Positions 1 to 64,000 are shown, counted from the stretch's first letter. The stretch: 64,000 nucleotides of DNA from an uncultured Lachnospiraceae bacterium (GCA_947172645.1 CAMWBY010000015.1:22720-86719); one strand, 5' to 3'. A program made the numbers and translations. Notes: generated by a model not told the origin, from the letters alone.

Positions 1-12
1 TCTTGTCTTCAT
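1..12 (-). CDS. First 4 codons (MKTR) of a gene running off the left edge. By position it may be the response-regulator partner of the adjacent kinase.
   Basis: ATG at 12..10 (minus) is preceded by GGAGG (complement of 18..22) with a 5-nt spacer, 76 nt downstream of the kinase stop. The product itself is not visible. Confidence 0.3.
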
Positions 13-88
13 ATAATCCTCCATCCATGAGATATTATTTATAAATATACCTAATTTTTCACATATAAAATAAAAAACATTATAAAAA

Positions 89-1063
89 TTATATTTTGGG
101 AACAGTAATCTCAATAGAGGTTCCGGATAAAGCTTCAATATGAATCGTACCTCCTAAAAACATGACCCTTTCTTTAATAACGGATAAGCCAAAATGTTTT
201 TCCTTTTTCATAGCTTCATCTAAATCAAAACCCGAACCATTATCCTTTATATTCAACCAATACTCATCATCACGTTCTTTTAAAATAACAGTGATTTCAT
301 TTCCGCCCGAATGTTTAATAGAGTTTTGAATACATTCTTGGATAATACGATACATTGAAATAAATAATATTTTCATTGAAGAATCAGATTCTTCAATAAT
401 AATCTGGTCTATATCCTTCACTATATGAAAATGATGTTCCGCATTTAAGACATTAATTAATTTATCTATCGTCTCGGGTAATCCAAGGTCATCGACCGAC
501 ATAGGCCGTAAATCAAAAATACTATTCCTAATTTCATCAATTACTTTACGGATACCTTTTTCAACCGTTGCAAGTTCCAACTTAGCACGTACAGGGTCTT
601 CATCAATATATAGAGAACTCAATTCAATTTTATGTACAAGATGGGTAAGATTCTGCAAAGATGTATCATGTAAATCCCTGGCGATTCTCTGTCTTTCTTT
701 TTCCTGCGCATCCAAAATAGACAATTGTTTCACGTGCAACATAGATGAATCTGATAAGATTTTTTCCAATCGAGACATCTTATCATTTTTCTTAGAAAAA
801 TTTTTTTCAAGCTCGTCACATTGCAAAATAAGTTTTTCTCTTTTTTTTCTATTTTCTTCAATTACATCACGATAAATATTTTCTGTTTTTCTAAGAAGAA
901 ATACACGTAAATCACTTTCCTCTTTATTGAGAAGACTATTAAGATAAGCATCTATCTCGACAATCTCATTTTTCATCTTATTTAAAATAGTAAGGTCAAC
1001 TGTCTGCTCTTCCTCCAATTCATTGTACATTGCTTGAATAATTTCATAGTTAGTCACATCCAT
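89..1063 (-). CDS. Cytoplasmic sensor histidine kinase, NarL/DegS type (HisKA_3 + HATPase_c), with no transmembrane segment
   Basis: H-box 'ARDLHDTSLQNL', a charged coiled-coil-like N-terminal half, ATPase motifs 'NSIKHS' and 'DNGSGF', and 'GLSVIKERVMFLGG'. No hydrophobic helices. Confidence 0.85.
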   Translation of the reverse strand: MDVTNYEIIQAMYNELEEEQTVDLTILNKMKNEIVEIDAYLNSLLNKEESDLRVFLLRKTENIYRDVIEENRKKREKLILQCDELEKNFSKKNDKMSRLEKILSDSSMLHVKQLSILDAQEKERQRIARDLHDTSLQNLTHLVHKIELSSLYIDEDPVRAKLELATVEKGIRKVIDEIRNSIFDLRPMSVDDLGLPETIDKLINVLNAEHHFHIVKDIDQIIIEESDSSMKILFISMYRIIQECIQNSIKHSGGNEITVILKERDDEYWLNIKDNGSGFDLDEAMKKEKHFGLSVIKERVMFLGGTIHIEALSGTSIEITVPKI

Positions 1064-1218
1064 AAGCTGTCTCCAATCACATTATATAGTCTAAACATCC
1101 TGTCATCGGTCAAATACAATGACAAAAATATAACGGGTGTTTTTCCATTAACTAAATCATATACCATATTTCGAATAAAGAAAAGCTATTTAAGAAAAAA
1201 TAATATAAATATATATAG

Positions 1219-1247
1219 TTGCATCCCTTATTGCAAAATGATATGAT
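1219..1247 (+). promoter_or_regulatory. Candidate sigma-A promoter for the alpha/beta hydrolase gene
   Basis: TTGCAT (1219..1224), 17 nt spacer, TATGAT (1242..1247), with TG in the extended -10 position. About 50 nt upstream of the ATG at 1298. Confidence 0.45.
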
Positions 1248-1297
1248 TATATATACAGAAAAAAGTAAAAACAAAATTGCAAGAATGGAGGATTAAC

Positions 1298-2260
1298 ATG
1301 AACAAAAAACTTACAACATCTATATTGCTATTAACTTCTTCCGTTTCAGCAATGCATATCATAAATAGAGTACACTCTTCCGTATGTACCTCAAAAGGTT
1401 TATTAACTAATTCGGAAAACCATTACTATGACTGGAGATTTGGAAAAATCAGATATCAGAAAAAAGGAAGCGGTACTCCTCTTCTTCTTATACATGATTT
1501 AACGATAGGAAGCTCTAACTATGAATATCACAAAATAATTAACAATCTCACAGAACAACACGAAATCTATTCTATAGATTTGCTAGGATATGGCCTATCA
1601 GATAAACCATCTATTACATATACGAATAATCTGTATGAACAGTTAATCAGTGACTTTATCAAAAATGTCATTGGAAGAAAAACATCTATTGTTGTAACAG
1701 GGGAGTCAGTTCCATTTGTAATTATGGCATGTCATAATTATCCGGAAATTATCAACAAATTAATATGTATTAATCCTCAAAGCCTATATTTACAAAACCA
1801 GATTCCATCTAAGCAAACCAAATTAATGAAATTATTTATTGAAACACCAATTATCGGAACTTTTACTTATCATGTGCTGACCAACAAACACACAATGGAA
1901 AAAATATTTAGAGAGCAATATTTTTCCAATCCGGAAGAAATAAAAGAGAGATATATCAAAAATTATCTGGAAGCGGCAAATATAAAAAATTATAATGCAA
2001 AATTTGCTTTTGCAAGCTATGTCGGAAAATATATGAATATGAGTATTCTCCATGAGTTAAAAGAAATCAATAACAGTATATTAATGATTGGAGGAGAAAA
2101 AGAAAAAGATATCGAAACCACTATAGAAAATTATAAATATTATAACGCTGCCATTGAAGATATATATATCCCAAATGCAAAACATCTCCCTCAATTAGAA
2201 ACGCCAGATGAAATTATAGAACAAATCAAAATTTTCTTATGCAGTCAAATACCCCGCTGA
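1298..2260 (+). CDS. Membrane-anchored alpha/beta-fold hydrolase
   Basis: ORF 1277..2260. The ATG at 1298 follows GGAGG (1287..1291). N-terminal hydrophobic helix, 'LLLIHD', nucleophile elbow 'TGESVP' (atypical last residue), C-terminal His motif 'AKHLPQLETP'. Confidence 0.8.
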   Translation: MNKKLTTSILLLTSSVSAMHIINRVHSSVCTSKGLLTNSENHYYDWRFGKIRYQKKGSGTPLLLIHDLTIGSSNYEYHKIINNLTEQHEIYSIDLLGYGLSDKPSITYTNNLYEQLISDFIKNVIGRKTSIVVTGESVPFVIMACHNYPEIINKLICINPQSLYLQNQIPSKQTKLMKLFIETPIIGTFTYHVLTNKHTMEKIFREQYFSNPEEIKERYIKNYLEAANIKNYNAKFAFASYVGKYMNMSILHELKEINNSILMIGGEKEKDIETTIENYKYYNAAIEDIYIPNAKHLPQLETPDEIIEQIKIFLCSQIPR

Positions 2261-2296
2261 AAGCAACGGGTCATCAAACTTAAAAATAATGTGAGA

Positions 2297-2336
2297 TGGA
2301 GAATGCCTGAAAAGCGGCATTCTCCACATTTTTTAT
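2297..2336. terminator. Rho-independent terminator between convergent genes
   Basis: Perfect 11-bp stem TGGAGAATGCC (2297..2307) / GGCATTCTCCA (2316..2326), 8-nt loop, then CATTTTTTAT. Sits between the hydrolase stop (2260) and the radical-SAM stop (2333). Confidence 0.75.
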
Positions 2337-4105
2337 ATTTTTATCACCATGCAGTTATTCGTCAATGGGTCACGCCTATCATATGAAAAAATAACAGAAA
2401 CAGGCTTATCAAAAATAAACTCAAAAACTTCCACGTGCAACATCTTTATCAAATCCCTATAAGTACAACCTCCTAATTGTGGAAGCAGCTCATGCGACTC
2501 TGATTCCCTGTGCAATATATCATGTATCATATCTTTATAAGATTCTAACGAAAATAAAAAAGAAGGTCTATTTTTCATATGCTCCCGAAGATATAAATCA
2601 TAAGCAATATACTCTCTCAACATAGCAGTCCGCCTGTCAACTATATTATTTTTACTCATCATAACAAGTCCTTCATTCAACTGGAAATCTATAGAATCAT
2701 TTATTTTATTAAAACTATTTCTATATTCTCCGCCACTCTTATCGATACATGCCATTCCAAATTCCAACAAAATCTCATATTTTTTGACACGGGAAGGCTG
2801 AACGCCGAACAAATCATGTTCTTCGTACCATGAAGCAAGCGAATCATACAAATCAAAGGGCGTATCAAAAAACAAATTTAAAAATGACATGGAATACCTA
2901 AACTGACCACTATTATAATAAATCTCCAATACTTCTTCTATCTTCTTTAAATGGCAAATATCCTCATAAGACATCCACTTTGTAGACAAGACTTCATAAG
3001 GAGGTAAACTTGTGTATACCAAATGATACGCCGGAGCATTTACGGCCATAGAAGAACCTTTCAAAACTTTAAGAAATCCTAACTGTAATTGTTCAGGATA
3101 AAGCTCATAAACATCATTAAAAGATTTACGGAATTTTTGAATATCTTCAAAAGGAAGGCCGGCAATCAAATCCAAATGAATATGAATATTATTCCAGGAA
3201 GAAATTTCTCTTACAATTTCAGAAACTTTTCTAAAATCCATCTTACGCCTAATCTCTTCAATTGTCTCCCGATTCGTCGACTGAACACCAATTTCCAACT
3301 GGACGGCTCCGGGACGCATCTGCCTTAACAAAAAAAGATACTCTTCATCCAAAAGGTCGGCGGCAATCTCAAAATGAAAATTTGTGACATTATTGTCATT
3401 TTCTAATATATACCGGAGAATAGGAATTGCATGGTCTTTCTTACAATTAAATGTCCTATCAACAAATTTAACTTGTGGAACATTGTTCTTTAAGAAAAAA
3501 TCCAATTCAGCGCACACCCGTTCCACTGACCGGAAATCCATTGTCTTATCAATCGAAGACAGGCAATAGCTACAAGAAAAAGGACAGCCGCGGCTGCTCT
3601 CATAATAAATAATCCTATGTTCAAAATCTTTCAAATCCTTATACCAGAATGGAATCTCATCAAGAGTCATCCTGAATGCACTGTTTCCATCAAGGACGAA
3701 AGGTAATTCGCTTTCCGTTCCATTTGCATAAGAAGAAATCATATGATAAAAAGAACCTTCACCCGGGCCAACCATAACGCCCCTCAATCTCCATTCTTCA
3801 ATCACTTTAAAAGCATCGTAAGAAACTTCTGGCCCTCCCGCCCATACATCAATATCAGGCATAATCTTATGTAGGTCGCATATCACCTCGCCAATCATAC
3901 TGCGGTTCCATATATAACAGGAAAAAGCAACCACATCAGGATGACTCTTATAAGTTTCACGTAAAATATAAGAAGCCTGCTGATTGATTGTAAATTCTAA
4001 AACCTTAACATATGGCTCATATTCACCCGCACAGGATTTTAAAGAAAAAACGGCAGGATTAGAGTGTATGTATTTGGCATTTATTGCAACAAGCAAAATA
4101 TTCAT
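2333..4105 (-). CDS. B12-binding-domain radical SAM protein with a DUF4080-like C-terminal region
   Basis: 'SRGCPFSCSYC' CxxxCxxC cluster motif after an N-terminal Rossmann-like (cobalamin-binding type) region. 590 aa. Starts 9 nt after the rsmG stop. Confidence 0.8.
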   Translation of the reverse strand: MNILLVAINAKYIHSNPAVFSLKSCAGEYEPYVKVLEFTINQQASYILRETYKSHPDVVAFSCYIWNRSMIGEVICDLHKIMPDIDVWAGGPEVSYDAFKVIEEWRLRGVMVGPGEGSFYHMISSYANGTESELPFVLDGNSAFRMTLDEIPFWYKDLKDFEHRIIYYESSRGCPFSCSYCLSSIDKTMDFRSVERVCAELDFFLKNNVPQVKFVDRTFNCKKDHAIPILRYILENDNNVTNFHFEIAADLLDEEYLFLLRQMRPGAVQLEIGVQSTNRETIEEIRRKMDFRKVSEIVREISSWNNIHIHLDLIAGLPFEDIQKFRKSFNDVYELYPEQLQLGFLKVLKGSSMAVNAPAYHLVYTSLPPYEVLSTKWMSYEDICHLKKIEEVLEIYYNSGQFRYSMSFLNLFFDTPFDLYDSLASWYEEHDLFGVQPSRVKKYEILLEFGMACIDKSGGEYRNSFNKINDSIDFQLNEGLVMMSKNNIVDRRTAMLREYIAYDLYLREHMKNRPSFLFSLESYKDMIHDILHRESESHELLPQLGGCTYRDLIKMLHVEVFEFIFDKPVSVIFSYDRRDPLTNNCMVIKI

Positions 4106-4114
4106 AAAAACCCC

Positions 4115-4891
4115 TTATTTTTTCTTACCTTCAATTTGATTCTCAAAACCTAACGGACTCTTACTCGCCACACCTGCTTTCCTGGGATACTTTTTCGGAG
4201 TCGCCCGGTGTTTTTTTGTCACAAAAAGATTACGGTAAATATCCGAATCCGGAAGCATAAAGGCAAACTGCTCCTCCACCTTTCCGCCTAAAATATTTAT
4301 CGCATATTCAGCGCTCTTCATCTCTTCCAAAATTTTTTCTGACTTATAAGAAATAAACTTCCCGCCAACCTTCACATAAGGCAGACAATATTCAGAAAGA
4401 GTAGAAAGATTTGCCACCGCACGGGACACGCACAAATCATATTTTTCTCTAAGCAAATCCGGCTTGGCATAATCCTCCGCACGTCCATGAACCGTATCAA
4501 TCTGTTCCAGTCCCAATGCGTCAATCACTTCATTCAAAAAAGTAACTCTTTTATTCAAAGAATCCATAAGGGTCATTTTCAAATTCGGATAAACAATCTT
4601 TAAAGGTATTCCCGGAAATCCTGCCCCTGTCCCAATATCAATGACAGAAATACCATTTTCCAAGTTCTTTACATCATATGCCTTCACAAGAGACAGACTG
4701 TCTATAAAATGCTTCTTCATCACTTCATCAAATTCCATAATGGCAGTCAAATTCATCACTTTATTTTTTTCAATCAGCATCTCATAATATAATATGAATT
4801 GTTCCGTCTGATAATCTGATAAAACAATATGAAGCTCGTCTAAATCCTTATAAAATTGTTCCAAATTATATTTCACTAATAAATTGTCCAA
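4115..4891 (-). CDS. rsmG: 16S rRNA (guanine527-N7)-methyltransferase RsmG (GidB)
   Basis: SAM motif 'IDIGTGAGFPGIPLKI', a basic C-terminal tail as in Firmicutes RsmG, and a conserved position after mnmG. Confidence 0.92.
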   Translation of the reverse strand: MDNLLVKYNLEQFYKDLDELHIVLSDYQTEQFILYYEMLIEKNKVMNLTAIMEFDEVMKKHFIDSLSLVKAYDVKNLENGISVIDIGTGAGFPGIPLKIVYPNLKMTLMDSLNKRVTFLNEVIDALGLEQIDTVHGRAEDYAKPDLLREKYDLCVSRAVANLSTLSEYCLPYVKVGGKFISYKSEKILEEMKSAEYAINILGGKVEEQFAFMLPDSDIYRNLFVTKKHRATPKKYPRKAGVASKSPLGFENQIEGKKK

Positions 4892-4936
4892 ACCAAACCC
4901 TCATACTCTCTTATTTTGAAAATATTAATAGATTGT

Positions 4937-6901
4937 CTAATCCTCATGATACGTCTTCTTATCTGAAAAATGTTCCAAATAAACTAACAACACGGAAATA
5001 TCCGCCGGAGAGACACCGGAAATCCTCGAAGCCTGTCCCACAGAGACCGGTTTATAAGCAATCAATTTCTGTCTCGCCTCTAACCGAAGAGAACTGATAT
5101 CGTTATAATCCAAATCAACAGGAATCCTCTTCTTCTCCATTTTCTTATACTGCTCTACCTGGCGAAGCTGCCTCTCAATATAACCCTCATATTTAATCTC
5201 AATTTCTACCTGTTCTATCACATCCGCCGGAAGAAAATTTCTACCGGAATCAATCTCCTGCAATATATTATAACTTAATTCCGGACGGCATATAAGCTCC
5301 GCCAGAGTCGCGGCAGTCTTTAATGTAGAACTTCCATGGGAAATAAGAAAATCCTGGTTCTCTTTTGCAGCTCCAACTACCGTATTCTTTAACCTTTCTA
5401 TTTCTTTTCTAATCAACTCTTTCTTACGAAGGGTAGACTCATACAATTCTCCTGAAACCAAACCAACCTCATAACCAATTTCACGCAACCTTAAATCGGC
5501 ATTATCCTGACGAAGCAAAAGACGGTACTCCGCCCTGGAAGTCATCATACGATAAGGCTCGAAATTTTCTTTCGTCACCAAATCATCAATCAACACCCCA
5601 ATATACGCCTGAGAACGGTCCAACACAATTGGCTTTTTACCTAAAATTGTCAAGGAAGCGTTTATTCCCGCTATCAGTCCTTGCGCCGCCGCTTCTTCAT
5701 AACCGCTGCTGCCATTAAACTGCCCGCCGCTAAACAAACCTTTAATATCCTTAAATTCTAACGTAGGGTATAATTGTCTTGGATTAATGCAATCATATTC
5801 AATAGCATATGCATTCCGGACAATCTTGCAGTTCTCCAATCCAGGAACAGTACGATACATGGCAAGCTGTACATCTTCCGGAAGAGAAGAAGACATTCCT
5901 CCCACATACATTTCATTGGTGTGAAGACCTTCAGGCTCAATAAAAACCTGATGTCTCTCCTTATCTGCAAATTTAACAACCTTATCTTCAATAGAAGGAC
6001 AATACCTGGGACCGGTTCCTTCTATAACGCCGGCATAAATCGGAGAACGGTCAAGATTTGCCCTGATAATCTCATGAGTCTTCTCATTGGTATATGTCAA
6101 CCAACAAGATACCTGGTCAATCTGGACATCATCAGGATTCGTAGAAAAAGAAAAAGGAATGACCCTCTCGTCCCCAAACTGCTCCTCCATCTTAGAATAA
6201 TCAATTGTACGGCCGTCCATCCTGGCAGGCGTACCGGTTTTAAATCTTCTCATCTCAATGCCAAGACTCTTAAGGGAATCCGTCAAATAATTGGCAGGCT
6301 GTAATCCATTAGGCCCTGTATAGGTAATCGCTTCCCCACAGAGACATCTTGCTTTCAGATATGTCCCCGTACATAAGATAACGGCCTGGCATTCATAGAA
6401 AGCACCCGTAAAAGTCTTGACGCCCGTAATTTTTTTCATAGCAATAGAATCGGAAGATTCAATAGAACCGTCATAATCCTCCGCCAAAATTTCACAGACT
6501 TCCGCCTGTTTCACTGTCAAATGTTCCTGATTCTCCAAAATGTTACGCATCTGTCTCGTATACTCGGCCTTATCAGCCTGTGCACGAAGAGAATGTACCG
6601 CAGGGCCTTTCGATTTATTCAACATCTTAGACTGGATAAAAGTCTTATCGATATTTTTACCCATCTCTCCGCCCAGAGCGTCAATCTCCCTCACCAAATG
6701 TCCCTTGGAAGTTCCGCCCACATTCGGATTACAGGGCATCAATGCAATACTGTCAACACTTACCGTAAAAATAATCGTCTCCAAACCCAGGCGCGCACAG
6801 GCAAGAGCCGCCTCACACCCTGCATGTCCTGCGCCAACAACACATACATCATATTTTTCCCTAATCTGATTTTTGTTTTCCATAGACATACCAATCCCCA
6901 T
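4937..6901 (-). CDS. mnmG: tRNA uridine 5-carboxymethylaminomethyl modification enzyme MnmG (GidA)
   Basis: FAD motif '[15 protein letters not shown]' and full-length GidA-like sequence. The true start may be the internal Met at 6889 or 6883. Confidence 0.95.
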
Positions 6902-6917
6902 CTCAAATCAGCCCGCT

Positions 6918-8375
6918 TTATTTTCCCATACAGAATTTACTGAATATTTCATTCACCAAATCGTCTTCCACAGCTTCACCGATAATCAGCCCAAGCTTGC
7001 CATATGCATTCATCAAATCAATTGTATAAAAATCTTCCGGCATCTTGGATACAATGCTTTCCTTCACCTGGATAAGACTGCCATATGCTTCCTGCAAAGC
7101 CTCTTTATGGCGCACGTTCGTAATATACACTTCATCATTATAAACGATATCGCCATGAAAAAACATCTCTTTCACTGTCTTAACAAAAAGTTCTATTCCG
7201 TCTTTTTCCTTCGTGGATGTTCTGATAATCCTGTTTTTATATTTAACGTCACTTTGTTCTTCTCTCCTGTCTGGCAAATCCAATGATTCATCAAATTTCC
7301 GGGCGTCAGAAACTGCCATATAAACGCTCTCCTCCGTAATCTTAGGAGATAAGTCAGATTTGTTCAAAAGAATAAGAACATTCTTGTCTTTTATCATCTC
7401 TAAAATCTCTTTATCATTATCATCCAATGGGACAGAAGAATCTATAACATAGAGCACAAGGTCCGCTTCTTCCACAGCCTTCTTTGCCCGGTCAACACCT
7501 ATTTTTTCAACCACATCCTCGGTAAAACGGATGCCCGCCGTATCCAGTATACGGAATACAATGCCATCAATCGAAACTGTCTCTTCCAAAATATCCCTTG
7601 TAGTCCCTGCAATATCCGTCACGATGGCACGCTCTTCCCCCACAAGTTCATTTAATAAAGAAGATTTACCCGCATTTGGTTTACCGACAATCACAGTGCG
7701 GATTCCTTCGGAAAGAATTTTTCCATTATCGGCGGACTGGATGAGAGACTCTATACGTTTCTGCAATTGACTTATCATCAAGAGAAGTTTCTCTTGATAT
7801 CCTTCAGATTCCAAATCAAAATGCTCCGGGTCATCGAGAGCCGATTCGATAAAAGCAATTTCGTGGATTATCTCAGCCCTCATTTTTTTTATCATATCAG
7901 ATACAGAACCTTTTAGCTGCCTGACAGAAGATTGTAAAGAAAACTCATTCTTCGCATGGATAATATCCATGACTGCTTCAGCCTTAGATAAATCAATCCT
8001 CCCATTTAGAAAAGCACGTTTCGTAAATTCACCCGGCTCTGCAAGCCTTGCGCCCGCCCACATAACAAGTTCTAATATCTTCCGCATTATTAAAACGCCG
8101 CCATGGCAATTGATTTCCACTGTATCCTCCGCTGTATAACTCCTGGGAGCCTTCATCACAGATACCATAACTTCATCCACAATCTTTTCGTCTTCATCCA
8201 CGACGAAACCATAATGAATCGTATGGGAATGATACTTTGTTAAAATTCTATCGCCTTTCGCATTCCGATATATCCTGTCTACAATTATGACCGCGTCGTC
8301 ACCGCTGATGCGTACAATCCCTATTCCGGAATCAGACATCGCTGTGGCGATTGCCGCTATCGTATCTGTTTTCAT
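6918..8375 (-). CDS. mnmE: tRNA modification GTPase MnmE (TrmE)
   Basis: 'DTIAAIAT' N-terminus, G-domain 'GKPNAGKSSLLN', 'DTAG' and 'NKSD', and C-terminal 'CMGK'. The ORF extends to 8483, but the ATGs at 8375/8384 follow AAGGAG (complement of 8388..8393). Confidence 0.93.
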   Translation of the reverse strand: MKTDTIAAIATAMSDSGIGIVRISGDDAVIIVDRIYRNAKGDRILTKYHSHTIHYGFVVDEDEKIVDEVMVSVMKAPRSYTAEDTVEINCHGGVLIMRKILELVMWAGARLAEPGEFTKRAFLNGRIDLSKAEAVMDIIHAKNEFSLQSSVRQLKGSVSDMIKKMRAEIIHEIAFIESALDDPEHFDLESEGYQEKLLLMISQLQKRIESLIQSADNGKILSEGIRTVIVGKPNAGKSSLLNELVGEERAIVTDIAGTTRDILEETVSIDGIVFRILDTAGIRFTEDVVEKIGVDRAKKAVEEADLVLYVIDSSVPLDDNDKEILEMIKDKNVLILLNKSDLSPKITEESVYMAVSDARKFDESLDLPDRREEQSDVKYKNRIIRTSTKEKDGIELFVKTVKEMFFHGDIVYNDEVYITNVRHKEALQEAYGSLIQVKESIVSKMPEDFYTIDLMNAYGKLGLIIGEAVEDDLVNEIFSKFCMGK

Positions 8376-8581
8376 ACAAATCATATACTCCTTCCAAGCC
8401 AAATACCCCTCCACAAGTAAAGTTACCAACTCTAAATATAAAAGAAGCTGCCGAAAAATACAAGTCTCTACAAAATATAACAAATAATATATTGCAGAAT
8501 TGACGTATTTTTCGACAGCTTTTTCATCTGATAATCATGAAAGTATCATCTAATATACCATTCACTTGAAACAATCACAGA

Positions 8582-9223
8582 CTATCCGTTATTTCTCTCA
8601 TATCTCTTAAGGACTACCACAACATGCCTGTAAGGTTCATCACCCTCGCTGTGGGTTGTAACATATTTGTCATTCTGAAGTGCGGAATGAATAATTCTCC
8701 TCTCATAAGGATTCATAGGCTCCAAAGAAACCGGCCTCTTTGTTCTCTTAACTTTATAAGAAATATTCTTGGCAAGATTTTCGAGAGTCTCTCTTCTTCT
8801 CTGGCGATAATTTTCAGTATCAACCTTCACCCTGATATAGTTTTCAACATTCTTATTAACTACCAGGGAAACAAGATACTGAAGAGAATCCAAAGTCTGT
8901 CCTCTCTTACCAATCAGGACTCCCATCTCGTCGCCGCTCAACTCGATTTCCATAGAGCTATCCGCCTCATCGTACTTAACATCTACAACTACAATCAATC
9001 CCATCGCATCAAATACTTCTTTCAGAAAATCCCTGGCAGTATCTTCCACGGAGGATTTCACCCTTGCCTTAATAACAGCAGGCTTTGCACCGATGCCCAA
9101 AAAACCTGAAGAACCCTCTTCCAACACTTCATATTCCAATTTATCACTGGTCACAGTCAGCTTCTGACATGCTTCCGTAATCGCATCATTCACAGTTTTT
9201 GCAGATACCTGAATAAATTCCAT
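8582..9223 (-). CDS. jag: Jag/KhpB RNA-binding protein (Jag_N + KH + R3H)
   Basis: KH-like 'GVLIGKRGQTLDSLQYL' and R3H 'MNPYERRIIHSAL'. Conserved position between yidC and mnmE. Confidence 0.9.
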   Translation of the reverse strand: MEFIQVSAKTVNDAITEACQKLTVTSDKLEYEVLEEGSSGFLGIGAKPAVIKARVKSSVEDTARDFLKEVFDAMGLIVVVDVKYDEADSSMEIELSGDEMGVLIGKRGQTLDSLQYLVSLVVNKNVENYIRVKVDTENYRQRRRETLENLAKNISYKVKRTKRPVSLEPMNPYERRIIHSALQNDKYVTTHSEGDEPYRHVVVVLKRYERNNG

Positions 9224-9266
9224 AATCCATCAATCCTCCAATCAAATTTTTACGCGCAGCATTGAA

Positions 9267-10589
9267 TTATTTTTTATTATTCTTCTCATTATATTGTCTG
9301 ACCATAGTTGCCTTGGACATCATACTGCCAGGTTTCGCATTCTTGCTGTAATATTCCGTGGATTTCCTTACAGCCTCTTCTTTCTCCTGAGGCGTCATTC
9401 CTGAACGGGACTGTCCTGCAGAAACACTGTTCACTTTTTTTGTATTCATATTGGCATAAGAAGCCATCTGTTCCGCCCTCACGCCTGCCTTTTCCATTTT
9501 CTTCTTGGCTTTTTCTTCATTCTTCTTAATGACTTCATCCAAATCAATCTTATCAATATGTTTATTGATTACCACCTGCTGGATACTTCTGACAACCGCA
9601 CCGGCCACCCAGTAAAGTCCCAAACCTGCAGGCAATGTATAACAGAAGAAAGCTGACATAATCGGCATAAACATATTCATAGTCTTCATAGACTGCATCA
9701 TCGCGTTCTGCTGGTCATTGGCATTCTTCTTGCCATCCTGCTCTGTAGACTGCTGAGGCATCAGCTTAACATTAATCCACTGTGTCACCGCCGACAATAC
9801 CGGAATGGAAAGCGCCGCCACTACCATCAGGAAAGATTTAGACGCCCACGCTTCCTTCACAATAAAAGAAGGTGAATTTGCAATATTCAGACCTAAAAAA
9901 TTATTGTACTTATCTAACAATCCAAGAGTATGTTCTACATCAACCGCCAAAGACGGGAACTTGTCCTTGATGCTAAGCCATTCGGCGGAAGAAGCCTTAT
10001 TGAGTACGTCGATAAAAGTATTCTGCACATAAGAAGTCACACCGCCCGTAAAAGCCTCATTCTCAAATTGCTTGGCAAACATCCCCGCCTGACTGAAAGA
10101 CTGGACAAATTCCGAGCTTCCTGCCTGGGCAATCAAATTGTCAACAAGAGGAAAAAAAGCCTCCTTAATCTTACTTACATACGCCGGCATATTGGAAATA
10201 ACACGATACAAAGCAAAAAGAATCGGCATCTGTATTAAAAGCTGCACGCAGCTTCCGGTCGGAGAAACGCCGTATTTCGCATAGATAGCCTTCGTCTCCA
10301 TATTCATGGCCATCATGGAATCATTGTCATTCTTACCTTTATACTTAGCCTGGATTGCCTGAAGCTCAGGGTTCATCTTGGCAGAAAGTTTAGAAAACTT
10401 CTGTTGTTTAATCGTAAGCGGCATCATAATCAAATACATTACGATTGTAAACAATATAATAGCAAGTCCGATATTAGGGATGCCAACCTTGTCCAGCAGA
10501 TAGAAAATGCCTTCCATAATATATCCTAATAATTTGGCAATAGGCCCAAGTATTTTACCGGGATCCTGCGTTAATAACATATAAGACAC
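9267..10589 (-). CDS. yidC: YidC/Oxa1-family membrane protein insertase with a long basic C-terminal tail
   Basis: GTG start at 10589, 9 nt after AAGGAGG. Multi-pass core with 'PIMSAFFCYTLPAGLGLYWV' and a lysine-rich tail of roughly 100 aa. Confidence 0.9.
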   Translation of the reverse strand: MSYMLLTQDPGKILGPIAKLLGYIMEGIFYLLDKVGIPNIGLAIILFTIVMYLIMMPLTIKQQKFSKLSAKMNPELQAIQAKYKGKNDNDSMMAMNMETKAIYAKYGVSPTGSCVQLLIQMPILFALYRVISNMPAYVSKIKEAFFPLVDNLIAQAGSSEFVQSFSQAGMFAKQFENEAFTGGVTSYVQNTFIDVLNKASSAEWLSIKDKFPSLAVDVEHTLGLLDKYNNFLGLNIANSPSFIVKEAWASKSFLMVVAALSIPVLSAVTQWINVKLMPQQSTEQDGKKNANDQQNAMMQSMKTMNMFMPIMSAFFCYTLPAGLGLYWVAGAVVRSIQQVVINKHIDKIDLDEVIKKNEEKAKKKMEKAGVRAEQMASYANMNTKKVNSVSAGQSRSGMTPQEKEEAVRKSTEYYSKNAKPGSMMSKATMVRQYNEKNNKK

Positions 10590-10626
10590 ACCGGATTACC
10601 TCCTTGATTTTTCTTCTTACGCCCTG

Positions 10627-10878
10627 TTAAGGGACAGGGTCATAACCACCTTTTGAAAAAGGATTACATCTGCATATCCTCCATAAAGCTAAAAGTCCAC
10701 CCTTCAAAGCCCCATACTTTTCTACGGCTTCCAGTCCATATTCAGAACATGTAGGAAAATACGGACATTTCGTGCTTTTCATAGGAGAGATATATTTTCT
10801 ATAAAATTTAATAAGATAAATAAACAATTCTTTCATATCAATTTCTAACAAATTTGTCTTACAAATTTTCTTCATCAT
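10627..10878 (-). CDS. yidD: Membrane protein insertion efficiency factor YidD
   Basis: '[23 protein letters not shown]' signature. The start is ambiguous (10878 or the internal ATG at 10836); neither has a clear SD. Confidence 0.85.
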
Positions 10879-11221
10879 AGAAATAAACTTTAATCATATG
10901 ATGGAGCTTTGATAGATGTAATAACGCGCTTTCAATCTCATAATATCCAACGAAAGCCGCACTCTTTCTTGCAACGACTACTATATCTAAACCACTATTA
11001 AATATATTTTCATGCAGTCGGTAACTCTCTCTCACCAGTCTGGTAAATCTGTGTCTCACTACACTGTTGCCTACCTTCTTACTGGCGGATATCCCCAGCC
11101 TGTTCCGGTCTGTGTTGTTTTCCAATACATACATTACCAAATATTTGTTAGCGTAACTCTTTCCGTTCCGGTAAACATTCTGGAAATCACAATTCTTCTT
11201 TAAGGATTCTGAAAATACCAT
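10859..11221 (-). CDS. rnpA: Ribonuclease P protein component
   Basis: '[27 protein letters not shown]' RNR motif. The ATG at 11221 is 6 nt after GAGG; the ORF-track extension to 11272 is hydrophobic junk. Confidence 0.92.
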
Positions 11222-11281
11222 TTTTTTCCTCTTTACCCAGCCAATTACAACAACGAGAAAAAAAGGCCACATTACTGCGGC

Positions 11282-11416
11282 CTATGCTGATAATCTCTTT
11301 CTTCCTTTTGCACGTCTTGCTGCGATAACTTTTCTTCCGCCCGAAGTACTCATTCTCTTCCTAAAGCCGTGAACCTTGGACCTCTGCCTTTTCTTAGGCT
11401 GAAACGTCATTTTCAT
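11282..11416 (-). CDS. rpmH: 50S ribosomal protein L34 (44 aa, too short for the ORF track)
   Basis: My own translation of the minus strand reads [44 protein letters not shown], followed by a stop. GGAGG lies upstream, and the position next to rnpA is the classic one. Confidence 0.95.
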
Positions 11417-12068
11417 AGTGATGCACCTCCTTTGCATAAACCTTAACATTTATATAAGGTAGACATTTTTAAACATTCATTGGAAAAACAACATGTTGAT
11501 TATATAAAATTAATGCACAAACGTCAAGTAAATCCGGCATTTTTTATTATTAAAAAATATTAAAAATCGCGTATATTTAATATTCATATTAAAAAAACAT
11601 ATTTTTCTAATATGAATCTCTATTCTTGCCGTGAGCTTTAAGAAGTACTTCTTACGTTATCCACTTTACATAATTATATCCACAATATGTGTATAACTTG
11701 TGCATAACTTATGGATTTCATGTTTATTATAATTTCTTTTATTCATAAACCTAACACCTGCCTCACAATTATTCTCTAAAATTACGCCGTAATTACAGTT
11801 TCCAATATCTTACATAAAGCACGGTAACATAGTGGATTATGTTCATTAATATTTTTAAAGTTATACACATACCAAAGAAAAACTTCACTGAATATGTAAA
11901 CCTGTTGATAATTATTTTTATAACCTTATTTCGTATGGATTTCTAATATCATTTGAATTTTTTTGATATTTGTATTATTATATATTGTAGGGTAATTTCG
12001 ATGTTATCCATCCAATCGAAACAGTAAGGTATGATGACGGACAGAACGGAGAATGAGGTTAATATTAT
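11417..12068. promoter_or_regulatory. oriC part 1: AT-rich rpmH-dnaA intergenic region with a DnaA-box cluster
   Basis: Matches to TTATCCACA with 2 or fewer mismatches, some on the reverse strand (rc): 11658..11666 TTATCCACT; 11677..11685 ATATCCACA; 11689..11697 (rc TTATACACA); 11700..11708 (rc TTATGCACA); 11861..11869 TTATACACA; 11903..11911 (rc TTATCAACA); 12004..12012 TTATCCATC. Gene orientation switches here. Confidence 0.85.
11953..11981 (+). promoter_or_regulatory. Candidate dnaA promoter
   Basis: TTGAAT (11953..11958), 17 nt spacer, TATTAT (11976..11981). A DnaA box at 12004 lies between this promoter and the ATG, which is consistent with autoregulation. Confidence 0.35.
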
Positions 12069-13427
12069 ATGGATTCTATTAAAGAAAACTGGAATTTAAT
12101 TAAGGAAACATTAAGGCGCGAATATGAACTCTCTGATATTTCCTACACGACATGGATTGCTCCGCTCGATTTCTATGAAGTGAAGGATAATGTCGTAACC
12201 ATTATGATTCCTTCTGACCAGTCGCATGCCTTAAGCTATATTTCATCAAAATATAGAAGTTTTTTTCAGGTTACGATATCCGAAATGATGGACCACACTT
12301 ATGATATCGCATTTATATTGGAAAAAGACGCCCTGAATCAGGCTTCTGAAAATATAACCGCCAATAACCCGATTTATAACATTAAATCAGAGAACGCAAA
12401 TTTAAATCCGAAATATAAATTTGATACTTTTGTGGTAGGAAGCAACAATAAATTTGCCCACTCCGCCGCCCTTGCCGTCGCCGAATCGCCGGGAGATGTG
12501 TACAACCCCCTCTATATCTATGGAGGCGCAGGACTCGGCAAGACACACTTAATCCATTCCATAGGACATTTTATATTAGAGCAGAATCCCGACATGAAAA
12601 TGCTTTATGTCACATCGGAAGTATTTACCAATGAAGTAATCGACTGTATCAGAAGCGGCGATGCATCGAAAATGACGAAATTCAGGGAGAAATACAGGAC
12701 CGTAGACGTGCTTCTTATCGATGACATACAGTTCATTATAGGAAAAGAAAGTACACAGGAAGAATTTTTCCACACATTCAATACACTTCATTCTTCCGGT
12801 AAACAAATTGTCTTAACCTCCGACAAACCGCCGAAAGATATGGAAACTCTGGAAGAAAGGTTCCGTTCCAGATTCGAATGGGGATTAATTGCGGATATCC
12901 AGCCGCCAGACTATGAGACAAGAATGGCAATCCTTAAGAAGAATGCTGAAATATACAGGAAAGAAATCGACGATGAAGTGTTCCAGTACATTGCCAACAA
13001 CATTAAATCAAATATAAGGGAACTGGAAGGGGCTTTTAATAAAATACTCGCTTTCTCTAAATTAAATAAAGTAGATATTAATCTTGCCTATGCAGAGGAA
13101 GCATTGAAGGATGTAATCTATCCGAACAAACCGAAAGAAATCACCCCTTCTTTAATTATTGACGTGGTCGCCGAACATTTCGGCGTAAACCCTGACGACA
13201 TTACATCCAGAAAACGAAATTCGGAATTTGTCCTTCCAAGGCAAGTCGTTATGTACCTGTGCAGAGACCTCACCGAAACTTCATATATCAGTATTGGCAA
13301 ACTTCTTGGCAAAAAAGACCATACCACCATTATCCATGGCGTAAAGAAGATTACGGAAGAATTGGCTATAAACGAAGAACTCAGGAATAAAGTAGAAATC
13401 ATTAAGAAGAAGATTAATCCATCTTGA
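12069..13427 (+). CDS. dnaA: Chromosomal replication initiator protein DnaA
   Basis: Walker A 'GGAGLGKTHL', Walker B 'LLIDDIQF', domain IV 'KKDHTTIIHGVKKI'. Confidence 0.98.
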   Translation: MDSIKENWNLIKETLRREYELSDISYTTWIAPLDFYEVKDNVVTIMIPSDQSHALSYISSKYRSFFQVTISEMMDHTYDIAFILEKDALNQASENITANNPIYNIKSENANLNPKYKFDTFVVGSNNKFAHSAALAVAESPGDVYNPLYIYGGAGLGKTHLIHSIGHFILEQNPDMKMLYVTSEVFTNEVIDCIRSGDASKMTKFREKYRTVDVLLIDDIQFIIGKESTQEEFFHTFNTLHSSGKQIVLTSDKPPKDMETLEERFRSRFEWGLIADIQPPDYETRMAILKKNAEIYRKEIDDEVFQYIANNIKSNIRELEGAFNKILAFSKLNKVDINLAYAEEALKDVIYPNKPKEITPSLIIDVVAEHFGVNPDDITSRKRNSEFVLPRQVVMYLCRDLTETSYISIGKLLGKKDHTTIIHGVKKITEELAINEELRNKVEIIKKKINPS

Positions 13428-13761
13428 TATGCCGTCCGGCAAGCACAGCACACGAATATCAACATCCTTGTCCACAAATTATGTTGATATCATGTAGAAC
13501 GCATGTTAATACATGAAAAGGATTTATCGACCGACAGAAGTGATGAATACATAGTATGTTGATAACTTACAAGTTATTTTCAGGTTATCCAAAGTTTTTA
13601 ACATCCTAATCGTTTTCTTTTTTATTGAAAAATAGTATAATAAATAGGGTTATACACTTATCAACACCTATTATTACTAAGATTACGAAATAATTTATTA
13701 ATATATAACTTTAAGGCAGCTTCAAAAATTGTTTATATGTGAGAAAGGAAGTTATACACGA
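13428..13761. promoter_or_regulatory. oriC part 2: dnaA-dnaN intergenic DnaA boxes, a trio-like array and an AT-rich unwinding region
   Basis: Boxes: 13468..13476 TTGTCCACA; 13557..13565 (rc TTATCAACA); 13585..13593 TTATCCAAA; 13650..13658 TTATACACT; 13658..13666 TTATCAACA. These are followed by CC, then TAT TAT TAC TAA GAT TAC (13669..13686), then AATAATTTATTAATATATAAC. Confidence 0.8.
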
Positions 13762-14871
13762 ATGAAAATTGTATGCACGAAATCTAACCTGTTAAGTGGC
13801 GTCCAGACTGTATCAAAAGCTGTTCCCAGCAAGACGACGATGTCTATCCTGGAATGTATCCTGATTGATACAAGAAACGGTGAGATTAAACTGACTGCAA
13901 ACGATATGGAACTTGGTATCGAAACTATCATTGACGGTGAGATAATTGAAAAGGGAATGATTGCGCTCGATGCAAAGATTTTCTTAGAGATTGTAAGGAA
14001 ACTTCCTGATAACGACGTCACGATTGAGACGAACGAATCCTTCAAGACAGCAATTACATGTGAAAAGGCGAAATTTAATATTATAGGTAAATCCGGCGAT
14101 GACTTCTCATTTCTCCCGGAGATTGAGAAGAACGACAGCGTGACTGTCTCGCAGTTTACCTTGAAGGAAATTATAAGACAGACAATATTTTCCATAGCAG
14201 ACAATGACAATAATAAAATTATGACGGGAGAACTTTTCGAGATTAACCATGATACACTGAAAGTCGTGTCACTGGACGGACACAGGATTTCTATCAGAAA
14301 AGTACTGATGAAGAATTCCTATGAAAGTAAAAAAGTGGTTGTTCCCGGAAAAACATTGAATGAAATCAGCAAAATTCTTTCAGGGGACACGGATAAGGAC
14401 GTCAATATTTATTTTACGGACAAGCATGTGTTGTTTGAGTTTTCCAGGACGATTGTGGTATCCAGGCTTATCGAAGGGGAATATTTCAGAATTGACCAGA
14501 TGTTATCCACAGATTACGAGACGAAAGTGAAGATTAACAAGAAAGAATTGTTAGATTGTATCGACAGGGCCACCCTTCTTGTGAAAGAAGGAGATAAGAA
14601 ACCTGTTATTATCAGTATTGCGGACGGCTCCATGCAGCTTAGGATGAATACGACAGTGGGAAGCATGGATGAGGAAATAGATATTTCCAAAGAAGGCAAA
14701 GATTTGATGATAGGGTTTAATCCAAAATTTCTCATTGACTCTCTGCGCGTTATAGAGGATGAGGTTATCGACTTATATATGGTAAATCCGAAAGCGCCTT
14801 GTTTTATCAGAAATGCGGAGGAAACTTATATTTATGTCATACTTCCGGTTAATTTTACAACCGTGAATTGA
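13762..14871 (+). CDS. dnaN: DNA polymerase III beta sliding clamp
   Basis: 'MKIVCTKSNLLSGVQTVSKAV' N-terminus typical of DnaN, about 369 aa. The ORF-track start at 13729 is a short upstream extension. Confidence 0.95.
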   Translation: MKIVCTKSNLLSGVQTVSKAVPSKTTMSILECILIDTRNGEIKLTANDMELGIETIIDGEIIEKGMIALDAKIFLEIVRKLPDNDVTIETNESFKTAITCEKAKFNIIGKSGDDFSFLPEIEKNDSVTVSQFTLKEIIRQTIFSIADNDNNKIMTGELFEINHDTLKVVSLDGHRISIRKVLMKNSYESKKVVVPGKTLNEISKILSGDTDKDVNIYFTDKHVLFEFSRTIVVSRLIEGEYFRIDQMLSTDYETKVKINKKELLDCIDRATLLVKEGDKKPVIISIADGSMQLRMNTTVGSMDEEIDISKEGKDLMIGFNPKFLIDSLRVIEDEVIDLYMVNPKAPCFIRNAEETYIYVILPVNFTTVN

Positions 14872-14884
14872 TTCCTAAGTACTT

Positions 14885-15014
14885 TGTTCCTGCGGGTAAC
14901 GAGCCAAGTGGCTGCTTGCGGTTGGGTTTTTGATGCACAGCCCCGTGTAGATGAGATATGCCGCTAATGTGGCGCACGGGGGGCGCGGCGGGTAGGGGAA
15001 GAAATCTTCCCTAC
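14885..15014 (+). other. GC-rich structured spacer between dnaN and yaaA, function unknown
   Basis: Stem CCCCGTG (14941..14947) / CACGGGG (14975..14981). A second stem GTAGGG(G)AAG (14992..15001) / CTTCCCTAC (15006..15014) has an AAAT loop. A T-run GGGTTTTTG lies at 14924..14932. Noticeably more GC-rich than the flanking intergenic DNA. Confidence 0.3.
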
Positions 15015-15053
15015 TCGATTATAAAAAAGTTAAGGGGAATAAAAGACAAAAAA

Positions 15054-15263
15054 ATGGAAACAATAAAAATCAGGGACGATTTTATCAAGCTCGGCCAGGC
15101 AATGAAATTAGCGGGCCTGGTAGATTCCGGTGTAGACGCCAAGATTGAGATACAGGAAGGCTTCGTCAAGGTGAACGGCGAGGTGGAGTTTCAGCGCGGG
15201 AAGAAAATACATCCGGGCGATGTGATAGAATTTGACGGACAACAGGTTAGGGTAGAGAACTGA
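15054..15263 (+). CDS. yaaA: S4-domain RNA-binding protein (YaaA-like)
   Basis: 69-aa 'METIKIRDDFIKLGQAMKLAGL...VKVNGEVE..RGKKIHPGDVIEF'. Conserved dnaN-yaaA-recF position. The ORF-track start at 14958 reads through the GC-rich spacer. Confidence 0.85.
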   Translation: METIKIRDDFIKLGQAMKLAGLVDSGVDAKIEIQEGFVKVNGEVEFQRGKKIHPGDVIEFDGQQVRVEN

Positions 15264-16357
15264 TGATTATAAAATCATTGGAGTTAGCGGATTTTAGGAA
15301 TTACGATTCCTTACATATTGAGTTTGACAGTGGGACGAACATTCTCTATGGCGATAATGCCCAGGGAAAAACAAATATTCTTGAGGCGATATATGTCTCT
15401 GCCATTACCAAGTCCCACAAAGGCAGCAAGGATAAGGACATCATCAATTTTAGTAAGGAGGAAGCCCATATCAGGACTTATCTTGAGAAAGACGGCATGG
15501 AGACGAGAGTGGATATGCATCTTCGGAAGAATAAGTCTAAGGGAATTGCAATCGATGGGCAGAAAATAAAAAAAGCTGCAGAGTTAATCGGCTTATTGAA
15601 CGTAGTTTTCTTTTCTCCTGAAGATTTGAGTATTATTAAGAATGGTCCTGCGGAGAGAAGAAGATTCGTTGATATGGAATTGTGTCAATTAGATAAATTC
15701 TATCTCTATAATCTTAATCATTATAATAAGATCGTAAACCAACGCAATAAACTTCTCAAGGACATGTATTTTAACCCTTCTCTCAGGGACACATTGAATA
15801 TATGGGATTCTCAGCTTATTTCTTTTGGAAGTAAGATTATAGAGAGAAGGAAAATATTTGTAGAGCAATTAAATGAAATTATATTTGAGATACATAGGAA
15901 ACTATCAGGCGGAAGGGAAGACTTGGTGATTCAGTATGAACCCGATGTCGGGATAGAGGACTACGAGAAGATTCTTTTGGTAAATCAAGAAAAGGATGTC
16001 AAGTTAAAACAGACGACAGTTGGGCCCCATAGGGATGATTTTTGTTTTACGGTAGGAAATATTGATATCCGTAAATTCGGTTCTCAGGGGCAGCAGAGAA
16101 CGGCGGCTCTTTCATTGAAATTGTCGGAGATTGAGTTAGTAAAAAAGATTACGAAGGAAAATCCGGTACTTCTTCTGGATGATGTATTGTCCGAACTTGA
16201 CAGTAACAGGCAGAATTATCTTCTGAGTACAATCGGCGACATACAGACAATCATAACCTGTACAGGTTTGGATGAATTTGTGAATAACCGGTTTGAGATT
16301 AATAAAGTGTTCCACATAGAGAACGGCAGGATTGCAGATAACAATTTAGGCGCGTAG
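15263..16357 (+). CDS. recF: DNA replication and repair protein RecF
   Basis: Walker A 'GDNAQGKTNILEA', signature 'GSQGQQRT', Walker B 'LLLDDVLSELD'. The start overlaps the yaaA stop (TGATG). Confidence 0.96.
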   Translation: MIIKSLELADFRNYDSLHIEFDSGTNILYGDNAQGKTNILEAIYVSAITKSHKGSKDKDIINFSKEEAHIRTYLEKDGMETRVDMHLRKNKSKGIAIDGQKIKKAAELIGLLNVVFFSPEDLSIIKNGPAERRRFVDMELCQLDKFYLYNLNHYNKIVNQRNKLLKDMYFNPSLRDTLNIWDSQLISFGSKIIERRKIFVEQLNEIIFEIHRKLSGGREDLVIQYEPDVGIEDYEKILLVNQEKDVKLKQTTVGPHRDDFCFTVGNIDIRKFGSQGQQRTAALSLKLSEIELVKKITKENPVLLLDDVLSELDSNRQNYLLSTIGDIQTIITCTGLDEFVNNRFEINKVFHIENGRIADNNLGA

Positions 16358-16406
16358 CGTGCAGTTTCGTGGACGGAATATGTTGCATGAAAGAAGGGCA
16401 TGGTGA

Positions 16407-18323
<1,917 letters not shown>

Positions 18324-18391
18324 GAGTATCCATAGTCATTAAACTGATTTTATTGGAAAAATATGTCAGTTAGGATATATAGGAGCGGATA

Positions 18392-20962
18392 ATGGACGAT
18401 AAGATTTTTGATAAGATTGAAGATGTTGATCTTAAGAAAAAAATGGAAGATGCTTATATCGATTATGCCATGAGCGTTATCGCTGCCCGTGCGCTTCCTG
18501 ATGTAAGGGATGGACTTAAACCTGTACAGCGCAGGGTTTTATATTCCATGATTGAGCTGAACAATGGCCCGGATAAACCGCACAGGAAAAGCGCCCGTAT
18601 CGTAGGTGATACCATGGGTAAATATCACCCTCATGGAGACAGTTCCATTTATGGCGCCCTGGTAAATATGGCGCAGGAATGGTCTACGCGTTATCCGCTT
18701 GTGGATGGCCATGGAAATTTCGGTTCTGTGGACGGGGACGGCGCCGCTGCAATGCGTTATACGGAAGCCAGGCTGAGCAAGATTTCCATGGAACTTCTTG
18801 CAGATATCAACAAAGATACGGTAGATTTCGTCCCTAACTTTGATGATACGGAAAAAGAGCCTACGGTACTTCCAAGCCGTTATCCTAATCTGCTTGTGAA
18901 CGGTACTTCCGGTATCGCTGTGGGCATGGCTACCAATATCCCCCCTCATAATTTGCGGGAAGTCATCCGCGCTGTGGTTAAGATTATAGATAACAGGGTT
19001 GAAGAGGACAGGAATACGGATATTGATGAAATATTAAGTATTGTCAAAGCGCCTGATTTTCCTACCGGCGGTATTATTCTGGGCACAAGAGGGGCGGAAG
19101 AGGCGTATCGTACCGGACGGGGCAAGGTGAGAGTGCGCGCCGTGACGGATATTGAGACGATGGCAAACGGAAAGAGCCGTATTATCGTGACGGAACTTCC
19201 TTATATGGTTAATAAGGCAAATCTTATCCTTAAGATTGCCGACCTTGTGAAGCTGAAGAAGATTGACGGCATTACGGATTTGCGTGACGAGACAAACCGT
19301 GAGGGTATGAGAATTGTGATTGAGCTCCGCAAAGACGCCAACGCCAATGTCATTTTGAACCAATTATATAAACATACGCAATTACAGGATTCTTTCGGTG
19401 TGATTATGCTCGCCTTGGTGAACAATGAGCCGAAAGTCATGAATCTTTTGGACATGCTGACCCATTATCTGAAGCATCAGGAAGAAGTGGTCACAAGAAG
19501 GACGAAATATGACCTCAATAAGGCGGAAGAGAGAGACCATATTTTACAAGGGCTTCTGATTGCGCTTGACCATATCGATGAGGTTATACAGATTATCAGA
19601 AGCAGCCAGACGACACCGATTGCGAAAGAAAGGCTGATTGAACGTTTCCAGTTTTCTGATGTGCAGGCGCAGGCAATCGTGGATATGCGTCTGCGTGCCC
19701 TGACAGGACTGGAAAGAGAGAATCTTGAGAATGAGCATAAGGAACTGATGGCGAAGATTGCCGAATTAAAGGCAATTCTTGCAGACGAAAAACTCCTTCT
19801 TGGCGTGATTAAGAATGAGATTCTTGTTATCTCGGAAAAGTACGGAGATGACAGGAGAAGCCAGATTGGTTTTGATGTGTACGATATCAATATGGAGGAT
19901 TTAATTCCCAGGGAAAATACCGTGATTGCCATGACAAGTTTGGGTTATGTAAAACGTATGACCGTGGATAATTTCAAGGCGCAGAACCGTGGCGGTAAAG
20001 GTATTAAGGGTATGCAGACAATTGAGGAGGATTATATTGAGGACCTTCTTATGACGACAACCCATCATTACCTCATGTTCTTTACCAACTTAGGGCGCGT
20101 ATACCGGCTGAAAGCTTATGAGATACCGGAATCGGGAAGAACTACCAGGGGAATTGCGATAGTGAATATATTGCAGCTGAATCCGGGTGAGAAGATATCG
20201 GCCATGATTCCGATTAAGGAATATGAAGAGAACAGCAATTTATTTATGGTCACCAAGAATGGCATCGTCAAGAAGACTTCCGTTATGGAGTTCAGTAATG
20301 TCAGAAAAAATGGGCTTGCGGCGATTAATCTCCGTGAAGACGACGAGTTGATTGAAGTTAAGATTACGTCTCATGAGACAGAAATATTCCTTGTCACGAA
20401 ACTTGGCATGTGTATCCGGTTCAAAGAGACGGATGTGCGCCACACAGGAAGGTCTTCCATGGGCGTTATTGGAATGAACTTATCTGACGGTGATGAGATA
20501 GTCGGTATGCAGTTAGACCATCAAGGAGATTCTCTCCTGATTGTGTCTGAGAACGGTATGGGGAAAAGGACTTATCTTGATGAATTTACCGTACAGAAGC
20601 GCGGCGGCAAAGGAATTAAATGTTATAAAATTACTGAGAAGACAGGCGATGTGGTTGGCGTCAAGGCAGTTAACGACGACCATGAGATTATGATGATAAC
20701 GACGGAAGGTATTATCATACAGCTTCGGATGGAAGATATCTCTACTCTTGGAAGGATTACTTCCGGCGTTAAGATGATTAATTTGGACGATAATGTAAGA
20801 GTTGCCAAGATTGCAAAAGTAAGGGAAAAAATAAGCGATGGCAACCAGGAGTTTGAAAATATTGAAGACGCCATGGAAGATATCCCGGAAGATGAAAAAT
20901 ATAATATTCCACAGGATATAGACGAGGAAGTAACGCTTCCGAAAGAGGATGCGGATTTATGA
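18392..20962 (+). CDS. gyrA: DNA gyrase subunit A
   Basis: QRDR '[15 protein letters not shown]', active-site '[10 protein letters not shown]', C-terminal beta-pinwheel repeats and an acidic tail. Confidence 0.98.
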
Positions 20963-21816
20963 TAAAACTTGCGGTTCTTTCAGATATCCATGCAAACCAT
21001 GTAGCATTGGAACGATGTATCAGACATGCTCTTGACCAGAACGTAGAAGAGTTCCTTTTCCTTGGGGATTATGTGAGCGATTGTCCTTATCCGCAAAAGA
21101 CGATGGAAATTATCTATCAGATGAAGAAGAAACACCATTGTTATTTTATCAGGGGCAACAGAGAAGATTATATGCTAAATCACAGGAAAAATCCTTGGGA
21201 AAGATGGACCTATTCTTCTGCAAGCGGCAATTTATTGTATACTTATGAAAATTTGACAAATAAGGATTTGGATTTCTATGAAGGTATTGATATCCAGGGA
21301 ATATACAGGAAAGAAGGTTATCCAGTTTTCCGGTATTGCCATGGTTCCATAGAAGCCTCCAATGAATTATTGATAACGGAGAACGAAAGATTACAAGAGG
21401 TTATGTCGAACCTGGATGTGGATTTATTAATCAGCGGTCATACCCATATCCAGGAAAAGGCTGTATATGGAGGCAAAAAACTTATCCATCCCGGTTCTAT
21501 AGGACTTCCATGGTATTATAACGGTAAAACACAGTATATGATACTGCATGGTACGGAAAATGGTTGGGAAGAGCAATTTTTCCAGTTGGATTATGATGTG
21601 GATGCTGTGAAGGAGGAGTTTGAGACTTCCGGTATTATGGAGAAAGCGTTTCATTGGGCAAAAATGGCTCTTCATACATTATATACAGGGGATGATTATT
21701 CTACGCCCTGCCTAAAATTGGCTATGGAAATGTGCAGGGAAGCGGAAGGTGCAGTGACATGGCCCGATATTCCGGAGAAATATTGGGAGGCGGCGTACCG
21801 GAAATTCGTGGGATAA
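20959..21816 (+). CDS. Metallophosphoesterase (calcineurin-like, YfcE/MPP superfamily)
   Basis: 'LSDIHAN', 'LGDYVSD', 'RGNRED', 'SGHTHIQ'. The start overlaps the gyrA stop (ATGA). Confidence 0.85.
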
Positions 21817-21860
21817 TTGATAGGCATTTGTGAAACTTTTCTTAGGATTGCATTAATTGT

Positions 21861-21928
21861 ACAAATAGTATAATCATAAGCAGACCCTTGCAGAGCGTCA
21901 GCGTGTCTGTGTTGATTATACTATTTGT
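21861..21928. repeat. Perfect 16-bp inverted repeat with a structured 36-nt GC-rich spacer
   Basis: ACAAATAGTATAATCA (21861..21876) pairs with TGATTATACTATTTGT (21913..21928). An inner CAGAC/GTCTG pairing sits in the spacer. No flanking T-run on either strand. Confidence 0.7.
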
Positions 21929-21970
21929 GCAAATTTGATAACAAAGAAAGAGTTTCGCAATTTTTTATTT

Positions 21971-22903
21971 TTATGAATCTTTTTTGTAATCGACAATAAT
22001 CGATGTTATGAAACAACAGATGCCGCCTATTGCAAAGGCCATGCAGTGAGGCATACCGAAATTGCCGGACCGGGAAGCTAAAATTAGGTAAATAATTGTG
22101 CTGAGTAACATGATACAGCCGTTTATGGAACCTTTTAGTTTTTCCGTTTTATATGTATCCGATTCTTTGTCGTTTATTTTGTTGTACTCTTCTATGTTGT
22201 ATTTACTTTTTTGTATACAGGCATAGATAAATAACATGACGGCTATAGTAACAAATAACATAAAAAGCGACATCATCAAAGATTCAAGGTATTCATTGGA
22301 AGTAATTTCAGGATAAATTGCTTCCGAGCCGAGTAATATGATAACTCCAATCAGTATGAGCGATACGCCTGCGGCAATCAAAACCGGAAATTTCTTATTG
22401 AATAAATCTATTTCTTTCTGTGTATAGAAATTGTCAATCTGTTTGTTTTTGTTGACAAAATTTGTATGCTGTATGCCTATTACAATCAGGATTGCCACGC
22501 CGATTGTGACGAAAATTAAAAATATCATGTTGGCGAAATCTTCTTTAATCACTTCTGTGCCGCTACTTATAAAGTAATTAATGCCATAAAGAAGAGACAT
22601 AAAGGATACGCCAAAGATAATAACGCCTACGCCAAGTGAAATCAATTTACTGAAAAGATTCATATGGCTGTCATATTCGCTTTTCCCTTCTATGTTAATG
22701 TCATGGATGTTTCCCTGTACGAGGTCATCCATACTGCAATGGAACATCTGGCATAATTGAAGTAGTTTATCCATCTCCGGGTATGTAGTGTCGGATTCCC
22801 ATTTAGATACGGACTGCCTGGAAACATTTAATTGTTCCGCAAGCTGTTCTTGTGTAATATTTTCCTTTTTCCTTAAGTATTGTAAGTTTTCCCCTAAACT
22901 CAT
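21971..22903 (-). CDS. XRE-family HTH regulator fused to a multi-pass membrane domain
   Basis: 'LQYLRKKENITQEQLAEQLNVSRQSVSKWES' HTH followed by about 6 hydrophobic helices. The ATG at 22903 follows GGAAGGAG. Confidence 0.85.
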   Translation of the reverse strand: MSLGENLQYLRKKENITQEQLAEQLNVSRQSVSKWESDTTYPEMDKLLQLCQMFHCSMDDLVQGNIHDINIEGKSEYDSHMNLFSKLISLGVGVIIFGVSFMSLLYGINYFISSGTEVIKEDFANMIFLIFVTIGVAILIVIGIQHTNFVNKNKQIDNFYTQKEIDLFNKKFPVLIAAGVSLILIGVIILLGSEAIYPEITSNEYLESLMMSLFMLFVTIAVMLFIYACIQKSKYNIEEYNKINDKESDTYKTEKLKGSINGCIMLLSTIIYLILASRSGNFGMPHCMAFAIGGICCFITSIIVDYKKDS

Positions 22904-23071
22904 TTTTTCTCCTTCCGATAGATAAAAAATTATAATTTTCAAATTTCTGTTTTCAATTTTTTTGTTATTGACTGTCAGTAACTATCTTGTATTTTAGTAA
23001 AAAATCCATGTTAATTCTATCAATTTCATGTTGCTTTTGAGTTTTTTGATGTAAATTTGAGGTTGCATTGC

Positions 23072-23101
23072 AAAAAAAGCGGTATAAACTCCGCTTTTTT
23101 T
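23072..23101. terminator. Bidirectional rho-independent terminator
   Basis: AAAAAAAGCGG-tataaact-CCGCTTTTTTT, immediately after the stop of the flavin-reductase/rubredoxin gene. Confidence 0.75.
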
Positions 23102-23702
23102 ACGTTATCTTTTCAAAATCTTCTACGCCGTGTTTACACCAGGGGCAAACAAAATCAGGCGGGAGTTCTTCCCCTTCATAAACATAACCGCAGACTACAC
23201 AGCGCCATCCTTTAGCAGATACTGTCTCCGGCTGGGGTTTGACAAATTCATGGTAGAAAGAGTAGGTCATAGCTTTTTCTCCGGACAAAACATCGCAGTC
23301 GGATACAGAGGCGAGAAAAAGCATATGGGTTCCAAGGTCGAAACTGTTTACCACTTTACAGTCTAAGTAAGCCGTAGTGTGGTTGGTCAGATAAGGAAGC
23401 TCTTGTGTTGTCATGGCAAAAGGAATATCCACAAATTTATCCGTATTTCTTCCACTCTGGAAACCAAAATGCTGAAAGAGAGAAAAAGGGGCTGTTTCCG
23501 ATAATATAGAAACGGCTAATTTACCCGATTTTTCAATCAGTTCACAGGTGAGGTTATCTTTATTAATAGCGACGACAATTTGTTTCGGATTGTCTGTGAC
23601 CTGCGTGACTGTGTTAATGATACAGCCATTCATTTTCTTATCGTGTTTTGTTGAGACAACGTACAAGCCGTAAGACAACTGAAATAAAGCTTTAGGGTTC
23701 AT
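23100..23702 (-). CDS. Flavin-reductase-domain / rubredoxin fusion (Hrb-like high-molecular-weight rubredoxin)
   Basis: N-terminal flavin_reduct-like 'YGLYVVST...MNGCIINTV'. C-terminal rubredoxin 'CVVCGYVYEG...PDFVCPWCKHG' (two CxxC pairs). Confidence 0.85.
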   Translation of the reverse strand: MNPKALFQLSYGLYVVSTKHDKKMNGCIINTVTQVTDNPKQIVVAINKDNLTCELIEKSGKLAVSILSETAPFSLFQHFGFQSGRNTDKFVDIPFAMTTQELPYLTNHTTAYLDCKVVNSFDLGTHMLFLASVSDCDVLSGEKAMTYSFYHEFVKPQPETVSAKGWRCVVCGYVYEGEELPPDFVCPWCKHGVEDFEKIT

Positions 23703-23937
23703 AGAAAATTCCTTTCCGGTACTATCATCATTATTAGATACAAATAGTATGTACAGAATACTTATAAATATGTATAAATCCCTGCAGATGTTTGAGTGAA
23801 GATAAAAAAGAAAATAGATAAATAGTTAGAAAATCCGCAATTGAACTACGTTGAAAAAGTTTCTGTTTACTATTATACTTGAATAAAAATAGATGATGGC
23901 AAAAATAAAGAAATAGAGGAAGGTATAGGTTATTCAT

Positions 23938-25317
23938 ATGAAATTTTCCAGTGCGGAAGAAAAAAGAGTCTATATGACGGAAGAGCCGGTGAGAAAACTG
24001 GTGTGTACGCTTGCGGTTCCGACAATTTTAAGTATGTTGGTGACTTCTTTTTATAACATGGCGGATACTTTTTTTGTAGGGAAATTAAATACGCAGTCTA
24101 CGGCGGCAGTCGGAGTTTCCTTCTCGCTGATGGCGATAATCCAGGCGATAGGATTCTTATTTGGCCATGGGTCAGGTAATTATATATCCAGAAAATTAGG
24201 AGCAGGGAACGTGGAAGAGGCGGAGAACATGTCTTCTGTCGGATTCTTTACGTCTTTTTTTGCAGGCGCTATGATTATGGCAGGATGCATTTTTTTTATT
24301 GAGCCGCTTTCCTATGCTCTTGGGTCCACCCCTACGATTCAGCCATATACAGTGTCTTATTTAAGGATTATCCTTTTTGGCGCGCCTGCTATGACGGCGT
24401 CCCTTGTCTTGAATAACCAGATGCGTTTCCAGGGAAGCGCTTTCTATGCGATGGTCGGTATTGTATCGGGTGCAGTGATTAATATTTTATTAGACCCGGT
24501 TCTCATATTTGTATGCGGAATGGGAATTGCGGGGGCTGCCCTTGCTACGACATTAAGCCAGTATCTTAGTTTTGTCCTTCTTCTTATCATGGTAAGACAG
24601 GGAGGCAATATACAGATTCGTTTCAATAATTTTAAACCAAGTCTGCACTTCTATAAAGAAATCATAAGAGGAGGAATCCCTGCGTTATTCCGGCAGGGCC
24701 TTGCCAGTGTGGCTACGATTTGTTTAAATCATGCAGCCAGTGTCTATGGGGATGCGGCGATTGCGGGAATGTCTATCGTTTCACGGATTATGATGTTTGC
24801 CAATTCCGCCCTGATTGGATTTGGCCAGGGATTCCAGCCTGTATGCGGTTTTAATTATGGGGCAGGAAAGTATAAGAGAGTGTTGGACGCCTATTGGTTT
24901 TGTGTGAAGTTTTCGTTCATGGTTCTTGTCGGTTTGGCTGTAGTGGTGTATGTGTTTGCGCCGCAGCTTGTGACAGTGTTCCGTAAAGGTGATTTGGATG
25001 TTATTTCTGTCGGCACTGCGGCGCTTCGTTATTCTGTCATTGCTTTTCCTTTGAGCGCATGGATTATCATGTGCAATATGATGCTGCAATCTATCGGAAA
25101 AGGAGTTAAGGCTTCCATCGTATCATCGGCGAGACAGGGGATTTTCTTTCTTCCGCTTATTGCAATCCTCCCGTATTTTTTTGGGCTGACGGGCGTTGAA
25201 ATCTGCCAGGCTGTCTCGGACGTGTTTGCGCTTACGGTCTCCATCCCAATTGGAATGAGTGTCATTAAGGAGATGAAGGGAGAAGATACTTCCTTGCGCG
25301 ATACACGGAAAAATTAA
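23938..25317 (+). CDS. MATE-family efflux transporter
   Basis: 12-TM profile, 'PTILSMLVTSFYNMADTFFVGKL' MatE N-lobe plus a repeated C-lobe. An alternative start is Met13. Confidence 0.9.
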   Translation: MKFSSAEEKRVYMTEEPVRKLVCTLAVPTILSMLVTSFYNMADTFFVGKLNTQSTAAVGVSFSLMAIIQAIGFLFGHGSGNYISRKLGAGNVEEAENMSSVGFFTSFFAGAMIMAGCIFFIEPLSYALGSTPTIQPYTVSYLRIILFGAPAMTASLVLNNQMRFQGSAFYAMVGIVSGAVINILLDPVLIFVCGMGIAGAALATTLSQYLSFVLLLIMVRQGGNIQIRFNNFKPSLHFYKEIIRGGIPALFRQGLASVATICLNHAASVYGDAAIAGMSIVSRIMMFANSALIGFGQGFQPVCGFNYGAGKYKRVLDAYWFCVKFSFMVLVGLAVVVYVFAPQLVTVFRKGDLDVISVGTAALRYSVIAFPLSAWIIMCNMMLQSIGKGVKASIVSSARQGIFFLPLIAILPYFFGLTGVEICQAVSDVFALTVSIPIGMSVIKEMKGEDTSLRDTRKN

Positions 25318-27013
25318 AGTTTCTTATATGCATATCTTCCGAAAGAAGCTGCATATCCTCATAATACCTGTGGAACCATGTAAGGCCGTCAAGAATACTG
25401 TTGTCTTCCTCTTCCTCATAATGTCTTAATGTATAGTCCCAGTTTTCCAGTACGTTGTCTGTCTCAAGATAATCGGACGCCGACTGAAGATAGGGATTAT
25501 ATTTTTTGTCAAGTAAGATTGGCGCCGCGTCTGAAGAAAGGCGGCATAAATATTTTTTGTTATCTAAAGTGTCATAGTCATCCAAATAGTCCAAATGCAG
25601 TGGATTCAAATTATATTTTGCAATAAAGTAATCCGGATGGGAGAAGGAAAGCCCAAGGTAAAATAAAGTAACAACAACCATGCTGTAAGTAAAAAGAGGA
25701 AATTTGTCCATATAAATGGAAGCCGTAACGCCGGCCATCAGGAGGAAAATAACAGCCAATGACCAGAGAACCAATATCCGTAAAAATGTCAGATTGTAGC
25801 GGCTGATATACATTAACATCCGAAGAGAACTGGATAAAATCATAATAAAAGTGCACCCGCTCATGACTGTCAATACAATTTTCAGCACAATGTTTTCCCT
25901 GAAAAAATACAGGCATACAAGCACGATAAGAAGATTCAATATGCATACGGTCAGCAGTTGGAAGAAACCTTCCCTTGCATACTGGGAATAAGTATATCCT
26001 TCCGGGAGCTTCATATTGCCGACGAAAAGATATAAAATCTGGATAACGCTGAACATCAAATAGAGAATGGAGAGCGCTGTCGTTACAATAATGGCAATAA
26101 TCGGTTCAGAAGTCCTGTGGTCGGTAACTTCTTCTTTGATATTTTTCAGGCAAAGCGCTGCATAGACAGCGTAAGAGAAGAAAAATACCAATATTGTCAG
26201 AAATAAGATTTCAAAAAGAGTCATAAAGTTCAGGGCTTCCAATATGTTGTTTATAATGCTTAAGAATACGGCGTCGGCGCTGGCGAGAAGAGCGGTCACA
26301 ATAAGAAGGATAGGTATGGTGATTGCGATACCTGCCAGGACAGGAATTAAGTAACTTTTTTTGCCCTTTTTTTCATGCTTTGTGGAATCGACATAAGAAA
26401 CCATATCGCCTAACGGACGAAATACAGAGGCAAATACTGTACCTATTGTCTGGGCAATGGAACTGAAATATTTAGGCAGGTTCCACTCTTTGTCACAATA
26501 CATTGTGTGTATGATAAGAATAAAGGAAAGAATGACAAGGCCGCATTTGTTCATAAATAATATTTGCCCGGAATTGGTAAGACAGTTGGAAATACCAAGC
26601 AGGAAGATACTAATCATGTAAAAAATGCTGTCTTTTTTGTATGGAACCCCTAACTTTTTCATAGAGAAGAAGAAATAGCAAAGGGTTCCGGCGACGAAAA
26701 AAGGGTAGGTGATACCAGATGTATTTTTGTAGAGGCAAAAAGTATAAAAAATGGCATAAAGCAGGCTCCCGATACTAAAGAAGGGAAAATTTGCTTTCAA
26801 TCTTTTCGTATAGACTGTATCTTCTTTTTCTTTTATATAAGATGCGTAAGGATTGTTTGTATTATTGTTTGCATAAGGGTTGTTTGTATATGGATTATTG
26901 TTGTAAGGGGATTTATCCCTTGCTGTCTGTTGAGAAGGGGATTTATCCTTTACTGTCTGTTGAGGCACTGCCTGGTTTGGGGTAACGTTTGTCTGTTCTT
27001 TGATTGGTTCCAT
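25265..27013 (-). CDS. Large polytopic membrane protein (DUF4153/DUF4173-like) with a low-complexity N-terminal tail
   Basis: More than 10 hydrophobic helices. The ORF reaches 27046, but the ATG at 27013 is 6 nt after AAGGAG. The N-terminus carries QQT(V/A)(K/R)DKSP x2 and NNPY repeats. Confidence 0.8.
   Translation of the reverse strand: MEPIKEQTNVTPNQAVPQQTVKDKSPSQQTARDKSPYNNNPYTNNPYANNNTNNPYASYIKEKEDTVYTKRLKANFPFFSIGSLLYAIFYTFCLYKNTSGITYPFFVAGTLCYFFFSMKKLGVPYKKDSIFYMISIFLLGISNCLTNSGQILFMNKCGLVILSFILIIHTMYCDKEWNLPKYFSSIAQTIGTVFASVFRPLGDMVSYVDSTKHEKKGKKSYLIPVLAGIAITIPILLIVTALLASADAVFLSIINNILEALNFMTLFEILFLTILVFFFSYAVYAALCLKNIKEEVTDHRTSEPIIAIIVTTALSILYLMFSVIQILYLFVGNMKLPEGYTYSQYAREGFFQLLTVCILNLLIVLVCLYFFRENIVLKIVLTVMSGCTFIMILSSSLRMLMYISRYNLTFLRILVLWSLAVIFLLMAGVTASIYMDKFPLFTYSMVVVTLFYLGLSFSHPDYFIAKYNLNPLHLDYLDDYDTLDNKKYLCRLSSDAAPILLDKKYNPYLQSASDYLETDNVLENWDYTLRHYEEEEDNSILDGLTWFHRYYEDMQLLSEDMHIRNFNFSVYRARKYLLPSSP
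26907..26966. repeat. 30-bp tandem duplication inside the CDS
   Basis: GGGGATTTATCCCTTGCTGTCTGTTGAGAA and GGGGATTTATCCTTTACTGTCTGTTGAGGC. These encode the duplicated decapeptide in the membrane protein's N-terminal tail. Confidence 0.9.
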
Positions 27014-27046
27014 AAGAAGCTCCTTTCTTCGACTATATTTTTTCAT

Positions 27047-27277
27047 CTACTCTTCGTTCTCTGGAATGTTTTCATCTTCCACATACTGTAAGAGGTCTCC
27101 GGGCTGACAGTCCAGCGCTTTACAGATTTCGTTCAGTGTGGAAAGACGGATTGCTTTCGCCTTATTATTTTTTAAGATGGACAGGTTCGCAAGGGTAATA
27201 TCGATTTCTCCCGCCAATTCGGTCAATCCCTTCTTGCGCATTGCCATCATCACATCTAAATTGATAATGATTGCCAT
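27047..27277 (-). CDS. Small Cro/C1-type HTH transcriptional regulator (YozG-like)
   Basis: 'MAIIINLDVMMAMRKKGLTELAGEIDITLANLSILKNNKAKAIRLSTLNEICKALDCQPGDLL'. Typical partner of DUF2975 proteins. Confidence 0.88.
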   Translation of the reverse strand: MAIIINLDVMMAMRKKGLTELAGEIDITLANLSILKNNKAKAIRLSTLNEICKALDCQPGDLLQYVEDENIPENEE

Positions 27278-27362
27278 ATTATCCCCCATTTTTGCTTAGC
27301 TTGCGAATTGATTCGGACAGTGAAACAATCTTCCGAATATGGATTTTGTTTTGTAGTAAACG

Positions 27363-27809
27363 TCAAATCGTCAAGTCATTTTCCTGTTTATATGTGACTG
27401 CCTTGTCGAAGACGCCTGCAAGCACTTTGCTGAAGAGTCCCGCAATCACAAATACAAGAATGATGATAAGTACGGCCGGAGTCAGGTAAATAAAAAGTCT
27501 ACAGGCCGTAATGACGGCGATAAAGAAACTGTAAATGCTCATTTTCTCAAGGCTTATCACATTCTCCCTGATGAAGCAGTCGTCATTGATGACAGTGCGG
27601 AACATTTTGCGCAGTTGTTTGATAATCAGGATTGCAAAAACGCCGGATAGGAGAAAGATAACGCATAGAGAATAATAGTTATTCGCGAAGTAGCTGTTAT
27701 ATTTTCCATAGAATCTGAAACTTAGGGGAAGCGTTGCAATGACAACAATTCCCGAATAATACATAAAATCAAGCAAAAATTTGGTAAACAGAGTCAGTTT
27801 ATCTTTCAT
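27363..27809 (-). CDS. DUF2975-like small membrane protein
   Basis: 148 aa with 4 predicted helices, located immediately upstream of a YozG-type HTH. SD GAAAGGA lies 9 nt before the ATG. Confidence 0.75.
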   Translation of the reverse strand: MKDKLTLFTKFLLDFMYYSGIVVIATLPLSFRFYGKYNSYFANNYYSLCVIFLLSGVFAILIIKQLRKMFRTVINDDCFIRENVISLEKMSIYSFFIAVITACRLFIYLTPAVLIIILVFVIAGLFSKVLAGVFDKAVTYKQENDLTI

Positions 27810-27905
27810 ATGTATCAGTCCTTTCTACATATCAATTTGCCCTATAAAAGTATTCCTAGTCTGTCAATCGTTTCTGTAAAAGTAATATACCACCTAATAA
27901 AATAA

Positions 27906-27929
27906 AAATCAATAAAAATTTATTGATTT
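27906..27929. promoter_or_regulatory. Perfect 11-bp-arm palindrome, candidate operator in a divergent promoter region
   Basis: AAATCAATAAA-AA-TTTATTGATTT, about 100 nt upstream of the DUF2975/HTH operon start and about 135 nt upstream of the reductase gene. Confidence 0.4.
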
Positions 27930-28064
27930 ACAATAAATTTTTATTATTCTTCAATAATATAAAATTTAAAAAACTGTTAGATACAAATCAATTGATAATA
28001 GTTATGGCAGACATTATAATAAATTTATGGGTTATCGCAAACTTATTTTGAAGGAGGAAAACAT

Positions 28065-29210
28065 ATGAAGTATAGGGAGTTGGGGAAAACCGGATTAATG
28101 GTAAGTGAAATCGGTCTGGGAGGAGAATGGCTTGAGCGTCATAACACTCAGGAGGTTCAGGAAATTATCGATGCCTGTGAAAAAGAAGGAATCAATATTT
28201 TAGACTGTTGGATGTCAGAACCGAATGTACGGAGCAATATCGGATTGGCGTTAGCAGGCAGACGTGAAAAGTGGATGATTCAGGGACACATCGGTTCCAC
28301 ATGGGAGAACGGACAGTATGTCAGGACACGTGATTTAAATAAAGTGAAACTTGCGTTTGAGGACCTTTTGACGCGTATGCAGACGGATTACATCGACCTT
28401 GGCATGATTCATTTCGTAGATACGGAAGAAGAATTTGAACAGGCGGTAAAGGGTGAATTTATGGACTATGTCCGTCAGCTTAAGAGAGAAGGGAAGATTC
28501 GCCATATAGGGATGAGCACCCATAATCCGGAAATGGCAAAACTTGCAGCCTGCCAGGGTGAGATTGAGATGATATTGTTCAGCGTCAATCCGGCATTTGA
28601 TATGCTTCCGCCTATTTCGGATATAGATGAGTATTTTGTCGAAAAATATGATGAAAATCTCTGTGGCATCGCACCGGAAAGAGAAGAATTATATAAACTT
28701 TGCGAGCAGAATCAGATAGGAATTACCGTGATGAAAGGATACGCGGGCGGGCGTCTTTTCCAGGCGGATACGTCGCCGTTTGGAGTTGCCTTGACCCCGG
28801 TACAATGTCTGCACTATGCCTTGACCCGCCCGGCAGTGGCTTCGGTGATGGTAGGGTTTGACTCTACACAGCATGTCGCCGAGGCGGTGGCATATGAGAC
28901 GGCTTCGGAAGAAGAGAAAGATTATGCGGGCGTTTTGGCTTCTGCCCCGTATCACCGTTTTTCAACTGGGCAATGTACATATTGCGGACATTGCGCGCCA
29001 TGTCCGGTTAAAATAGATATCGCGATGGTTAATAAATTATATGACCTGGCAACGATGCAGGAAGAAGTTCCCGGGACAGTACGTGCGCATTATGAACAGC
29101 TTGAAGCAAATGCGTCGGATTGTGTCGGGTGCAAAGGGTGTGAAAGCAGATGTCCGTTCCAGGTGCCTATTGCGGAGAGGATGCAGAAGACGAAAGAATT
29201 ATTTTCATAA
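28065..29210 (+). CDS. Aldo/keto reductase fused to a C-terminal 2x[4Fe-4S] ferredoxin-like domain
   Basis: AKR N-terminus 'YRELGKTGLMVSEIGLG' and 'IRHIGMSTH'. C-terminal 'CTYCGHCAPCP' and 'CVGCKGCESRCP'. Confidence 0.88.
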   Translation: MKYRELGKTGLMVSEIGLGGEWLERHNTQEVQEIIDACEKEGINILDCWMSEPNVRSNIGLALAGRREKWMIQGHIGSTWENGQYVRTRDLNKVKLAFEDLLTRMQTDYIDLGMIHFVDTEEEFEQAVKGEFMDYVRQLKREGKIRHIGMSTHNPEMAKLAACQGEIEMILFSVNPAFDMLPPISDIDEYFVEKYDENLCGIAPEREELYKLCEQNQIGITVMKGYAGGRLFQADTSPFGVALTPVQCLHYALTRPAVASVMVGFDSTQHVAEAVAYETASEEEKDYAGVLASAPYHRFSTGQCTYCGHCAPCPVKIDIAMVNKLYDLATMQEEVPGTVRAHYEQLEANASDCVGCKGCESRCPFQVPIAERMQKTKELFS

Positions 29211-29250
29211 AATAACAGGAGGAAAGATTGAAAAGAGAAGTTTTTAATCG

Positions 29251-31683
29251 ATGAAAAATATGGGTAAGTGGCAGAGAAGCTTCTATCATCCAGGTATCGG
29301 GCTTGGAGAAGAGGGCAGGCGCGTGACAGGGTGCAAAGAGCATATCGCGTTGTCCAGGAAAGCGGCAGGGGAAGGAATGGTTTTGCTGAAAAATGAGAAT
29401 CAGTGCCTTCCACTGAAAAAGGGTGCCAAGGTTGCTCTTTTTGGAAAAGGCAGTATCGATTATGTCAAGGGTGGCGGCGGCAGCGGGGATGTGACGGTGG
29501 ATTACATCAGAAATTTATATGAAGGAATGAAAATCAAGGAGAAGGAGGGAAAAGTTTCTCTTTTTCATGAGTTGTCAGGATTCTATGAAGATAATGTCAG
29601 AAAACAATATGCGCAAGGCGCAGAACCGGGCATGACAAGAGAGCCGAAACTTCCGGGGGAACTTATAGAGAGGGCCAAGGCGTTCACAGATACGGCTGTC
29701 ATCGCAGTTAGCAGGTTTTCAGGCGAGGGATGGGACAGAAAATGTGAGATGGGAGAGAATTTCGACCCGTTGGATTATGCGTTAAAACATATGCAACTCA
29801 GTGCGCAAATCTTTGAAAACGGCGATTTCTGCCTGACAAACAGCGAGATGGAATTGGTGGAAACCGTGAAACAGAATTTTGCTCATGTAATTGTAGTGAT
29901 GAATGTGGGAGGAGTTGTAGATTCTAGCTGGTTTAAAGATACCAAAGAAATTTCTTCTGTATTGATGGGATGGCAGGGCGGAATGGAAGGCGGTCTTGCT
30001 ATGGCGGATGTGCTTTGCGGTGATGTGAATCCATCCGGGAAACTGACGGATACTTTTGCCGCCAGTCTGGAAGATTATCCTTCTACGGAAGGATTCCATA
30101 AATCATGGGATTATGTGGATTACACGGAAGATATCTATGTTGGTTACCGCTATTTCGAGACAATTCCGGGCGCCGATAAGAAAGTGAATTATCCGTTTGG
30201 TTTTGGGCTCTCTTATACCGAATTTTCTATCGATGTGTTGGATATAAGAGAAAATCATGGGAATATATGTATTCTGGCAAAAGCGGCCAATATAGGAGAA
30301 ATGCCTGGACGGGAAGTGGTGCAGATATATTTTAGCGCTCCTCAGGGAAAACTTGGTAAACCTGCGAAGGCGTTGGCGGCTTATCAGAAAACGAAGATGC
30401 TGGAGCCGGGTGAAGAACAGATTTTCCATCTTTGTTTTCCGGTTTCCCAGATGGCATCCTACGATGATTTAGGTAAAGTGTGCGCTTCCGCCTATATCTT
30501 AGAGCCGGGTGAGTACAAATTTTATGTAGGCAACAGTATACGGAATGTGGAAAAACTGGATTTTTCTTATTTTGTAGAAGAAATGACGGTTACCAGTCAG
30601 TTGAGCAGAAAAGGGGCGCCTTGCCAACTTTCCAAAAGAATGAGGGCGGACGGTTCTTTTGAAGAATTACCTCTCATGGAAAGACAAGAGGAAGCAGGTT
30701 TAGAAAGACAAAAGAAAGATACTTTAGAAGGTATTATGCCTGCTGTGCGGGAATTGGAAAGACGGATTAGGGAAGAGAGAAAACCGGAAGACGGAGGTAT
30801 TTATTGTCTGGAGGATGTGGCCAAAGGAAAAGTATCTTTAGAAAAGTTTATGGAACAGCTTTCTCAAGATGATATGATATGTCTGCTTGGCGGACAGCCA
30901 AATGTGGGAGTCGCCAATACATACGGGATGGGAAATCTTCCTGTGTACGGCGTTCCTAATGTGATGACTGCCGATGGACCTGCCGGTCTTCGTATCAATC
31001 CACAATGCGGCGTGACGACTACGGCGTGGCCTTGCGCTACACTTTTGGCATGTAGTTGGGATGACGAACTGGTGGAAAAAGTAGGAGCAGCCGGGGCGAA
31101 GGAAGTGAAGGAAAATAATATCGGTATATGGCTTACGCCTGCCGTCAATATCCATAGAAGCCCTCTGTGTGGAAGAAATTTTGAATATTATTCAGAGGAC
31201 CCTCTGGTGGCGGGCAAAATAGGCGCCGCAATGGTACGTGGAATACAGTCCCAGCATGTGGGCGCGAGCGTCAAGCATTTTGCCTGCAATAATAAGGAGA
31301 CGAACCGAAAATCGTCGGATTCCCGTGTGTCAGAGCGGGCGCTTCGCGAAATTTATCTGAAAGCCTTTGAGATTATTGTCAAAGAGTCGCAGCCCTATAC
31401 GCTGATGAGCTCTTATAATTTGGTGAACGGTGTACAAGCTTCTGAAAATAAGGAGCTTCTGACAGGTATTCTCCGGGATGAATGGGGATATGAAGGTATC
31501 GTGACGACTGACTGGTGGACATGCGGCGAACATTATAGGGAGGCAAAAGCCGGAAATGACATCAAGATGGCTACCGGATATCCTGAGCGGGTAAAAGAAG
31601 CGTTGGAGAAGGGATTTATTTCCAAAGAAGAAATCTCCCTCTGCGCAAAACGGATTCTGGAGATGATACTGAAAATAGATTAA
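29251..31683 (+). CDS. Glycoside hydrolase family 3 (beta-glucosidase-like) with permuted domain order
   Basis: The N-terminal half resembles the GH3 C-domain plus an Fn3-like module ('MVLLKNE..LPL', 'PFGFGLSYTEF'). The C-terminal half resembles the GH3 catalytic TIM barrel ('HRSPLCGRNFEYYSEDP', 'KHFACNN', 'GIVTTDWW'). Confidence 0.88.
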   Translation: MKNMGKWQRSFYHPGIGLGEEGRRVTGCKEHIALSRKAAGEGMVLLKNENQCLPLKKGAKVALFGKGSIDYVKGGGGSGDVTVDYIRNLYEGMKIKEKEGKVSLFHELSGFYEDNVRKQYAQGAEPGMTREPKLPGELIERAKAFTDTAVIAVSRFSGEGWDRKCEMGENFDPLDYALKHMQLSAQIFENGDFCLTNSEMELVETVKQNFAHVIVVMNVGGVVDSSWFKDTKEISSVLMGWQGGMEGGLAMADVLCGDVNPSGKLTDTFAASLEDYPSTEGFHKSWDYVDYTEDIYVGYRYFETIPGADKKVNYPFGFGLSYTEFSIDVLDIRENHGNICILAKAANIGEMPGREVVQIYFSAPQGKLGKPAKALAAYQKTKMLEPGEEQIFHLCFPVSQMASYDDLGKVCASAYILEPGEYKFYVGNSIRNVEKLDFSYFVEEMTVTSQLSRKGAPCQLSKRMRADGSFEELPLMERQEEAGLERQKKDTLEGIMPAVRELERRIREERKPEDGGIYCLEDVAKGKVSLEKFMEQLSQDDMICLLGGQPNVGVANTYGMGNLPVYGVPNVMTADGPAGLRINPQCGVTTTAWPCATLLACSWDDELVEKVGAAGAKEVKENNIGIWLTPAVNIHRSPLCGRNFEYYSEDPLVAGKIGAAMVRGIQSQHVGASVKHFACNNKETNRKSSDSRVSERALREIYLKAFEIIVKESQPYTLMSSYNLVNGVQASENKELLTGILRDEWGYEGIVTTDWWTCGEHYREAKAGNDIKMATGYPERVKEALEKGFISKEEISLCAKRILEMILKID

Positions 31684-31834
31684 GATAAAAATAGAAAGAT
31701 AAAATTCTACCGTCAGTTGAATTATCCTGGGAACTTCTAATGACTGATTATTGTAAAACCAGATTCCTTGTGGTTATGATGAATTAACCAAATGTTTTAG
31801 GAAATCGCAGACTAAGAAGGGATGGAGGATTCAT

Positions 31835-33085
31835 ATGACAGACAGCGTCAAAATCGGCAACTTTATCATGAATAAGAGAAAAGAAATTGGTATGACACAA
31901 CAACAGTTGGCGGACAAGCTTAATATTTCTTTTCAGGCAGTATCAAAATGGGAGACAGGAAACGCCTATCCGAATACGGAAATTTTGTGTGATTTGGCTA
32001 TGGCGCTGCACGTGACGGTAGATGAACTTCTGACAGGAGTTGACAGATTGGATGACGGCCTTTCTTACAGTAAGGCGGGAGTGGATATCGCCTATACGGA
32101 TACGATTAAAAAAGAGATGGCTAGGCATTTGGAGACGACTGACAGGCGGGTGTTAAATAAGATGGGAGCCTTCGCTTCCCTTTATGACATTTATTTTCCG
32201 GTGATGAAAGAACCTGTCCTTGTATTAAAAGCGGAGGAGCCGGGTTCCAAACAGAAACTTGCCATGGAATATGGATATACGGAATCGATTTGCCATGATA
32301 TGATTAACCATCTGGTAAATGACATCATTGTTATGGGGGCGAAGCCTCTCGCCGTGTTGGATACCATCGTATGCGGCAATGCGGAGAAGGACACGATAAA
32401 AAGCCTTGTCAAAGGCATATCGGATGCCTGTCGGGACAACGAGTGCGCGCTTGTGGGAGGAGAAACTTCTATTCAGCCTCTTGTGGTGGATGCAGGCGTG
32501 TATGTCCTGACTTCCAGTATTGCGGGAATCGCTGAAAAAAAGGATATCATTGACGGTTCGGCCATTCGGGAGGGGGATGTGGTTCTTGCAGTAGCTTCCA
32601 ATGGCCTGCATACCAATGGATATTCCCTTGTGCGGATGTTGATGGACAAAATGCCGCAGATTAAACTGGATAAAATTGACGGCGTCACTTTTATAGAACA
32701 GATTATGAAGCCCCATACACCGTATTATAAAGCAGTGAAGGGATTGTTTGGAAAAGATATGCTTCATGGCATGGCGCATATTACGGGAGGCGGGATAGAG
32801 GGCAATCTGGGAAGAATCATACCGGACGGAATGACGGCGGAGATTGATTTGTCCAAAATACGCCCGCTTCCTGTTTTCAGATACATTAAGAAAAATGGAA
32901 ATATAAGCGATGAAGAAATGCTGCGTACATTTAACTGTGGCGTTGGATTACATGTTGTCGTCGATGAGAAAGATGCGGCGGCAGTCGTTCGGCACATTTC
33001 GGAATACTATGCGTGTTATGAGGTTGGCAGGATTTGCCGTGGGGCAAAGAAGGTATCGTTTATAAACCGGTTGGAGTGGATTTAG
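31835..33085 (+). CDS. XRE-type HTH domain fused to a PurM-like (AIR synthase family) domain
   Basis: Residues 1-65 'MTQQQLADKLNISFQAVSKWETG'. The rest aligns to PurM: 'YSKAGVDI', 'VLVLKAEEPGSKQKLAME', 'LVNDIIVMGAKPL', 'GGETS', 'ASNGLHTNGYSLVR', 'AHITGGG'. Confidence 0.85.
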   Translation: MTDSVKIGNFIMNKRKEIGMTQQQLADKLNISFQAVSKWETGNAYPNTEILCDLAMALHVTVDELLTGVDRLDDGLSYSKAGVDIAYTDTIKKEMARHLETTDRRVLNKMGAFASLYDIYFPVMKEPVLVLKAEEPGSKQKLAMEYGYTESICHDMINHLVNDIIVMGAKPLAVLDTIVCGNAEKDTIKSLVKGISDACRDNECALVGGETSIQPLVVDAGVYVLTSSIAGIAEKKDIIDGSAIREGDVVLAVASNGLHTNGYSLVRMLMDKMPQIKLDKIDGVTFIEQIMKPHTPYYKAVKGLFGKDMLHGMAHITGGGIEGNLGRIIPDGMTAEIDLSKIRPLPVFRYIKKNGNISDEEMLRTFNCGVGLHVVVDEKDAAAVVRHISEYYACYEVGRICRGAKKVSFINRLEWI

Positions 33086-33130
33086 ATATAGCGAAGAGAG
33101 GTATAAGTTGATAAAGACAGGAGAAGACAC

Positions 33131-33811
33131 ATGGTTCTTGGAAATTTTGCGGCGTGGAATATACACAATATATTGATTCGTGTCATTATATCGGCAGTTT
33201 TGGGCGGTGTAATCGGTTTAGACCGGGGTATGAAACACCGTGGAGCGGGGACGAAGACAATCACTATCGTCTGCCTTGGCGCCACTCTTGTAATGTTGAC
33301 GGAGCAGTATATCCAGATAAATTTCCCGGGACTTGCCAATATGAACCGTCTTGCGGCGCAGGTAATCAGCGGCGTAGGTTTTATCGGTGTGGGGACAATC
33401 ATTGTATCGAAACACCGGGTCAGAGGACTAACCACAGCCGCAACGCTCTGGGCCAGCGCATGTGTGGGACTTGCCGTGGGAATTGGGTTTGTTGAAGGCG
33501 GTGTGTTGATTACGCTGATGATGCTTGTTTCTCTGCATGTACTTCCCTTCGTGGAGCGGTTTGCCACGAAACATTCCCGTTATTGCAATGTATTTATCGA
33601 CTTAGAGAAAAGCCAGCACTTGCATGTGGTGGTACATAACCTGAAAGAAGCGGGGATTATCATAGATTCTATGGAGATGAGTGAGCCCAAAGTTGCAGGA
33701 GAAGGAATATCCGTGCATCTGGTGCTCTATACGAGAAGAGCGGCACAGCGCACGGATATCTATGATATTCTTATGAAGCTTGATGAAGTGATGTCGGTGG
33801 ATTTTTTATAA
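33131..33811 (+). CDS. MgtC/SapB-family membrane protein
   Basis: 'RVIISAVLGGVIGLDRGMKHRGAGTKT' and 'AAQVISGVGFIGVGTII' MgtC core, plus a C-terminal ACT-like soluble domain. Confidence 0.88.
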   Translation: MVLGNFAAWNIHNILIRVIISAVLGGVIGLDRGMKHRGAGTKTITIVCLGATLVMLTEQYIQINFPGLANMNRLAAQVISGVGFIGVGTIIVSKHRVRGLTTAATLWASACVGLAVGIGFVEGGVLITLMMLVSLHVLPFVERFATKHSRYCNVFIDLEKSQHLHVVVHNLKEAGIIIDSMEMSEPKVAGEGISVHLVLYTRRAAQRTDIYDILMKLDEVMSVDFL

Positions 33812-33820
33812 AATAAAATT

Positions 33821-35629
33821 TTAAGGTTGTATAACTGCATTGAAAACCATATCGGATTGAACAGGCGTACCAGGTTCCGGCGGTATGCCGTTGTCTGAGG
33901 ATACCCATCCGATAAATTGTGCGCCTTCCAATTCTATATCCGGAAGTTCCGGTAAAGCTTCGTTGTCGAAAGCGTATAGAGTTGCATAGGTTATGCCGTC
34001 AATTTGCAGTGTAATTTGGTGTACGGCAACCTGTTCAATCCATGCCTTGTCTAAGAACTCTTTGCGCCCATGTATATAGTCTTCCAGGAAAGTAATTTCT
34101 GTACTTCTCTCCCCTGGATAACCGTTTTCAATATAAATGTGTTCCCAACGCTGCTTGTCCATTTCGGAGGAAGCGGCAGTGGTTTCAGAAAGTTTGGGAA
34201 GTATTTCATCGGCCAGGACAGTGAGGTAGGGGCTGATTTCATCTTGGTAGCAGGTAATAATTTTCTCATAAACCTCTGGTTTTTTATATAAATTGTGGAA
34301 CCAGACAGAGGAATCAATGTGGGCTGCAAGCTTTGAAAGTCTGTTGGGTGAAGTGGGAATGTAGCCTAGATAAGATGGTGCATTTCCAAATGAAATATCA
34401 TAATCCCAGACCGGCCCTGCATATAATTTTCCGTCCTTGGTATCGGAATCTTTATAGAAATAGGAACTTGCCACACCCCCGTCATAATTTGCCGTTACTT
34501 CCTCCAACAAGTATTTACGGACGAAAGAATCCACGTCGATTAAGTCTTGATAAGATTTTCCTGTGTTTTTGTCGACGCCTTCAGAAGAAAGAATGGCATT
34601 TTCCGCGTTTTGTATGTATTGTTCTATATAGGTAATCTGTTCTTGTGAAGCATATTCCGGAGAGCGCACAATAAAGTGTTCTTTTCCTTCCGTGATAAAA
34701 TAACTCCCATTGATTTCCACTTCCTTTAAAAACCGGTTATCGAAATCGCGTTCAATCAAGTAACCGCCTGTGATATCCGCTGGATTTTTTGGAATCTGTT
34801 TGGATTTGGTGGTGTCAGTCCATGCGGTTTCATAAGAACTGAAATCTTCATTTCGGTTTAAATGTTTTGTTTGCTCTTCTAAATCCGTTATGGAAAGCCT
34901 GTTCTTTTTGATTTCGATTTTTTCTACTACATAGTAATTTCCGACATATTCGCCATTTAGATAGAGGTCGATAAAAGTTCCTTCATCAGATTGTGGAAGT
35001 CCTAAATGTTTTCCAAGGTTTCTTGCCAGTGCATTCCGCAGTAAAGTGGAATCAGGGGCATTGGAAATAAGAATCCATTTTTTTCCGGAATCCATTCCAA
35101 GAAATGGAACAGACTTTGTCAGTTTGATTTGGTAAGGTTTCTTATCAAATTCTGTATAAGAAGTGTTTCCTCTTCCCTTAATGTACTCAAGGGGGTGCCG
35201 CAGGCTGACGCTGCCGTCTGCTTCCAGTACTGTGACGGTACCGGATTCTTTGACATCTTTATTGTTGTTTATATTGTCGGACGTACCCGAATCGGTATCA
35301 ATGAAAACCGCCGGAATATGTTCGGAGTACATCCAGACAATGGAAGAAGAGTCTATTCCTTCTGAAATCTCCGGTTTCAGGTCAGTGTTTTTATATGCGG
35401 CAGGAAGAAAAGCATAGTATTTTCCGTCTTTTTCCCATAGAGAAATCTTATGCTCTTCTATCAATATATAAGGTTGTTGCTCTGCAAGAAATACATTTGC
35501 GCTGCCTGCCGATACATGGTTCGCATTATCTGTTATGAAATCTTCCAATGTGATAAAACTTAGCAGTGAAGCAAATAAGGTTATCATGCATATGCGCGTT
35601 GCATTTTTATGCCTAGTATTTTTCGTCAT
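33821..35629 (-). CDS. Signal-anchored CotH-family (atypical kinase fold) protein with a C-terminal Listeria/Bacteroides-type repeat
   Basis: The ATG at 35629 overlaps the xth stop (ATGA). N-terminal hydrophobic anchor, CotH-like core ('[12 protein letters not shown]', '[12 protein letters not shown]'), C-terminal 'FIGWVS' repeat-like module. Confidence 0.7.
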
Positions 35630-36378
35630 TTGATTAGTAACCCCACCGGGCAATGGTCGGAACCCATTACGTCTTTATAAATGATAGCATCCTGTAGCCT
35701 GTCTTTCAGGCATTCCGATACAAGAAAATAATCGATACGCCACCCGGCATTCTTAGTCCTGGCGCTGAAACGGTAAGACCACCAGGAATAAGCGCCTTCC
35801 AAGTCAGGATAAAAGTGCCGGAATGTATCGATAAAACCTGCCTCAGTCAATGCCGTAAACTTCGCCCTCTCCTCGTCGGTGAAACCGGCGTTCATGCGGT
35901 TTGTCTTCGGGTTTTTTAAGTCAATCTCTTTGTGAGCCACATTTAAATCCCCGCAGAAAATGACGGGTTTTGTTTCTTCTAACTTTTTCAGATAGCATAA
36001 GAAATCTTCTTCCCATTTCATACGATAATCTAACCGGGCAAGTTCGTTCTGGGAATTGGGTGTATACACGGTGATAAGATAATAATCAGGATATTCCAGC
36101 GTGATAACGCGTCCTTCATGGTCGTGTTCTTCGACTCCTATACCATAGTTTACTGAAACAGGCTCTTCCTTCGTGAAAACAGCAGTCCCTGAATATCCTT
36201 TCTTCTCGGCATAATTCCAATACTGATGATAACCTGGCAGGTCTAAGTCAATCTGTCCTTCCTGCAATTTCGTCTCCTGGACACAGTAAATATCTGCGTC
36301 CTCAGCCTTCACAAAGTCCAGGAATCCTTTGCCCACGCAGGCCCTTAACCCATTGACATTCCATGATATGAATTTCAT
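35626..36378 (-). CDS. xth: Exodeoxyribonuclease III
   Basis: '[13 protein letters not shown]', 'YCVQETK', 'GDLNVAH', C-terminal 'GSDHCPV'. The ORF-track start at 36414 is a short extension. Confidence 0.93.
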
Positions 36379-36422
36379 AGTTTTTATTATTCCTTTCTGC
36401 ACTGCATTCAGCACTCAATTTT

Positions 36423-37481
36423 TTACTGGGGGTAATATTCTTTTATAAACTTCTCCACAATCTCCTGCGACAAATCATACATCCCGTCCAGCCGCTCTTC
36501 ATAGTTCTCCATAGTGAGCCGTTCTTCCCCTTTCGCCAGTTTATCATAGACAACATAGTTAATATCCTTGGAAAAGTGAATCATATCCATATAATGGTCC
36601 AAGTTTGTGATAATCTCTTTGTCATCCTGATAGAAGTAGATTTCTACATTGGGGTATTCCAGAAGAGCCTTTACCGCCTGTTTCTCATTGTAAATGACGG
36701 CGTCCCTCTCTCCGGTTCTGTATGCATTGTCCCACCATAGCATAGAATAGGGAGAAAAGAAAAATTTAAATGTAGTATCCGGGTGCGCCTCGACCTGCGC
36801 GGTGAGAAGCGCAATATTCCCTGAAAGCTGTTCGGCATTCACGGTTTCCGGCTGCATGTCTTTGATGACAGGCGGGCGGGTATACATTCCCATTGCCATA
36901 TCCTGTCCGAAATACTTCCATTGCGCCCAGTTATAAGAATTTCCTTCGTCATAGTCTCCGATAAAGGAATAGGCTAACATATAAGGAAGTTTCTCCATCA
37001 GCACGTCTTTGTTGAGAAGGTAAGGATAATCGTTCAAAAGATTCTTGTCATACAAGTACATAGGGCATCCGGTGGATACATAAGTGGGTTCTGTGCTTGC
37101 CGACAGGGAGGAAGGGTCTATGTTGTAGAATACGTATTTCAGCTCATGCCCTTCATAGGCATTGTCAAGCAGATAGCACAGGTCGGCGGTGGCGCCGTAG
37201 GAGCGGATTGCCTTGACGGTTGTACATCCGAAACCTTCGTCAAACCAGTGGTTATTATAATTTTCGCAGACAGAGGAGCCCACAATAAGCGCGTCATAAT
37301 CAAAAGTGCGTAATGTACCGATACATTGGTACTCTTTGTCGGTGAGCACAGCTTTTAAACCAGGTAAGGGTTTATGATATTGGTAAAAGGGGTCAAAAAC
37401 AACCACCAGGGCAATCACTGCTGCCAGGAGAACCAGTGTACGTATGAAAAATGATTTGATAAATTTCCGGTCAGTATTCAT
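36423..37481 (-). CDS. Membrane-anchored DltD-like / SGNH-like accessory protein of the MBOAT acyltransferase
   Basis: N-terminal TM helix, 'LIVGSSVCE' (GSS serine motif as in DltD), C-terminal 'DMIHF' (DxxH). Lies 17 nt downstream of the MBOAT gene. The assignment rests on motifs and context only. Confidence 0.45.
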   Translation of the reverse strand: MNTDRKFIKSFFIRTLVLLAAVIALVVVFDPFYQYHKPLPGLKAVLTDKEYQCIGTLRTFDYDALIVGSSVCENYNNHWFDEGFGCTTVKAIRSYGATADLCYLLDNAYEGHELKYVFYNIDPSSLSASTEPTYVSTGCPMYLYDKNLLNDYPYLLNKDVLMEKLPYMLAYSFIGDYDEGNSYNWAQWKYFGQDMAMGMYTRPPVIKDMQPETVNAEQLSGNIALLTAQVEAHPDTTFKFFFSPYSMLWWDNAYRTGERDAVIYNEKQAVKALLEYPNVEIYFYQDDKEIITNLDHYMDMIHFSKDINYVVYDKLAKGEERLTMENYEERLDGMYDLSQEIVEKFIKEYYPQ

Positions 37482-37498
37482 CTGCTATTCCTTTATTT

Positions 37499-39010
37499 TT
37501 AGAAATTAAAATATAAGAATGTGCTTACCTGAGACAGTGATACAATGCACCAGATAAGCAGGATACAAATGCACCAGCATCGTTTTGAGGTCAGTTCGCC
37601 TTTCATCGTCCGCTCATAAGCATTGGGCCTGGAAATCAAATAGAACGCCAGGATAAAGAGCAGGAACATCAAAATAAGGTACATATATTTCACGAAGTCC
37701 GGCGCTGCCAGTTCAAGGGCCTGCCTGATGACATAGATTTCGGAAATATCAAGCTGTGCGGCGACTTCATAGATTTTGCCTGTGAAGTGCCCGGAAAACA
37801 GGTTTTCAAATAATTGGAGAGCGGCCCTCATGCTTCCGCTTCTGAAGAAGAAGAGGGACATGTTAAACAGTGTGAAAGTAAAAATCCATCCAAGCCATGC
37901 GGGAATCTGAAAACGGGCGGGCCTTTTCCCGTCGTGTCCTTTTACGCCTATGATGCCCAGATTGTCCCATACTACCAATAATCCGTGCATGGCGCCCCAT
38001 GCCACATAAGTCCATGCCGCACCGTGCCATAAGCCGCTTAATAAGAAAATGACAAAAGTGTTGATTAACATCCGCACCCTGCCCTTTTTACTGCCTCCCA
38101 GGGGGATGTATACATAAGTAATGAAAAAACGGGAAAGCGTAATATGCCATCTTTGCCAAAATTCTTTTATACTGCATGCCCGGTAAGGCGCGTTGAAATT
38201 GACGGGCAGCTCAATGTTGAACATCTTGCCGAGTCCCATGGCCATGTCGGAGTAACCGCTGAAATCAAAATAAAGTTCAAATGTATAGGATAAAATAACG
38301 GCAATTGTGGAAATACTGTCCAGGGAGAAAGTCTGGGCGAATCCATAGTTTGCCATCAGTGCAAAAGTGTCCGCCAAGAGTACCTTTTTTGCAAGCCCTA
38401 GTATGAAAAGATAGATGCCTCTGGAAAAGGAGGACGGGTTAAAACTGCGTTTGGAGACGTCCTCAAACTGAGGAATCATTTCTTTATATAGTACGATAGG
38501 CCCGGCAATCAACTGCGGGAAAAAAGTGACGAAGGTAACATAGTTTAGCAGAGAATAATGCTCCGATTTTCCAAGGCATCTGTCAATAATGAAAGATAAC
38601 TGCTGGAAAGTGAAAAAGCTGATACCAAGAGGCAGCAGTATATGTTTCAATGTGAAATCCGTGTGGAAAGCAAGGTTTATATTTTCAATAAAGAAATCAT
38701 AATATTTAAAATAAAACAGTATACCCAGGTTTAAGGTGACGCCGGTAAACAGCCCTACGCGGTTGAAGAGACGTGCATGGGGCGAGTCGGCAGGCACACG
38801 CGCCAGAAGATAACTTAAGAGATAATTGGCCCCGATACTGCACAGGATGATTGCCAGGTAATAGGCGTTGAAGTATCCATAAAACCACAAAGACATGCCT
38901 GCCAGGAACAAGTTGGCGAGGGAATATCTCTTATAGCGGTTGAATGTGTACCATCCGGCCAGCACCAGTGGCAGAAAAATAAAAATAAAAATATATGAAT
39001 TGAATAACAT
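37499..39010 (-). CDS. MBOAT-family membrane O-acyltransferase (AlgI/DltB/PatA-like)
   Basis: About 11 TM helices, 'FWQRWHITLSRFF' and 'LLSGLWHGAAWTY' (the invariant His region of MBOAT). Confidence 0.9.
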   Translation of the reverse strand: MLFNSYIFIFIFLPLVLAGWYTFNRYKRYSLANLFLAGMSLWFYGYFNAYYLAIILCSIGANYLLSYLLARVPADSPHARLFNRVGLFTGVTLNLGILFYFKYYDFFIENINLAFHTDFTLKHILLPLGISFFTFQQLSFIIDRCLGKSEHYSLLNYVTFVTFFPQLIAGPIVLYKEMIPQFEDVSKRSFNPSSFSRGIYLFILGLAKKVLLADTFALMANYGFAQTFSLDSISTIAVILSYTFELYFDFSGYSDMAMGLGKMFNIELPVNFNAPYRACSIKEFWQRWHITLSRFFITYVYIPLGGSKKGRVRMLINTFVIFLLSGLWHGAAWTYVAWGAMHGLLVVWDNLGIIGVKGHDGKRPARFQIPAWLGWIFTFTLFNMSLFFFRSGSMRAALQLFENLFSGHFTGKIYEVAAQLDISEIYVIRQALELAAPDFVKYMYLILMFLLFILAFYLISRPNAYERTMKGELTSKRCWCICILLIWCIVSLSQVSTFLYFNF

Positions 39011-39294
39011 ATAACTATGAAATTCCTTCCTGTAAATACATATTTTTCTATATGAAAGAGGAAACTATATTTAAGCATAACCAGAAACAGCCAAAATAAT
39101 AATAATGTGCGAATTTTGGCTTAATCTGGAAACTGCGCCTATTATATCAAATCAAAGACCCCGATGCAAGCAACCAAATATCTGGCTCTCGCGGGAATAA
39201 GTGCGGTGGAAAGATTGAAAATTAAAATTTTTAATCGCAAGTAAACAATGGAGCAAAAAGAAGAGAAACCAAGAAGAAAGGTATGGTGGTGAGA

Positions 39295-39924
39295 ATGAAA
39301 AAAAACGTGTCAACAACAATCACAATGATTCTGGCAGCAGGAATGTCTCTGCTGATGGGATGTGGAAATGAACTTCCCGAGGACGAACTGGTCAATAACG
39401 GGCAGGCTTTTGAAATGCAGAAAATCAGTGAAGACTTGCAGGCCAGCAATTTCCCTTTCCAGGAAAAAGAAAAATTTGTGACGTTGTCTGAATTAAAGGA
39501 CAGTGTAAAAGAGCTGATGGGAGACAGATATTGGCCGGAGGTGGATTTGACGAAAGAAGAATTGGAACGGAAAACGGGGATAACGGAGGATATGTATATC
39601 GATTTTCTGGCGGAAAAGCAGGTTCTGGACTCCCACATCGATACGATGATTATCATTCATGCCAAAGAAGCCCATGTGGGTGAGATTGAGCAGGCGCTTG
39701 AGCATTACCGCACAGGGGTCATTGAAGAAAACAAGAATTATCCGCAAAATCTGTGTAAGGCGGAGGCTTCCCGGATGGAAACAATCAACAATTATGTCTG
39801 TTTCGTGCAGCTTGGCGCCGATACGACTATCGTGGCGGACCAGGGTAAGGATGAAATCATCGCATTCTGTCAGGAGGAGAATGAAAGGGCATTGTATGTT
39901 TTGGAAAAAGCAATTCTGGATTAG
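39295..39924 (+). CDS. Putative lipoprotein (possibly DUF4358-like)
   Basis: 'MKKNVSTTITMILAAGMSLLMGCGNE' signal peptide with lipobox LMGC. The family call is uncertain. Confidence 0.7.
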   Translation: MKKNVSTTITMILAAGMSLLMGCGNELPEDELVNNGQAFEMQKISEDLQASNFPFQEKEKFVTLSELKDSVKELMGDRYWPEVDLTKEELERKTGITEDMYIDFLAEKQVLDSHIDTMIIIHAKEAHVGEIEQALEHYRTGVIEENKNYPQNLCKAEASRMETINNYVCFVQLGADTTIVADQGKDEIIAFCQEENERALYVLEKAILD

Positions 39925-40775
39925 GAATGTACACTGGCGTTTTCATATCTCCACTGTCTTGGCGAAATGCCGTATACGTTTTTAAATGCCCGGGAAAAGT
40001 GAAGCTGATTCGGATATCCAACCGCGTTTCCAATGTCGGCGACAGATAAGTTAGTCAGTTTCAATAATTCTGTCGCTTTTGTCATCCGGTAAGAAATCAG
40101 AAATTCCTGGGGGGATTTTCCCATATTTTCATGGAAAATTTTTCCAAAGTAACTTCTGTTAAGTCCGCAGGTGGCAGCAATGTCTTCTATCGTAATGTCG
40201 TTCTGGAAGTTCTGTTCAATAAAAGAAAACGCTTCCTTAATATAGAAATCACGGAGACTGTTTCCTTTACTTACTTGCGTGGAAGTAGAAGAACGGACAA
40301 AGCTGTCGATAAAAAGGTAGAGATGCCCTATCAGATGAAAAGGTGAGGCGTCTTTATGGTTGACAATGTACATCATTTCCGACTTCATTATCTCCGCGAT
40401 ATCTTTATACTGTGCTTTATAGACAGGCTGGTTCCAGTTAATGCCTGCCAGTTCAATCGTCTCCTTAGCCCGCAGTCCGTCAAATTCCAGCCATGCATAT
40501 TCCCAGGGAATCTCATGGTCTGCAATATAAGTACATATCTGATGAGGGAATAACATAAATCCCTGTCCGCTTTTAATCTGGTAAGTAACGGATTCTCCCT
40601 GGCTGTTTTGCGCAATCAGGGTTCCTGTACCGGACAGGCATAGATGGAACAGATAATGATTCCTGGCGGCAGGGCCGAAGGAGTGGGAAGGGTCACACTG
40701 TTCCCAACCGAATTGGTATAATCCCAGGTCAACAAAGTTTTCGCTTGGGAAAACCGAGAAGATGACTTCGCTCAT
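39921..40775 (-). CDS. AraC-family transcriptional regulator (cupin sensor + HTH_18), MsmR-like
   Basis: C-terminal 'ITIEDIAATCGLNRSYFGKIFHENMGKSPQEF' and 'VADIGNAVGYPNQLHFSRAFKNVYGISP'. Divergent from the sugar ABC operon. Confidence 0.9.
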   Translation of the reverse strand: MSEVIFSVFPSENFVDLGLYQFGWEQCDPSHSFGPAARNHYLFHLCLSGTGTLIAQNSQGESVTYQIKSGQGFMLFPHQICTYIADHEIPWEYAWLEFDGLRAKETIELAGINWNQPVYKAQYKDIAEIMKSEMMYIVNHKDASPFHLIGHLYLFIDSFVRSSTSTQVSKGNSLRDFYIKEAFSFIEQNFQNDITIEDIAATCGLNRSYFGKIFHENMGKSPQEFLISYRMTKATELLKLTNLSVADIGNAVGYPNQLHFSRAFKNVYGISPRQWRYENASVHS

Positions 40776-40996
40776 AATTTTATCTTTTCCTTTCTTTTTG
40801 TCTGATTTTTATGTAACAGCTTCTGTTTTGTATAAAATGTATTCGTCTCTCTTTTTCGTCATGATTTTCCTGTGAATTGTGTTAAAATCTCAAATTGAAA
40901 AAAATTCTTATATTATTATATATCAAAATGCTACTTGACTTCAAATAATTAACATAAAAGTAGCATTAAGATATATAATATATAAAATGCTGCTAT

Positions 40997-41025
40997 TTAT
41001 TGCTAGCAAAATGGTATGTTATAAT
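40997..41025 (+). promoter_or_regulatory. Candidate activator-dependent promoter of the sugar ABC/alpha-galactosidase operon
   Basis: Weak -35 TTATTG (40997..41002), 17 nt spacer, TGT-TATAAT (-10 at 41020..41025). A 9-bp inverted repeat ATGCTACTT/AAGTAGCAT lies upstream. Confidence 0.4.
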
Positions 41026-41056
41026 ACCGATACCAGAACAGGGAAGGAGAAATGCT

Positions 41057-42343
41057 ATGAAAACAAAAAAGGTAAAATACCTTGAAACGGCATTATGTTG
41101 TGCGGCAGCATCAATGGCGCTCAGTGGATGTGGAAGTTCGGCAGATGACGGCAAGATTCAGATTGAAATTGTGCAATACAAGCCGGAAGCTGCAAATTAT
41201 TTCACCACGGTGGAAGAAGAATTTAACGCAACACACGATAATATCCACCTGAAAATCAGTTCGCCAAACGATGCAATGACAATACTCAAAACGAGGTTTA
41301 TCAGGGAGGATTATCCGGATATTATAGGAATTGGCGGTGACATTAATTATTCCTATTTCGTAGATGCGGAAATCCTGGCGGATGTTTCTGATTATGCAGG
41401 GCTTGCCGATATCAATCAGGGATATCTGGATATTGACGAGGCATTGAAATTCGTTCCGGTGGACGGCGTCTATGCGGTGCCTTATGTGGCTAACGCGGCA
41501 GGTATTTTGTACAACAAGGACATGTTTGAAGAACATCATTGGGAAATACCCCAGACTTGGGATGAACTGATTGCATTATGTGAGAACATACAATCAGAAG
41601 GTATTCTTCCGTTTTATTTCGGTTTCAAAGATACATGGACTTGCCTTGCTCCATGGAACTCTATGGCGGTGGATTTAGCGCCTGCGGATACGGCAAAACA
41701 GGTAAACCGTGGCGAGACGACTTTTACGGACGAGTACAGGGAAGTATCCGAGAAATATTTGGAGATGCTTGCATATGGGCCGGAGGATCCGTTTGCCTAT
41801 GGGTATAACGACGCATGTACTGCTTTTGCCAGAGGCGAGTCTGCGATGTATCCAATCGGAAGTTACGCGGCACCGCAGATTCTGTCTGTGAACCCGGATT
41901 TGAACCTGGATTCTTTCGTAATGCCGGCGAATGATTCCGCGGATGGAAACACGCTCAATTCAGGAATCGACCTGCAGTTTTGCGTGACGGCAAGCTGTGA
42001 GAACAAAGAGGCGGTATATGAGGTTTTAGATTTCCTCTATGAAGATGAGAATATCCAGAAGTATATCGATGCGCAGACGGCTATTCCATGTAAAAAGGGA
42101 GATTTCAAGCTTCCATCCATTCTCGACGGTATGACGGAATATATTACATCGGGTAATATGACGGATTATCAGGACCATTACTATCCTTCTGAGATGGCGG
42201 TGGATGCGCAGATACAGACCTTCCTTCTTCAAAGGGATGTGGATGCCTTCTTACAGAAATTCGATACGGACTGGCTGCGGTATAACAGAGATATTATCCG
42301 TCTTGTACAGGAGTACGAAAAACAACATGGAAACGCAGATTAG
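41057..42343 (+). CDS. Sugar ABC transporter substrate-binding lipoprotein (family 1, MsmE-like)
   Basis: 'MKTKKVKYLETALCCAAASMALSGCGSS' lipobox. The ATG follows GGAAGGAG. Confidence 0.88.
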   Translation: MKTKKVKYLETALCCAAASMALSGCGSSADDGKIQIEIVQYKPEAANYFTTVEEEFNATHDNIHLKISSPNDAMTILKTRFIREDYPDIIGIGGDINYSYFVDAEILADVSDYAGLADINQGYLDIDEALKFVPVDGVYAVPYVANAAGILYNKDMFEEHHWEIPQTWDELIALCENIQSEGILPFYFGFKDTWTCLAPWNSMAVDLAPADTAKQVNRGETTFTDEYREVSEKYLEMLAYGPEDPFAYGYNDACTAFARGESAMYPIGSYAAPQILSVNPDLNLDSFVMPANDSADGNTLNSGIDLQFCVTASCENKEAVYEVLDFLYEDENIQKYIDAQTAIPCKKGDFKLPSILDGMTEYITSGNMTDYQDHYYPSEMAVDAQIQTFLLQRDVDAFLQKFDTDWLRYNRDIIRLVQEYEKQHGNAD

Positions 42344-42364
42344 TGGGAAAGGAGAGTATGAGTT

Positions 42365-43231
42365 ATGAAAAATGAAAGAAAAAGAACGTTCTTATTGATT
42401 ACCATTCCGATTCTCGCCTTGTTTATTTGTTTCAATACCATCCCGCTAATCCGCGGTGTGATATACAGCTTTACAAATTTCAAAGGATTCGGGAAGTATA
42501 ATTGGGTAGGGTTTAGGAATTATATCGATTTATTTTCGGATGCCCGCGTAGGTAGGTCTTACTGGTTTACATTTAAACTGGCTGTGGTGACGACAGTGGT
42601 AGTCAATGTAATCAGTCTGCTTCTTGCGCTTGCATTAAACAGTAAAATACGGGCGAAGAGCTTTTTCCGCGGGGCGTATTTTTTGCCGAACATCTTAGGT
42701 TCACTCGTCGTAGGTTATATTTTCAACTATTTCTTCACATACATATTGCCTGCGGTGGCGGACATGATTGGGATAGATTCCCTGCGTACCAGTATCCTGT
42801 CTAATCCGGACGCGGCATGGATTGGAATCATGATTGTATGCGCATGGCAGGCCATTGCGATGAATACGATTATTTACATTTCCGGTTTGCAGACGGTTCC
42901 GGAGGATGTATATGAGGCGGGCGGTTTAGATGGGGCGACCGGATGGAAGCAGTTTAAATATCTGACTTTCCCTTTGATTATTCCATTTTTCTCAATCAAT
43001 ATGGTGTTGTGCGTCAAGAACTTCCTGATGGTATTCGACCAGATTATGGCATTGACAAAGGGTGGCCCGGCACAGAGTACGGAATCAATTTCCTACTTGA
43101 TTTATAATAACGGTATGTCAGGCGGACAGTTCGGTTTCCAGAGCGCCAACGCGGTTGTTTTCTTCATCGTCATTGTGGTTGTCTCTGTAGCGCAGATGAA
43201 ATTTTCCGGTAAGAAGGAGGAACAGCTATGA
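42365..43231 (+). CDS. Sugar ABC transporter permease (MsmF-like)
   Basis: 6-TM BPD_transp_1 with EAA loop 'YEAGGLDGATGWKQFKYLTFPL'. Confidence 0.92.
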   Translation: MKNERKRTFLLITIPILALFICFNTIPLIRGVIYSFTNFKGFGKYNWVGFRNYIDLFSDARVGRSYWFTFKLAVVTTVVVNVISLLLALALNSKIRAKSFFRGAYFLPNILGSLVVGYIFNYFFTYILPAVADMIGIDSLRTSILSNPDAAWIGIMIVCAWQAIAMNTIIYISGLQTVPEDVYEAGGLDGATGWKQFKYLTFPLIIPFFSINMVLCVKNFLMVFDQIMALTKGGPAQSTESISYLIYNNGMSGGQFGFQSANAVVFFIVIVVVSVAQMKFSGKKEEQL

Positions 43232-44061
43232 CAAACATTAAATCAAATAAATCGGCATTGGTCGTTCTTATCCTGGGACTTTCCACGATTGTATTTCCGC
43301 TTTACTTAACGATTGTGATTGCGTTCAAACAACCTTCGGAAATGACCAACAGCATCGATGGTATCCTGTCTCTCCCGAAAGTATGGAGTCTGGATAATTT
43401 CAGGGAAGCAATGGAAATTACTAACTTCTGGCACTCTCTGGGAAACAGCTTGTTGATAACGCTTCTTACGGTGGGATTGTCCATACTGCTTCATTCCCTT
43501 ATGGGATATGCGCTTGGCAGGAATAAGGCGCACAGCAAATTTTACAGTTTCGTATATCTGTTTATCGTGAGCGGTATGTTTGTGCCTTTCGCAATCCTGA
43601 TGATGCCTCTTGCAAAACAGACGGCGGAGATGGGGCTTGCAAATTGGTTTGGCGTGGTTCTGCTTTATATGGTATTCTATATGCCGATGAACGTGCTTCT
43701 CTATTCGGGTTATCTGGTAAATATTCCGATGGCTTTGGAGGAGGCGGCGAAGGTGGACGGTGCATCCACTTGGAGAACTTACTGGAAGATAATTTTCCCC
43801 ATTATGCGTCCGATGCATGCGACGGTTGCGGTTCTTACGGCATTGGCGGTATGGAATGACGTGATGACGCCCCTTGTTATTATGGCGGGCTCTGACCAGA
43901 ACACACTGCCTCTCGCGCAGTTAAACTTCCAGTCGCAGTTTGGAACAAATTATAACCTGGCGTTTGCGTCTTACTTACTTTCGCTGATTCCGATTCTGAT
44001 TTTCTATATTATCTGTCAGAAACAGATTCTGAACGGCGTCGTAAACGGTGCGGTGAAATAA
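43228..44061 (+). CDS. Sugar ABC transporter permease (MsmG-like)
   Basis: EAA loop 'EEAAKVDGASTWRTYWKIIFPIM'. ATGA overlap with the upstream permease. Confidence 0.92.
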   Translation: MTNIKSNKSALVVLILGLSTIVFPLYLTIVIAFKQPSEMTNSIDGILSLPKVWSLDNFREAMEITNFWHSLGNSLLITLLTVGLSILLHSLMGYALGRNKAHSKFYSFVYLFIVSGMFVPFAILMMPLAKQTAEMGLANWFGVVLLYMVFYMPMNVLLYSGYLVNIPMALEEAAKVDGASTWRTYWKIIFPIMRPMHATVAVLTALAVWNDVMTPLVIMAGSDQNTLPLAQLNFQSQFGTNYNLAFASYLLSLIPILIFYIICQKQILNGVVNGAVK

Positions 44062-44128
44062 AAAGTATTTTCAATGGGAAGGTATTGTAATATCATATAT
44101 ACAAAAATAGAAAAGGCAGGTGCAGTAT

Positions 44129-46306
44129 ATGGCGATTCTATTCCAAGAGGATAAACGGATTTTTACTTTACAGACAAAACAAACGACTTACCAGATGAAA
44201 GTAGATGATTATGGTTTTCTATTACATCTATATTATGGAAAAAAGGTCTCTGGTAACATGGATTATCTGTTAACCTATTATGACAGGGGTTTTTCGGGAA
44301 ATCCTTATGATGTGGGCAATGACAGGACATATTCTATGGATGCGCTCCCCCAGGAGTATCCCACAATGGGGACAGGGGACTACAGGAATTGTGCGTTGAT
44401 TATCCGTAACCATGACGAATCGGAATGCTGTGACTTGCGTTATGTTTCGCATGAAATAAAACAAGGTAAATACGGGCTGCCGGGTCTTCCGGCAGTCCAT
44501 GCCAAAGAAAAAGAGGCGCAGACGCTTATCATTACTCTTGAGGACTGCGCAAGTAAAGTACAGGTACGTTTGTTATACGGCGTATTGGAAGAAGAAGATA
44601 TTATTACAAGAAGTGCGCAGATTGTTAATCTCGGCACCGGAAAAATCGTTGTGGAGAAAGCAGCGTCGGCTTGTCTTGATTTTGTGAACGGAGAGTATGA
44701 CTTGGTCAGCTTCTATGGAAGACATGCTATGGAACGCAATTTCCAGCGTACCGCTATTGCCCATGCAAGCCAGATGATTGGAAGCCGCAGGGGTACGTCC
44801 AGCCATCAGTATAACCCGGCGGTGATTGTAGCGGGACAAAGCGCCACAGAAGAAAGCGGAAGCTGTTATGGAATGGTTTTTGTCTACAGCGGTAATTTCA
44901 TGTGCGAGGCGGAAAGAGACCAGTATGAACAGACAAGGGTGATAATGGGCCTTCATTGTGATTTGTTCCATTATCCGCTTGAGCCGCAGGAGACGTTTAC
45001 TGTTCCGGAGACAATACTGTGTTACTCTTCGGAAGGATTCGGCGGTTTGTCGGTGAAATACCACCGTTGTATAAGGGAACATATATGCAGGGGACGGTAT
45101 AGTAACAATAGCAGGCCCGTGCTGGTGAACAGTTGGGAAGCCGCATATTTTCAGTTCAACGGCGAGACTATTTTACAGTTGGCCAGGGATGCTGCAGAGC
45201 TTGGAATCGATATGGTAGTTATGGATGACGGTTGGTTTGGCAAGCGCGAGGATGATAACAGCGGTCTTGGGGACTGGCAGGTCAACGAATCGAAATTAGG
45301 ATGCAGCCTGGGTGAATTAATTCGTAAAGTGAATGATACGGGAGTAAGATTCGGTATCTGGATAGAGCCGGAGATGGTTTCGGAAGACAGTAATCTATAC
45401 CGGGAACATCCCGACTGGGCTATGCAGGTTCCGGGGAGAAAGTCGGTGCGGGGAAGAAATCAGCTCGTGCTAGACTTTTCCAGGGAAGAAGTGCGCAGGC
45501 AGATTTTTGATGAAATCTGCGGCGTATTAGACCAGGGCAATATAGAATATATCAAATGGGACATGAACCGGAGTATGGCGGATATTTTCTCCTCCACGAA
45601 TTTCCAGGGGAAGGTAGCCTATGATTTTGTCCTTGGAGTCTATGATTTCCTGGAAAAATTAATGGAAAAATATCCAAATATTCTGATAGAAGGGTGCAGC
45701 GGCGGCGGCGGCAGGTTCGACGCAGGCATGATGTATTACACGCCGCAAATCTGGTGCAGTGATAATACGGATGCACTGGACAGACTTAGGATTCAGTACG
45801 GCACTTCCTTCTTCTACCCGATGTCAGTCATCGGGGCGCATGTATCAGCAGTGCCCAACCATCAGACAGGCCGCAATATCAGCCTTCATACAAGAGGAAT
45901 TGTGGCTATGACAGGTGCGTTTGGCTATGAGTTATCTTTGAACAAGTTAAGCGTGGAAGAAAAAGCGCAGATTAAAGCACAGATTAGGCAGTATAAAGAG
46001 TATGAGAATTTAATTTGTAGAGGGGAATATTATAGATTGTCTAATCCATTCCGGGATGCTTATGCGGCATGGGCACACGTGTCGGAGGGGAAAGACCGTG
46101 CGCTTGTACATGTTGTTATGCTCGAAAACCACGGAAATATGACAGTAAATTATGTCAGACTAAGAGGATTGTTACCGGATGTAGTCTACGAAGAGGTTGA
46201 AAGCAAAAAGCGCTATTATGGCTGCGCGCTTATGGAGGCGGGTATTCCTATGCCTGTTGAGTTGGGCGAGTATCATGCGTATGAGTTAGAATTTAAGATG
46301 ATATAG
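44129..46306 (+). CDS. aga: Alpha-galactosidase, GH36
   Basis: 'VLVNSWEAAYF', 'MDDGWFGKREDDNSGLGDW', 'YIKWDMNR', 'CSGGGGRFD' motifs typical of GH36 AgaA/RafA. Confidence 0.93.
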   Translation: MAILFQEDKRIFTLQTKQTTYQMKVDDYGFLLHLYYGKKVSGNMDYLLTYYDRGFSGNPYDVGNDRTYSMDALPQEYPTMGTGDYRNCALIIRNHDESECCDLRYVSHEIKQGKYGLPGLPAVHAKEKEAQTLIITLEDCASKVQVRLLYGVLEEEDIITRSAQIVNLGTGKIVVEKAASACLDFVNGEYDLVSFYGRHAMERNFQRTAIAHASQMIGSRRGTSSHQYNPAVIVAGQSATEESGSCYGMVFVYSGNFMCEAERDQYEQTRVIMGLHCDLFHYPLEPQETFTVPETILCYSSEGFGGLSVKYHRCIREHICRGRYSNNSRPVLVNSWEAAYFQFNGETILQLARDAAELGIDMVVMDDGWFGKREDDNSGLGDWQVNESKLGCSLGELIRKVNDTGVRFGIWIEPEMVSEDSNLYREHPDWAMQVPGRKSVRGRNQLVLDFSREEVRRQIFDEICGVLDQGNIEYIKWDMNRSMADIFSSTNFQGKVAYDFVLGVYDFLEKLMEKYPNILIEGCSGGGGRFDAGMMYYTPQIWCSDNTDALDRLRIQYGTSFFYPMSVIGAHVSAVPNHQTGRNISLHTRGIVAMTGAFGYELSLNKLSVEEKAQIKAQIRQYKEYENLICRGEYYRLSNPFRDAYAAWAHVSEGKDRALVHVVMLENHGNMTVNYVRLRGLLPDVVYEEVESKKRYYGCALMEAGIPMPVELGEYHAYELEFKMI

Positions 46307-46359
46307 TTATAAAATCGGTAGTACAACTCCCTTTCTTATATATACTACACTACAGGATA

Positions 46360-46394
46360 AGCCGGCACAGATTATTTCGTGCCGGTTTATTTTG
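46360..46394 (+). terminator. Rho-independent terminator after the alpha-galactosidase gene
   Basis: GCCGGCAC-agattatttc-GTGCCGGT followed by TTATTTTG. Confidence 0.75.
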
Positions 46395-46543
46395 TCGTTT
46401 CCGGTCATTTTTCTAAATTATCTGTTTTCGGATAGAATGAAATTGTTTTGTACTTTCCTTTTTTGTGTTACAATAGGCATTACGATAATGAAAATAACAT
46501 AACGGCTGAAAATATTTATGAGCTTTGGTTTATGGAGGCAAAA

Positions 46544-47968
46544 ATGAGAGGTCAGAAAAATCCGGAGAAGTTTGATTGGAATTATTTTTTAAAGCATATT
46601 GCGATTATTGCTGTGCCCGTGGCATTGCAGAATCTTCTGACGACTACGGGAAGTATGGTAGATACGATGATGCTGGCTTCTCTGGGAGAACAGACGGTGG
46701 GGGCTGTGGGGCTTTGCGCCCAGTTTTCCAGTCTGATGTTTGCAGGCTATTGGGGATTTGTGGGCGGCGGTATGTTGTTTTTTGCCCAATACTGGGGAGC
46801 AAAAAACGATGATGGAATCAACCGTTCTTTCGGCCTGACTCTTTCTTTTATGATGGCGGTGGGACTTATTTTTAGCTTTCTTGCTCTGGGGGCTCCAGGT
46901 TTTATTATGAATATCTATACCGATAAGCCGGAAATCCAGCAGATAGGAATTTCTTATTTGAAAATTGCAGGTTTTGCTTATATCCTTCAAATTCTGGCTA
47001 TGGCGGTGAGCGCCCTGCTTCGTTCTATTGAACAGGTAAAGATTCCTCTTTACGGTGGAATCGCCTCGGTTGTTTCCAATTGTTTTTTTAATTATCTGCT
47101 TATCTTCGGAAAATTTGGGCTCCCGAGGATGGGAGTGCGCGGGGCGGCTCTTGGAACGGTGCTTGCGGGCATGGTGAATCTGCTTATTTTGTTGTTTTTT
47201 ATAATCAAAAATAAGATACCCTATGCGTTGGAATTTTCCAGGCATTTCCGTTGGAATAGGGCATTTGTCGGGCAGTATCTACAGAAGTGTTTTCCGATTC
47301 TGTGCAACGAAGTGTTAATCGGAGTGGGAAATATGATGATTAATATTGTCCTGGGCCATCAGAGTGAAAAGGCTATCGCCGCCGTGGCGGTATTCCGTAC
47401 TTTGGAGGGGCTTGTCATTGCTTTTTTCAGCGGTTTCTCCAATGCGGCTACGGTTCTTGTAGGAAAAGAAGTGGGGGCGGGAAACCACGAGGTAGCTTTT
47501 CAGCGCGCCAAACGGTTGGTATATCTGTGCAGCGCACTGATTGGCATGGCCTGCCTTGGGGTGATTGCCGTACATAATCCGTTACTTCATGCAATGGGGC
47601 TTAGCGGGGAATCTTACCGGATTGGAACGGGTATGCTGTTGATTTACAGTTTAGCAGCCTTGTTTCGGATGGGAAACTGGACGCAGAACGATACATACCG
47701 CTCCGCGGGAGATGCAGCCTTTGGCTCTGTCATGGAAATTACCTTTATGTATTTGATGGTGCTTCCATGTGTGTATGCGGCTAACTATGCGTTCCATCTG
47801 CCTTTTCTCTTGGTATTTGCTTTGTGTTATGTGGATGAGCCAGTCCGGTACATTATTATGCAGTGCCATATGTATTCCGGTAAATGGATAAAACCGGTGT
47901 CGGATGAAGGGGCGAAGACGATTGAAGAGTTCCGCAAACGGCACGGGATTGAGAAGGTGCAAAAATAA
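46544..47968 (+). CDS. MATE-family efflux transporter
   Basis: The ATG at 46544 follows GGAGG. 'VPVALQNLLTTTGSMVDTMMLASLG' and a 12-TM profile. Confidence 0.9.
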   Translation: MRGQKNPEKFDWNYFLKHIAIIAVPVALQNLLTTTGSMVDTMMLASLGEQTVGAVGLCAQFSSLMFAGYWGFVGGGMLFFAQYWGAKNDDGINRSFGLTLSFMMAVGLIFSFLALGAPGFIMNIYTDKPEIQQIGISYLKIAGFAYILQILAMAVSALLRSIEQVKIPLYGGIASVVSNCFFNYLLIFGKFGLPRMGVRGAALGTVLAGMVNLLILLFFIIKNKIPYALEFSRHFRWNRAFVGQYLQKCFPILCNEVLIGVGNMMINIVLGHQSEKAIAAVAVFRTLEGLVIAFFSGFSNAATVLVGKEVGAGNHEVAFQRAKRLVYLCSALIGMACLGVIAVHNPLLHAMGLSGESYRIGTGMLLIYSLAALFRMGNWTQNDTYRSAGDAAFGSVMEITFMYLMVLPCVYAANYAFHLPFLLVFALCYVDEPVRYIIMQCHMYSGKWIKPVSDEGAKTIEEFRKRHGIEKVQK

Positions 47969-47992
47969 TTTTTTGAAAAAACGGAGGTAAAT

Positions 47993-48775
47993 ATGAAAAA
48001 TTATTCAGAAGATGCAAGCAGGCAGTACCACATACAGGTGGCGCAAGGGGAAGTAGGCCGGTATGTCATCATGCCCGGGGACCCTAAAAGATGCGTGAAG
48101 ATAGCGCAATATTTTGACAATCCGGTTTTGGTTGCAGATAACAGGGAGTATATAACGTATACCGGGACTTTGGATGGAGTGAAGGTCAGCGTTACATCCA
48201 CCGGAATCGGGGGACCGTCTGCATCCATCGCCATGGAAGAGCTATGCCGGTGCGGCGCAGATACGTTTATCCGTATCGGAACTTGCGGCGGTATGCAGCC
48301 GGAGGTCAAAAGCGGGGATGTTGTGATTGCCACTGGGGCAATCCGCATGGAAGGGACGAGCAAGGAGTATGCCCCTATCGAATTTCCTGCGGTAGCAGAT
48401 ATCAATGTGACGAATGCGCTGGTAACGGCGGCGAAGGAGAAGGGATATCCTTTCCATACAGGCGTCGTGCAGTGTAAGGATGCGTTTTACGGACAGCATG
48501 AGCCGGAGACGAAGCCGGTAAGCTATGAGCTGATGAATAAGTGGGAGGCCTGGAAGAGACTTGGGTGCCTGGCGTCGGAGATGGAGTCTGCGGCTTTATT
48601 TGTAGTGGCAAGTTATTTGCATGTCAGGACCGGCTCCTGCTTCCTGGTAGTTGCCAATCAGGAGAGGGAGAAGCTTGGGTTGGAGAATCCGGTGGTGCAT
48701 GATACAGATATGGCGATTCAGGTGGCAGTGGAGGCAATCCGGGAGTTAATCAGGCAGGACAAGAAACAGGCGTAG
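47993..48775 (+). CDS. udp: Uridine phosphorylase (PNP_UDP_1 family)
   Basis: '[10 protein letters not shown]', '[16 protein letters not shown]', 'EMESAALF'. The Udp-type 'STGIGGPS' motif argues against DeoD. Confidence 0.85.
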
Positions 48776-48928
48776 ATAGTTTGAAATCCTGTAAAAATAT
48801 GAAAGAGTAAAGACTATTGCAAAATCTGCTAATTTAACAGAATTTTGCGATAGCCTTTATTCTATAGAAAATTATTTTATTAATCTGGGTCCGCGAAGTG
48901 AAACTTGCAAACAGGCTATGCTTATTTT

Positions 48929-49342
48929 TTACTGGATTGGATTTAAATATTTTTCTATCATGTCTACTACATAGTTAGCTGTTTCTAATTGTTCTTTGGC
49001 ATCTTCTACGGAAACAATATAAAAATCGTCATAATCGCTAGCATGGCGTATTTCTTGTGCCCGATTAATTTTTTTACTCATTTCTTTTGGAAAGATACCG
49101 GTATGGATAAAATCTTTATTAAAATTCCCAAGTACTTGAGCATGTTGTTTGTATGCTTTAAATTCTAATGCAAGGCAGGCTGAGACAGCCCTAAAAATTG
49201 CATAATATGCTCTGTTATTAGAAGCACGGTAATGTCCGATTTGGAAATTTATTTTAGCGGCTTCTAAATCTTCTTTTGCAATGGTAATTCGGTATTGAGC
49301 CAGTTCCTTTGCGCCGCCAATATCGTCTAAGTTAAGTTGCAT
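48929..49342 (-). CDS. HEPN-domain protein (toxin component of a HEPN/nucleotidyltransferase pair)
   Basis: 137-aa all-helical protein with 'RASNNRAYYAIF' and 'EIRHASDYDDF'. Overlaps the upstream nucleotidyltransferase gene by 11 nt. Confidence 0.75.
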   Translation of the reverse strand: MQLNLDDIGGAKELAQYRITIAKEDLEAAKINFQIGHYRASNNRAYYAIFRAVSACLALEFKAYKQHAQVLGNFNKDFIHTGIFPKEMSKKINRAQEIRHASDYDDFYIVSVEDAKEQLETANYVVDMIEKYLNPIQ

Positions 49343-49670
49343 ATAATTCTATCCCTTCTTTTTTTACATTGTAGTAAAATGGATATGCACGCAGCCACTT
49401 ATTAAAATGTTCTAAGTTTTTAACAATTGGCATTATTTTTAAGTTGTCGTCGAAATTATATTCAAAAGTCATATCAGAAAGAAGATGTCCTTTATTTATA
49501 ATTTCCCGGTCTGATAAATCAACTAAAATCATAATATCAATATCTGAATCAGGTTTACAATCTCCTCGTGCATAGGAACCATATAAGATTACGGTTTTTA
49601 ATTGCTTACCATATATATGTTGTATGTCTTTGACATAGTTTTTTAAAATGTTGTCTATTTTTACAGGCAT
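49332..49670 (-). CDS. Minimal nucleotidyltransferase (MNT) domain protein (antitoxin-type partner of HEPN)
   Basis: 'LYGSYARGDCKPDSDIDIMILV' (GSxxRG...DxD Pol-beta NTase motif). The ORF reaches 49709; the ATG at 49670 follows AAAGGA. Confidence 0.8.
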   Translation of the reverse strand: MPVKIDNILKNYVKDIQHIYGKQLKTVILYGSYARGDCKPDSDIDIMILVDLSDREIINKGHLLSDMTFEYNFDDNLKIMPIVKNLEHFNKWLRAYPFYYNVKKEGIELYAT

Positions 49671-49707
49671 ATTTTTTCCTTTCATTGAGGAATATCTTTT
49701 ATTTGCC

Positions 49708-49728
49708 ATTTGTCTATTTTGGACAAAT
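49708..49728. promoter_or_regulatory. Small palindrome upstream of the MNT/HEPN pair, candidate autoregulatory operator
   Basis: ATTTGTC-tattttg-GACAAAT, directly upstream of the pair. Confidence 0.3.
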
Positions 49729-49862
49729 AGTTTTTATACGTATTATTTTTAATAGTAATATTTCTCTTTTTGATTATTTTATCATGGCCTTTCATATGGT
49801 ACAATAGTAGCATTATATAATTAGCGTGGTAAGGTCAATAAAAATATGGTAAACTATATAAA

Positions 49863-50972
49863 ATGAATATAAAAGATTATTTACAGGAGGAACCCACCAT
49901 CATGCAGGATTTTATTAAAATATCAAAATATGCGGGAATGCGTAACGACCTGGCGCAGGCAGGGGGAGGTAATACTTCTGTCAAGCTTGACGGCAATGTG
50001 ATGCTTGTGAAAAGTTCAGGGTTCCAATTGGCGGATGTAGACGAACAGACAGGTTATTCCAAGGTTGATTATAGAAAAATTATTGACTATTTCAAAGAAT
50101 GTGTGGAAGGACAGAAAGAAGACGTATTTACGGAAGAGTGCGGGAAAGAATTGTTGCAGCAGGCACAGATAGAAGGTGGGCGCGCTTCCATAGAGACCTT
50201 TCTTCATGCCGTCACCGGAAAATATACACTTCATTCCCATCCTACGCTTGTCAATATTTTAACGGCAAGGGCAGGGGGCATGGAAGTTCTGCGCAACCTT
50301 TTTCCGAAAGCGGTGTTTGTGCCATACAGGAAGCCAGGAGCGGCACTGGCGGAAACATATTATAAGATATACCGTAAACAGCAGAAACAGGGGGCGGACG
50401 GCTCGGTTATTTTCCTGGCAAACCATGGCCTGGTGGTGAGCGGAGACGATGGCGATACGGTAATCGGTATGACGGAGCAGGTTTTAGGGAAGATTGCCGG
50501 ATACTTGGGCATAGATGACAGAGCTTATACGGCGGCGACAGCACTCTATCAGACAATACAGCAGATAGAGGGGCTTTGCGGGAATATTGTTTATCTTTCT
50601 GAAAATAGGTATTTATCTCATGAATATGCGGGCGGCAAGTTGGCGGAAGAAGGTTTGTGGGAACATGCCTTCTGTCCTGACTGTGTGGTCTATGCGAATA
50701 AGAAATTGCTGTGGCTTAAGAAGGATTATGGCAAGCAGGACATTATACAATTTATGGAGCAGTCGGGCGCTCCGGCATTGGTATATTATGAAGGGCATTT
50801 TTATATTTTGGCGGAGAGTGTGAAAAAAGCGCAGGAGATTGAGAATGTGATGAGTTTCGCGGCGAGAGTGCAATACGCCAACATAGGGCAGAAGATGAAT
50901 ATACTCAGTGACGCCCAGGAAAACGAGCTTCTCAACTGGGATGCGGAGAAATACCGGAGACGGATGGCGTGA
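49863..50972 (+). CDS. Stand-alone class II aldolase/adducin-fold protein (like the N-terminal domain of YuxG/RhaD-type aldolase-dehydrogenases)
   Basis: 'AQAGGGNTSVKLDGNVMLVKSSG', 'ASIETFLHA', 'LHSHPT'. The probable start is Met14 at 49902, 11 nt after AGGAGG. Confidence 0.75.
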   Translation: MNIKDYLQEEPTIMQDFIKISKYAGMRNDLAQAGGGNTSVKLDGNVMLVKSSGFQLADVDEQTGYSKVDYRKIIDYFKECVEGQKEDVFTEECGKELLQQAQIEGGRASIETFLHAVTGKYTLHSHPTLVNILTARAGGMEVLRNLFPKAVFVPYRKPGAALAETYYKIYRKQQKQGADGSVIFLANHGLVVSGDDGDTVIGMTEQVLGKIAGYLGIDDRAYTAATALYQTIQQIEGLCGNIVYLSENRYLSHEYAGGKLAEEGLWEHAFCPDCVVYANKKLLWLKKDYGKQDIIQFMEQSGAPALVYYEGHFYILAESVKKAQEIENVMSFAARVQYANIGQKMNILSDAQENELLNWDAEKYRRRMA

Positions 50973-51021
50973 CAATCATGTATTGCCGGAAGTAAGGATT
51001 GGCGCAAGAAAGGATATACAT

Positions 51022-52770
51022 ATGAATGTGATGATTCCTATGACGGGCTACGGTTCCCGTTTTGTGGCAGCAGGCTACCAGGATTTGAAGCCTTTTATCA
51101 AGGTGATGGGCAAGCCGGTTATAGAGTGGATTGTGAAAGGAATGTATCCCCAGGATGTGAATTTTATTTTTGTGTGCCGGGGAGAACATCTTAAGGAAAA
51201 TCCGGCAATGCGAGAGAGGCTTTTGGGTATAGCGCCTGGCGCAGTCATTGTGACGATTGAAGATTGGGTGAAGAAGGGGCCCGTTTTCGATGTGCTGCGC
51301 GCGTATAAGGCTGTCCGCCAGGTGAAGAACATAAAGGGCAGCAGTGCGGACGGCAGACATCACAATAACAGGTGTCCGGAGCGTGAGTGCGGCGGTGATA
51401 TCAATATAGACGGCGTTCTGTTGTGTTGCGAGGATGTAGAAAAAATAGCCGGAATTGATTTAGAGGACGGATTTATTATCAATTACTGCGATTTCTATAT
51501 GAAATGGGACTATGCCTCTTTTGCCCAAAAAGCCAGGGAACGCGGCTGCGACGGCGCGGTGCCTTGTTACACTGGATTTCATCCGAACTTGCTTCCGGAA
51601 AAGAATTATTATGCCTCCTGCCTGACGGATGAAGAAGACAATCTCATAGAGATTCGGGAGAAATACTCCTTTGAAAAAGATAAGACAAAGGCGAAGCATT
51701 CACCGGGCGTTTACTATTTTAAGAATGGCGGAACGATGGAGAAATACTGTCAGATATTGACGGAGCATGAAGAATGTGCAATCAATGGGGAGTATTATGC
51801 GTCTTTGCCCTATCAATTCATGGTGCGGGACGGGCTGAAAGTATGGGTTCCGGCTGATGTGGAATATTTCTGCCAGTGGGGTACGCCGGAGGATATGGAG
51901 GAGTTTGTCTACTGGACGGATTTGATAAGGAAAGCCGGGAGTGAGCAGGATATTGTGCAGAAGGATGCGTGCCTTGGACGTATTTTAATCCCTATGGCGG
52001 GTGCAGGGCAGCGGTTTGCGGATGCGGGGTATCAGGTACATAAACCTGCAATTATGACGGTAGACCGCAAGACAGGGCAGGAGAAACCTATGGTGGTATG
52101 CGCTACGGCGGATTTACCGGGGGTTGCGCCGGACGGAAGCAATGTGATATACGTGGACAGGTCCTTCCACAAATCTGACGGGGTGGAAGATGTCATCCGT
52201 GCATATTATCCGAAAGTATCTTTTATTACGGTGGACCATTTGACCGAAGGACAGGCATGTACATGTATGTTGGCGGAGAATGACTTGAATCCGGAAGAAC
52301 CGTTGTTGATTGCGGGCTGTGATAATGGCATGGATATTGACAGAGAAGCTTTTTCCAGGTTGACAGAGGAATGCGACTGTATCGTGTTTACTTATCGCCA
52401 TAATGAGGCGGTGCTGGCGAATCCCAATGCCTATGGATGGATGATTGCCGATGAGGACGGGAATATTACAGGCACATCCATTAAAAAAGCAATTTCAGAA
52501 ACACCGATGGAGGACCCTGCGGTGGTGGCAACCTTCTGGTTTAAGAAAGCGAAAATATTCCTGGAGGCTACGAAGAAGATGATTGCGGAGAATGACCGTA
52601 TCAACGGGGAATACTATGTGGATCAGGTGGCAAAACACGTCCTGGATTTAGGTTACCGTGCGAAGATATTTGACATAGAACGGTACGTGGGGTGGGGTAC
52701 GCCTGCGGACTATGAAGGATACCAGAAGACATGGAAGTATTTTGAGGGGTTTCTTGCATCTGAAAAATAA
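51022..52770 (+). CDS. Tandem (duplicated) sugar-phosphate nucleotidyltransferase-like protein
   Basis: Two GT-A/NTP-transferase-like halves. Half 1: 'MIPMTGYGSRFVAAGYQDLKPFIKVMGKPVIEW ... CQWGTPEDMEEF'. Half 2: 'LIPMAGAGQRFADAGYQVHKPAIM ... VGWGTPADYEGY'. The ORF-track start at 50908 overlaps the upstream gene. Confidence 0.75.
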   Translation: MNVMIPMTGYGSRFVAAGYQDLKPFIKVMGKPVIEWIVKGMYPQDVNFIFVCRGEHLKENPAMRERLLGIAPGAVIVTIEDWVKKGPVFDVLRAYKAVRQVKNIKGSSADGRHHNNRCPERECGGDINIDGVLLCCEDVEKIAGIDLEDGFIINYCDFYMKWDYASFAQKARERGCDGAVPCYTGFHPNLLPEKNYYASCLTDEEDNLIEIREKYSFEKDKTKAKHSPGVYYFKNGGTMEKYCQILTEHEECAINGEYYASLPYQFMVRDGLKVWVPADVEYFCQWGTPEDMEEFVYWTDLIRKAGSEQDIVQKDACLGRILIPMAGAGQRFADAGYQVHKPAIMTVDRKTGQEKPMVVCATADLPGVAPDGSNVIYVDRSFHKSDGVEDVIRAYYPKVSFITVDHLTEGQACTCMLAENDLNPEEPLLIAGCDNGMDIDREAFSRLTEECDCIVFTYRHNEAVLANPNAYGWMIADEDGNITGTSIKKAISETPMEDPAVVATFWFKKAKIFLEATKKMIAENDRINGEYYVDQVAKHVLDLGYRAKIFDIERYVGWGTPADYEGYQKTWKYFEGFLASEK

Positions 52771-52833
52771 AACAGAAACTAATCAAAATAGTTTCATAGC
52801 TGATAAAATCCGAGCAGAGAGGTACAGGCATTT

Positions 52834-54948
52834 ATGTTACAGAGACTGGAAACCCTGGACTGGGAGAAGAATTACCATAGAATATTAAAAATATCTGTTA
52901 CCGTGACAGTCTTATTTAAGTTACTCTTGATGGGGCTATTTTCATCGGATTACCAGGACATGATGTTTATCCCGTTTGTCCAGTGTTTTCTAGGGGGTGA
53001 GAACCCATACCAGTATTATTATGATAATGGGCTTCTCCCTTCTTTTCCCTATCCGCCCGTTATGCTTTTCATAGAGAGTATTGGAGGGATTCTCCTTAAA
53101 TTTGGCGGTGAGCTTCCGGTTTTTCTGCATAATTTTCTCTTTAAGCTGCCTCTTCTTTTCGCAGATTTGTTGGGGCTGTACTATCTGATGCGTATTTCAA
53201 AGTCCAGGCGTAAGTATATTATGGTGTTATATTTCCTGTCTCCGGTTATTCTGTATGCTTCTTATATGCATGGACAGCTTGACATCATACCGACAGTATT
53301 TTTAGTGGCGGCCATTTACTATTTGACGAAAGCGGGTATATCGAAAGAAGAGTGTGCCCGCAATGACTGGAAATTTGTGCTGTTTTTGACGCTGTCCCTG
53401 GCGTCCAAGTTCCATATTGCGGTGGTTTTCCCATTATTTTTCCTTTATCTATATAAAAAAAGAGGAGGCAGGAAAGCGATAATTATGACGGGGCTCCCGG
53501 TCTTGTTTACGGTTGTTGCCGTGATTCCTTTTTGGGGAAGCGGTTTTCTTAGCATGGTGCTGTTTAATAAGGAGCAGAATGTCATTGATAATGTATATCT
53601 TGATTATGGCAGCGCGCATCTTCTTTTATGTGTGCTTGTACTCCTTATGATTTATTTCCAGGCTTTCCATGTAAACCAGATGAACAGGGATTTGCTTATC
53701 AGTATGGCGGGGTTGGTTTTTTCTGTATTTCTTGCGTTTGTGCCTGCCATGCCTGCATGGTATATATGGGTGGCGCCTTTTTTTATGCTGTACTTGTCAG
53801 GCTTATCAGTCAGCCGCAGTAAGATGGTTATGGTTTATGGCATGTTTCATCTGTTATACTTAATCTATTATATATGTTTCCATACCGCAGGATTTACGGA
53901 CTTATCTTTTCTGGGAAAAGATTTGGGATGGCTGAAATATCATGATGCAGGTCTGAAAGATATCGTGTTTACATTGATGGTCGGGGTATTCCTGATTCTC
54001 GTTGTCTCCATGTATCTGTACGGGGTAGGGAGTAATTCCTATTACCGGAGAAGAAACAGACCTTTTACGGTGGGTATAGCAGGGGACAGCGGCGCAGGCA
54101 AGAACAGGCTGCTTACTATGTTGGAAGAACTGTTTGGCGGGGAGAATATTCTGGATATTGAAGGAGACGGTGACCACAGGTGGGAGCGGGGCGATGCCAA
54201 TTGGGATGGCATGACCCATTTAAATCCATTGGCCAATTATCTGTACAGGCAGGCGGAGGATTTGCGCGTGCTGCGCGGGAACAATGCGGTTAAACGGGCG
54301 GATTATGACCATAATACCGGAACGTTTACAGGCAGGAAAAAGGTATCTCCGAAACCGTATATTGTTATGTGCGGCCTGCATTCGCTTTATTTGCCTCAGA
54401 TGAGAGAGGTGCTTGACTTAAAAATTTACCTGGATACCGATGAAGCGCTCAGACGGTACTGGAAAATGAGCAGGGATTTGGGTGACAGAGGGCATACGGT
54501 AAAAGAAGTTGCGGCGCAGATGGAGAAAAGACGCCCGGACGCCGAGAAGTATATCCATCCGCAGAAAAAGTATGCCGACCTTGTCATCCGTTATTATGAC
54601 GCAGCTTTGGCGGAAGACTTCAAGGACATAAAGGGTACGCATAAACCACAACTGGGAGTAGAATTTTTGATGGATGTGAGTATCAATGCAGAGCCTGTGC
54701 TTGTTCTTTTACAGGAGCAGGGTGTACACGGAAGCTTATCTTATGACAATGACCTGCTTCACCAGAGGATTGTTTTTGCGGGTGAGGATTTGGCAGTGGG
54801 AAAAGAAGTCTGGGAAAAAACTGCACGCGCGGCGGTTCTGCAGATGGAGGACTTGACAGGCGGGCACGTTACGTGGGAAGATGGCGTCAACGGATTGATA
54901 CAGGTAGTGCTTTTGGTGGTAATTGGAGAGATTATGAAGAGGGATTAG
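52834..54948 (+). CDS. Fusion of a polytopic GT-C-like membrane domain and a phosphoribulokinase/uridine-kinase-family domain
   Basis: Residues 1 to about 400 hold 10 or more TM helices with 'SSDYQD' and 'FPYPP' in early loops. Residues from about 405 to 600 read 'VGIAGDSGAGKN', 'HLNPLANYLY', 'YDHNTG', 'LDLKIYLDTDEALRRYWKMSRDLGDRGHT' and 'RRPDAEKYIHPQKKYADLVI', closely paralleling plant/cyanobacterial PRK motifs. Confidence 0.75.
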   Translation: MLQRLETLDWEKNYHRILKISVTVTVLFKLLLMGLFSSDYQDMMFIPFVQCFLGGENPYQYYYDNGLLPSFPYPPVMLFIESIGGILLKFGGELPVFLHNFLFKLPLLFADLLGLYYLMRISKSRRKYIMVLYFLSPVILYASYMHGQLDIIPTVFLVAAIYYLTKAGISKEECARNDWKFVLFLTLSLASKFHIAVVFPLFFLYLYKKRGGRKAIIMTGLPVLFTVVAVIPFWGSGFLSMVLFNKEQNVIDNVYLDYGSAHLLLCVLVLLMIYFQAFHVNQMNRDLLISMAGLVFSVFLAFVPAMPAWYIWVAPFFMLYLSGLSVSRSKMVMVYGMFHLLYLIYYICFHTAGFTDLSFLGKDLGWLKYHDAGLKDIVFTLMVGVFLILVVSMYLYGVGSNSYYRRRNRPFTVGIAGDSGAGKNRLLTMLEELFGGENILDIEGDGDHRWERGDANWDGMTHLNPLANYLYRQAEDLRVLRGNNAVKRADYDHNTGTFTGRKKVSPKPYIVMCGLHSLYLPQMREVLDLKIYLDTDEALRRYWKMSRDLGDRGHTVKEVAAQMEKRRPDAEKYIHPQKKYADLVIRYYDAALAEDFKDIKGTHKPQLGVEFLMDVSINAEPVLVLLQEQGVHGSLSYDNDLLHQRIVFAGEDLAVGKEVWEKTARAAVLQMEDLTGGHVTWEDGVNGLIQVVLLVVIGEIMKRD

Positions 54949-54957
54949 GTTAGCAGG

Positions 54958-55635
54958 ATGATAAAAGCAATTATATTTGATTTGGACGATACATTGTATG
55001 CCTATGAGCCATTGGACAAAGAAGCATGTCGGAGGGTACAGGAGTATGCCTGTGCGGAATTGGGAATCACTGTGCAGCAGTATGAGGAAGCATTTCTATA
55101 CGGCAGGAGTGAGACGAAGCGCAGTTTGGGCGATGTGGCGGCCTGCCACAACAGAATGTTGTATTTTCAAAAGACATTGGAGCGTCTTGGTGTAAATCCT
55201 GCGCCCATGTCTTTACAATTATATGAGACATATTGGGGTACTTTTTTAGAAAAAATGGTTTTACGCGAGGGCGCAAGAGAATTTTTAGATGCCATGCATG
55301 AACATGGAATCAGAGTCATGGTGTGCACTGACTTGACGGCGCATATCCAGCACCGCAAAATAGAGGCTCTTGGCATAGCGGATGATATATGCTGTTTGGT
55401 AACCAGTGAGGAGGCGGGCAGAGAGAAGCCTTCCAGGGAAATTTTTGAGTTATGTTTGGAGAAGCTGAAACTTCCGCCTGATGAAGTATGCTGCATTGGG
55501 GATAATTTTGAGAAAGATGTGGAAGGCGCAAGAGCCGCGGGAGTACAGGCGATTTGGTTCGATGCGGGCAAACCCAGTGCGGCGCAGTTTGTGGAGGCGA
55601 TGCGGGGTATTTTGGGAGAGGAGAGCCATTTATGA
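54958..55635 (+). CDS. HAD-superfamily hydrolase (subfamily IA)
   Basis: Motif I 'IIFDLDDTLY', motif II 'VCTDL', motif IV 'CIGDNFEKDVEGA'. Confidence 0.88.
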   Translation: MIKAIIFDLDDTLYAYEPLDKEACRRVQEYACAELGITVQQYEEAFLYGRSETKRSLGDVAACHNRMLYFQKTLERLGVNPAPMSLQLYETYWGTFLEKMVLREGAREFLDAMHEHGIRVMVCTDLTAHIQHRKIEALGIADDICCLVTSEEAGREKPSREIFELCLEKLKLPPDEVCCIGDNFEKDVEGARAAGVQAIWFDAGKPSAAQFVEAMRGILGEESHL

Positions 55636-56330
55636 AACTATCTATTGTTGTTCCATGTTATAATGAAGAACAGAATATTCCGTTAATCCTGGAACGGTTT
55701 GGGGAGATGATTGATAGGGATGATATTGAGGTTATTCTTGTGGACAACGGTTCCACGGATGGCAGCGCGCAGGCGCTTACACGTCTTCTTCCCGAGTATC
55801 CTTTCGCCCGGACGGTGAAGGTGGAGGTCAACCAGGGATATGGGTACGGGATTCTGCAGGGACTGAAAGAGTGTCAAGGGGAATATATCGGTTGGACACA
55901 TGCGGATATGCAGACTGACCCTGCGGATATTCTCAAGGCTTTGGCCATTATAGAAGGGGAGAGAGGATTGGTTTTTGTAAAAGGAAATCGCAAGAACCGG
56001 CCATTTTTTGATGTTTTCTTCACGGTGGGCATGAGCTTGTTTGAGACGTGTTATCTACATAAGAAATTATATGATATCAATGCCCAGCCCAATATTTTCC
56101 CTAAGGTATTTTTTGATGCATGGGAGAATCCTCCTTATGATTTTTCCCTGGATTTGTACGCCTTGTATATGGCGCGCAAGAAGAATCTGAAGGTAGTCAG
56201 ATTTCCGGTGCTTTTCCCGGAGAGGATTTATGGGGAATCAAAGTGGAATACGGGGTTAAAGGCTAAATGGAAGTTTATTAAGAGGACGATAGAATTTAGT
56301 GTGAACCTGAAGAAAAATGGAAACTTATAA
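55632..56330 (+). CDS. Family 2 glycosyltransferase, Dpm1/GtrB/ArnC-like (polyprenyl-phosphate sugar synthase type), short form without C-terminal TM helices
   Basis: 'LSIVVPCYNEEQNI', 'VDNGSTDGS', 'HADMQTDP'. ATGA overlap with the HAD gene. The ORF-track start at 55554 is an out-of-context extension. Confidence 0.82.
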   Translation: MKLSIVVPCYNEEQNIPLILERFGEMIDRDDIEVILVDNGSTDGSAQALTRLLPEYPFARTVKVEVNQGYGYGILQGLKECQGEYIGWTHADMQTDPADILKALAIIEGERGLVFVKGNRKNRPFFDVFFTVGMSLFETCYLHKKLYDINAQPNIFPKVFFDAWENPPYDFSLDLYALYMARKKNLKVVRFPVLFPERIYGESKWNTGLKAKWKFIKRTIEFSVNLKKNGNL

Positions 56331-56354
56331 TTTGTAAAGGAATGAGGGATTAAT

Positions 56355-56945
56355 ATGGAATACATAGCGCATCGGGTAAATACGGTAGATGAATTACGTA
56401 AATTGCCTCCGGAATATGGGGTGGAGTTAGATTTAAGAGATGATTTGAATGGCAGAATCTATATTTCCCATAACCCTTTTGAGGCGGGTGAGGATTTTGA
56501 GGATTACTGTAAAGAATATCATCATGGAACGATGATTCTGAATATTAAGAGCGAGCGGATTGAACATAAAGTGTTGAAATATATGAAGCAGTACCGTATC
56601 GAAAAGTATTTTTTCTTGGATTCGTCTTTTCCGATGATAAAATTGCTGACGGATATGGGAGTAAAAGATATCGCGCTCCGGTTCAGTGAATTGGAAGGGC
56701 TTGACACAATCCGTAATATGGCAGGCAAGGCGGACTGGGTCTGGGTAGATTGTTTCACGAGAATTCCACTTGACTACAACAGTTACCGGGAGTTGAAAGA
56801 TTTAGGATATAAGCTATGTTTCGTGTCGCCGGAACTAGAAGGACAGGAGGAGAAAATCCCTGCGTACAGAAAATACATAGAAGAACAGAAAATTGTGTTT
56901 GATGCGGTATGCACGAAGAGCTACCATATAGAAGACTGGATGTAA
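56355..56945 (+). CDS. GDPD-like (glycerophosphodiester phosphodiesterase / PLC-like TIM barrel) protein
   Basis: 'IAHRVNT', 'GVELDLRDDLNGRIYISHNP', paralleling the GDPD motifs HR(G) and E-x-D...HD. Confidence 0.6.
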   Translation: MEYIAHRVNTVDELRKLPPEYGVELDLRDDLNGRIYISHNPFEAGEDFEDYCKEYHHGTMILNIKSERIEHKVLKYMKQYRIEKYFFLDSSFPMIKLLTDMGVKDIALRFSELEGLDTIRNMAGKADWVWVDCFTRIPLDYNSYRELKDLGYKLCFVSPELEGQEEKIPAYRKYIEEQKIVFDAVCTKSYHIEDWM

Positions 56946-57010
56946 ATTTGGTGCCAAAGAGCTTTAAGCGCTGCCCAAATGTGCAGGCTGAGCAAGAATG
57001 GTGGATTAAT

Positions 57011-58603
57011 ATGAACAAACCAAACAAAGAAATACATATAAAAATAGTTATGGCGGCGGCAATCGTAGCAACTTTGCTTGCGGGATTGCTTATATTCTAC
57101 AGACATTGGAATTTTGAACTGCCACTGTATCCGAATGTGGATGAACAGTTGTCTTTAGACTGTATATACGACTTGTTAGGACAACATATTTATGCGGGTG
57201 ATATTTATGTATTGGATTTCTTCCGGTATCCGCATCTGACGTTCTACTATGCGGTTCTGGGGGTGCGCATTTTAGGAAAACTAATCCGGGGAGTGGATAC
57301 GGTTATCCTGCTTCGCTATGTGGTGTGCGGGACGGCGGTTTTGTCTAATCTGTGTATTTATTTTGCAGTTAAGAAAATGACAGGGGAGCGGAAATGGGGA
57401 TTCATCGGTCTGGTGCTGTCTGTCTTTTCGCTTTATGGATACGCTTACCTGTATTATACAGGCCCGGATACGATGATGTATGCGGTTGCCAATGTCATTA
57501 TGCTTCTGGGGTGTGTGATTTACAAGGATGTGCAGGAAGACAGGGTGGTTTACTTGTGGTATCCTCTCCTTGCAATCTGTATTGGTCTTGCCACCGCGGC
57601 CAAATACCACGGGATTTTATTTGGTGTATTCTGGCTTGCGCTGCATATTAAAAAGAGATATTGGAAGAACCATCGCAACAATTATTTGTTTTTCCTGAAT
57701 TGTATTGTGCTTGCGTTAGTATTCTGTCTGTGTAATTATTCGATGTTTTTTCATTTTAAAACATTTGTATGGGATAACTTGTACAACTTAAACCACTATG
57801 CCTGGGGACATCCGGGGATAGAACATAACTTTTCTCTTCTGGGGTATCTGGAAGCCTATGCGCTTACAAGTTTTGGTATTGTGGGCGGGCTGTTGCTCGT
57901 ATTAGGAATTGTTTGGCTGGTTCGCAAGAAAGACAGGCAGCAGCTTATTGTGTTTCTGATTATGCCGGTGGGTATCATACTGTTTTTATCAAAGTATAAA
58001 ATTGTGTTAGGAAGAAATCTGTCGTTGGTACTGCCCTTTGCGTTTCTGTTTATGGTATATGGACTGATGGAGATAGAAAGGCTGTTTGAAGGCCGTCGTT
58101 ATTATAAAAAGGGTATGATTCCGGCATTGATTGCTTTGATGGTAGTCTGCAACGTGGGGGTGGCTGTCAACGGTTACCGTTACCACTTGTCATATACGCA
58201 TGCGGAACATTATATCAGGACACAGATTCCGGAGGGTTCTACCGTTTATTGCACTTCCTTTGCTCCTTTGATAGATTCCAAGCGGTATCAGGTGATAGAT
58301 ATAGGGGAGGATATCAGCAGTTTGCCGGATAAGCTGAGCGATAAGGAATATTATGTGGATGTGGAATATGCCACAGGATATTTTGACCAACGTAAGGATT
58401 ATTTGATTTTTCAGGGCAAGGATATGTACCCTGACTTAAAGGATGCATACGAGAAGAAGATTGGAAGTTATACGCTGTTACAGGATTTTGCAGGCATATC
58501 CTACGGGAGAGAGTGGAGATACCGTATCGGGTATCTTGATATGTTTCGGTACAGCCCGGAGAAATATTATATTGGGCCCAGCGTTGCCATTTATGGAAAA
58601 TAG
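57011..58603 (+). CDS. GT-C-fold membrane glycosyltransferase (ArnT/PMT/YfhO-like) with a C-terminal extracytoplasmic domain
   Basis: The ATG at 57011 follows GGTGGA. About 11 TM helices, a 'NVDEQ' acidic motif in the first loop, and a soluble C-terminal tail of about 150 aa. Confidence 0.72.
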   Translation: MNKPNKEIHIKIVMAAAIVATLLAGLLIFYRHWNFELPLYPNVDEQLSLDCIYDLLGQHIYAGDIYVLDFFRYPHLTFYYAVLGVRILGKLIRGVDTVILLRYVVCGTAVLSNLCIYFAVKKMTGERKWGFIGLVLSVFSLYGYAYLYYTGPDTMMYAVANVIMLLGCVIYKDVQEDRVVYLWYPLLAICIGLATAAKYHGILFGVFWLALHIKKRYWKNHRNNYLFFLNCIVLALVFCLCNYSMFFHFKTFVWDNLYNLNHYAWGHPGIEHNFSLLGYLEAYALTSFGIVGGLLLVLGIVWLVRKKDRQQLIVFLIMPVGIILFLSKYKIVLGRNLSLVLPFAFLFMVYGLMEIERLFEGRRYYKKGMIPALIALMVVCNVGVAVNGYRYHLSYTHAEHYIRTQIPEGSTVYCTSFAPLIDSKRYQVIDIGEDISSLPDKLSDKEYYVDVEYATGYFDQRKDYLIFQGKDMYPDLKDAYEKKIGSYTLLQDFAGISYGREWRYRIGYLDMFRYSPEKYYIGPSVAIYGK

Positions 58604-58648
58604 AAACACCCTAATGAAATAAATTAATATTAAGAAAGAGAGAGTACA

Positions 58649-59518
58649 ATGCGCGAATTTGTTATTACAACGGACAGCAACTGTGATATGGACATGGCAT
58701 ATCTAAAAGAACAGGGAGTGGGCGTTATTCCCCATTATTATACGGTGGAAGATGAGATGTACGGGGAAGATAAGGAGCTGACTGTAAAGGAATTTTACGA
58801 CGCTATGCGCGCAGGCAAGAAAGCAGCCACTATGGCCAGTAATCCTGCGGTTATCAATGAACGGTTTGAGGAGTATGCCGCGCAGGGAAAGGATATTCTG
58901 CATATTAGTTTCTCCTCCGCCCTAAGCAGCGGGTACAACAATATCGTTAACGGCGCCAGTGAGACGATGGAAGAGCACCCGGAGATGAAGATTATTGTTA
59001 TCGATACGCTTTCCGGTTCCTTGGGAGAGGGTATCATGATTCGTAAGGCGGCGGAGATGAAACAGGAAGGAAAAAGTATAGAAGAGACGGCTTCCTGGAT
59101 TCGTGAGAATAGTCCTCATTTGAATATCCAGTTTACGGTAGACGATTTGAATTTCTTGTATAGGGGAGGGCGTCTGTCCAAGTCGTCTGCGATTCTGGGC
59201 ACCGTAATTAACATCAAACCGATTCTCTATTTTGACAGAGAAGGAAAACTGGTTGCGTTGGATAAGGTGCGCGGGCGCAAGAAGTCCCTTATGACATTGG
59301 TAAACAACATGGAGGCAAGACTTGGCGCATACAGGAATAAACAGGTATTTATCGGTATTGTTCACGGGGACTGTGAGGAAGATGCGAAGTATGTGGCGGA
59401 TATGGTCAGGGAACGGTTCGGATATACGGATATTGTGATTCGGCCAATTGGGCCAAGCATCGGGGCGCATTCCGGCCCGGGAGCTGTGGGACTGATTTTC
59501 CTGGGAGACGAAAAATAG
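58649..59518 (+). CDS. DegV-family fatty-acid-binding protein
   Basis: 'VITTDSNCDM', 'ATMASNP', 'LSGSLGEG', 'SIGAHSGPGAVGL'. Confidence 0.9.
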   Translation: MREFVITTDSNCDMDMAYLKEQGVGVIPHYYTVEDEMYGEDKELTVKEFYDAMRAGKKAATMASNPAVINERFEEYAAQGKDILHISFSSALSSGYNNIVNGASETMEEHPEMKIIVIDTLSGSLGEGIMIRKAAEMKQEGKSIEETASWIRENSPHLNIQFTVDDLNFLYRGGRLSKSSAILGTVINIKPILYFDREGKLVALDKVRGRKKSLMTLVNNMEARLGAYRNKQVFIGIVHGDCEEDAKYVADMVRERFGYTDIVIRPIGPSIGAHSGPGAVGLIFLGDEK

Positions 59519-59545
59519 ATAATAATAAAAAATGCACAAAAATAT

Positions 59546-59574
59546 ATTGACGTGGAGCGATACACATGATATAT
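59546..59574 (+). promoter_or_regulatory. Sigma-A promoter of the LacI-family gene, overlapped by an operator-like site
   Basis: TTGACG (59546..59551), 17 nt spacer, TATATT (59569..59574). The spacer holds ACGTGGAGCGATACACAT (59549..59566), a 15/18 match to the downstream 18-bp palindrome. Confidence 0.6.
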
Positions 59575-59600
59575 TATGCATAAGGAGAAAGGAAAGCTGC

Positions 59601-60608
59601 ATGGCGACTATATATGATGTAGCAAAAAAAGCCGGAGTTTCCAAGACGTTGGTGTCCAGGGTGCTTAACAATCAACCGGGAGTCGGGGTAGAGTCCAGGA
59701 CGAGGATTATGGAAGCGATGCGGGAGCTGCAATATAAACCGAGCACGATTGCCAGGTCCCTTGTATTGCAGAGAACCAACGTGATAGGAATGATATTGGA
59801 TTCCTTGACAGAGCCATATTTCTTTGATGTGATTAAGGGCGTTGAAGATAAGGTAATCGAAAATGGTTTCCGGGTTATTTTCTGCAGCGGGAGAAACGAC
59901 AGGAGAGAGAAAGAGACGTACATAGATTTTTTCAGCAATGGGACGACCGATGGAGCGATTATCTACGGAAGTGATTTGGATGACGCTGACTTAATCCGCA
60001 GGCGGGCACAGATGGATTTCCCTTTTGTGGTAGTCGAGAATGAAGTGGAGGACGCCAATGTGAATAATGTCCTCATTGACAATACTTACGGCTCTAAATT
60101 AATTGTGGACCATCTTGTGGAGAGAGGTTGCAGGCACATTATGCACGTGACAGGCGCCAAGAGCACCAAAGCTGCGTTACGCAGATGGCAGGGTTATCTC
60201 ATATCCATGGAACATCATGGGTTAAAGCAGTATCAGTCAGTGATTGAGTGCGATGAGTTTGGTGTGGAGACCGGATATGACGCGGTTAAGCAATTTTTGG
60301 AAAAGAACGGCGACAAGGCGTTGCCGGACGCTATTTATTTCGGGGCCGACAACACGGCAGTGGGCGGCATGATGGCTTTGGAGGAGAAGGGAATACGGAT
60401 ACCGGAAGATATTAAGATTGCCGGTTTCGATGACGACAAGCGTTGGGATTTGGATAAGAGCGTGAAGAAACTGACAACTATCCGGCAGCCCCTTTATGAA
60501 GTCGGTGCGAAAGCTGTGGAAATCCTGCTTGGACAGATTCACGACCCGGATGCGCCGAGACAGAAAATTATTATGAAACCGGAATTAGTGGTCGGGGAGA
60601 CGACGTAA
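59601..60608 (+). CDS. LacI-family transcriptional regulator
   Basis: 'MATIYDVAKKAGVSKTLVSRVLNN' HTH plus a periplasmic-binding-protein-like sugar domain. The ORF-track start at 59532 lies inside the promoter. Confidence 0.92.
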   Translation: MATIYDVAKKAGVSKTLVSRVLNNQPGVGVESRTRIMEAMRELQYKPSTIARSLVLQRTNVIGMILDSLTEPYFFDVIKGVEDKVIENGFRVIFCSGRNDRREKETYIDFFSNGTTDGAIIYGSDLDDADLIRRRAQMDFPFVVVENEVEDANVNNVLIDNTYGSKLIVDHLVERGCRHIMHVTGAKSTKAALRRWQGYLISMEHHGLKQYQSVIECDEFGVETGYDAVKQFLEKNGDKALPDAIYFGADNTAVGGMMALEEKGIRIPEDIKIAGFDDDKRWDLDKSVKKLTTIRQPLYEVGAKAVEILLGQIHDPDAPRQKIIMKPELVVGETT

Positions 60609-60721
60609 TCCCTACTTTTCTTCGGATAACGGAATTATTTTAGGTATGTGGATTTTTCACATAGTTTTCCGAACAGAGAATACAGAGGAGAATAGCATTG
60701 CGAAAGGCTTTTCTCACAAAA

Positions 60722-60739
60722 ATGTGTAACGATACACAT
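60722..60739. promoter_or_regulatory. LacI-type operator copy 1
   Basis: ATGTGTAACGATACACAT, a palindrome with 8 of 9 positions paired and a central CG. Confidence 0.7.
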
Positions 60740-60841
60740 AGTATATTGAAGAGAAAATGAATGTTGTATAGGTCTGAATATGATAAATCAATCGTTAACA
60801 AGACACCAGGATTTTATTGTGTGTTTTATTTTTTAAAAAGT

Positions 60842-60859
60842 ATGTGTAACGATACACAT
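60842..60859. promoter_or_regulatory. LacI-type operator copy 2 (identical)
   Basis: ATGTGTAACGATACACAT, 120 bp from copy 1 and 22 nt upstream of the GH4 start codon. Confidence 0.7.
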
Positions 60860-60880
60860 TGAAAGGGAGGTAGATACAAT

Positions 60881-62146
60881 ATGGAAGGAATGAAGTTTAC
60901 CATTGTAGGGGCAGGCAGTTCCTATACGCCGGAATTGTTGGATGAGATGTCAATGCGCAAGGAGCAGCTCCCGGTGAAAGAGGTCATGCTCTATGATATC
61001 GATGAAAAGCGTCTGGCTACTATGGAAGGGTTCTGTAAGAGATTTTCCCGGAAAATGGGGCTCGAGGTGGAAATCAAGAGTACGGCTGATTTGGATAAGG
61101 CGCTTTACGGGGCTGATTTCGTGGACACGCAGATTCGCGTGGGAGGGAATAAACAAAGAGTAAAGGATGAGAAAATTCCACTCCAATATGACTTGGTAGG
61201 ACAGGAAACTACAGGGGCAGGCGGAATGATGAAGGCGTTCCGCACGATTCCGGTAATGTTACATGTTGCGGAGAAGATGGAGGAACTGTCGCCGGAGGGG
61301 TGGCTGATTAATTACACCAATCCTACCGGACTTGTGACAGAGGCGGTGACAAGATATACGAAGGCTAACATCGCAGGCTTTTGTTCCGGCGGTATTTTTC
61401 CGAAGATGTGGGCAAAACGGGCGATGGGGATTCCCTATGAGAAAGTACAGTATGATTATGTGGGACTAAACCATATGAACTTTATCAGTAATATCACGAT
61501 TGACGGACGCCCGGTATCAGAAGAGGAATTTGCGAAGATTGCTGCGCAGAATGACGATGTGGATTTGGAGTTAATTAAGCTTCTGGGCGTGATTCCCAGC
61601 CCGTATCTCCAGTGGTATTACCATACCAACGAGAAAGTTGCGAAATTTAAGGCCGCTCCCAAGACAAGAGGAGAGTATGTCCAGGATTTAGAGAAAGAAG
61701 TGTTTGCCGCTTATGCGGACGAGACGAATTGTGAGAAACCTGCGGCATTGGCGAAGAGGGGCGGCGGCGGATACTCGGAAGTTGCCATGGGATTTGTAAA
61801 TGCTGTTTACAATAACATAGACACGAAGATGGTAGTGAATGTGCCTAACCAGGGTGCGGTTTCCTTCTTACCGGATTCGGCCGTGGTGGAAGTAGGATGC
61901 CTGGTCAATAAGACAGGAATGCAGCCGCTGCATGTTGCGAAAGTTCCTGAAATGTGTTGGGGCCTTATCGCGGCGGTGAAAAATTATGAGCAGTTGGCAG
62001 TAGAAGCGGCGGTAGAGGGAGATGTCAGGAAAATGAAGCTTGCGCTTTTGGCGCATCCGTTGGTTCGCCAGTGGGAATATGTGGAAAAATTGGTTCCTGA
62101 ACTTCTGGAGGCGAACAAAGAATACTTACCGCAGTTTTTTAAATAA
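60881..62146 (+). CDS. Glycoside hydrolase family 4 (NAD/Mn-dependent, 6-phospho-glycosidase type)
   Basis: 'MKFTIVGAGSSYTPELL', 'NYTNPTGLVTEAV', 'IAGFCSG', 'GLNHMNF'. Confidence 0.88.
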   Translation: MEGMKFTIVGAGSSYTPELLDEMSMRKEQLPVKEVMLYDIDEKRLATMEGFCKRFSRKMGLEVEIKSTADLDKALYGADFVDTQIRVGGNKQRVKDEKIPLQYDLVGQETTGAGGMMKAFRTIPVMLHVAEKMEELSPEGWLINYTNPTGLVTEAVTRYTKANIAGFCSGGIFPKMWAKRAMGIPYEKVQYDYVGLNHMNFISNITIDGRPVSEEEFAKIAAQNDDVDLELIKLLGVIPSPYLQWYYHTNEKVAKFKAAPKTRGEYVQDLEKEVFAAYADETNCEKPAALAKRGGGGYSEVAMGFVNAVYNNIDTKMVVNVPNQGAVSFLPDSAVVEVGCLVNKTGMQPLHVAKVPEMCWGLIAAVKNYEQLAVEAAVEGDVRKMKLALLAHPLVRQWEYVEKLVPELLEANKEYLPQFFK

Positions 62147-62240
62147 GGAAAAATATGAAAAAATAAGCTGATTACATGTTCGGATGCGTTTGTTTGGACT
62201 GCTGTAGGGTCAAATTTATATATAGGGATGGAAGGTAAAT

Positions 62241-63233
62241 ATGGAATATATTTTAGGAATCGACCAGGGAGGCAGTAAAACCCATGCCGTGCTGTCGGAT
62301 GGGGAGGGAAGAATCCTGGGGATGGGCAAAAGCTATGGGGCGTGTCATTCCAGCAGCAGCTTGGAATATGCCATGGGTGCAATATTGGAAGCTTCCGACC
62401 AGGCGCTTGGCGCATGTGGAGTTACAAGAAAAGATATCGGCGCAGTGGTAGGAGGGTTGACAGGAATAGATTGGGATTATGAAGCCGCATTATTGGAAAA
62501 ATCTTTAAGAGAACCTTTCTCGTCGGCGGATGTCCAGGTAGTGAATGACAGTATTATCGCTATGCGGGCGGCCACGCGAGGAGACAGATGTGGTATCCTA
62601 TGCGCCGGTTCCGGGTTAAATTGCGCGGTGCAGAACATGGAAGAATGCTTTGCGTATGGATTCTATATACCGGATGAGTACCAAGGGGGATGCAGTCTTG
62701 GAAAAAAAGCAGTCCAGTCAGTGTTTGATTCCCATATGGGACTGCTTCCGGAGACCACATTGACGGAGAGGATTCTTGATTATTTTCACGCGGATACAGT
62801 GGATAAACTGCTGTTTATGCGGGTGAAGGGGCGAATTGAAAACAACGATTATCTGAACCTGCCTATCATCATAGAAGAAGAGGCATGCGCCGGTGATTTG
62901 GTGGCGGCGGATATCTGGAAAAATTATGGTAATGTGATTGCCGGTTTCCTGGTGGCGAGGATAAAGAAGATGGGCATCGCCGACCAGGATGTTGACATCG
63001 TTCTTTCGGGGAGCATTTTTAAATGTAAGTTCCAGGAGTTCCAAAGAACGGTAAAAAGAGAAATATTACGTAACGTTCCGAATGCCAATATTATTGAAGC
63101 GCGTTATGAACCGGTTATGGGGGCTGTAACCATGGCGCTGCAGAGAATACACGGAAAATTGGCGGAAGACATTTACGATAATATTGAAGAAACCAGTAAA
63201 CAATTTCCACTTAGGAGACTGGAAAAGAATTAG
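62241..63233 (+). CDS. BadF/BadG/BcrA/BcrD-type ATPase (N-acetylglucosamine-kinase-like sugar kinase)
   Basis: 'ILGIDQGGSKTHAVL', 'GLTGID', 'GSGLNC', 'LSGSIF', an ASKHA-fold kinase pattern. Confidence 0.78.
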   Translation: MEYILGIDQGGSKTHAVLSDGEGRILGMGKSYGACHSSSSLEYAMGAILEASDQALGACGVTRKDIGAVVGGLTGIDWDYEAALLEKSLREPFSSADVQVVNDSIIAMRAATRGDRCGILCAGSGLNCAVQNMEECFAYGFYIPDEYQGGCSLGKKAVQSVFDSHMGLLPETTLTERILDYFHADTVDKLLFMRVKGRIENNDYLNLPIIIEEEACAGDLVAADIWKNYGNVIAGFLVARIKKMGIADQDVDIVLSGSIFKCKFQEFQRTVKREILRNVPNANIIEARYEPVMGAVTMALQRIHGKLAEDIYDNIEETSKQFPLRRLEKN

Positions 63234-63253
63234 AAAAGGGAAGGAGAAAGATT

Positions 63254-64000
63254 ATGAAATTGAAGAAATTAGTAAGCCTTATGTTAGTGGGGGTAATGGT
63301 GGCGTCCATGGCGGGCTGTGGGGCTGCAGGCAATGGGACAAGCGCAGAGAATGCGGACAATTCAGGGGATTCCGGTGAGCAGGAAGCGCCGGTGGCAGAT
63401 TCATCCGAGGACGTGGAGGTTCCGGTGCAGGCGGCGGATTCCGATGAGGAAATCAATCTGACTTTCTGGCATATCTGGCCGGATGCAGAGATGGGCGCCA
63501 TTGTTGAAACGTATGTGGAAATGTTTGAGGAAGAACATCCCAATGTGACGGTTGAATCCGTGGCTACACAGGAAGTTGAATACCAGAATAATAAATTGAA
63601 GGTTGCGGCGGCTACCGGCGCACAGGGGGATGTGTTTATGTGTTGGGGCGGCGGTTATGCCAAGGCATATGTGGATGCAGGCGTGGTTCTGCCTTTGGAC
63701 GACTTGATGGATAAATATGGAACCAAGGATGAACTTCTTGACGGTACGCTCACATATGGAACTTATGACGGAAAAACTTATGGACTGCCTTTAAAGCAGT
63801 GGGCGGGCGCGCTGTTCTGTAATGAAGAATTGTTTGAAGAGCATAATGTGAAGATTCCCGAGACTTTTGACGAACTGCTTGAGGCAGTGAAGACATTCCG
63901 GGCGGCAGGCGTAACGCCTATGGTTCTTGGGGCAAAAGAAGGTTGGCACATCGGAATGATTCAGAACGCCCTCGCCGTGCGCACGGAAGGTGCGGAATAT
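63254..64000 (+). CDS. Sugar ABC transporter substrate-binding lipoprotein, 5' part (runs off the right edge; not in the ORF track)
   Basis: My own translation: the ATG at 63254 follows AAGGAGAAAG. 'MKLKKLVSLMLVGVMVASMAGCGAAG' lipobox, an acidic linker, then 'INLTFWHIWPD...' SBP_bac_1-like sequence. The frame is open through 64000. Confidence 0.85.
   Translation, partial: MKLKKLVSLMLVGVMVASMAGCGAAGNGTSAENADNSGDSGEQEAPVADSSEDVEVPVQAADSDEEINLTFWHIWPDAEMGAIVETYVEMFEEEHPNVTVESVATQEVEYQNNKLKVAAATGAQGDVFMCWGGGYAKAYVDAGVVLPLDDLMDKYGTKDELLDGTLTYGTYDGKTYGLPLKQWAGALFCNEELFEEHNVKIPETFDELLEAVKTFRAAGVTPMVLGAKEGWHIGMIQNALAVRTEGAEY

Follow-up and report, generated by a model that had tools for sequence, protein, structure and literature searches.

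A six-gene module built around a membrane-fused phosphoribulokinase may supply a ribulose-derived, lipid-linked envelope sugar

Introduction

What does a phosphoribulokinase (PRK) do when it is fused to a membrane domain and encoded among genes for extracytoplasmic glycosylation? The question is raised by seven genes in a 64-kb window, which is the whole stretch of DNA analyzed here (64,000 nucleotides), from an uncultured Lachnospiraceae bacterium. This bacterium is an anaerobe of the gut that lives by fermentation. Gtr-type glycosylation systems include GtrA/GtrB/GtrC of Shigella and Salmonella phages, CsbB/GtcA/YfhO of Bacillus and Listeria, and ArnC/ArnT. The initial annotation of the window listed a class II aldolase-fold protein (g1), a tandem nucleotidyltransferase (g2), a GT-C-like domain joined to a PRK-like kinase (g3), a HAD hydrolase (g4), a Dpm1/GtrB-like GT2 (g5), a GDPD-like protein (g6) and a second GT-C (g7). 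It proposed that the soluble enzymes make an activated sugar-phosphate or polyol-phosphate donor, which is loaded on a lipid carrier by the GT2 and transferred outside by GT-C enzymes. Here, the seven gene types, their conservation and the candidate pathways are analyzed.

Operon layout

All seven open reading frames are present and co-directional on the plus strand between positions 49902 and 58603 (Table 1), as had been claimed. The start of g1 was refined to 49902, with AGGAGG 9 nt upstream and a length of 356 aa as in public gene calls, and that of g2 to 51022, giving a product of 582 aa. For g7, the start is probably at 57011, judging from a GGTGGA ribosome-binding site and homologues of 517–533 aa, while an alternative start at 56909 gives 564 aa. 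The ATGA overlap reported earlier is real and lies between g4 and g5 (55632–55635), the remaining intergenic gaps measure 9–65 nt, and a pattern scan of the operon yielded no convincing terminator-like site internally. The AT-rich region upstream of g1 is presumed to be the operon promoter region; promoter-like hexamers were found at 49703–49749, and the total of such sites in the scan is no higher than in shuffled sequence. Both borders were recovered, the AT-rich TA islet on the left being a HEPN/MNT pair on the minus strand (GC 0.30–0.33) and the right boundary being the DegV gene.

Table 1. Features of the operon and its upstream region, in window coordinates.
Feature	Coordinates	Strand	Basis or property
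AT-rich intergenic region upstream of g1	49710..49901	+	GC about 0.30
g1, 356-aa class II aldolase/epimerase-fold protein	49902..50972	+	Pfam Aldolase_II, 43 bits
g2, 582-aa tandem sugar-phosphate nucleotidyltransferase	51022..52770	+	weak NTP_transf_3, RmlA and GlmU matches
g3 N-terminal domain, residues 1–405	52834..54048	+	polytopic membrane domain, GT-C clan
g3 C-terminal domain, residues ~403–704	54040..54948	+	complete plant/cyanobacterial-type phosphoribulokinase
g4, 225-aa HAD-IA phosphatase	54958..55635	+	Pfam Hydrolase and HAD_2
g5, 232-aa GT2 catalytic domain, polyprenyl-phosphate glycosyltransferase type	55632..56330	+	Glycos_transf_2, 86.6 bits
g6, 196-aa cytoplasmic GDPD/PI-PLC-like TIM-barrel protein	56355..56945	+	AF2/Foldseek match to GDPD structures
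g7, 530-aa GT-C glycosyltransferase, PMT_2 (GT39/GT83-like) type	57011..58603	+	homologues carry PF13231

A phosphoribulokinase fused to a GT-C-clan membrane domain

The two-domain architecture proposed for g3 was borne out, the membrane half by family-wide Pfam matches and the kinase half by Pfam, phmmer and Foldseek. The N-terminal domain of the window protein has no Pfam or PDB sequence match. A Pfam scan of 22 family members gave matches to GT87 (6), ALG3 (3), EpsG (3), Alg6_Alg8 (1) and PMT_2 (1), the best E-value among the GT-C clan matches being 2.8e-7 (Alg6_Alg8), and the Azospirillum orthologue matches GT87 across the full model. The AF2 model of the domain has a pLDDT of 90.9. In GT-C enzymes, the first extracytoplasmic loop usually carries a catalytic residue that is acidic. 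Because the corresponding Asp of FSSDY is not conserved in the g3 family (consensus FSSxY), this domain may be a scaffold instead of a transferase. The invariant positions include K29, F71-P72-Y73, K192, W312 and P315, together with the acidic residues D111 and D150 (HGQLD).

The kinase domain scores 113 bits in Pfam. It aligns with the Synechococcus PRK (6hzk) at 137 bits in phmmer, through a gapless alignment of 185 aa, against about 59 bits for uridine kinases. Foldseek superposes about 306–314 columns onto the whole PRK chains 9qko and 9qkp (TM-score normalized to the target 0.76–0.79, E 2.5e-18), whereas the alignment to uridine kinases covers only about 183. The catalytic Asp/His dyad of PRK is Asp57/His105 in CrPRK (PMC9978339). 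In g3, the counterpart of the first Asp in LDDYH is D445 and that of the His in NHETG is H493, both being invariant among 41 diverse homologues, and the PRK motifs D..H...R and NH.TG are invariant in the family. The g3 kinase is therefore a true PRK-type enzyme, and its conserved catalytic residues suggest ribulose 5-phosphate (Ru5P) as the substrate, which would make Ru5P the entry point of the pathway. The g3 kinase shares the fold, P-loop, Asp/His dyad and PRK-specific C-terminal region with the PRKs of the Calvin-Benson cycle in plants and cyanobacteria and of methanogenic archaea. It differs from the Calvin-Benson enzymes in its fusion to a membrane domain of ~400 aa, in the absence of the regulatory cysteine beside the catalytic Asp (Glu/Gly instead), in its fermentative host, and in its setting, as a Pfam scan of 37 window proteins turned up no RuBisCO. 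Its score against NCBIfam PRK07429 is 196.3 bits, below the cut-off of 236. Essentially all of the best 150 cluster representatives have the PRK joined to a membrane domain of the GT-C clan. Two loci have a g3 paralogue but none of the other module genes, an observation counted against the preferred explanation given below.

The phosphatase, aldolase-fold and nucleotidyltransferase genes

The g4 product is a HAD hydrolase, as first described. Its nearest curated family is the haloarchaeal ribulose-1,5-bisphosphate (RuBP) 5-phosphatase NF053830 (190.5 bits, cut-off 330), followed by a family at 119 bits, and five distant orthologues show the identical ranking with NF053830 on top at 157–182 bits. 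Therefore g4 resembles a RuBP 5-phosphatase; because the scores of both enzymes fall under the curated equivalog cut-offs, the actual substrates of g4 and of the g3 kinase may differ from RuBP and Ru5P, respectively.

The Pfam match of g1 agrees with the aldolase fold noted before, and the protein has an additional C-terminal domain of ~150 aa with the motifs W.H.FCPDC and NWDxEKYR. Among NCBIfam models, the N-domains of RhaD-type aldolase/SDR fusions come closest, and there is a weak resemblance to the haloarchaeal ribulose 1-phosphate (Ru1P) aldolase model NF053831. Compared with FucA and AraD of E. coli, g1 keeps the Zn ligands H111, H113 and H175, the catalytic E98, and the phosphate-binding G23-N24-S26 (GN..S) and S39-G40 (SG), whereas Tyr113 of FucA is not conserved. 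The gene is present in 66 of 80 related loci. It looks like an optional tailoring step, because it is missing from the complete 10-kb flanks of five loci that otherwise hold the whole set.

The tandem character of g2 was confirmed by comparison of its halves, which are paralogous (hhalign probability 99.3%, E 4e-20) and both retain the IPMxGxGxRF..KP motif and WGTPxD(Y/M). The C-terminal half matches RmlA of E. coli across 176 columns (probability 91.9%), and one half matches IspD and NTP_transf_3 weakly. A hypervariable insert occupies residues ~97–143. In distant loci, g2 exists as two separate genes (about 259 and 268 aa), and in the E. coli and Azospirillum modules, it is again in the fused form.

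Lipid-carrier transferase, GT-C and GDPD-like protein

The assignment of g5 as a Dpm1/GtrB-like GT2 holds, its best PDB matches being DPMS of P. furiosus (5mlz), ArnC and GtrB. The alignment with E. coli ArnC stops where the TM helices of ArnC start, no TM segment is predicted in g5, and an invariant H-A-D stands where ArnC has D-A-D. Orthologues are 53–95% identical, those of Proteobacteria 56–58%.

The g7 protein itself has no domain match, but homologues of 66–82% identity carry PMT_2 (PF13231) and are named GT39 family by NCBI, which is consistent with the second GT-C of the initial annotation. It has at least eight hydrophobic segments and V-D-E in the first loop. The gene is found only in the close clade (60/80 loci), and elsewhere it is replaced by unrelated membrane proteins of 540–780 aa, one of which is PMT_2/PMT. 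Thus, by sequence, g7 is a swappable, lineage-specific and acceptor-specific GT-C. Searches by tblastn with six GtrA sequences found no GtrA-type flippase in the 64-kb window, as previously noted, or in the close-clade loci, and 8 of the 15 diverse orthologous modules do encode GtrA.

The g6 protein has no sequence match in Pfam, NCBIfam or PDB, profile search included, and its hhalign comparison with UgpQ reaches 2.9% probability. Among its 3762 homologues, the best 120 are without a Pfam domain and any names read 'hypothetical protein'; proteobacterial orthologues carry the RefSeq label PI-PLC/GDPD family. The GDPD-like fold is supported by an AF2 model (pLDDT 95.4), whose top named Foldseek matches are the GDPDs 1zcc, 7e0v, 4r7o, 3mz2 and 4oec (E 2e-5 to 2e-4, TM-score normalized to the query 0.64–0.73). 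The N-terminal His-Arg, the Glu-x-Asp and the downstream His are invariant and in register with E. coli UgpQ. In contrast to known GDPDs of about 240–250 aa, g6 has only 196 aa, is 10–14% identical to them with no Pfam GDPD match, and is cytoplasmic and strictly co-conserved with the GT2 and the PRK. No other protein of the set is as well conserved as g6 (60–93% identity).

Conservation and genomic context

Among 80 related GTDB loci, g1–g6 are all present in 65 and collinear in 61, so the genes are not neighbors by chance. Fifteen diverse loci were compared, ranging from Lachnospiraceae to an IncR plasmid of E. coli and an O-antigen region of Azospirillum, and the six families (aldolase-fold, double nucleotidyltransferase, membrane-PRK, HAD, GT2 and GDPD-like) occur in all 15, across phyla and in shuffled order. 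Besides these and GtrA, no family is present in more than six of the 15, and the families shared by up to six are short opposite-strand ORFs. A UbiA-type polyprenyl phosphoribosyltransferase is not among the families conserved across the 15 loci. The set recurs with another gene order at about 30% g3 identity and is also found on E. coli, Azospirillum and Hirschia plasmids, the E. coli plasmid version having eight genes. The module lies inside O-antigen or wall-polysaccharide loci, with GT4, Wzt_C, ABC transporter and gmd/fcl neighbors. Therefore, of the seven-gene unit proposed at first, g1–g6 stand as a conserved unit and the lineage-specific g7 does not belong to it; the six-gene core is common to hundreds of species. 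The initial annotation matched the gene combination to no characterized pathway, and a full-text literature search found no paper describing the module and no characterized homologous cluster.

Discussion

The co-conservation of the six genes and the presence of GtrA in orthologous modules support the outline of soluble enzymes, activated donor, lipid loading by the GT2 and outside transfer by a GT-C. The explanation that we favor, with a probability of roughly 0.55, is that the operon carries out Gtr-type lipid-carrier glycosylation with a donor from a dedicated branch that starts at Ru5P. The donor route would lead from Ru5P over RuBP to a nucleotide-activated pentose or pentulose and then to a polyprenyl-phosphate sugar, with the sugar identity and the order of the middle steps inferred. 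At first, the cytoplasmic PRK of g3, held at the membrane by the GT-C-like domain, would phosphorylate Ru5P at C1 to RuBP. The g4 phosphatase would then take off the 5-phosphate, from RuBP or from a later 1-substituted intermediate, which frees O5 so that a furanose ring could close; a HAD that removes the 5-phosphate of a conjugated pentofuranose is a precedent (PMC11127046). The Zn-dependent g1 would tailor the ketose 1-phosphate, most likely by epimerization, in a step treated as optional because some complete loci lack the gene. The nucleotide-activated pentose or pentulose would be made by g2, and CDP-6-D-fructose is a precedent for nucleotidyl transfer to ketose phosphates (PMC10918830). 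In the least certain step, g6 would process a phosphodiester or 1,2-cyclic-phosphate species, either shifting the phosphate to the anomeric position or salvaging a cyclized donor. The GT2, whose type is assigned by sequence, would move the sugar onto undecaprenyl phosphate, the lipid-linked sugar would be flipped, by GtrA where the orthologous module has it, and the variable g7, possibly also the GT-C domain of g3, would attach it to a cell-wall glycopolymer. A ribulose/xylulose-type ketopentofuranose is the preferred product, with D-arabino- or ribofuranose nearly as likely. Points that count against this explanation are the lack of GtrA in the window, the lack of g1 near five complete loci, the route to an anomeric phosphate, as no aldose-ketose isomerase is recognizable, and, as described above, the PRK and HAD scores under the curated cut-offs, the non-conserved acidic loop residue of the g3 N-terminal domain and the solitary g3 paralogues.

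The module shares with known Gtr-type systems a GT2 polyprenyl-phosphate glycosyltransferase, GtrA in orthologous modules, a variable acceptor-specific GT-C and a position inside or beside polysaccharide loci, plasmids included. The known systems use housekeeping UDP-Glc/UDP-GlcNAc or the Arn pathway, whereas here four or five extra conserved enzymes make the donor. In addition, the module GT2 is without membrane helices and has H-A-D in place of D-x-D, the kinase is joined to a second, conserved domain of the GT-C clan, and GtrA is absent in the window. The three-component pentofuranose systems (Kelly et al., 2024; PMC11127046) and the mycobacterial decaprenyl-phospho-arabinose pathway are similar in making a lipid-linked pentose donor from a 1,5-bis-activated pentose phosphate, with a 5-phosphatase step of the HAD type, sugar diversification by an optional epimerase and a final GT-C transferase. 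In those systems, ribose 5-phosphate is activated to PRPP, and a UbiA-type polyprenyl phosphoribosyltransferase works together with a MATE flippase or DprE1/E2, whereas here the PRK activates a ketose and transfer runs via nucleotidyltransferases and the GT2; no PRTase or DprE homologues are among the genes conserved in the module.

Of the alternatives, the one that survives best, unlikely as it is, is a teichoic-acid-like decoration, in which CDP-pentulose or CDP-pentitol is made from Ru1P or Ru5P and a pentulose- or pentitol-phosphate unit, not a glycosyl unit, is moved to the polymer, with g6 acting in phosphodiester transfer or trimming. GDPD-fold enzymes do work on alditol-phosphodiesters, cytidylyl transfer to ketose phosphates is documented (PMC10918830), and the weak IspD and NTP_transf_3 matches of one g2 half point the same way. 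However, the universal families hold no reductase and no TagF, LicD or LtaS-type phosphotransferase, and the conserved DPMS/ArnC-type GT2 with GtrA and GT-C is the signature of polyprenyl-monophosphate sugar donors. Hence, of the donor proposed in the initial annotation, the activated-donor pathway stands and the polyol-phosphate variant becomes less likely, as the module has neither a conserved reductase nor a conserved phosphotransferase.

It is highly improbable that two units are merely adjacent, namely an ordinary Gtr system on a common nucleotide sugar and a catabolic route from Ru5P over RuBP and Ru1P to DHAP and glycolaldehyde, similar to the haloarchaeal non-carboxylating pentose bisphosphate pathway. 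Like that pathway, the module pairs a phosphatase, with the RuBP 5-phosphatase as its best model, with a class II aldolase-fold enzyme whose expected ligand is a ketose 1-phosphate and which weakly resembles the Ru1P aldolase and retains aldolase-type metal ligands. Yet the haloarchaeal pathway is catabolic, whereas here the enzymes are locked to nucleotidyltransferases, GT2 and GT-C, the scores are well under the equivalog cut-offs, and g1 has an extra C-terminal domain and no FucA-type Tyr. Moreover, the two halves never separate: the six families stay together in every one of the 15 loci, none of which has PRK-HAD-aldolase without the GT2, GDPD and nucleotidyltransferase genes. The covalent fusion of the PRK to a GT-C-clan domain, the location within polysaccharide rather than sugar-catabolic loci, and the status of g1 as the least tightly linked member also speak against it. 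That g3 is a uridine kinase, coupling pyrimidine nucleotide salvage (UTP/CTP supply) to an ordinary glycosylation system, is scarcely credible, as the NCBI name 'uridine kinase' of several homologues and a Pfam PRK family that spans both kinases are set against a far stronger PRK match that extends over the PRK-specific C-terminal region and against the invariant PRK motifs.

With glycosylation from a Ru5P-derived donor as the favored explanation, the route from ribulose bisphosphate to a lipid-carried envelope sugar appears to be used by no characterized pathway. To our knowledge, no donor pathway is known for the ketopentofuranoses D-xylulofuranose and ribulofuranose. A bolder and tentative reading, possible yet doubtful, is that the module is this missing route and activates ketopentofuranoses at the anomeric C2. 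The PRK and HAD would shift the phosphate of Ru5P from C5 to C1, leaving O5 free for ring closure, g1 would fix the configuration at C3 or C4, and one nucleotidyltransferase half would produce an NDP-1-pentulose. The GDPD-like g6 would form a 1,2-cyclic phosphate via the vicinal anomeric hydroxyl and then open it to a pentulofuranose 2-phosphate, from which the second nucleotidyltransferase half would make the true anomeric NDP-pentulofuranose, and the GT2 would load its sugar on undecaprenyl phosphate. If true, C2 activation would explain every conserved gene and would account for the xylulose in glycans of Eubacterium saburreum (Lachnospiraceae) and E. coli O95/O97, and also for that in glycans of Yersinia, Campylobacter and Devosia.

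Organization and Genomic Setting of the Cluster

The seven co-directional genes that the initial annotation had described are real, and seven plus-strand ORFs were found in the region. They encode an aldolase-fold protein (g1), a double nucleotidyltransferase (g2), a membrane domain fused to a phosphoribulokinase (PRK) domain (g3), a HAD phosphatase (g4), a GT2 glycosyltransferase (g5), a GDPD-like protein (g6) and a PMT_2-type GT-C protein (g7). The start of g1 was revised to 49902, with AGGAGG 9 nt upstream (the public gene call is 356 aa), and that of g2 to 51022, while g7 most likely starts at 57011, judging from a GGTGGA ribosome-binding site and a homologue length of 517–533 aa. The ATGA overlap noted earlier lies between g4 and g5 (55632–55635), the remaining intergenic gaps are 9–65 nt, and a pattern scan of the cluster gave no convincing internal terminator-like site. 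The boundaries are also as first described, with a HEPN/MNT toxin-antitoxin pair on the left and a DegV gene on the right; the islet carrying the pair is placed between sugar-utilisation genes and the cluster. The window includes dnaA, gyrB, yidC, mnmE and mnmG, and the cluster lies about 38 kb from dnaA and the chromosome origin, on the leading strand as judged from the positive GC skew over 44–64 kb. The nearest public relatives are mouse-gut Lachnospiraceae MAGs.

Features of the window around the cluster (positions in nt)
Feature	Position	Strand	Remark
Chromosome origin neighbourhood	4937–20962	yidC minus	mnmG, mnmE, yidC, dnaA, gyrB
dnaA	12069–13427
gyrB	16410–18323
856-aa ORF, putative gyrA	18392–20962		by position only
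CotH kinase-like protein, MBOAT O-acyltransferase and 352-aa protein without Pfam match	33821–39010	minus	may be another envelope-modification set
MATE-family transporter	46448–47968		left of toxin-antitoxin islet
Purine/uridine phosphorylase (PNP_UDP_1)	47993–48775		left of toxin-antitoxin islet
HEPN (137 aa) and MNT-type nucleotidyltransferase (125 aa) pair	48929–49709	minus	AT-rich islet, GC 0.30–0.33
Cluster g1–g7	49902–58603	plus

The Membrane-PRK Fusion Protein

The C-terminal part of g3, about 300 residues, aligns with Synechococcus PRK at 137 bits, with 185 residues aligned without a gap; uridine kinases reach about 59 bits. The AF2 model (pLDDT 90.9) superposes on entire PRK chains with TM-scores of 0.76–0.79 in Foldseek. 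Residues D445 and H493 are invariant among 41 homologues of 27–48% identity and correspond in the alignment to the catalytic Asp/His dyad of plant PRK; the domain lacks the regulatory Cys beside the catalytic Asp. With the NCBIfam PRK model it scores 196 bits, under the cut-off of 236. By alignment and predicted structure, the C-terminal part is assigned as a full PRK-type domain.

The N-terminal 405 residues of the window protein have no direct match, and a search of the PDB by sequence, profiles included, gave nothing for this domain. Foldseek with full-length g3 is uninformative on the membrane domain, as the top 50 matches are all kinases. Its fold was therefore assigned by a Pfam scan of family members, in which 22 diverse proteins matched GT87, ALG3, Alg6_Alg8, PMT_2 and EpsG, all of the GT-C clan, and the Azospirillum orthologue matched GT87 across the full model. 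The topology is ambiguous from hydropathy and AF2 helices, including the side faced by D111 and D150. A 71% identical membrane-PRK paralogue stands alone, lacking the other five core genes, in two relative loci, L029 (9971–12109) and L043. Its setting there is a different polysaccharide locus with MBOAT, DUF6056, two asparagine synthases and GT4, which hints that the fusion protein may be able to use a donor made elsewhere.

Conservation and Distribution of the Module

An exhaustive search for the membrane-PRK fusion yielded 4427 cluster representatives at E ≤ 1e-3. Nearly every one of the top 150 is a full-length fusion, with identities as low as 30%, and the family comprises about 150 or more full-length fusion clusters at 50% identity. 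In a scan of one genome per GTDB species, relatives were present in 417 species. Of the 80 best loci, 78 have g2, 77 g5, 76 g4, 75 g6, 66 g1 and 60 g7. Conservation is highest for g5 and g6 and lowest for g1 and g4. A comparison of gene neighbourhoods, the check proposed with the initial annotation, found the gene set co-conserved, with g1–g6 complete in 65 of the 80 related loci (collinear in 61) and present in all of 15 diverse loci. Loci missing a gene are mostly contigs cut short; g1 is absent from five loci with full 10-kb flanks. At 30% g3 identity the same families are found in a changed gene order. When all ORFs of the 15 diverse loci were clustered, exactly six families were universal, GtrA occurred in eight loci, and no further family was found in more than six. 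The six families demonstrably co-occur with GtrA and GT-C partners in polysaccharide loci. In one relative locus, L026, a NahK-like anomeric sugar kinase (GSGHINHTY; 7151–8230) lies directly upstream of the double nucleotidyltransferase, at the usual place of g1; as a g1 replacement it was taken as coincidence, since it occurs only once.

The module together with GtrA is carried by three proteobacterial replicons, from E. coli, Azospirillum brasilense and Hirschia baltica. The E. coli replicon is a 33-kb IncR plasmid (NZ_CP145712.1), on which an eight-gene module (6022–14984) beside IS26 encodes the tandem nucleotidyltransferase, GtrA, GT2, GDPD-like, membrane-PRK, HAD and aldolase-fold proteins as well as a membrane protein of 586 aa. 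One other E. coli strain, from bullfrog, has an identical copy, so that 2 of 5426 complete E. coli genomes have the module, both on one IncR plasmid type. This count speaks neither for nor against a link to the xylulose-containing O95/O97 antigens of E. coli. On the Azospirillum plasmid the module lies in an O-antigen-type region with an ABC transporter, gmd and fcl. Orthologues of all six proteins g1–g6 occur in both the E. coli and the Azospirillum module (23–58% identity), and no g7 orthologue is found in these two. In H. baltica the module is on plasmid pHbal01, where its neighbours (L090, 7691–10224) are a further glycosyltransferase, a further GtrA and a gene for UDP-glucuronate decarboxylase, an arrangement that suggests two adjoining systems of lipid-linked pentose decoration.

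Soluble Enzymes

Pfam recognises a class II aldolase/epimerase domain in the g1 product at 43 bits. Alignment with E. coli FucA and AraD shows that it retains the phosphate-binding motifs, the catalytic Glu and all three zinc histidines and that FucA Tyr113 is missing; there is an additional conserved C-terminal domain. In the g2 product two paralogous halves of the sugar-phosphate nucleotidyltransferase type are joined (hhalign, 99.3%), both keeping the GxGxR...K signature, and the C-terminal half resembles RmlA with 91.9% probability. Distant relatives encode each half in a gene of its own. A Cys/His-rich insert occupies residues ~97–143 of the N-terminal half (window 51310–51450); this stretch is hypervariable in length among close relatives (28–71 aa) and absent from the split-gene versions.

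The g4 product is a HAD-IA phosphatase. Among curated models, that of the haloarchaeal ribulose-1,5-bisphosphate (RuBP) 5-phosphatase fits it best, as it does five distant orthologues (157–190 bits); these scores are well over the next family and under the equivalog cut-off of 330. For g6, no sequence-level match was obtained in Pfam, NCBIfam or the PDB, profiles included, and its fold was assigned through AF2 and Foldseek. The model is a TIM barrel (pLDDT 95.4) whose best named structural matches are glycerophosphodiester phosphodiesterases. Invariant His-Arg, Glu-x-Asp and His motifs are in register with E. coli UgpQ, and the proteobacterial orthologues bear the RefSeq name of PI-PLC/GDPD family proteins. 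The enzyme types and the conservation of the PRK catalytic residues are established.

Glycosyltransferases and the Flippase

The g5 product is the catalytic domain of a DPMS/ArnC/GtrB-type GT2 and has no membrane helices. Its family-wide invariant motif is W-T-H-A-D-M-Q-T-D-P, where ArnC, GtrB and DPMS have D-A-D-L-Q, so that the DxD motif carries His in place of the first metal-binding Asp (H-A-D versus D-A-D). The g7 product is a polytopic membrane protein, typed from the annotation of 66–82% identical homologues, which carry PMT_2 and the NCBI name GT39 family; a PDB search by sequence, profiles included, gave nothing. A jackhmmer search from g7 gave no link to the large membrane proteins of other lineages. 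The large membrane protein adjoining the module differs between lineages, as expected for the acceptor-specific GT-C of Gtr-type systems.

No GtrA-type flippase gene is present in the 64-kb window, in line with the initial annotation; GtrA has been lost from the cluster in the window's clade. MATE flippases serve PRPP-based pentofuranose systems (PMC11127046). The MATE transporter left of the islet was rejected as a substitute, as it adjoins the module in none of 80 related loci. The neighbouring phosphorylase was likewise rejected as a pentose supplier, as it adjoins the module only in the closest relative (L003).

Proposed Pathway and Alternative Readings

In the proposed pathway, the PRK domain of g3 would make RuBP at the membrane, and g4 would take off the 5-phosphate, from RuBP or from a later conjugate; the latter is the mode of the HAD domains in PRPP-dependent ribofuranosyl systems (PMC11127046). 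Removal of this phosphate would leave O5 free for furanose ring closure. The g1 product may act on a ketose 1-phosphate via zinc-enediolate chemistry, and, since it is missing from several complete loci, its role is read as stereochemical tailoring and not as that of an aldolase. Subsequently, g2 would make the nucleotide-linked sugar; CDP-6-D-fructose provides a precedent for nucleotidyl transfer to a ketose phosphate (PMC10918830). The least certain component is g6. GDPD-fold enzymes act on phosphodiester substrates via a cyclic phosphate formed with the vicinal hydroxyl, and nucleotide-furanoses readily decay into 1,2-cyclic phosphates. Because of this chemistry two roles are conceivable, in which g6 would either move the phosphate on O1 of a ketofuranose to its anomeric O2 or reopen the 1,2-cyclic phosphates left by decay. 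Thereafter, g5 would put the sugar on undecaprenyl phosphate, GtrA, where present, would flip it, and g7, possibly also the g3 membrane domain, would pass it to a wall polymer.

As to the sugar, a ketopentofuranose is read as slightly more likely than D-arabino- or ribofuranose. All recognisable soluble enzymes are of ketose-phosphate type, no aldose-ketose isomerase is conserved, and a C1-to-C2 phosphate shift would explain both the doubled nucleotidyltransferase and the GDPD-like enzyme. In favour of the aldofuranoses, RmlA-like nucleotidyltransferases and DPMS-like GT2s normally take aldose 1-phosphates and NDP-aldoses. A further point for the ketopentofuranose is xylulofuranose, a sugar for which we know of no donor pathway. 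It has been reported from Eubacterium saburreum T15, also of the Lachnospiraceae, E. coli O95/O97, Yersinia, Campylobacter and Devosia.

A polyol-phosphate donor is the less likely reading, since neither a reductase nor a phosphotransferase is conserved. The kinase/GT-C fusion and the strict co-occurrence seen in different phyla both contradict the view that a catabolic trio came to lie next to an ordinary Gtr system by chance. Finally, the g3 family is labelled 'uridine kinase' or 'hypothetical protein' in databases; sequence, fold and motifs all contradict a uridine kinase, and these names are a mis-annotation.

Relation to Known Systems and Significance

The cluster is a real finding, and its initial interpretation was essentially right and open to sharpening. 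The module represents a form of lipid-mediated extracytoplasmic glycosylation that is both widespread and uncharacterised, and its precursor branch, which would depend on RuBP, is unprecedented. Downstream it follows the same logic as the Gtr, CsbB-YfhO and Arn systems. In concept it comes closest to the PRPP-based pentofuranose systems (PMC11127046) and to the decaprenyl-phospho-arabinose pathway of mycobacteria; unlike these, the module has a PRK acting on a ketose, followed by nucleotidyltransferases and a GT2, and no phosphoribosyltransferase. The likeness to the haloarchaeal pentose bisphosphate pathway is confined to two enzymes, under curated cut-offs. A full-text literature search found no paper describing the gene set, in line with the initial annotation, which could match the combination to no characterised pathway.

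PRK counts as a hallmark of the Calvin cycle and of pathways linked to RuBisCO, and a PRK-type domain in fermentative gut Lachnospiraceae and in Alpha- and Gammaproteobacteria would have an unexpected role. Its fusion to a GT-C domain and its tie to glycan-decoration genes imply that RuBP may serve as a precursor of envelope glycosylation. The module offers a direct experimental handle on the activation of acid-labile pentofuranoses or ketopentoses for bacterial surface glycans, and the eight-gene E. coli plasmid version is suited to heterologous tests. The finding suggests that abundant gut commensals carry a surface modification that has escaped recognition.

Follow-up and report, generated by a model that had tools for sequence, protein, structure and literature searches.

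A phosphoribulokinase-type kinase fused to a GT-C-fold membrane domain in a conserved gene cassette of bacteria and archaea

Background

Phosphoribulokinase (PRK) is usually taken as the signature enzyme of RuBisCO-based CO2 fixation. A window of 64,000 nucleotides from an uncultured Lachnospiraceae bacterium (GCA_947172645.1, CAMWBY010000015.1:22720-86719) contains a gene in which a PRK-like domain is joined to a polytopic membrane domain that resembles GT-C glycosyltransferases. This locus raises the question of whether the tethered domain is still a kinase and, if so, what its product is used for at the membrane.

An earlier reading, made from the sequence alone, proposed either substrate channelling at the membrane or a regulatory or degenerate nucleotide-binding module, and knew of no described example. 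We likewise found no description in the open-access literature of the fusion, of PRK in glycan clusters, or of ketopentose donors. The cassette to which the fusion gene belongs is undescribed in the literature that we found, and it is conserved from gut Clostridia to archaea.

Results and discussion

The fusion gene and its neighbours

The cassette spans positions 49863-56945 of the window, and a gene for an accessory membrane protein extends to position 58603. The features are listed below, with occurrences counted among 80 Clostridia loci.

49863..50972, + strand: class-II aldolase/epimerase-family protein, 369 aa (PF00596, E = 5.7e-11; 66 of 80 loci)
51022..52770, + strand: tandem nucleotidyltransferase, 582 aa, with two GxGxR-type NTP-transferase halves (weak matches; 78 of 80 loci)
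52834..54948, + strand: fusion gene, ATG start, 704 aa (full-length homologues; relatives in 446 species genomes)
52834..54048, + strand: predicted GT-C-fold membrane domain, aa 1-405, about 12 TM helices, both termini cytoplasmic (AlphaFold, Foldseek and topology)
54049..54948, + strand: cytoplasmic PRK-type kinase domain, aa 406-704 (sequence and profile matches; Foldseek matches 9qkp, 6hzk and 5b3f)
54073..54105, + strand: Walker A motif GIAGDSGAGKN, aa 414-424, with Asn424 where the family consensus is Ser/Thr
54958..55635, + strand: HAD-IA phosphatase, 225 aa (NF053830 ranked top; 76 of 80 loci)
55632..56330, + strand: GT2 polyprenyl-phosphate glycosyltransferase-type enzyme, 232 aa, no membrane anchor (PF00535, E = 2.4e-24; 77 of 80 loci)
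56355..56945, + strand: 196-aa protein of an unrecognised family, always after the GT2 gene (75 of 80 loci and all distant cassettes)
56909..58603, + strand: variable accessory polytopic membrane protein, 564 aa (close clade only; 60 of 80 loci)

The genes that flank the cassette at the 80 loci are not conserved. The same gene set is found in Paenibacillus, Nitrospiraceae, Leptospiraceae and a Woesearchaeota archaeon, that is, in Bacillota, Nitrospirota, Spirochaetota and a DPANN archaeon.

The HAD phosphatase matches the ribulose-1,5-bisphosphate (RuBP) 5-phosphatase model NF053830 with 190.5 bits (E = 3.5e-56), a score that lies below the equivalog cutoff of 330; the next family reaches 118.8 bits. 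This model is ranked first by the window's HAD and by five distant orthologues, with a lead of 27-71 bits. The closest solved relatives of the GT2 enzyme are DPMS (5mlz, 1.1e-13), ArnC (9hwj, 2.4e-11) and GtrB.

In the aldolase-family protein, whose active site is intact, a His triad (H124, H126 and H188) and E111 are invariant in 70 orthologues. All four distant cassettes carry such a protein, and in one triple fusion (P0244) it forms the C-terminus of the fusion protein. Its score against the ribulose-1-phosphate aldolase equivalog NF053831 is 17.5 bits (cutoff 300). The tandem nucleotidyltransferase, which gives weak matches to NTP_transf_3, GlmU, RmlA and GalU, is encoded as two separate genes at three loci of other lineages (L079, L073 and L084). 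Searches of these two proteins against the PDB returned remote, uninformative matches only.

The 196-aa protein has about 76 invariant columns and gave no Pfam, NCBIfam or PDB sequence match, whether searched as a single sequence, as a profile or by a per-member Pfam scan. Its HR...ExD...H[ND]PF pattern may be reminiscent of glycerophosphodiesterase/PLC-like or pentulose-phosphate-epimerase barrels, a likeness on which we base no claim.

The 564-aa membrane protein matches no Pfam or NCBIfam family and may be a second, acceptor-specific transferase. Outside the close clade, unrelated large membrane proteins stand in its place. Second membrane proteins were ruled out as core parts of the cassette, as they are mutually non-homologous across cassettes. 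The cassette in this window contains no GtrA gene; in orthologous cassettes of other lineages, GtrA is usually present, as a separate gene or as an N-terminal fusion to the transferase (6 of 60 relatives).

The kinase domain has a predicted complete phosphoribulokinase fold

Every motif quoted in the sequence-only reading is present in the translation: SSDYQD (aa 37-42), FPYPP (aa 71-75), GIAGDSGAGKN (aa 414-424), HLNPLAN (aa 462-468), YDHNTG (aa 491-496), LDLKIYLD (aa 527-534), WKMSRDLGDRGHT (aa 543-555) and RRPDAEKYIHPQKKYADLVI (aa 566-585). The resemblance to plant and cyanobacterial PRK that these motifs had suggested goes far beyond chance. Pfam PF00485 matches aa 413-586 with 113.3 bits (cutoff 22; E = 1.7e-32), and also matches 60 of 60 diverse relatives. 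The plant/cyanobacterial PRK model of NCBIfam, NF005655, gives 196.3 bits (E = 7e-58; model positions 4-222 of 326), which is below its cutoff of 236 bits, compared with 79 bits for uridine kinase and 26 bits for class-I PRK. Among PDB sequences, PRKs are matched at 1e-38, versus 6e-16 for uridine kinase; the Synechococcus PRK 6hzk (E = 1e-38) shares 39% identity with the domain across 185 ungapped columns.

A first AlphaFold run, based on 49 close homologues (67-86% identity), yielded a poor model with a moderate pLDDT of 65.8. Foldseek on this model returned PRK and uridine kinase chains only, and the whole chain aligned with 9qkp, 6hzk and 5b3f over ~317 columns at TM scores of 0.5-0.63 (target). 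The soluble domain had been put at about 200 aa, but it is actually ~300 aa long and aligns with whole PRK chains. It has the class-II/archaeal PRK fold in full, down to the C-terminal part, which in PRKs builds the dimer interface. The cytoplasmic location of the domain agrees with the positive-inside rule. Only ~10-15 residues separate the last membrane helix from the P-loop strand, and the active site is thereby near the membrane. By computation, the last 300 residues of the protein make up an entire PRK that faces the cytoplasm.

In Chlamydomonas PRK, the Asp-His dyad and the ribulose-5-phosphate ligands are D57, H105, R64, Y103, R159, D160 and R164 (PMC9978339; bioRxiv 10.1101/422709), and these residues map to D445, H493, R452, Y491, R547, D548 and R552, respectively. 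Nine residues (D445, H448, R452, Y491, H493, K544, R547, D548 and R552) show no variation among 115 relatives that are 28-48% identical. R455, which is not conserved, corresponds to the second Arg at the phosphate site of PRKs, itself the less conserved one.

An active kinase might nevertheless use a substrate other than ribulose-5-phosphate. Candidates are other ketose phosphates (xylulose-5-P, fructose-6-P, sedoheptulose-7-P), uridine or cytidine (for local supply of UDP-sugars), or a lipid-linked intermediate at the membrane surface. Such a reading is in keeping with the name 'uridine kinase' that the family carries in databases, with the several kinases covered by PF00485, with an active site held near the membrane by a short linker, and with the lack of conservation of R455. 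However, the PRK models are far ahead of uridine kinase by both bit score and E value, the PRK-specific sugar-phosphate ligands are all invariant, and the adjoining HAD specifically resembles a RuBP 5-phosphatase. We therefore consider a different substrate unlikely, and ribulose-5-phosphate is the substrate assumed below.

The membrane domain adopts a predicted GT-C fold

For this protein's membrane half, Pfam returned no match at a threshold as loose as E<=10, and the GT-C assignment was therefore made through structure prediction and through relatives. A second AlphaFold run, on residues 1-409 with 73 diverse relatives, produced a model with a pLDDT of 93.8. All significant Foldseek matches of this model are GT-C proteins, for the most part transferases: ArnT at 1.2e-4, ALG3 at 9.5e-4 (TM 0.58/0.61), and further STT3, PIG-U, AglB, ALG9 and AftA/B. 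Weak matches to GT87 (PF09594) are found in 19 of 60 relatives (best 9.1e-8), although not in this protein itself, and some relatives score above the Pfam gathering score for ALG3 and Alg6_Alg8. The GT-C kinship proposed from sequence is thus borne out by Foldseek and by the Pfam matches of relatives, rather than by the protein's own. We regard the membrane domain as a family of its own, close to GT87, ALG3 and Alg6_Alg8.

Two loop motifs had been offered as GT-C-like. In FPYPP, F71-P72-Y73 is essentially invariant. SSDYQD is no motif of the family: at the position of D39, only 39 of 115 relatives have Asp and 10 have Glu. P72, K192 and W312 are invariant (115 of 115), and D111 and D150 nearly so (114 of 115). 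GT-C enzymes are expected to have a conserved acidic residue in their first outer loop; D39 shows no such conservation, and D111 and D150 sit elsewhere.

On the predicted structure, the N-terminal 405 residues would form a GT-C-fold transferase domain, but they could also be a non-catalytic version of the fold, like PIG-U. In the latter case, the domain would be an anchor or lipid-binding scaffold that holds the kinase, comparable to PIG-U in GPI transamidase, and transfer would be the task of the second membrane protein (56909-58603). The unconserved first-loop Asp, the PIG-U chains among the Foldseek matches, and the additional large polytopic protein in most cassettes would all accord with a scaffold. 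However, the complete or near invariance of D111, D150, K192, W312 and P72 is consistent with a site of catalysis or ligand binding, the extra membrane proteins, besides being mutually non-homologous, are missing from several cassettes, and GtrA is fused directly to the membrane domain in 6 of 60 relatives. A mere scaffold is thus decidedly unlikely, and we treat the domain as a candidate transferase.

Asn424 is probably tolerated in the Walker A motif

The earlier emphasis on an atypical P-loop was right about the residue. The protein reads GAGKN and does not fit the canonical Walker A pattern GxxGxGK[ST]. The codon of Asn424 (AAC, positions 54103-54105) is one transition away from the Ser codon AGC. 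Because six contigs, each assembled independently, encode the identical 704-aa protein, GAGKN is no sequencing error. However, the weight placed on the residue finds no support, as Asn is a minority variant (13 of 349 members) in a family whose consensus is the canonical GKS or GKT (320 of 349; Ser in 239 and Thr in 81). Asp occupies the position in nine members and His in seven. The Asn state is scattered over unrelated lineages, with an Omnitrophica protein and a Woesearchaeota protein among the examples, and the invariance of the kinase residues holds in the Asn, Asp and His variants too.

Side chains of Asn, Asp and His can all act as metal ligands. In other P-loop proteins, substitutions at the Walker A Ser/Thr position weaken Mg-nucleotide binding, and Asn424 could lower the affinity of this protein for Mg-ATP. 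The best explanation of the family's sequences is that Asn424 is a tolerated stand-in for Ser/Thr and not a mark of decay.

The kinase domain in this genome could in principle have become a degenerate or purely regulatory nucleotide-binding module through the Ser-to-Asn change, and the presence of GAGKN in place of GxGKS/T, together with the general effect of such changes on nucleotide binding, points in that direction. Yet the remaining catalytic residues are all preserved, the window contains the cassette in intact form, and Asn, like Asp and His, recurs at this position in other members. Because every catalytic and ribulose-5-phosphate-binding residue of PRK is invariant in the family, the domain does not appear to be degenerate, and we regard this part of the sequence-only reading as very improbable.

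The fusion is widespread

The 704 codons form one uninterrupted open reading frame, with the membrane domain at the N-terminus and the PRK-type kinase at the C-terminus. Early homologue searches gave close Lachnospiraceae proteins only, and the breadth of the family was established by profile and representative searches. The same architecture is present in at least 446 species genomes and in 812 clusters at 50% identity. At 90% identity, full-length proteins of ~670-720 aa make up more than 120 clusters; at 50% identity, the best 150 representatives are all full-length and in this size range. The union of a GT-C-type membrane domain and a PRK-like domain in one reading frame is therefore real, and it has been kept full-length in hundreds of species. 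An assembly error or a frameshift that joins two genes, for which we found no evidence, can be rejected with near certainty, given the unbroken frame, the full-length homologues in so many species and clusters, and the six independent contigs with the same protein.

A proposed pathway for envelope glycosylation

On balance, the bifunctional membrane enzyme is probably the hub of a self-contained envelope-glycosylation cassette of the Gtr type, into which ribulose-5-phosphate would feed by way of RuBP and ribulose-1-phosphate. The kinase domain would first use ATP to phosphorylate ribulose-5-phosphate at C1, yielding RuBP at the membrane surface, and the adjoining HAD phosphatase would then strip the 5-phosphate to give ribulose-1-phosphate. 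Together, these two steps would amount to an irreversible shift of the phosphate from position 5 to position 1. The aldolase/epimerase-family enzyme, the tandem nucleotidyltransferase and the 196-aa protein would then produce a nucleotide-activated pentose or pentulose; the roles given here to the aldolase-family and 196-aa proteins are guesses. Next, the DPMS/ArnC-like GT2 enzyme would place the sugar on undecaprenyl phosphate, GtrA would flip the lipid-linked sugar, and the GT-C domain would attach it, outside the membrane, to a polymer of the cell envelope. The occurrence of a DPMS/ArnC-like GT2 and of GtrA in the cassettes supports a lipid-linked (polyprenyl-phosphate) donor for the GT-C domain.

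The fusion would couple the transferase to the supply of precursor and probably makes it a dimer as well, since PRKs form dimers via their C-terminal sheet. Of the two roles suggested earlier for the tether, channelling of substrate at the membrane is strengthened by the cassette and by the natural fusions to GtrA and to the aldolase-family protein; the degenerate or regulatory module is disfavoured by the invariant catalytic residues.

A more specific scheme can be drawn, which we put forward tentatively and hold to be improbable as a whole. RuBP would be a biosynthetic intermediate, and ribulose-5-phosphate would be converted via RuBP and ribulose-1-phosphate to an activated ketopentofuranose (ribulofuranose or xylulofuranose) or to a rare pentose, which undecaprenyl phosphate would carry and the GT-C domain would add outside the cell. 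The two nucleotidyltransferase modules and the 196-aa and aldolase/epimerase-family enzymes would rework ribulose-1-phosphate. This would be a previously unrecognised pathway in Bacteria and Archaea, in organisms that are not expected to fix CO2 through RuBisCO.

Ribulose-1-phosphate carries its phosphate on a non-anomeric carbon, which sits awkwardly with the role of GT2 donor.

Comparison with known systems

The kinase domain shares its whole-chain fold with class-II PRKs (Synechococcus 6hzk and 6kev) and archaeal PRK (Methanospirillum 5b3f), and has in common with them the catalytic Asp-His dyad and the ligands of ribulose-5-phosphate and ATP, at the 39% identity over 185 ungapped residues given above. 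It differs in that it is tethered to a 12-helix membrane domain, in that both regulatory cysteines are replaced (A421 and E443), in its GKN Walker A, in its score of 196 bits against the NCBIfam PRK cutoff of 236, and in a genomic context of glycan biosynthesis rather than the Calvin cycle.

Gtr systems (GtrA/GtrB/GtrC of Shigella and Salmonella; CsbB/GtcA/YfhO and relatives of Gram-positives; PMC8035078) co-encode a GT2 enzyme that puts a sugar on polyprenyl phosphate, a GtrA-family flippase and a GT-C transferase. Orthologous cassettes with GtrA have all three kinds of component; in this window, the GT2 and GT-C parts are present and GtrA is absent from the cassette. Whereas known Gtr systems use common UDP-sugars, the cassette co-inherits its own five-protein precursor branch, consisting of the kinase, the HAD, the aldolase-family protein, the tandem nucleotidyltransferase and the 196-aa protein, and its kinase is fused to the GT-C domain.

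The route proposed here also resembles the undecaprenyl-phosphate-ribofuranose system of Citrobacter youngae (GT136; PMC11127046) and the mycobacterial decaprenyl-phospho-arabinose pathway. Both start from a pentose bisphosphate-type precursor, remove the 5-phosphate with a phosphatase (a HAD in Citrobacter), and employ a lipid-linked pentose donor, a flippase and a GT-C transferase, with biosynthetic domains fused together. However, these systems use PRPP and a UbiA-like synthase. The cassette has no such synthase and instead contains a PRK, nucleotidyltransferases and a GT2 enzyme, which implies a different donor chemistry.

In the haloarchaeal non-carboxylating pentose bisphosphate pathway, a HAD converts RuBP to ribulose-1-phosphate, on which a class-II aldolase-family enzyme then acts (PMC9700705). 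The cassette HAD is most similar to the RuBP 5-phosphatase of this pathway, whereas the aldolase-family protein has only remote kinship to its ribulose-1-phosphate aldolase model (17.5 bits). The haloarchaeal pathway is catabolic, leading from nucleosides via ribose-1,5-bisphosphate isomerase to DHAP and glycolaldehyde (PMC9700705); in contrast, RuBP in the cassette would derive from PRK and the context is anabolic. Judged by model scores (190.5 bits against a cutoff of 330 for the HAD, 17.5 against 300 for the aldolase-family protein), the cassette resembles this pathway in its predicted chemistry and is not a member of it.

Implications

The joining of an apparently fully competent PRK, as predicted here, to a membrane glycosyltransferase implies a second, anabolic use of RuBP in the synthesis of envelope glycans, in carriers that include gut Clostridia, Paenibacillus, Nitrospirota, spirochaetes and a DPANN archaeon. 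The cassette is compact and portable, contains at least one enzyme family without recognisable relatives, and probably conceals new sugar-activation chemistry and a surface glycan in abundant gut Lachnospiraceae. Such a glycan would be relevant to host-microbe and phage-receptor biology.

The genes that make the donor of xylulofuranose in E. coli O95 and O97 had not been identified in a 2019 review (PMC7685785). If the tentative ketopentose scheme were true, it would supply the missing donor route for ketopentoses such as this one.

Genome surveys that use PRK as a marker of the Calvin cycle could catch fusion proteins of the present kind. The current database labels of the fusion's relatives are 'uridine kinase' or 'prk'.

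The GT-C/PRK fusion lies within a conserved gene cassette

The gene encoding the fusion protein belongs to a co-directional cassette, and this genomic context is the main finding of our analysis.

Genes of the cassette
49863-50972, class-II aldolase-family protein
51022-52770, tandem nucleotidyltransferase
52834-54948, plus strand, fusion of GT-C-fold membrane and phosphoribulokinase (PRK) domains
54958-55635, HAD phosphatase
55632-56330, GT2
56355-56945, 196-aa protein without a recognised family
56909-58603, polytopic membrane protein

Among 80 related Clostridia loci, the nucleotidyltransferase is present in 78, GT2 in 77, the HAD phosphatase in 76, the 196-aa protein in 75 and the aldolase-family protein in 66, and the genes flanking the cassette show no conservation. 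The same gene set occurs in another order in Paenibacillus, Nitrospiraceae, Leptospiraceae and a Woesearchaeota archaeon. A GtrA-family flippase is a separate cassette gene in Velocimicrobium, Nitrospiraceae and Leptospiraceae, and is joined to the N-terminus of the GT-C/PRK protein in 6 of 60 relatives. In one relative, P0244 (1058 aa), an entire aldolase-family protein is fused C-terminal to the kinase.

The ORF proposed in the sequence-only reading is present, with an ATG start and a product of 704 aa, and its translation carries all of the motifs quoted there. Full-length relatives among clusters, representatives and species genomes show that this is a single gene, not a frameshift. Over 120 clusters (90% identity) consist of full-length proteins of ~700 aa. 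Exhaustive searching of the 50%-identity representatives returned 812 proteins at E<=1e-30; nearly all of the best 150 measure 670-720 aa, and their alignments span the whole protein at 28-52% identity. When one genome was scanned for each species, 446 were found to encode a relative. Carriers include Lachnospiraceae, Clostridium butyricum, C. botulinum, Paenibacillus, Nitrospiraceae, Leptospiraceae, Cytophagaceae, Omnitrophica and a Woesearchaeota archaeon. The family is widespread, and it is mis-annotated, usually as "uridine kinase," "prk" or "hypothetical."

The kinase half

Pfam PF00485 matches residues 413-586 (E 1.7e-32). The plant/cyanobacterial PRK model NF005655 of NCBIfam scores 196 bits (E 7e-58), versus 79 bits for uridine kinase and 26 bits for class-I PRK. 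Synechococcus PRK (6hzk) is matched at E 1e-38, with 39% identity across 185 ungapped columns. Judged by sequence, this similarity to PRK-type kinases is far beyond chance, yet the fusion misses the NF005655 cutoff and the Walker Ser/Thr. The soluble domain, originally put at ~200 aa, is instead a complete PRK of ~300 residues, because the full-length AlphaFold model, of moderate quality (pLDDT 65.8), aligns over ~317 columns to whole PRK chains, namely the cyanobacteria-specific PRK 9qkp, Synechococcus 6hzk and Methanospirillum 5b3f.

In Chlamydomonas PRK, Asp57 and His105 form the catalytic dyad, and Arg64, Tyr103, His105, Arg159, Asp160 and Arg164 bind ribulose-5-phosphate (PMC9978339; bioRxiv 10.1101/422709). 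An ungapped alignment places D445, H493, R452, Y491, R547, D548 and R552 of the fusion at these positions. These seven residues, and K423 and H448 as well, do not vary among 115 relatives of 28-48% identity. A421 and E443 stand at the two regulatory cysteine positions of photosynthetic PRKs.

The GAGKN Walker A sequence is borne out (GIAGDSGAGKN). The Asn424 codon (AAC, 54103-54105) is a single transition from Ser AGC, and the residue is real, because the identical protein is found on six independently assembled contigs. The position following the Walker Lys is occupied by S in 239 of 349 family members, by T in 81, N in 13, D in 9 and H in 7. Asn is a tolerated minority state of a canonical, conserved kinase, since the N, D and H variants are scattered over unrelated lineages and have lost none of the catalytic residues. 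The unusual loop is therefore no sign of a degenerate module.

The membrane half

Pfam gave no match to the membrane half, even at E<=10, and so did not place it in GT87. However, a model of residues 1-409 built with a diverse alignment (pLDDT 93.8, pTM 0.92) has significant PDB matches only to GT-C proteins: ArnT (E 1.2e-4), yeast ALG3 (E 9.5e-4, TM 0.58/0.61), STT3, PIG-U, AglB, ALG9, AftA and AftB. Pfam GT87 matches 19 of 60 diverse relatives (best 9.1e-8); others match ALG3 or Alg6_Alg8, some above Pfam's gathering score, and GPI mannosyltransferase 1 was found weakly by the family profile. The predicted structure therefore assigns a GT-C fold.

Hydropathy and the positive-inside rule predict ~12 helices with both termini cytoplasmic, so the kinase, which starts just ~10-15 residues past the last helix, would be inside the cell. 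In the textbook view, GT-C enzymes have a catalytic Asp in the first loop. The SSDYQD sequence, previously read as a GT-C-style loop motif, is not a family feature: only 39 of 115 relatives have Asp at the place of D39. The F71-P72-Y73 stretch is virtually invariant; D111 and D150 are each kept in 114 of 115 sequences, and K192 and W312 in all 115. This conservation pattern suggests catalytic residues other than the textbook first-loop Asp.

Cassette partners and a proposed role

Among solved structures, GT2 is closest to those of dolichol-phosphate mannose synthase, ArnC and GtrB. The top curated match of the HAD protein is haloarchaeal ribulose-1,5-bisphosphate (RuBP) 5-phosphatase (190 bits versus 119 for the next family), and five distant orthologues rank likewise (150-184 versus 98-122 bits). 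A His triad and Glu are invariant in 70 orthologues of the aldolase-family protein. Conservation of the 196-aa protein reaches from Clostridia to a DPANN archaeon; its gene always lies 3' of GT2, and ~76 columns are invariant, many of them charged or aromatic. It probably represents an unrecognised enzyme family, because it has no sequence match in Pfam, NCBIfam or PDB. The 564-aa polytopic protein (56909-58603) has no family match and is conserved only within a close Lachnospiraceae clade; unrelated large membrane proteins, one of them a DUF2142 protein, replace it in other cassettes.

We favor, at somewhat better than even confidence for the whole reading, a role in envelope glycosylation. 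The cytoplasmic PRK domain would convert ribulose-5-phosphate to RuBP, and the HAD protein would convert RuBP to ribulose-1-phosphate, chemistry that is established in haloarchaea (PMC9700705). From this, the other soluble proteins would produce a nucleotide-activated pentose or pentulose, which GT2 would put onto undecaprenyl phosphate, GtrA would flip, and the GT-C domain would attach to an envelope polymer. In one hypothetical, chemically possible scheme, the 1-phosphate would be activated by the first nucleotidyltransferase, the 196-aa protein would shift phosphate to the anomeric C2 via a cyclic intermediate, and the second nucleotidyltransferase would form the true donor.

The cassette is organised along the lines of Gtr-type three-component glycosylation (PMC8035078) and resembles PRPP-based lipid-linked pentofuranose systems (PMC11127046), but it is without their UDP-sugar source and UbiA-like synthase. 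As a variant of known glycosylation logic, the system leads to the unexpected prediction that RuBP serves in anabolism. Searches of open-access papers yielded no account of either the fusion or the cassette. The GT-C/PRK architecture is confirmed, and the interpretation given with it is borne out in part: the channelling idea is supported, whereas that of an atypical or degenerate P-loop is not.

On Woesearchaeota contig JACQSQ010000055.1 (locus L084, 16369-20520), two STT3/AglB-type oligosaccharyltransferase genes directly follow the cassette. Their position hints that in this instance the sugar may end on glycoproteins.

Surroundings of the cassette

Carbohydrate-use genes flank the cassette at 41000-48775 and 59532-63233 (ABC sugar transporter, GH36 alpha-galactosidase, MatE, PNP/UDP phosphorylase, LacI regulator, GH4 and BadF-type ATPase); they are not kept beside it in other genomes. 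Immediately upstream of the cassette, a low-GC stretch holds a minus-strand pair (48929-49709), a HEPN-domain protein (137 aa) overlapping a minimal nucleotidyltransferase (125 aa), which looks like a HEPN/MNT toxin-antitoxin. The chromosomal replication-origin region occupies 8582-20962.

Genes of the origin region
8582-9223, minus strand, jag/khpB
9267-10589, minus strand, yidC
12069-13427, plus strand, dnaA
13729-14871, plus strand, dnaN
15263-16357, plus strand, recF
16410-18323, plus strand, gyrB
18392-20962, plus strand, gyrA-sized ORF

GC skew switches near 12 kb, from about -0.2 to +0.2; therefore, some 40 kb separate the origin from the cassette, whose genes run in the direction of replication.
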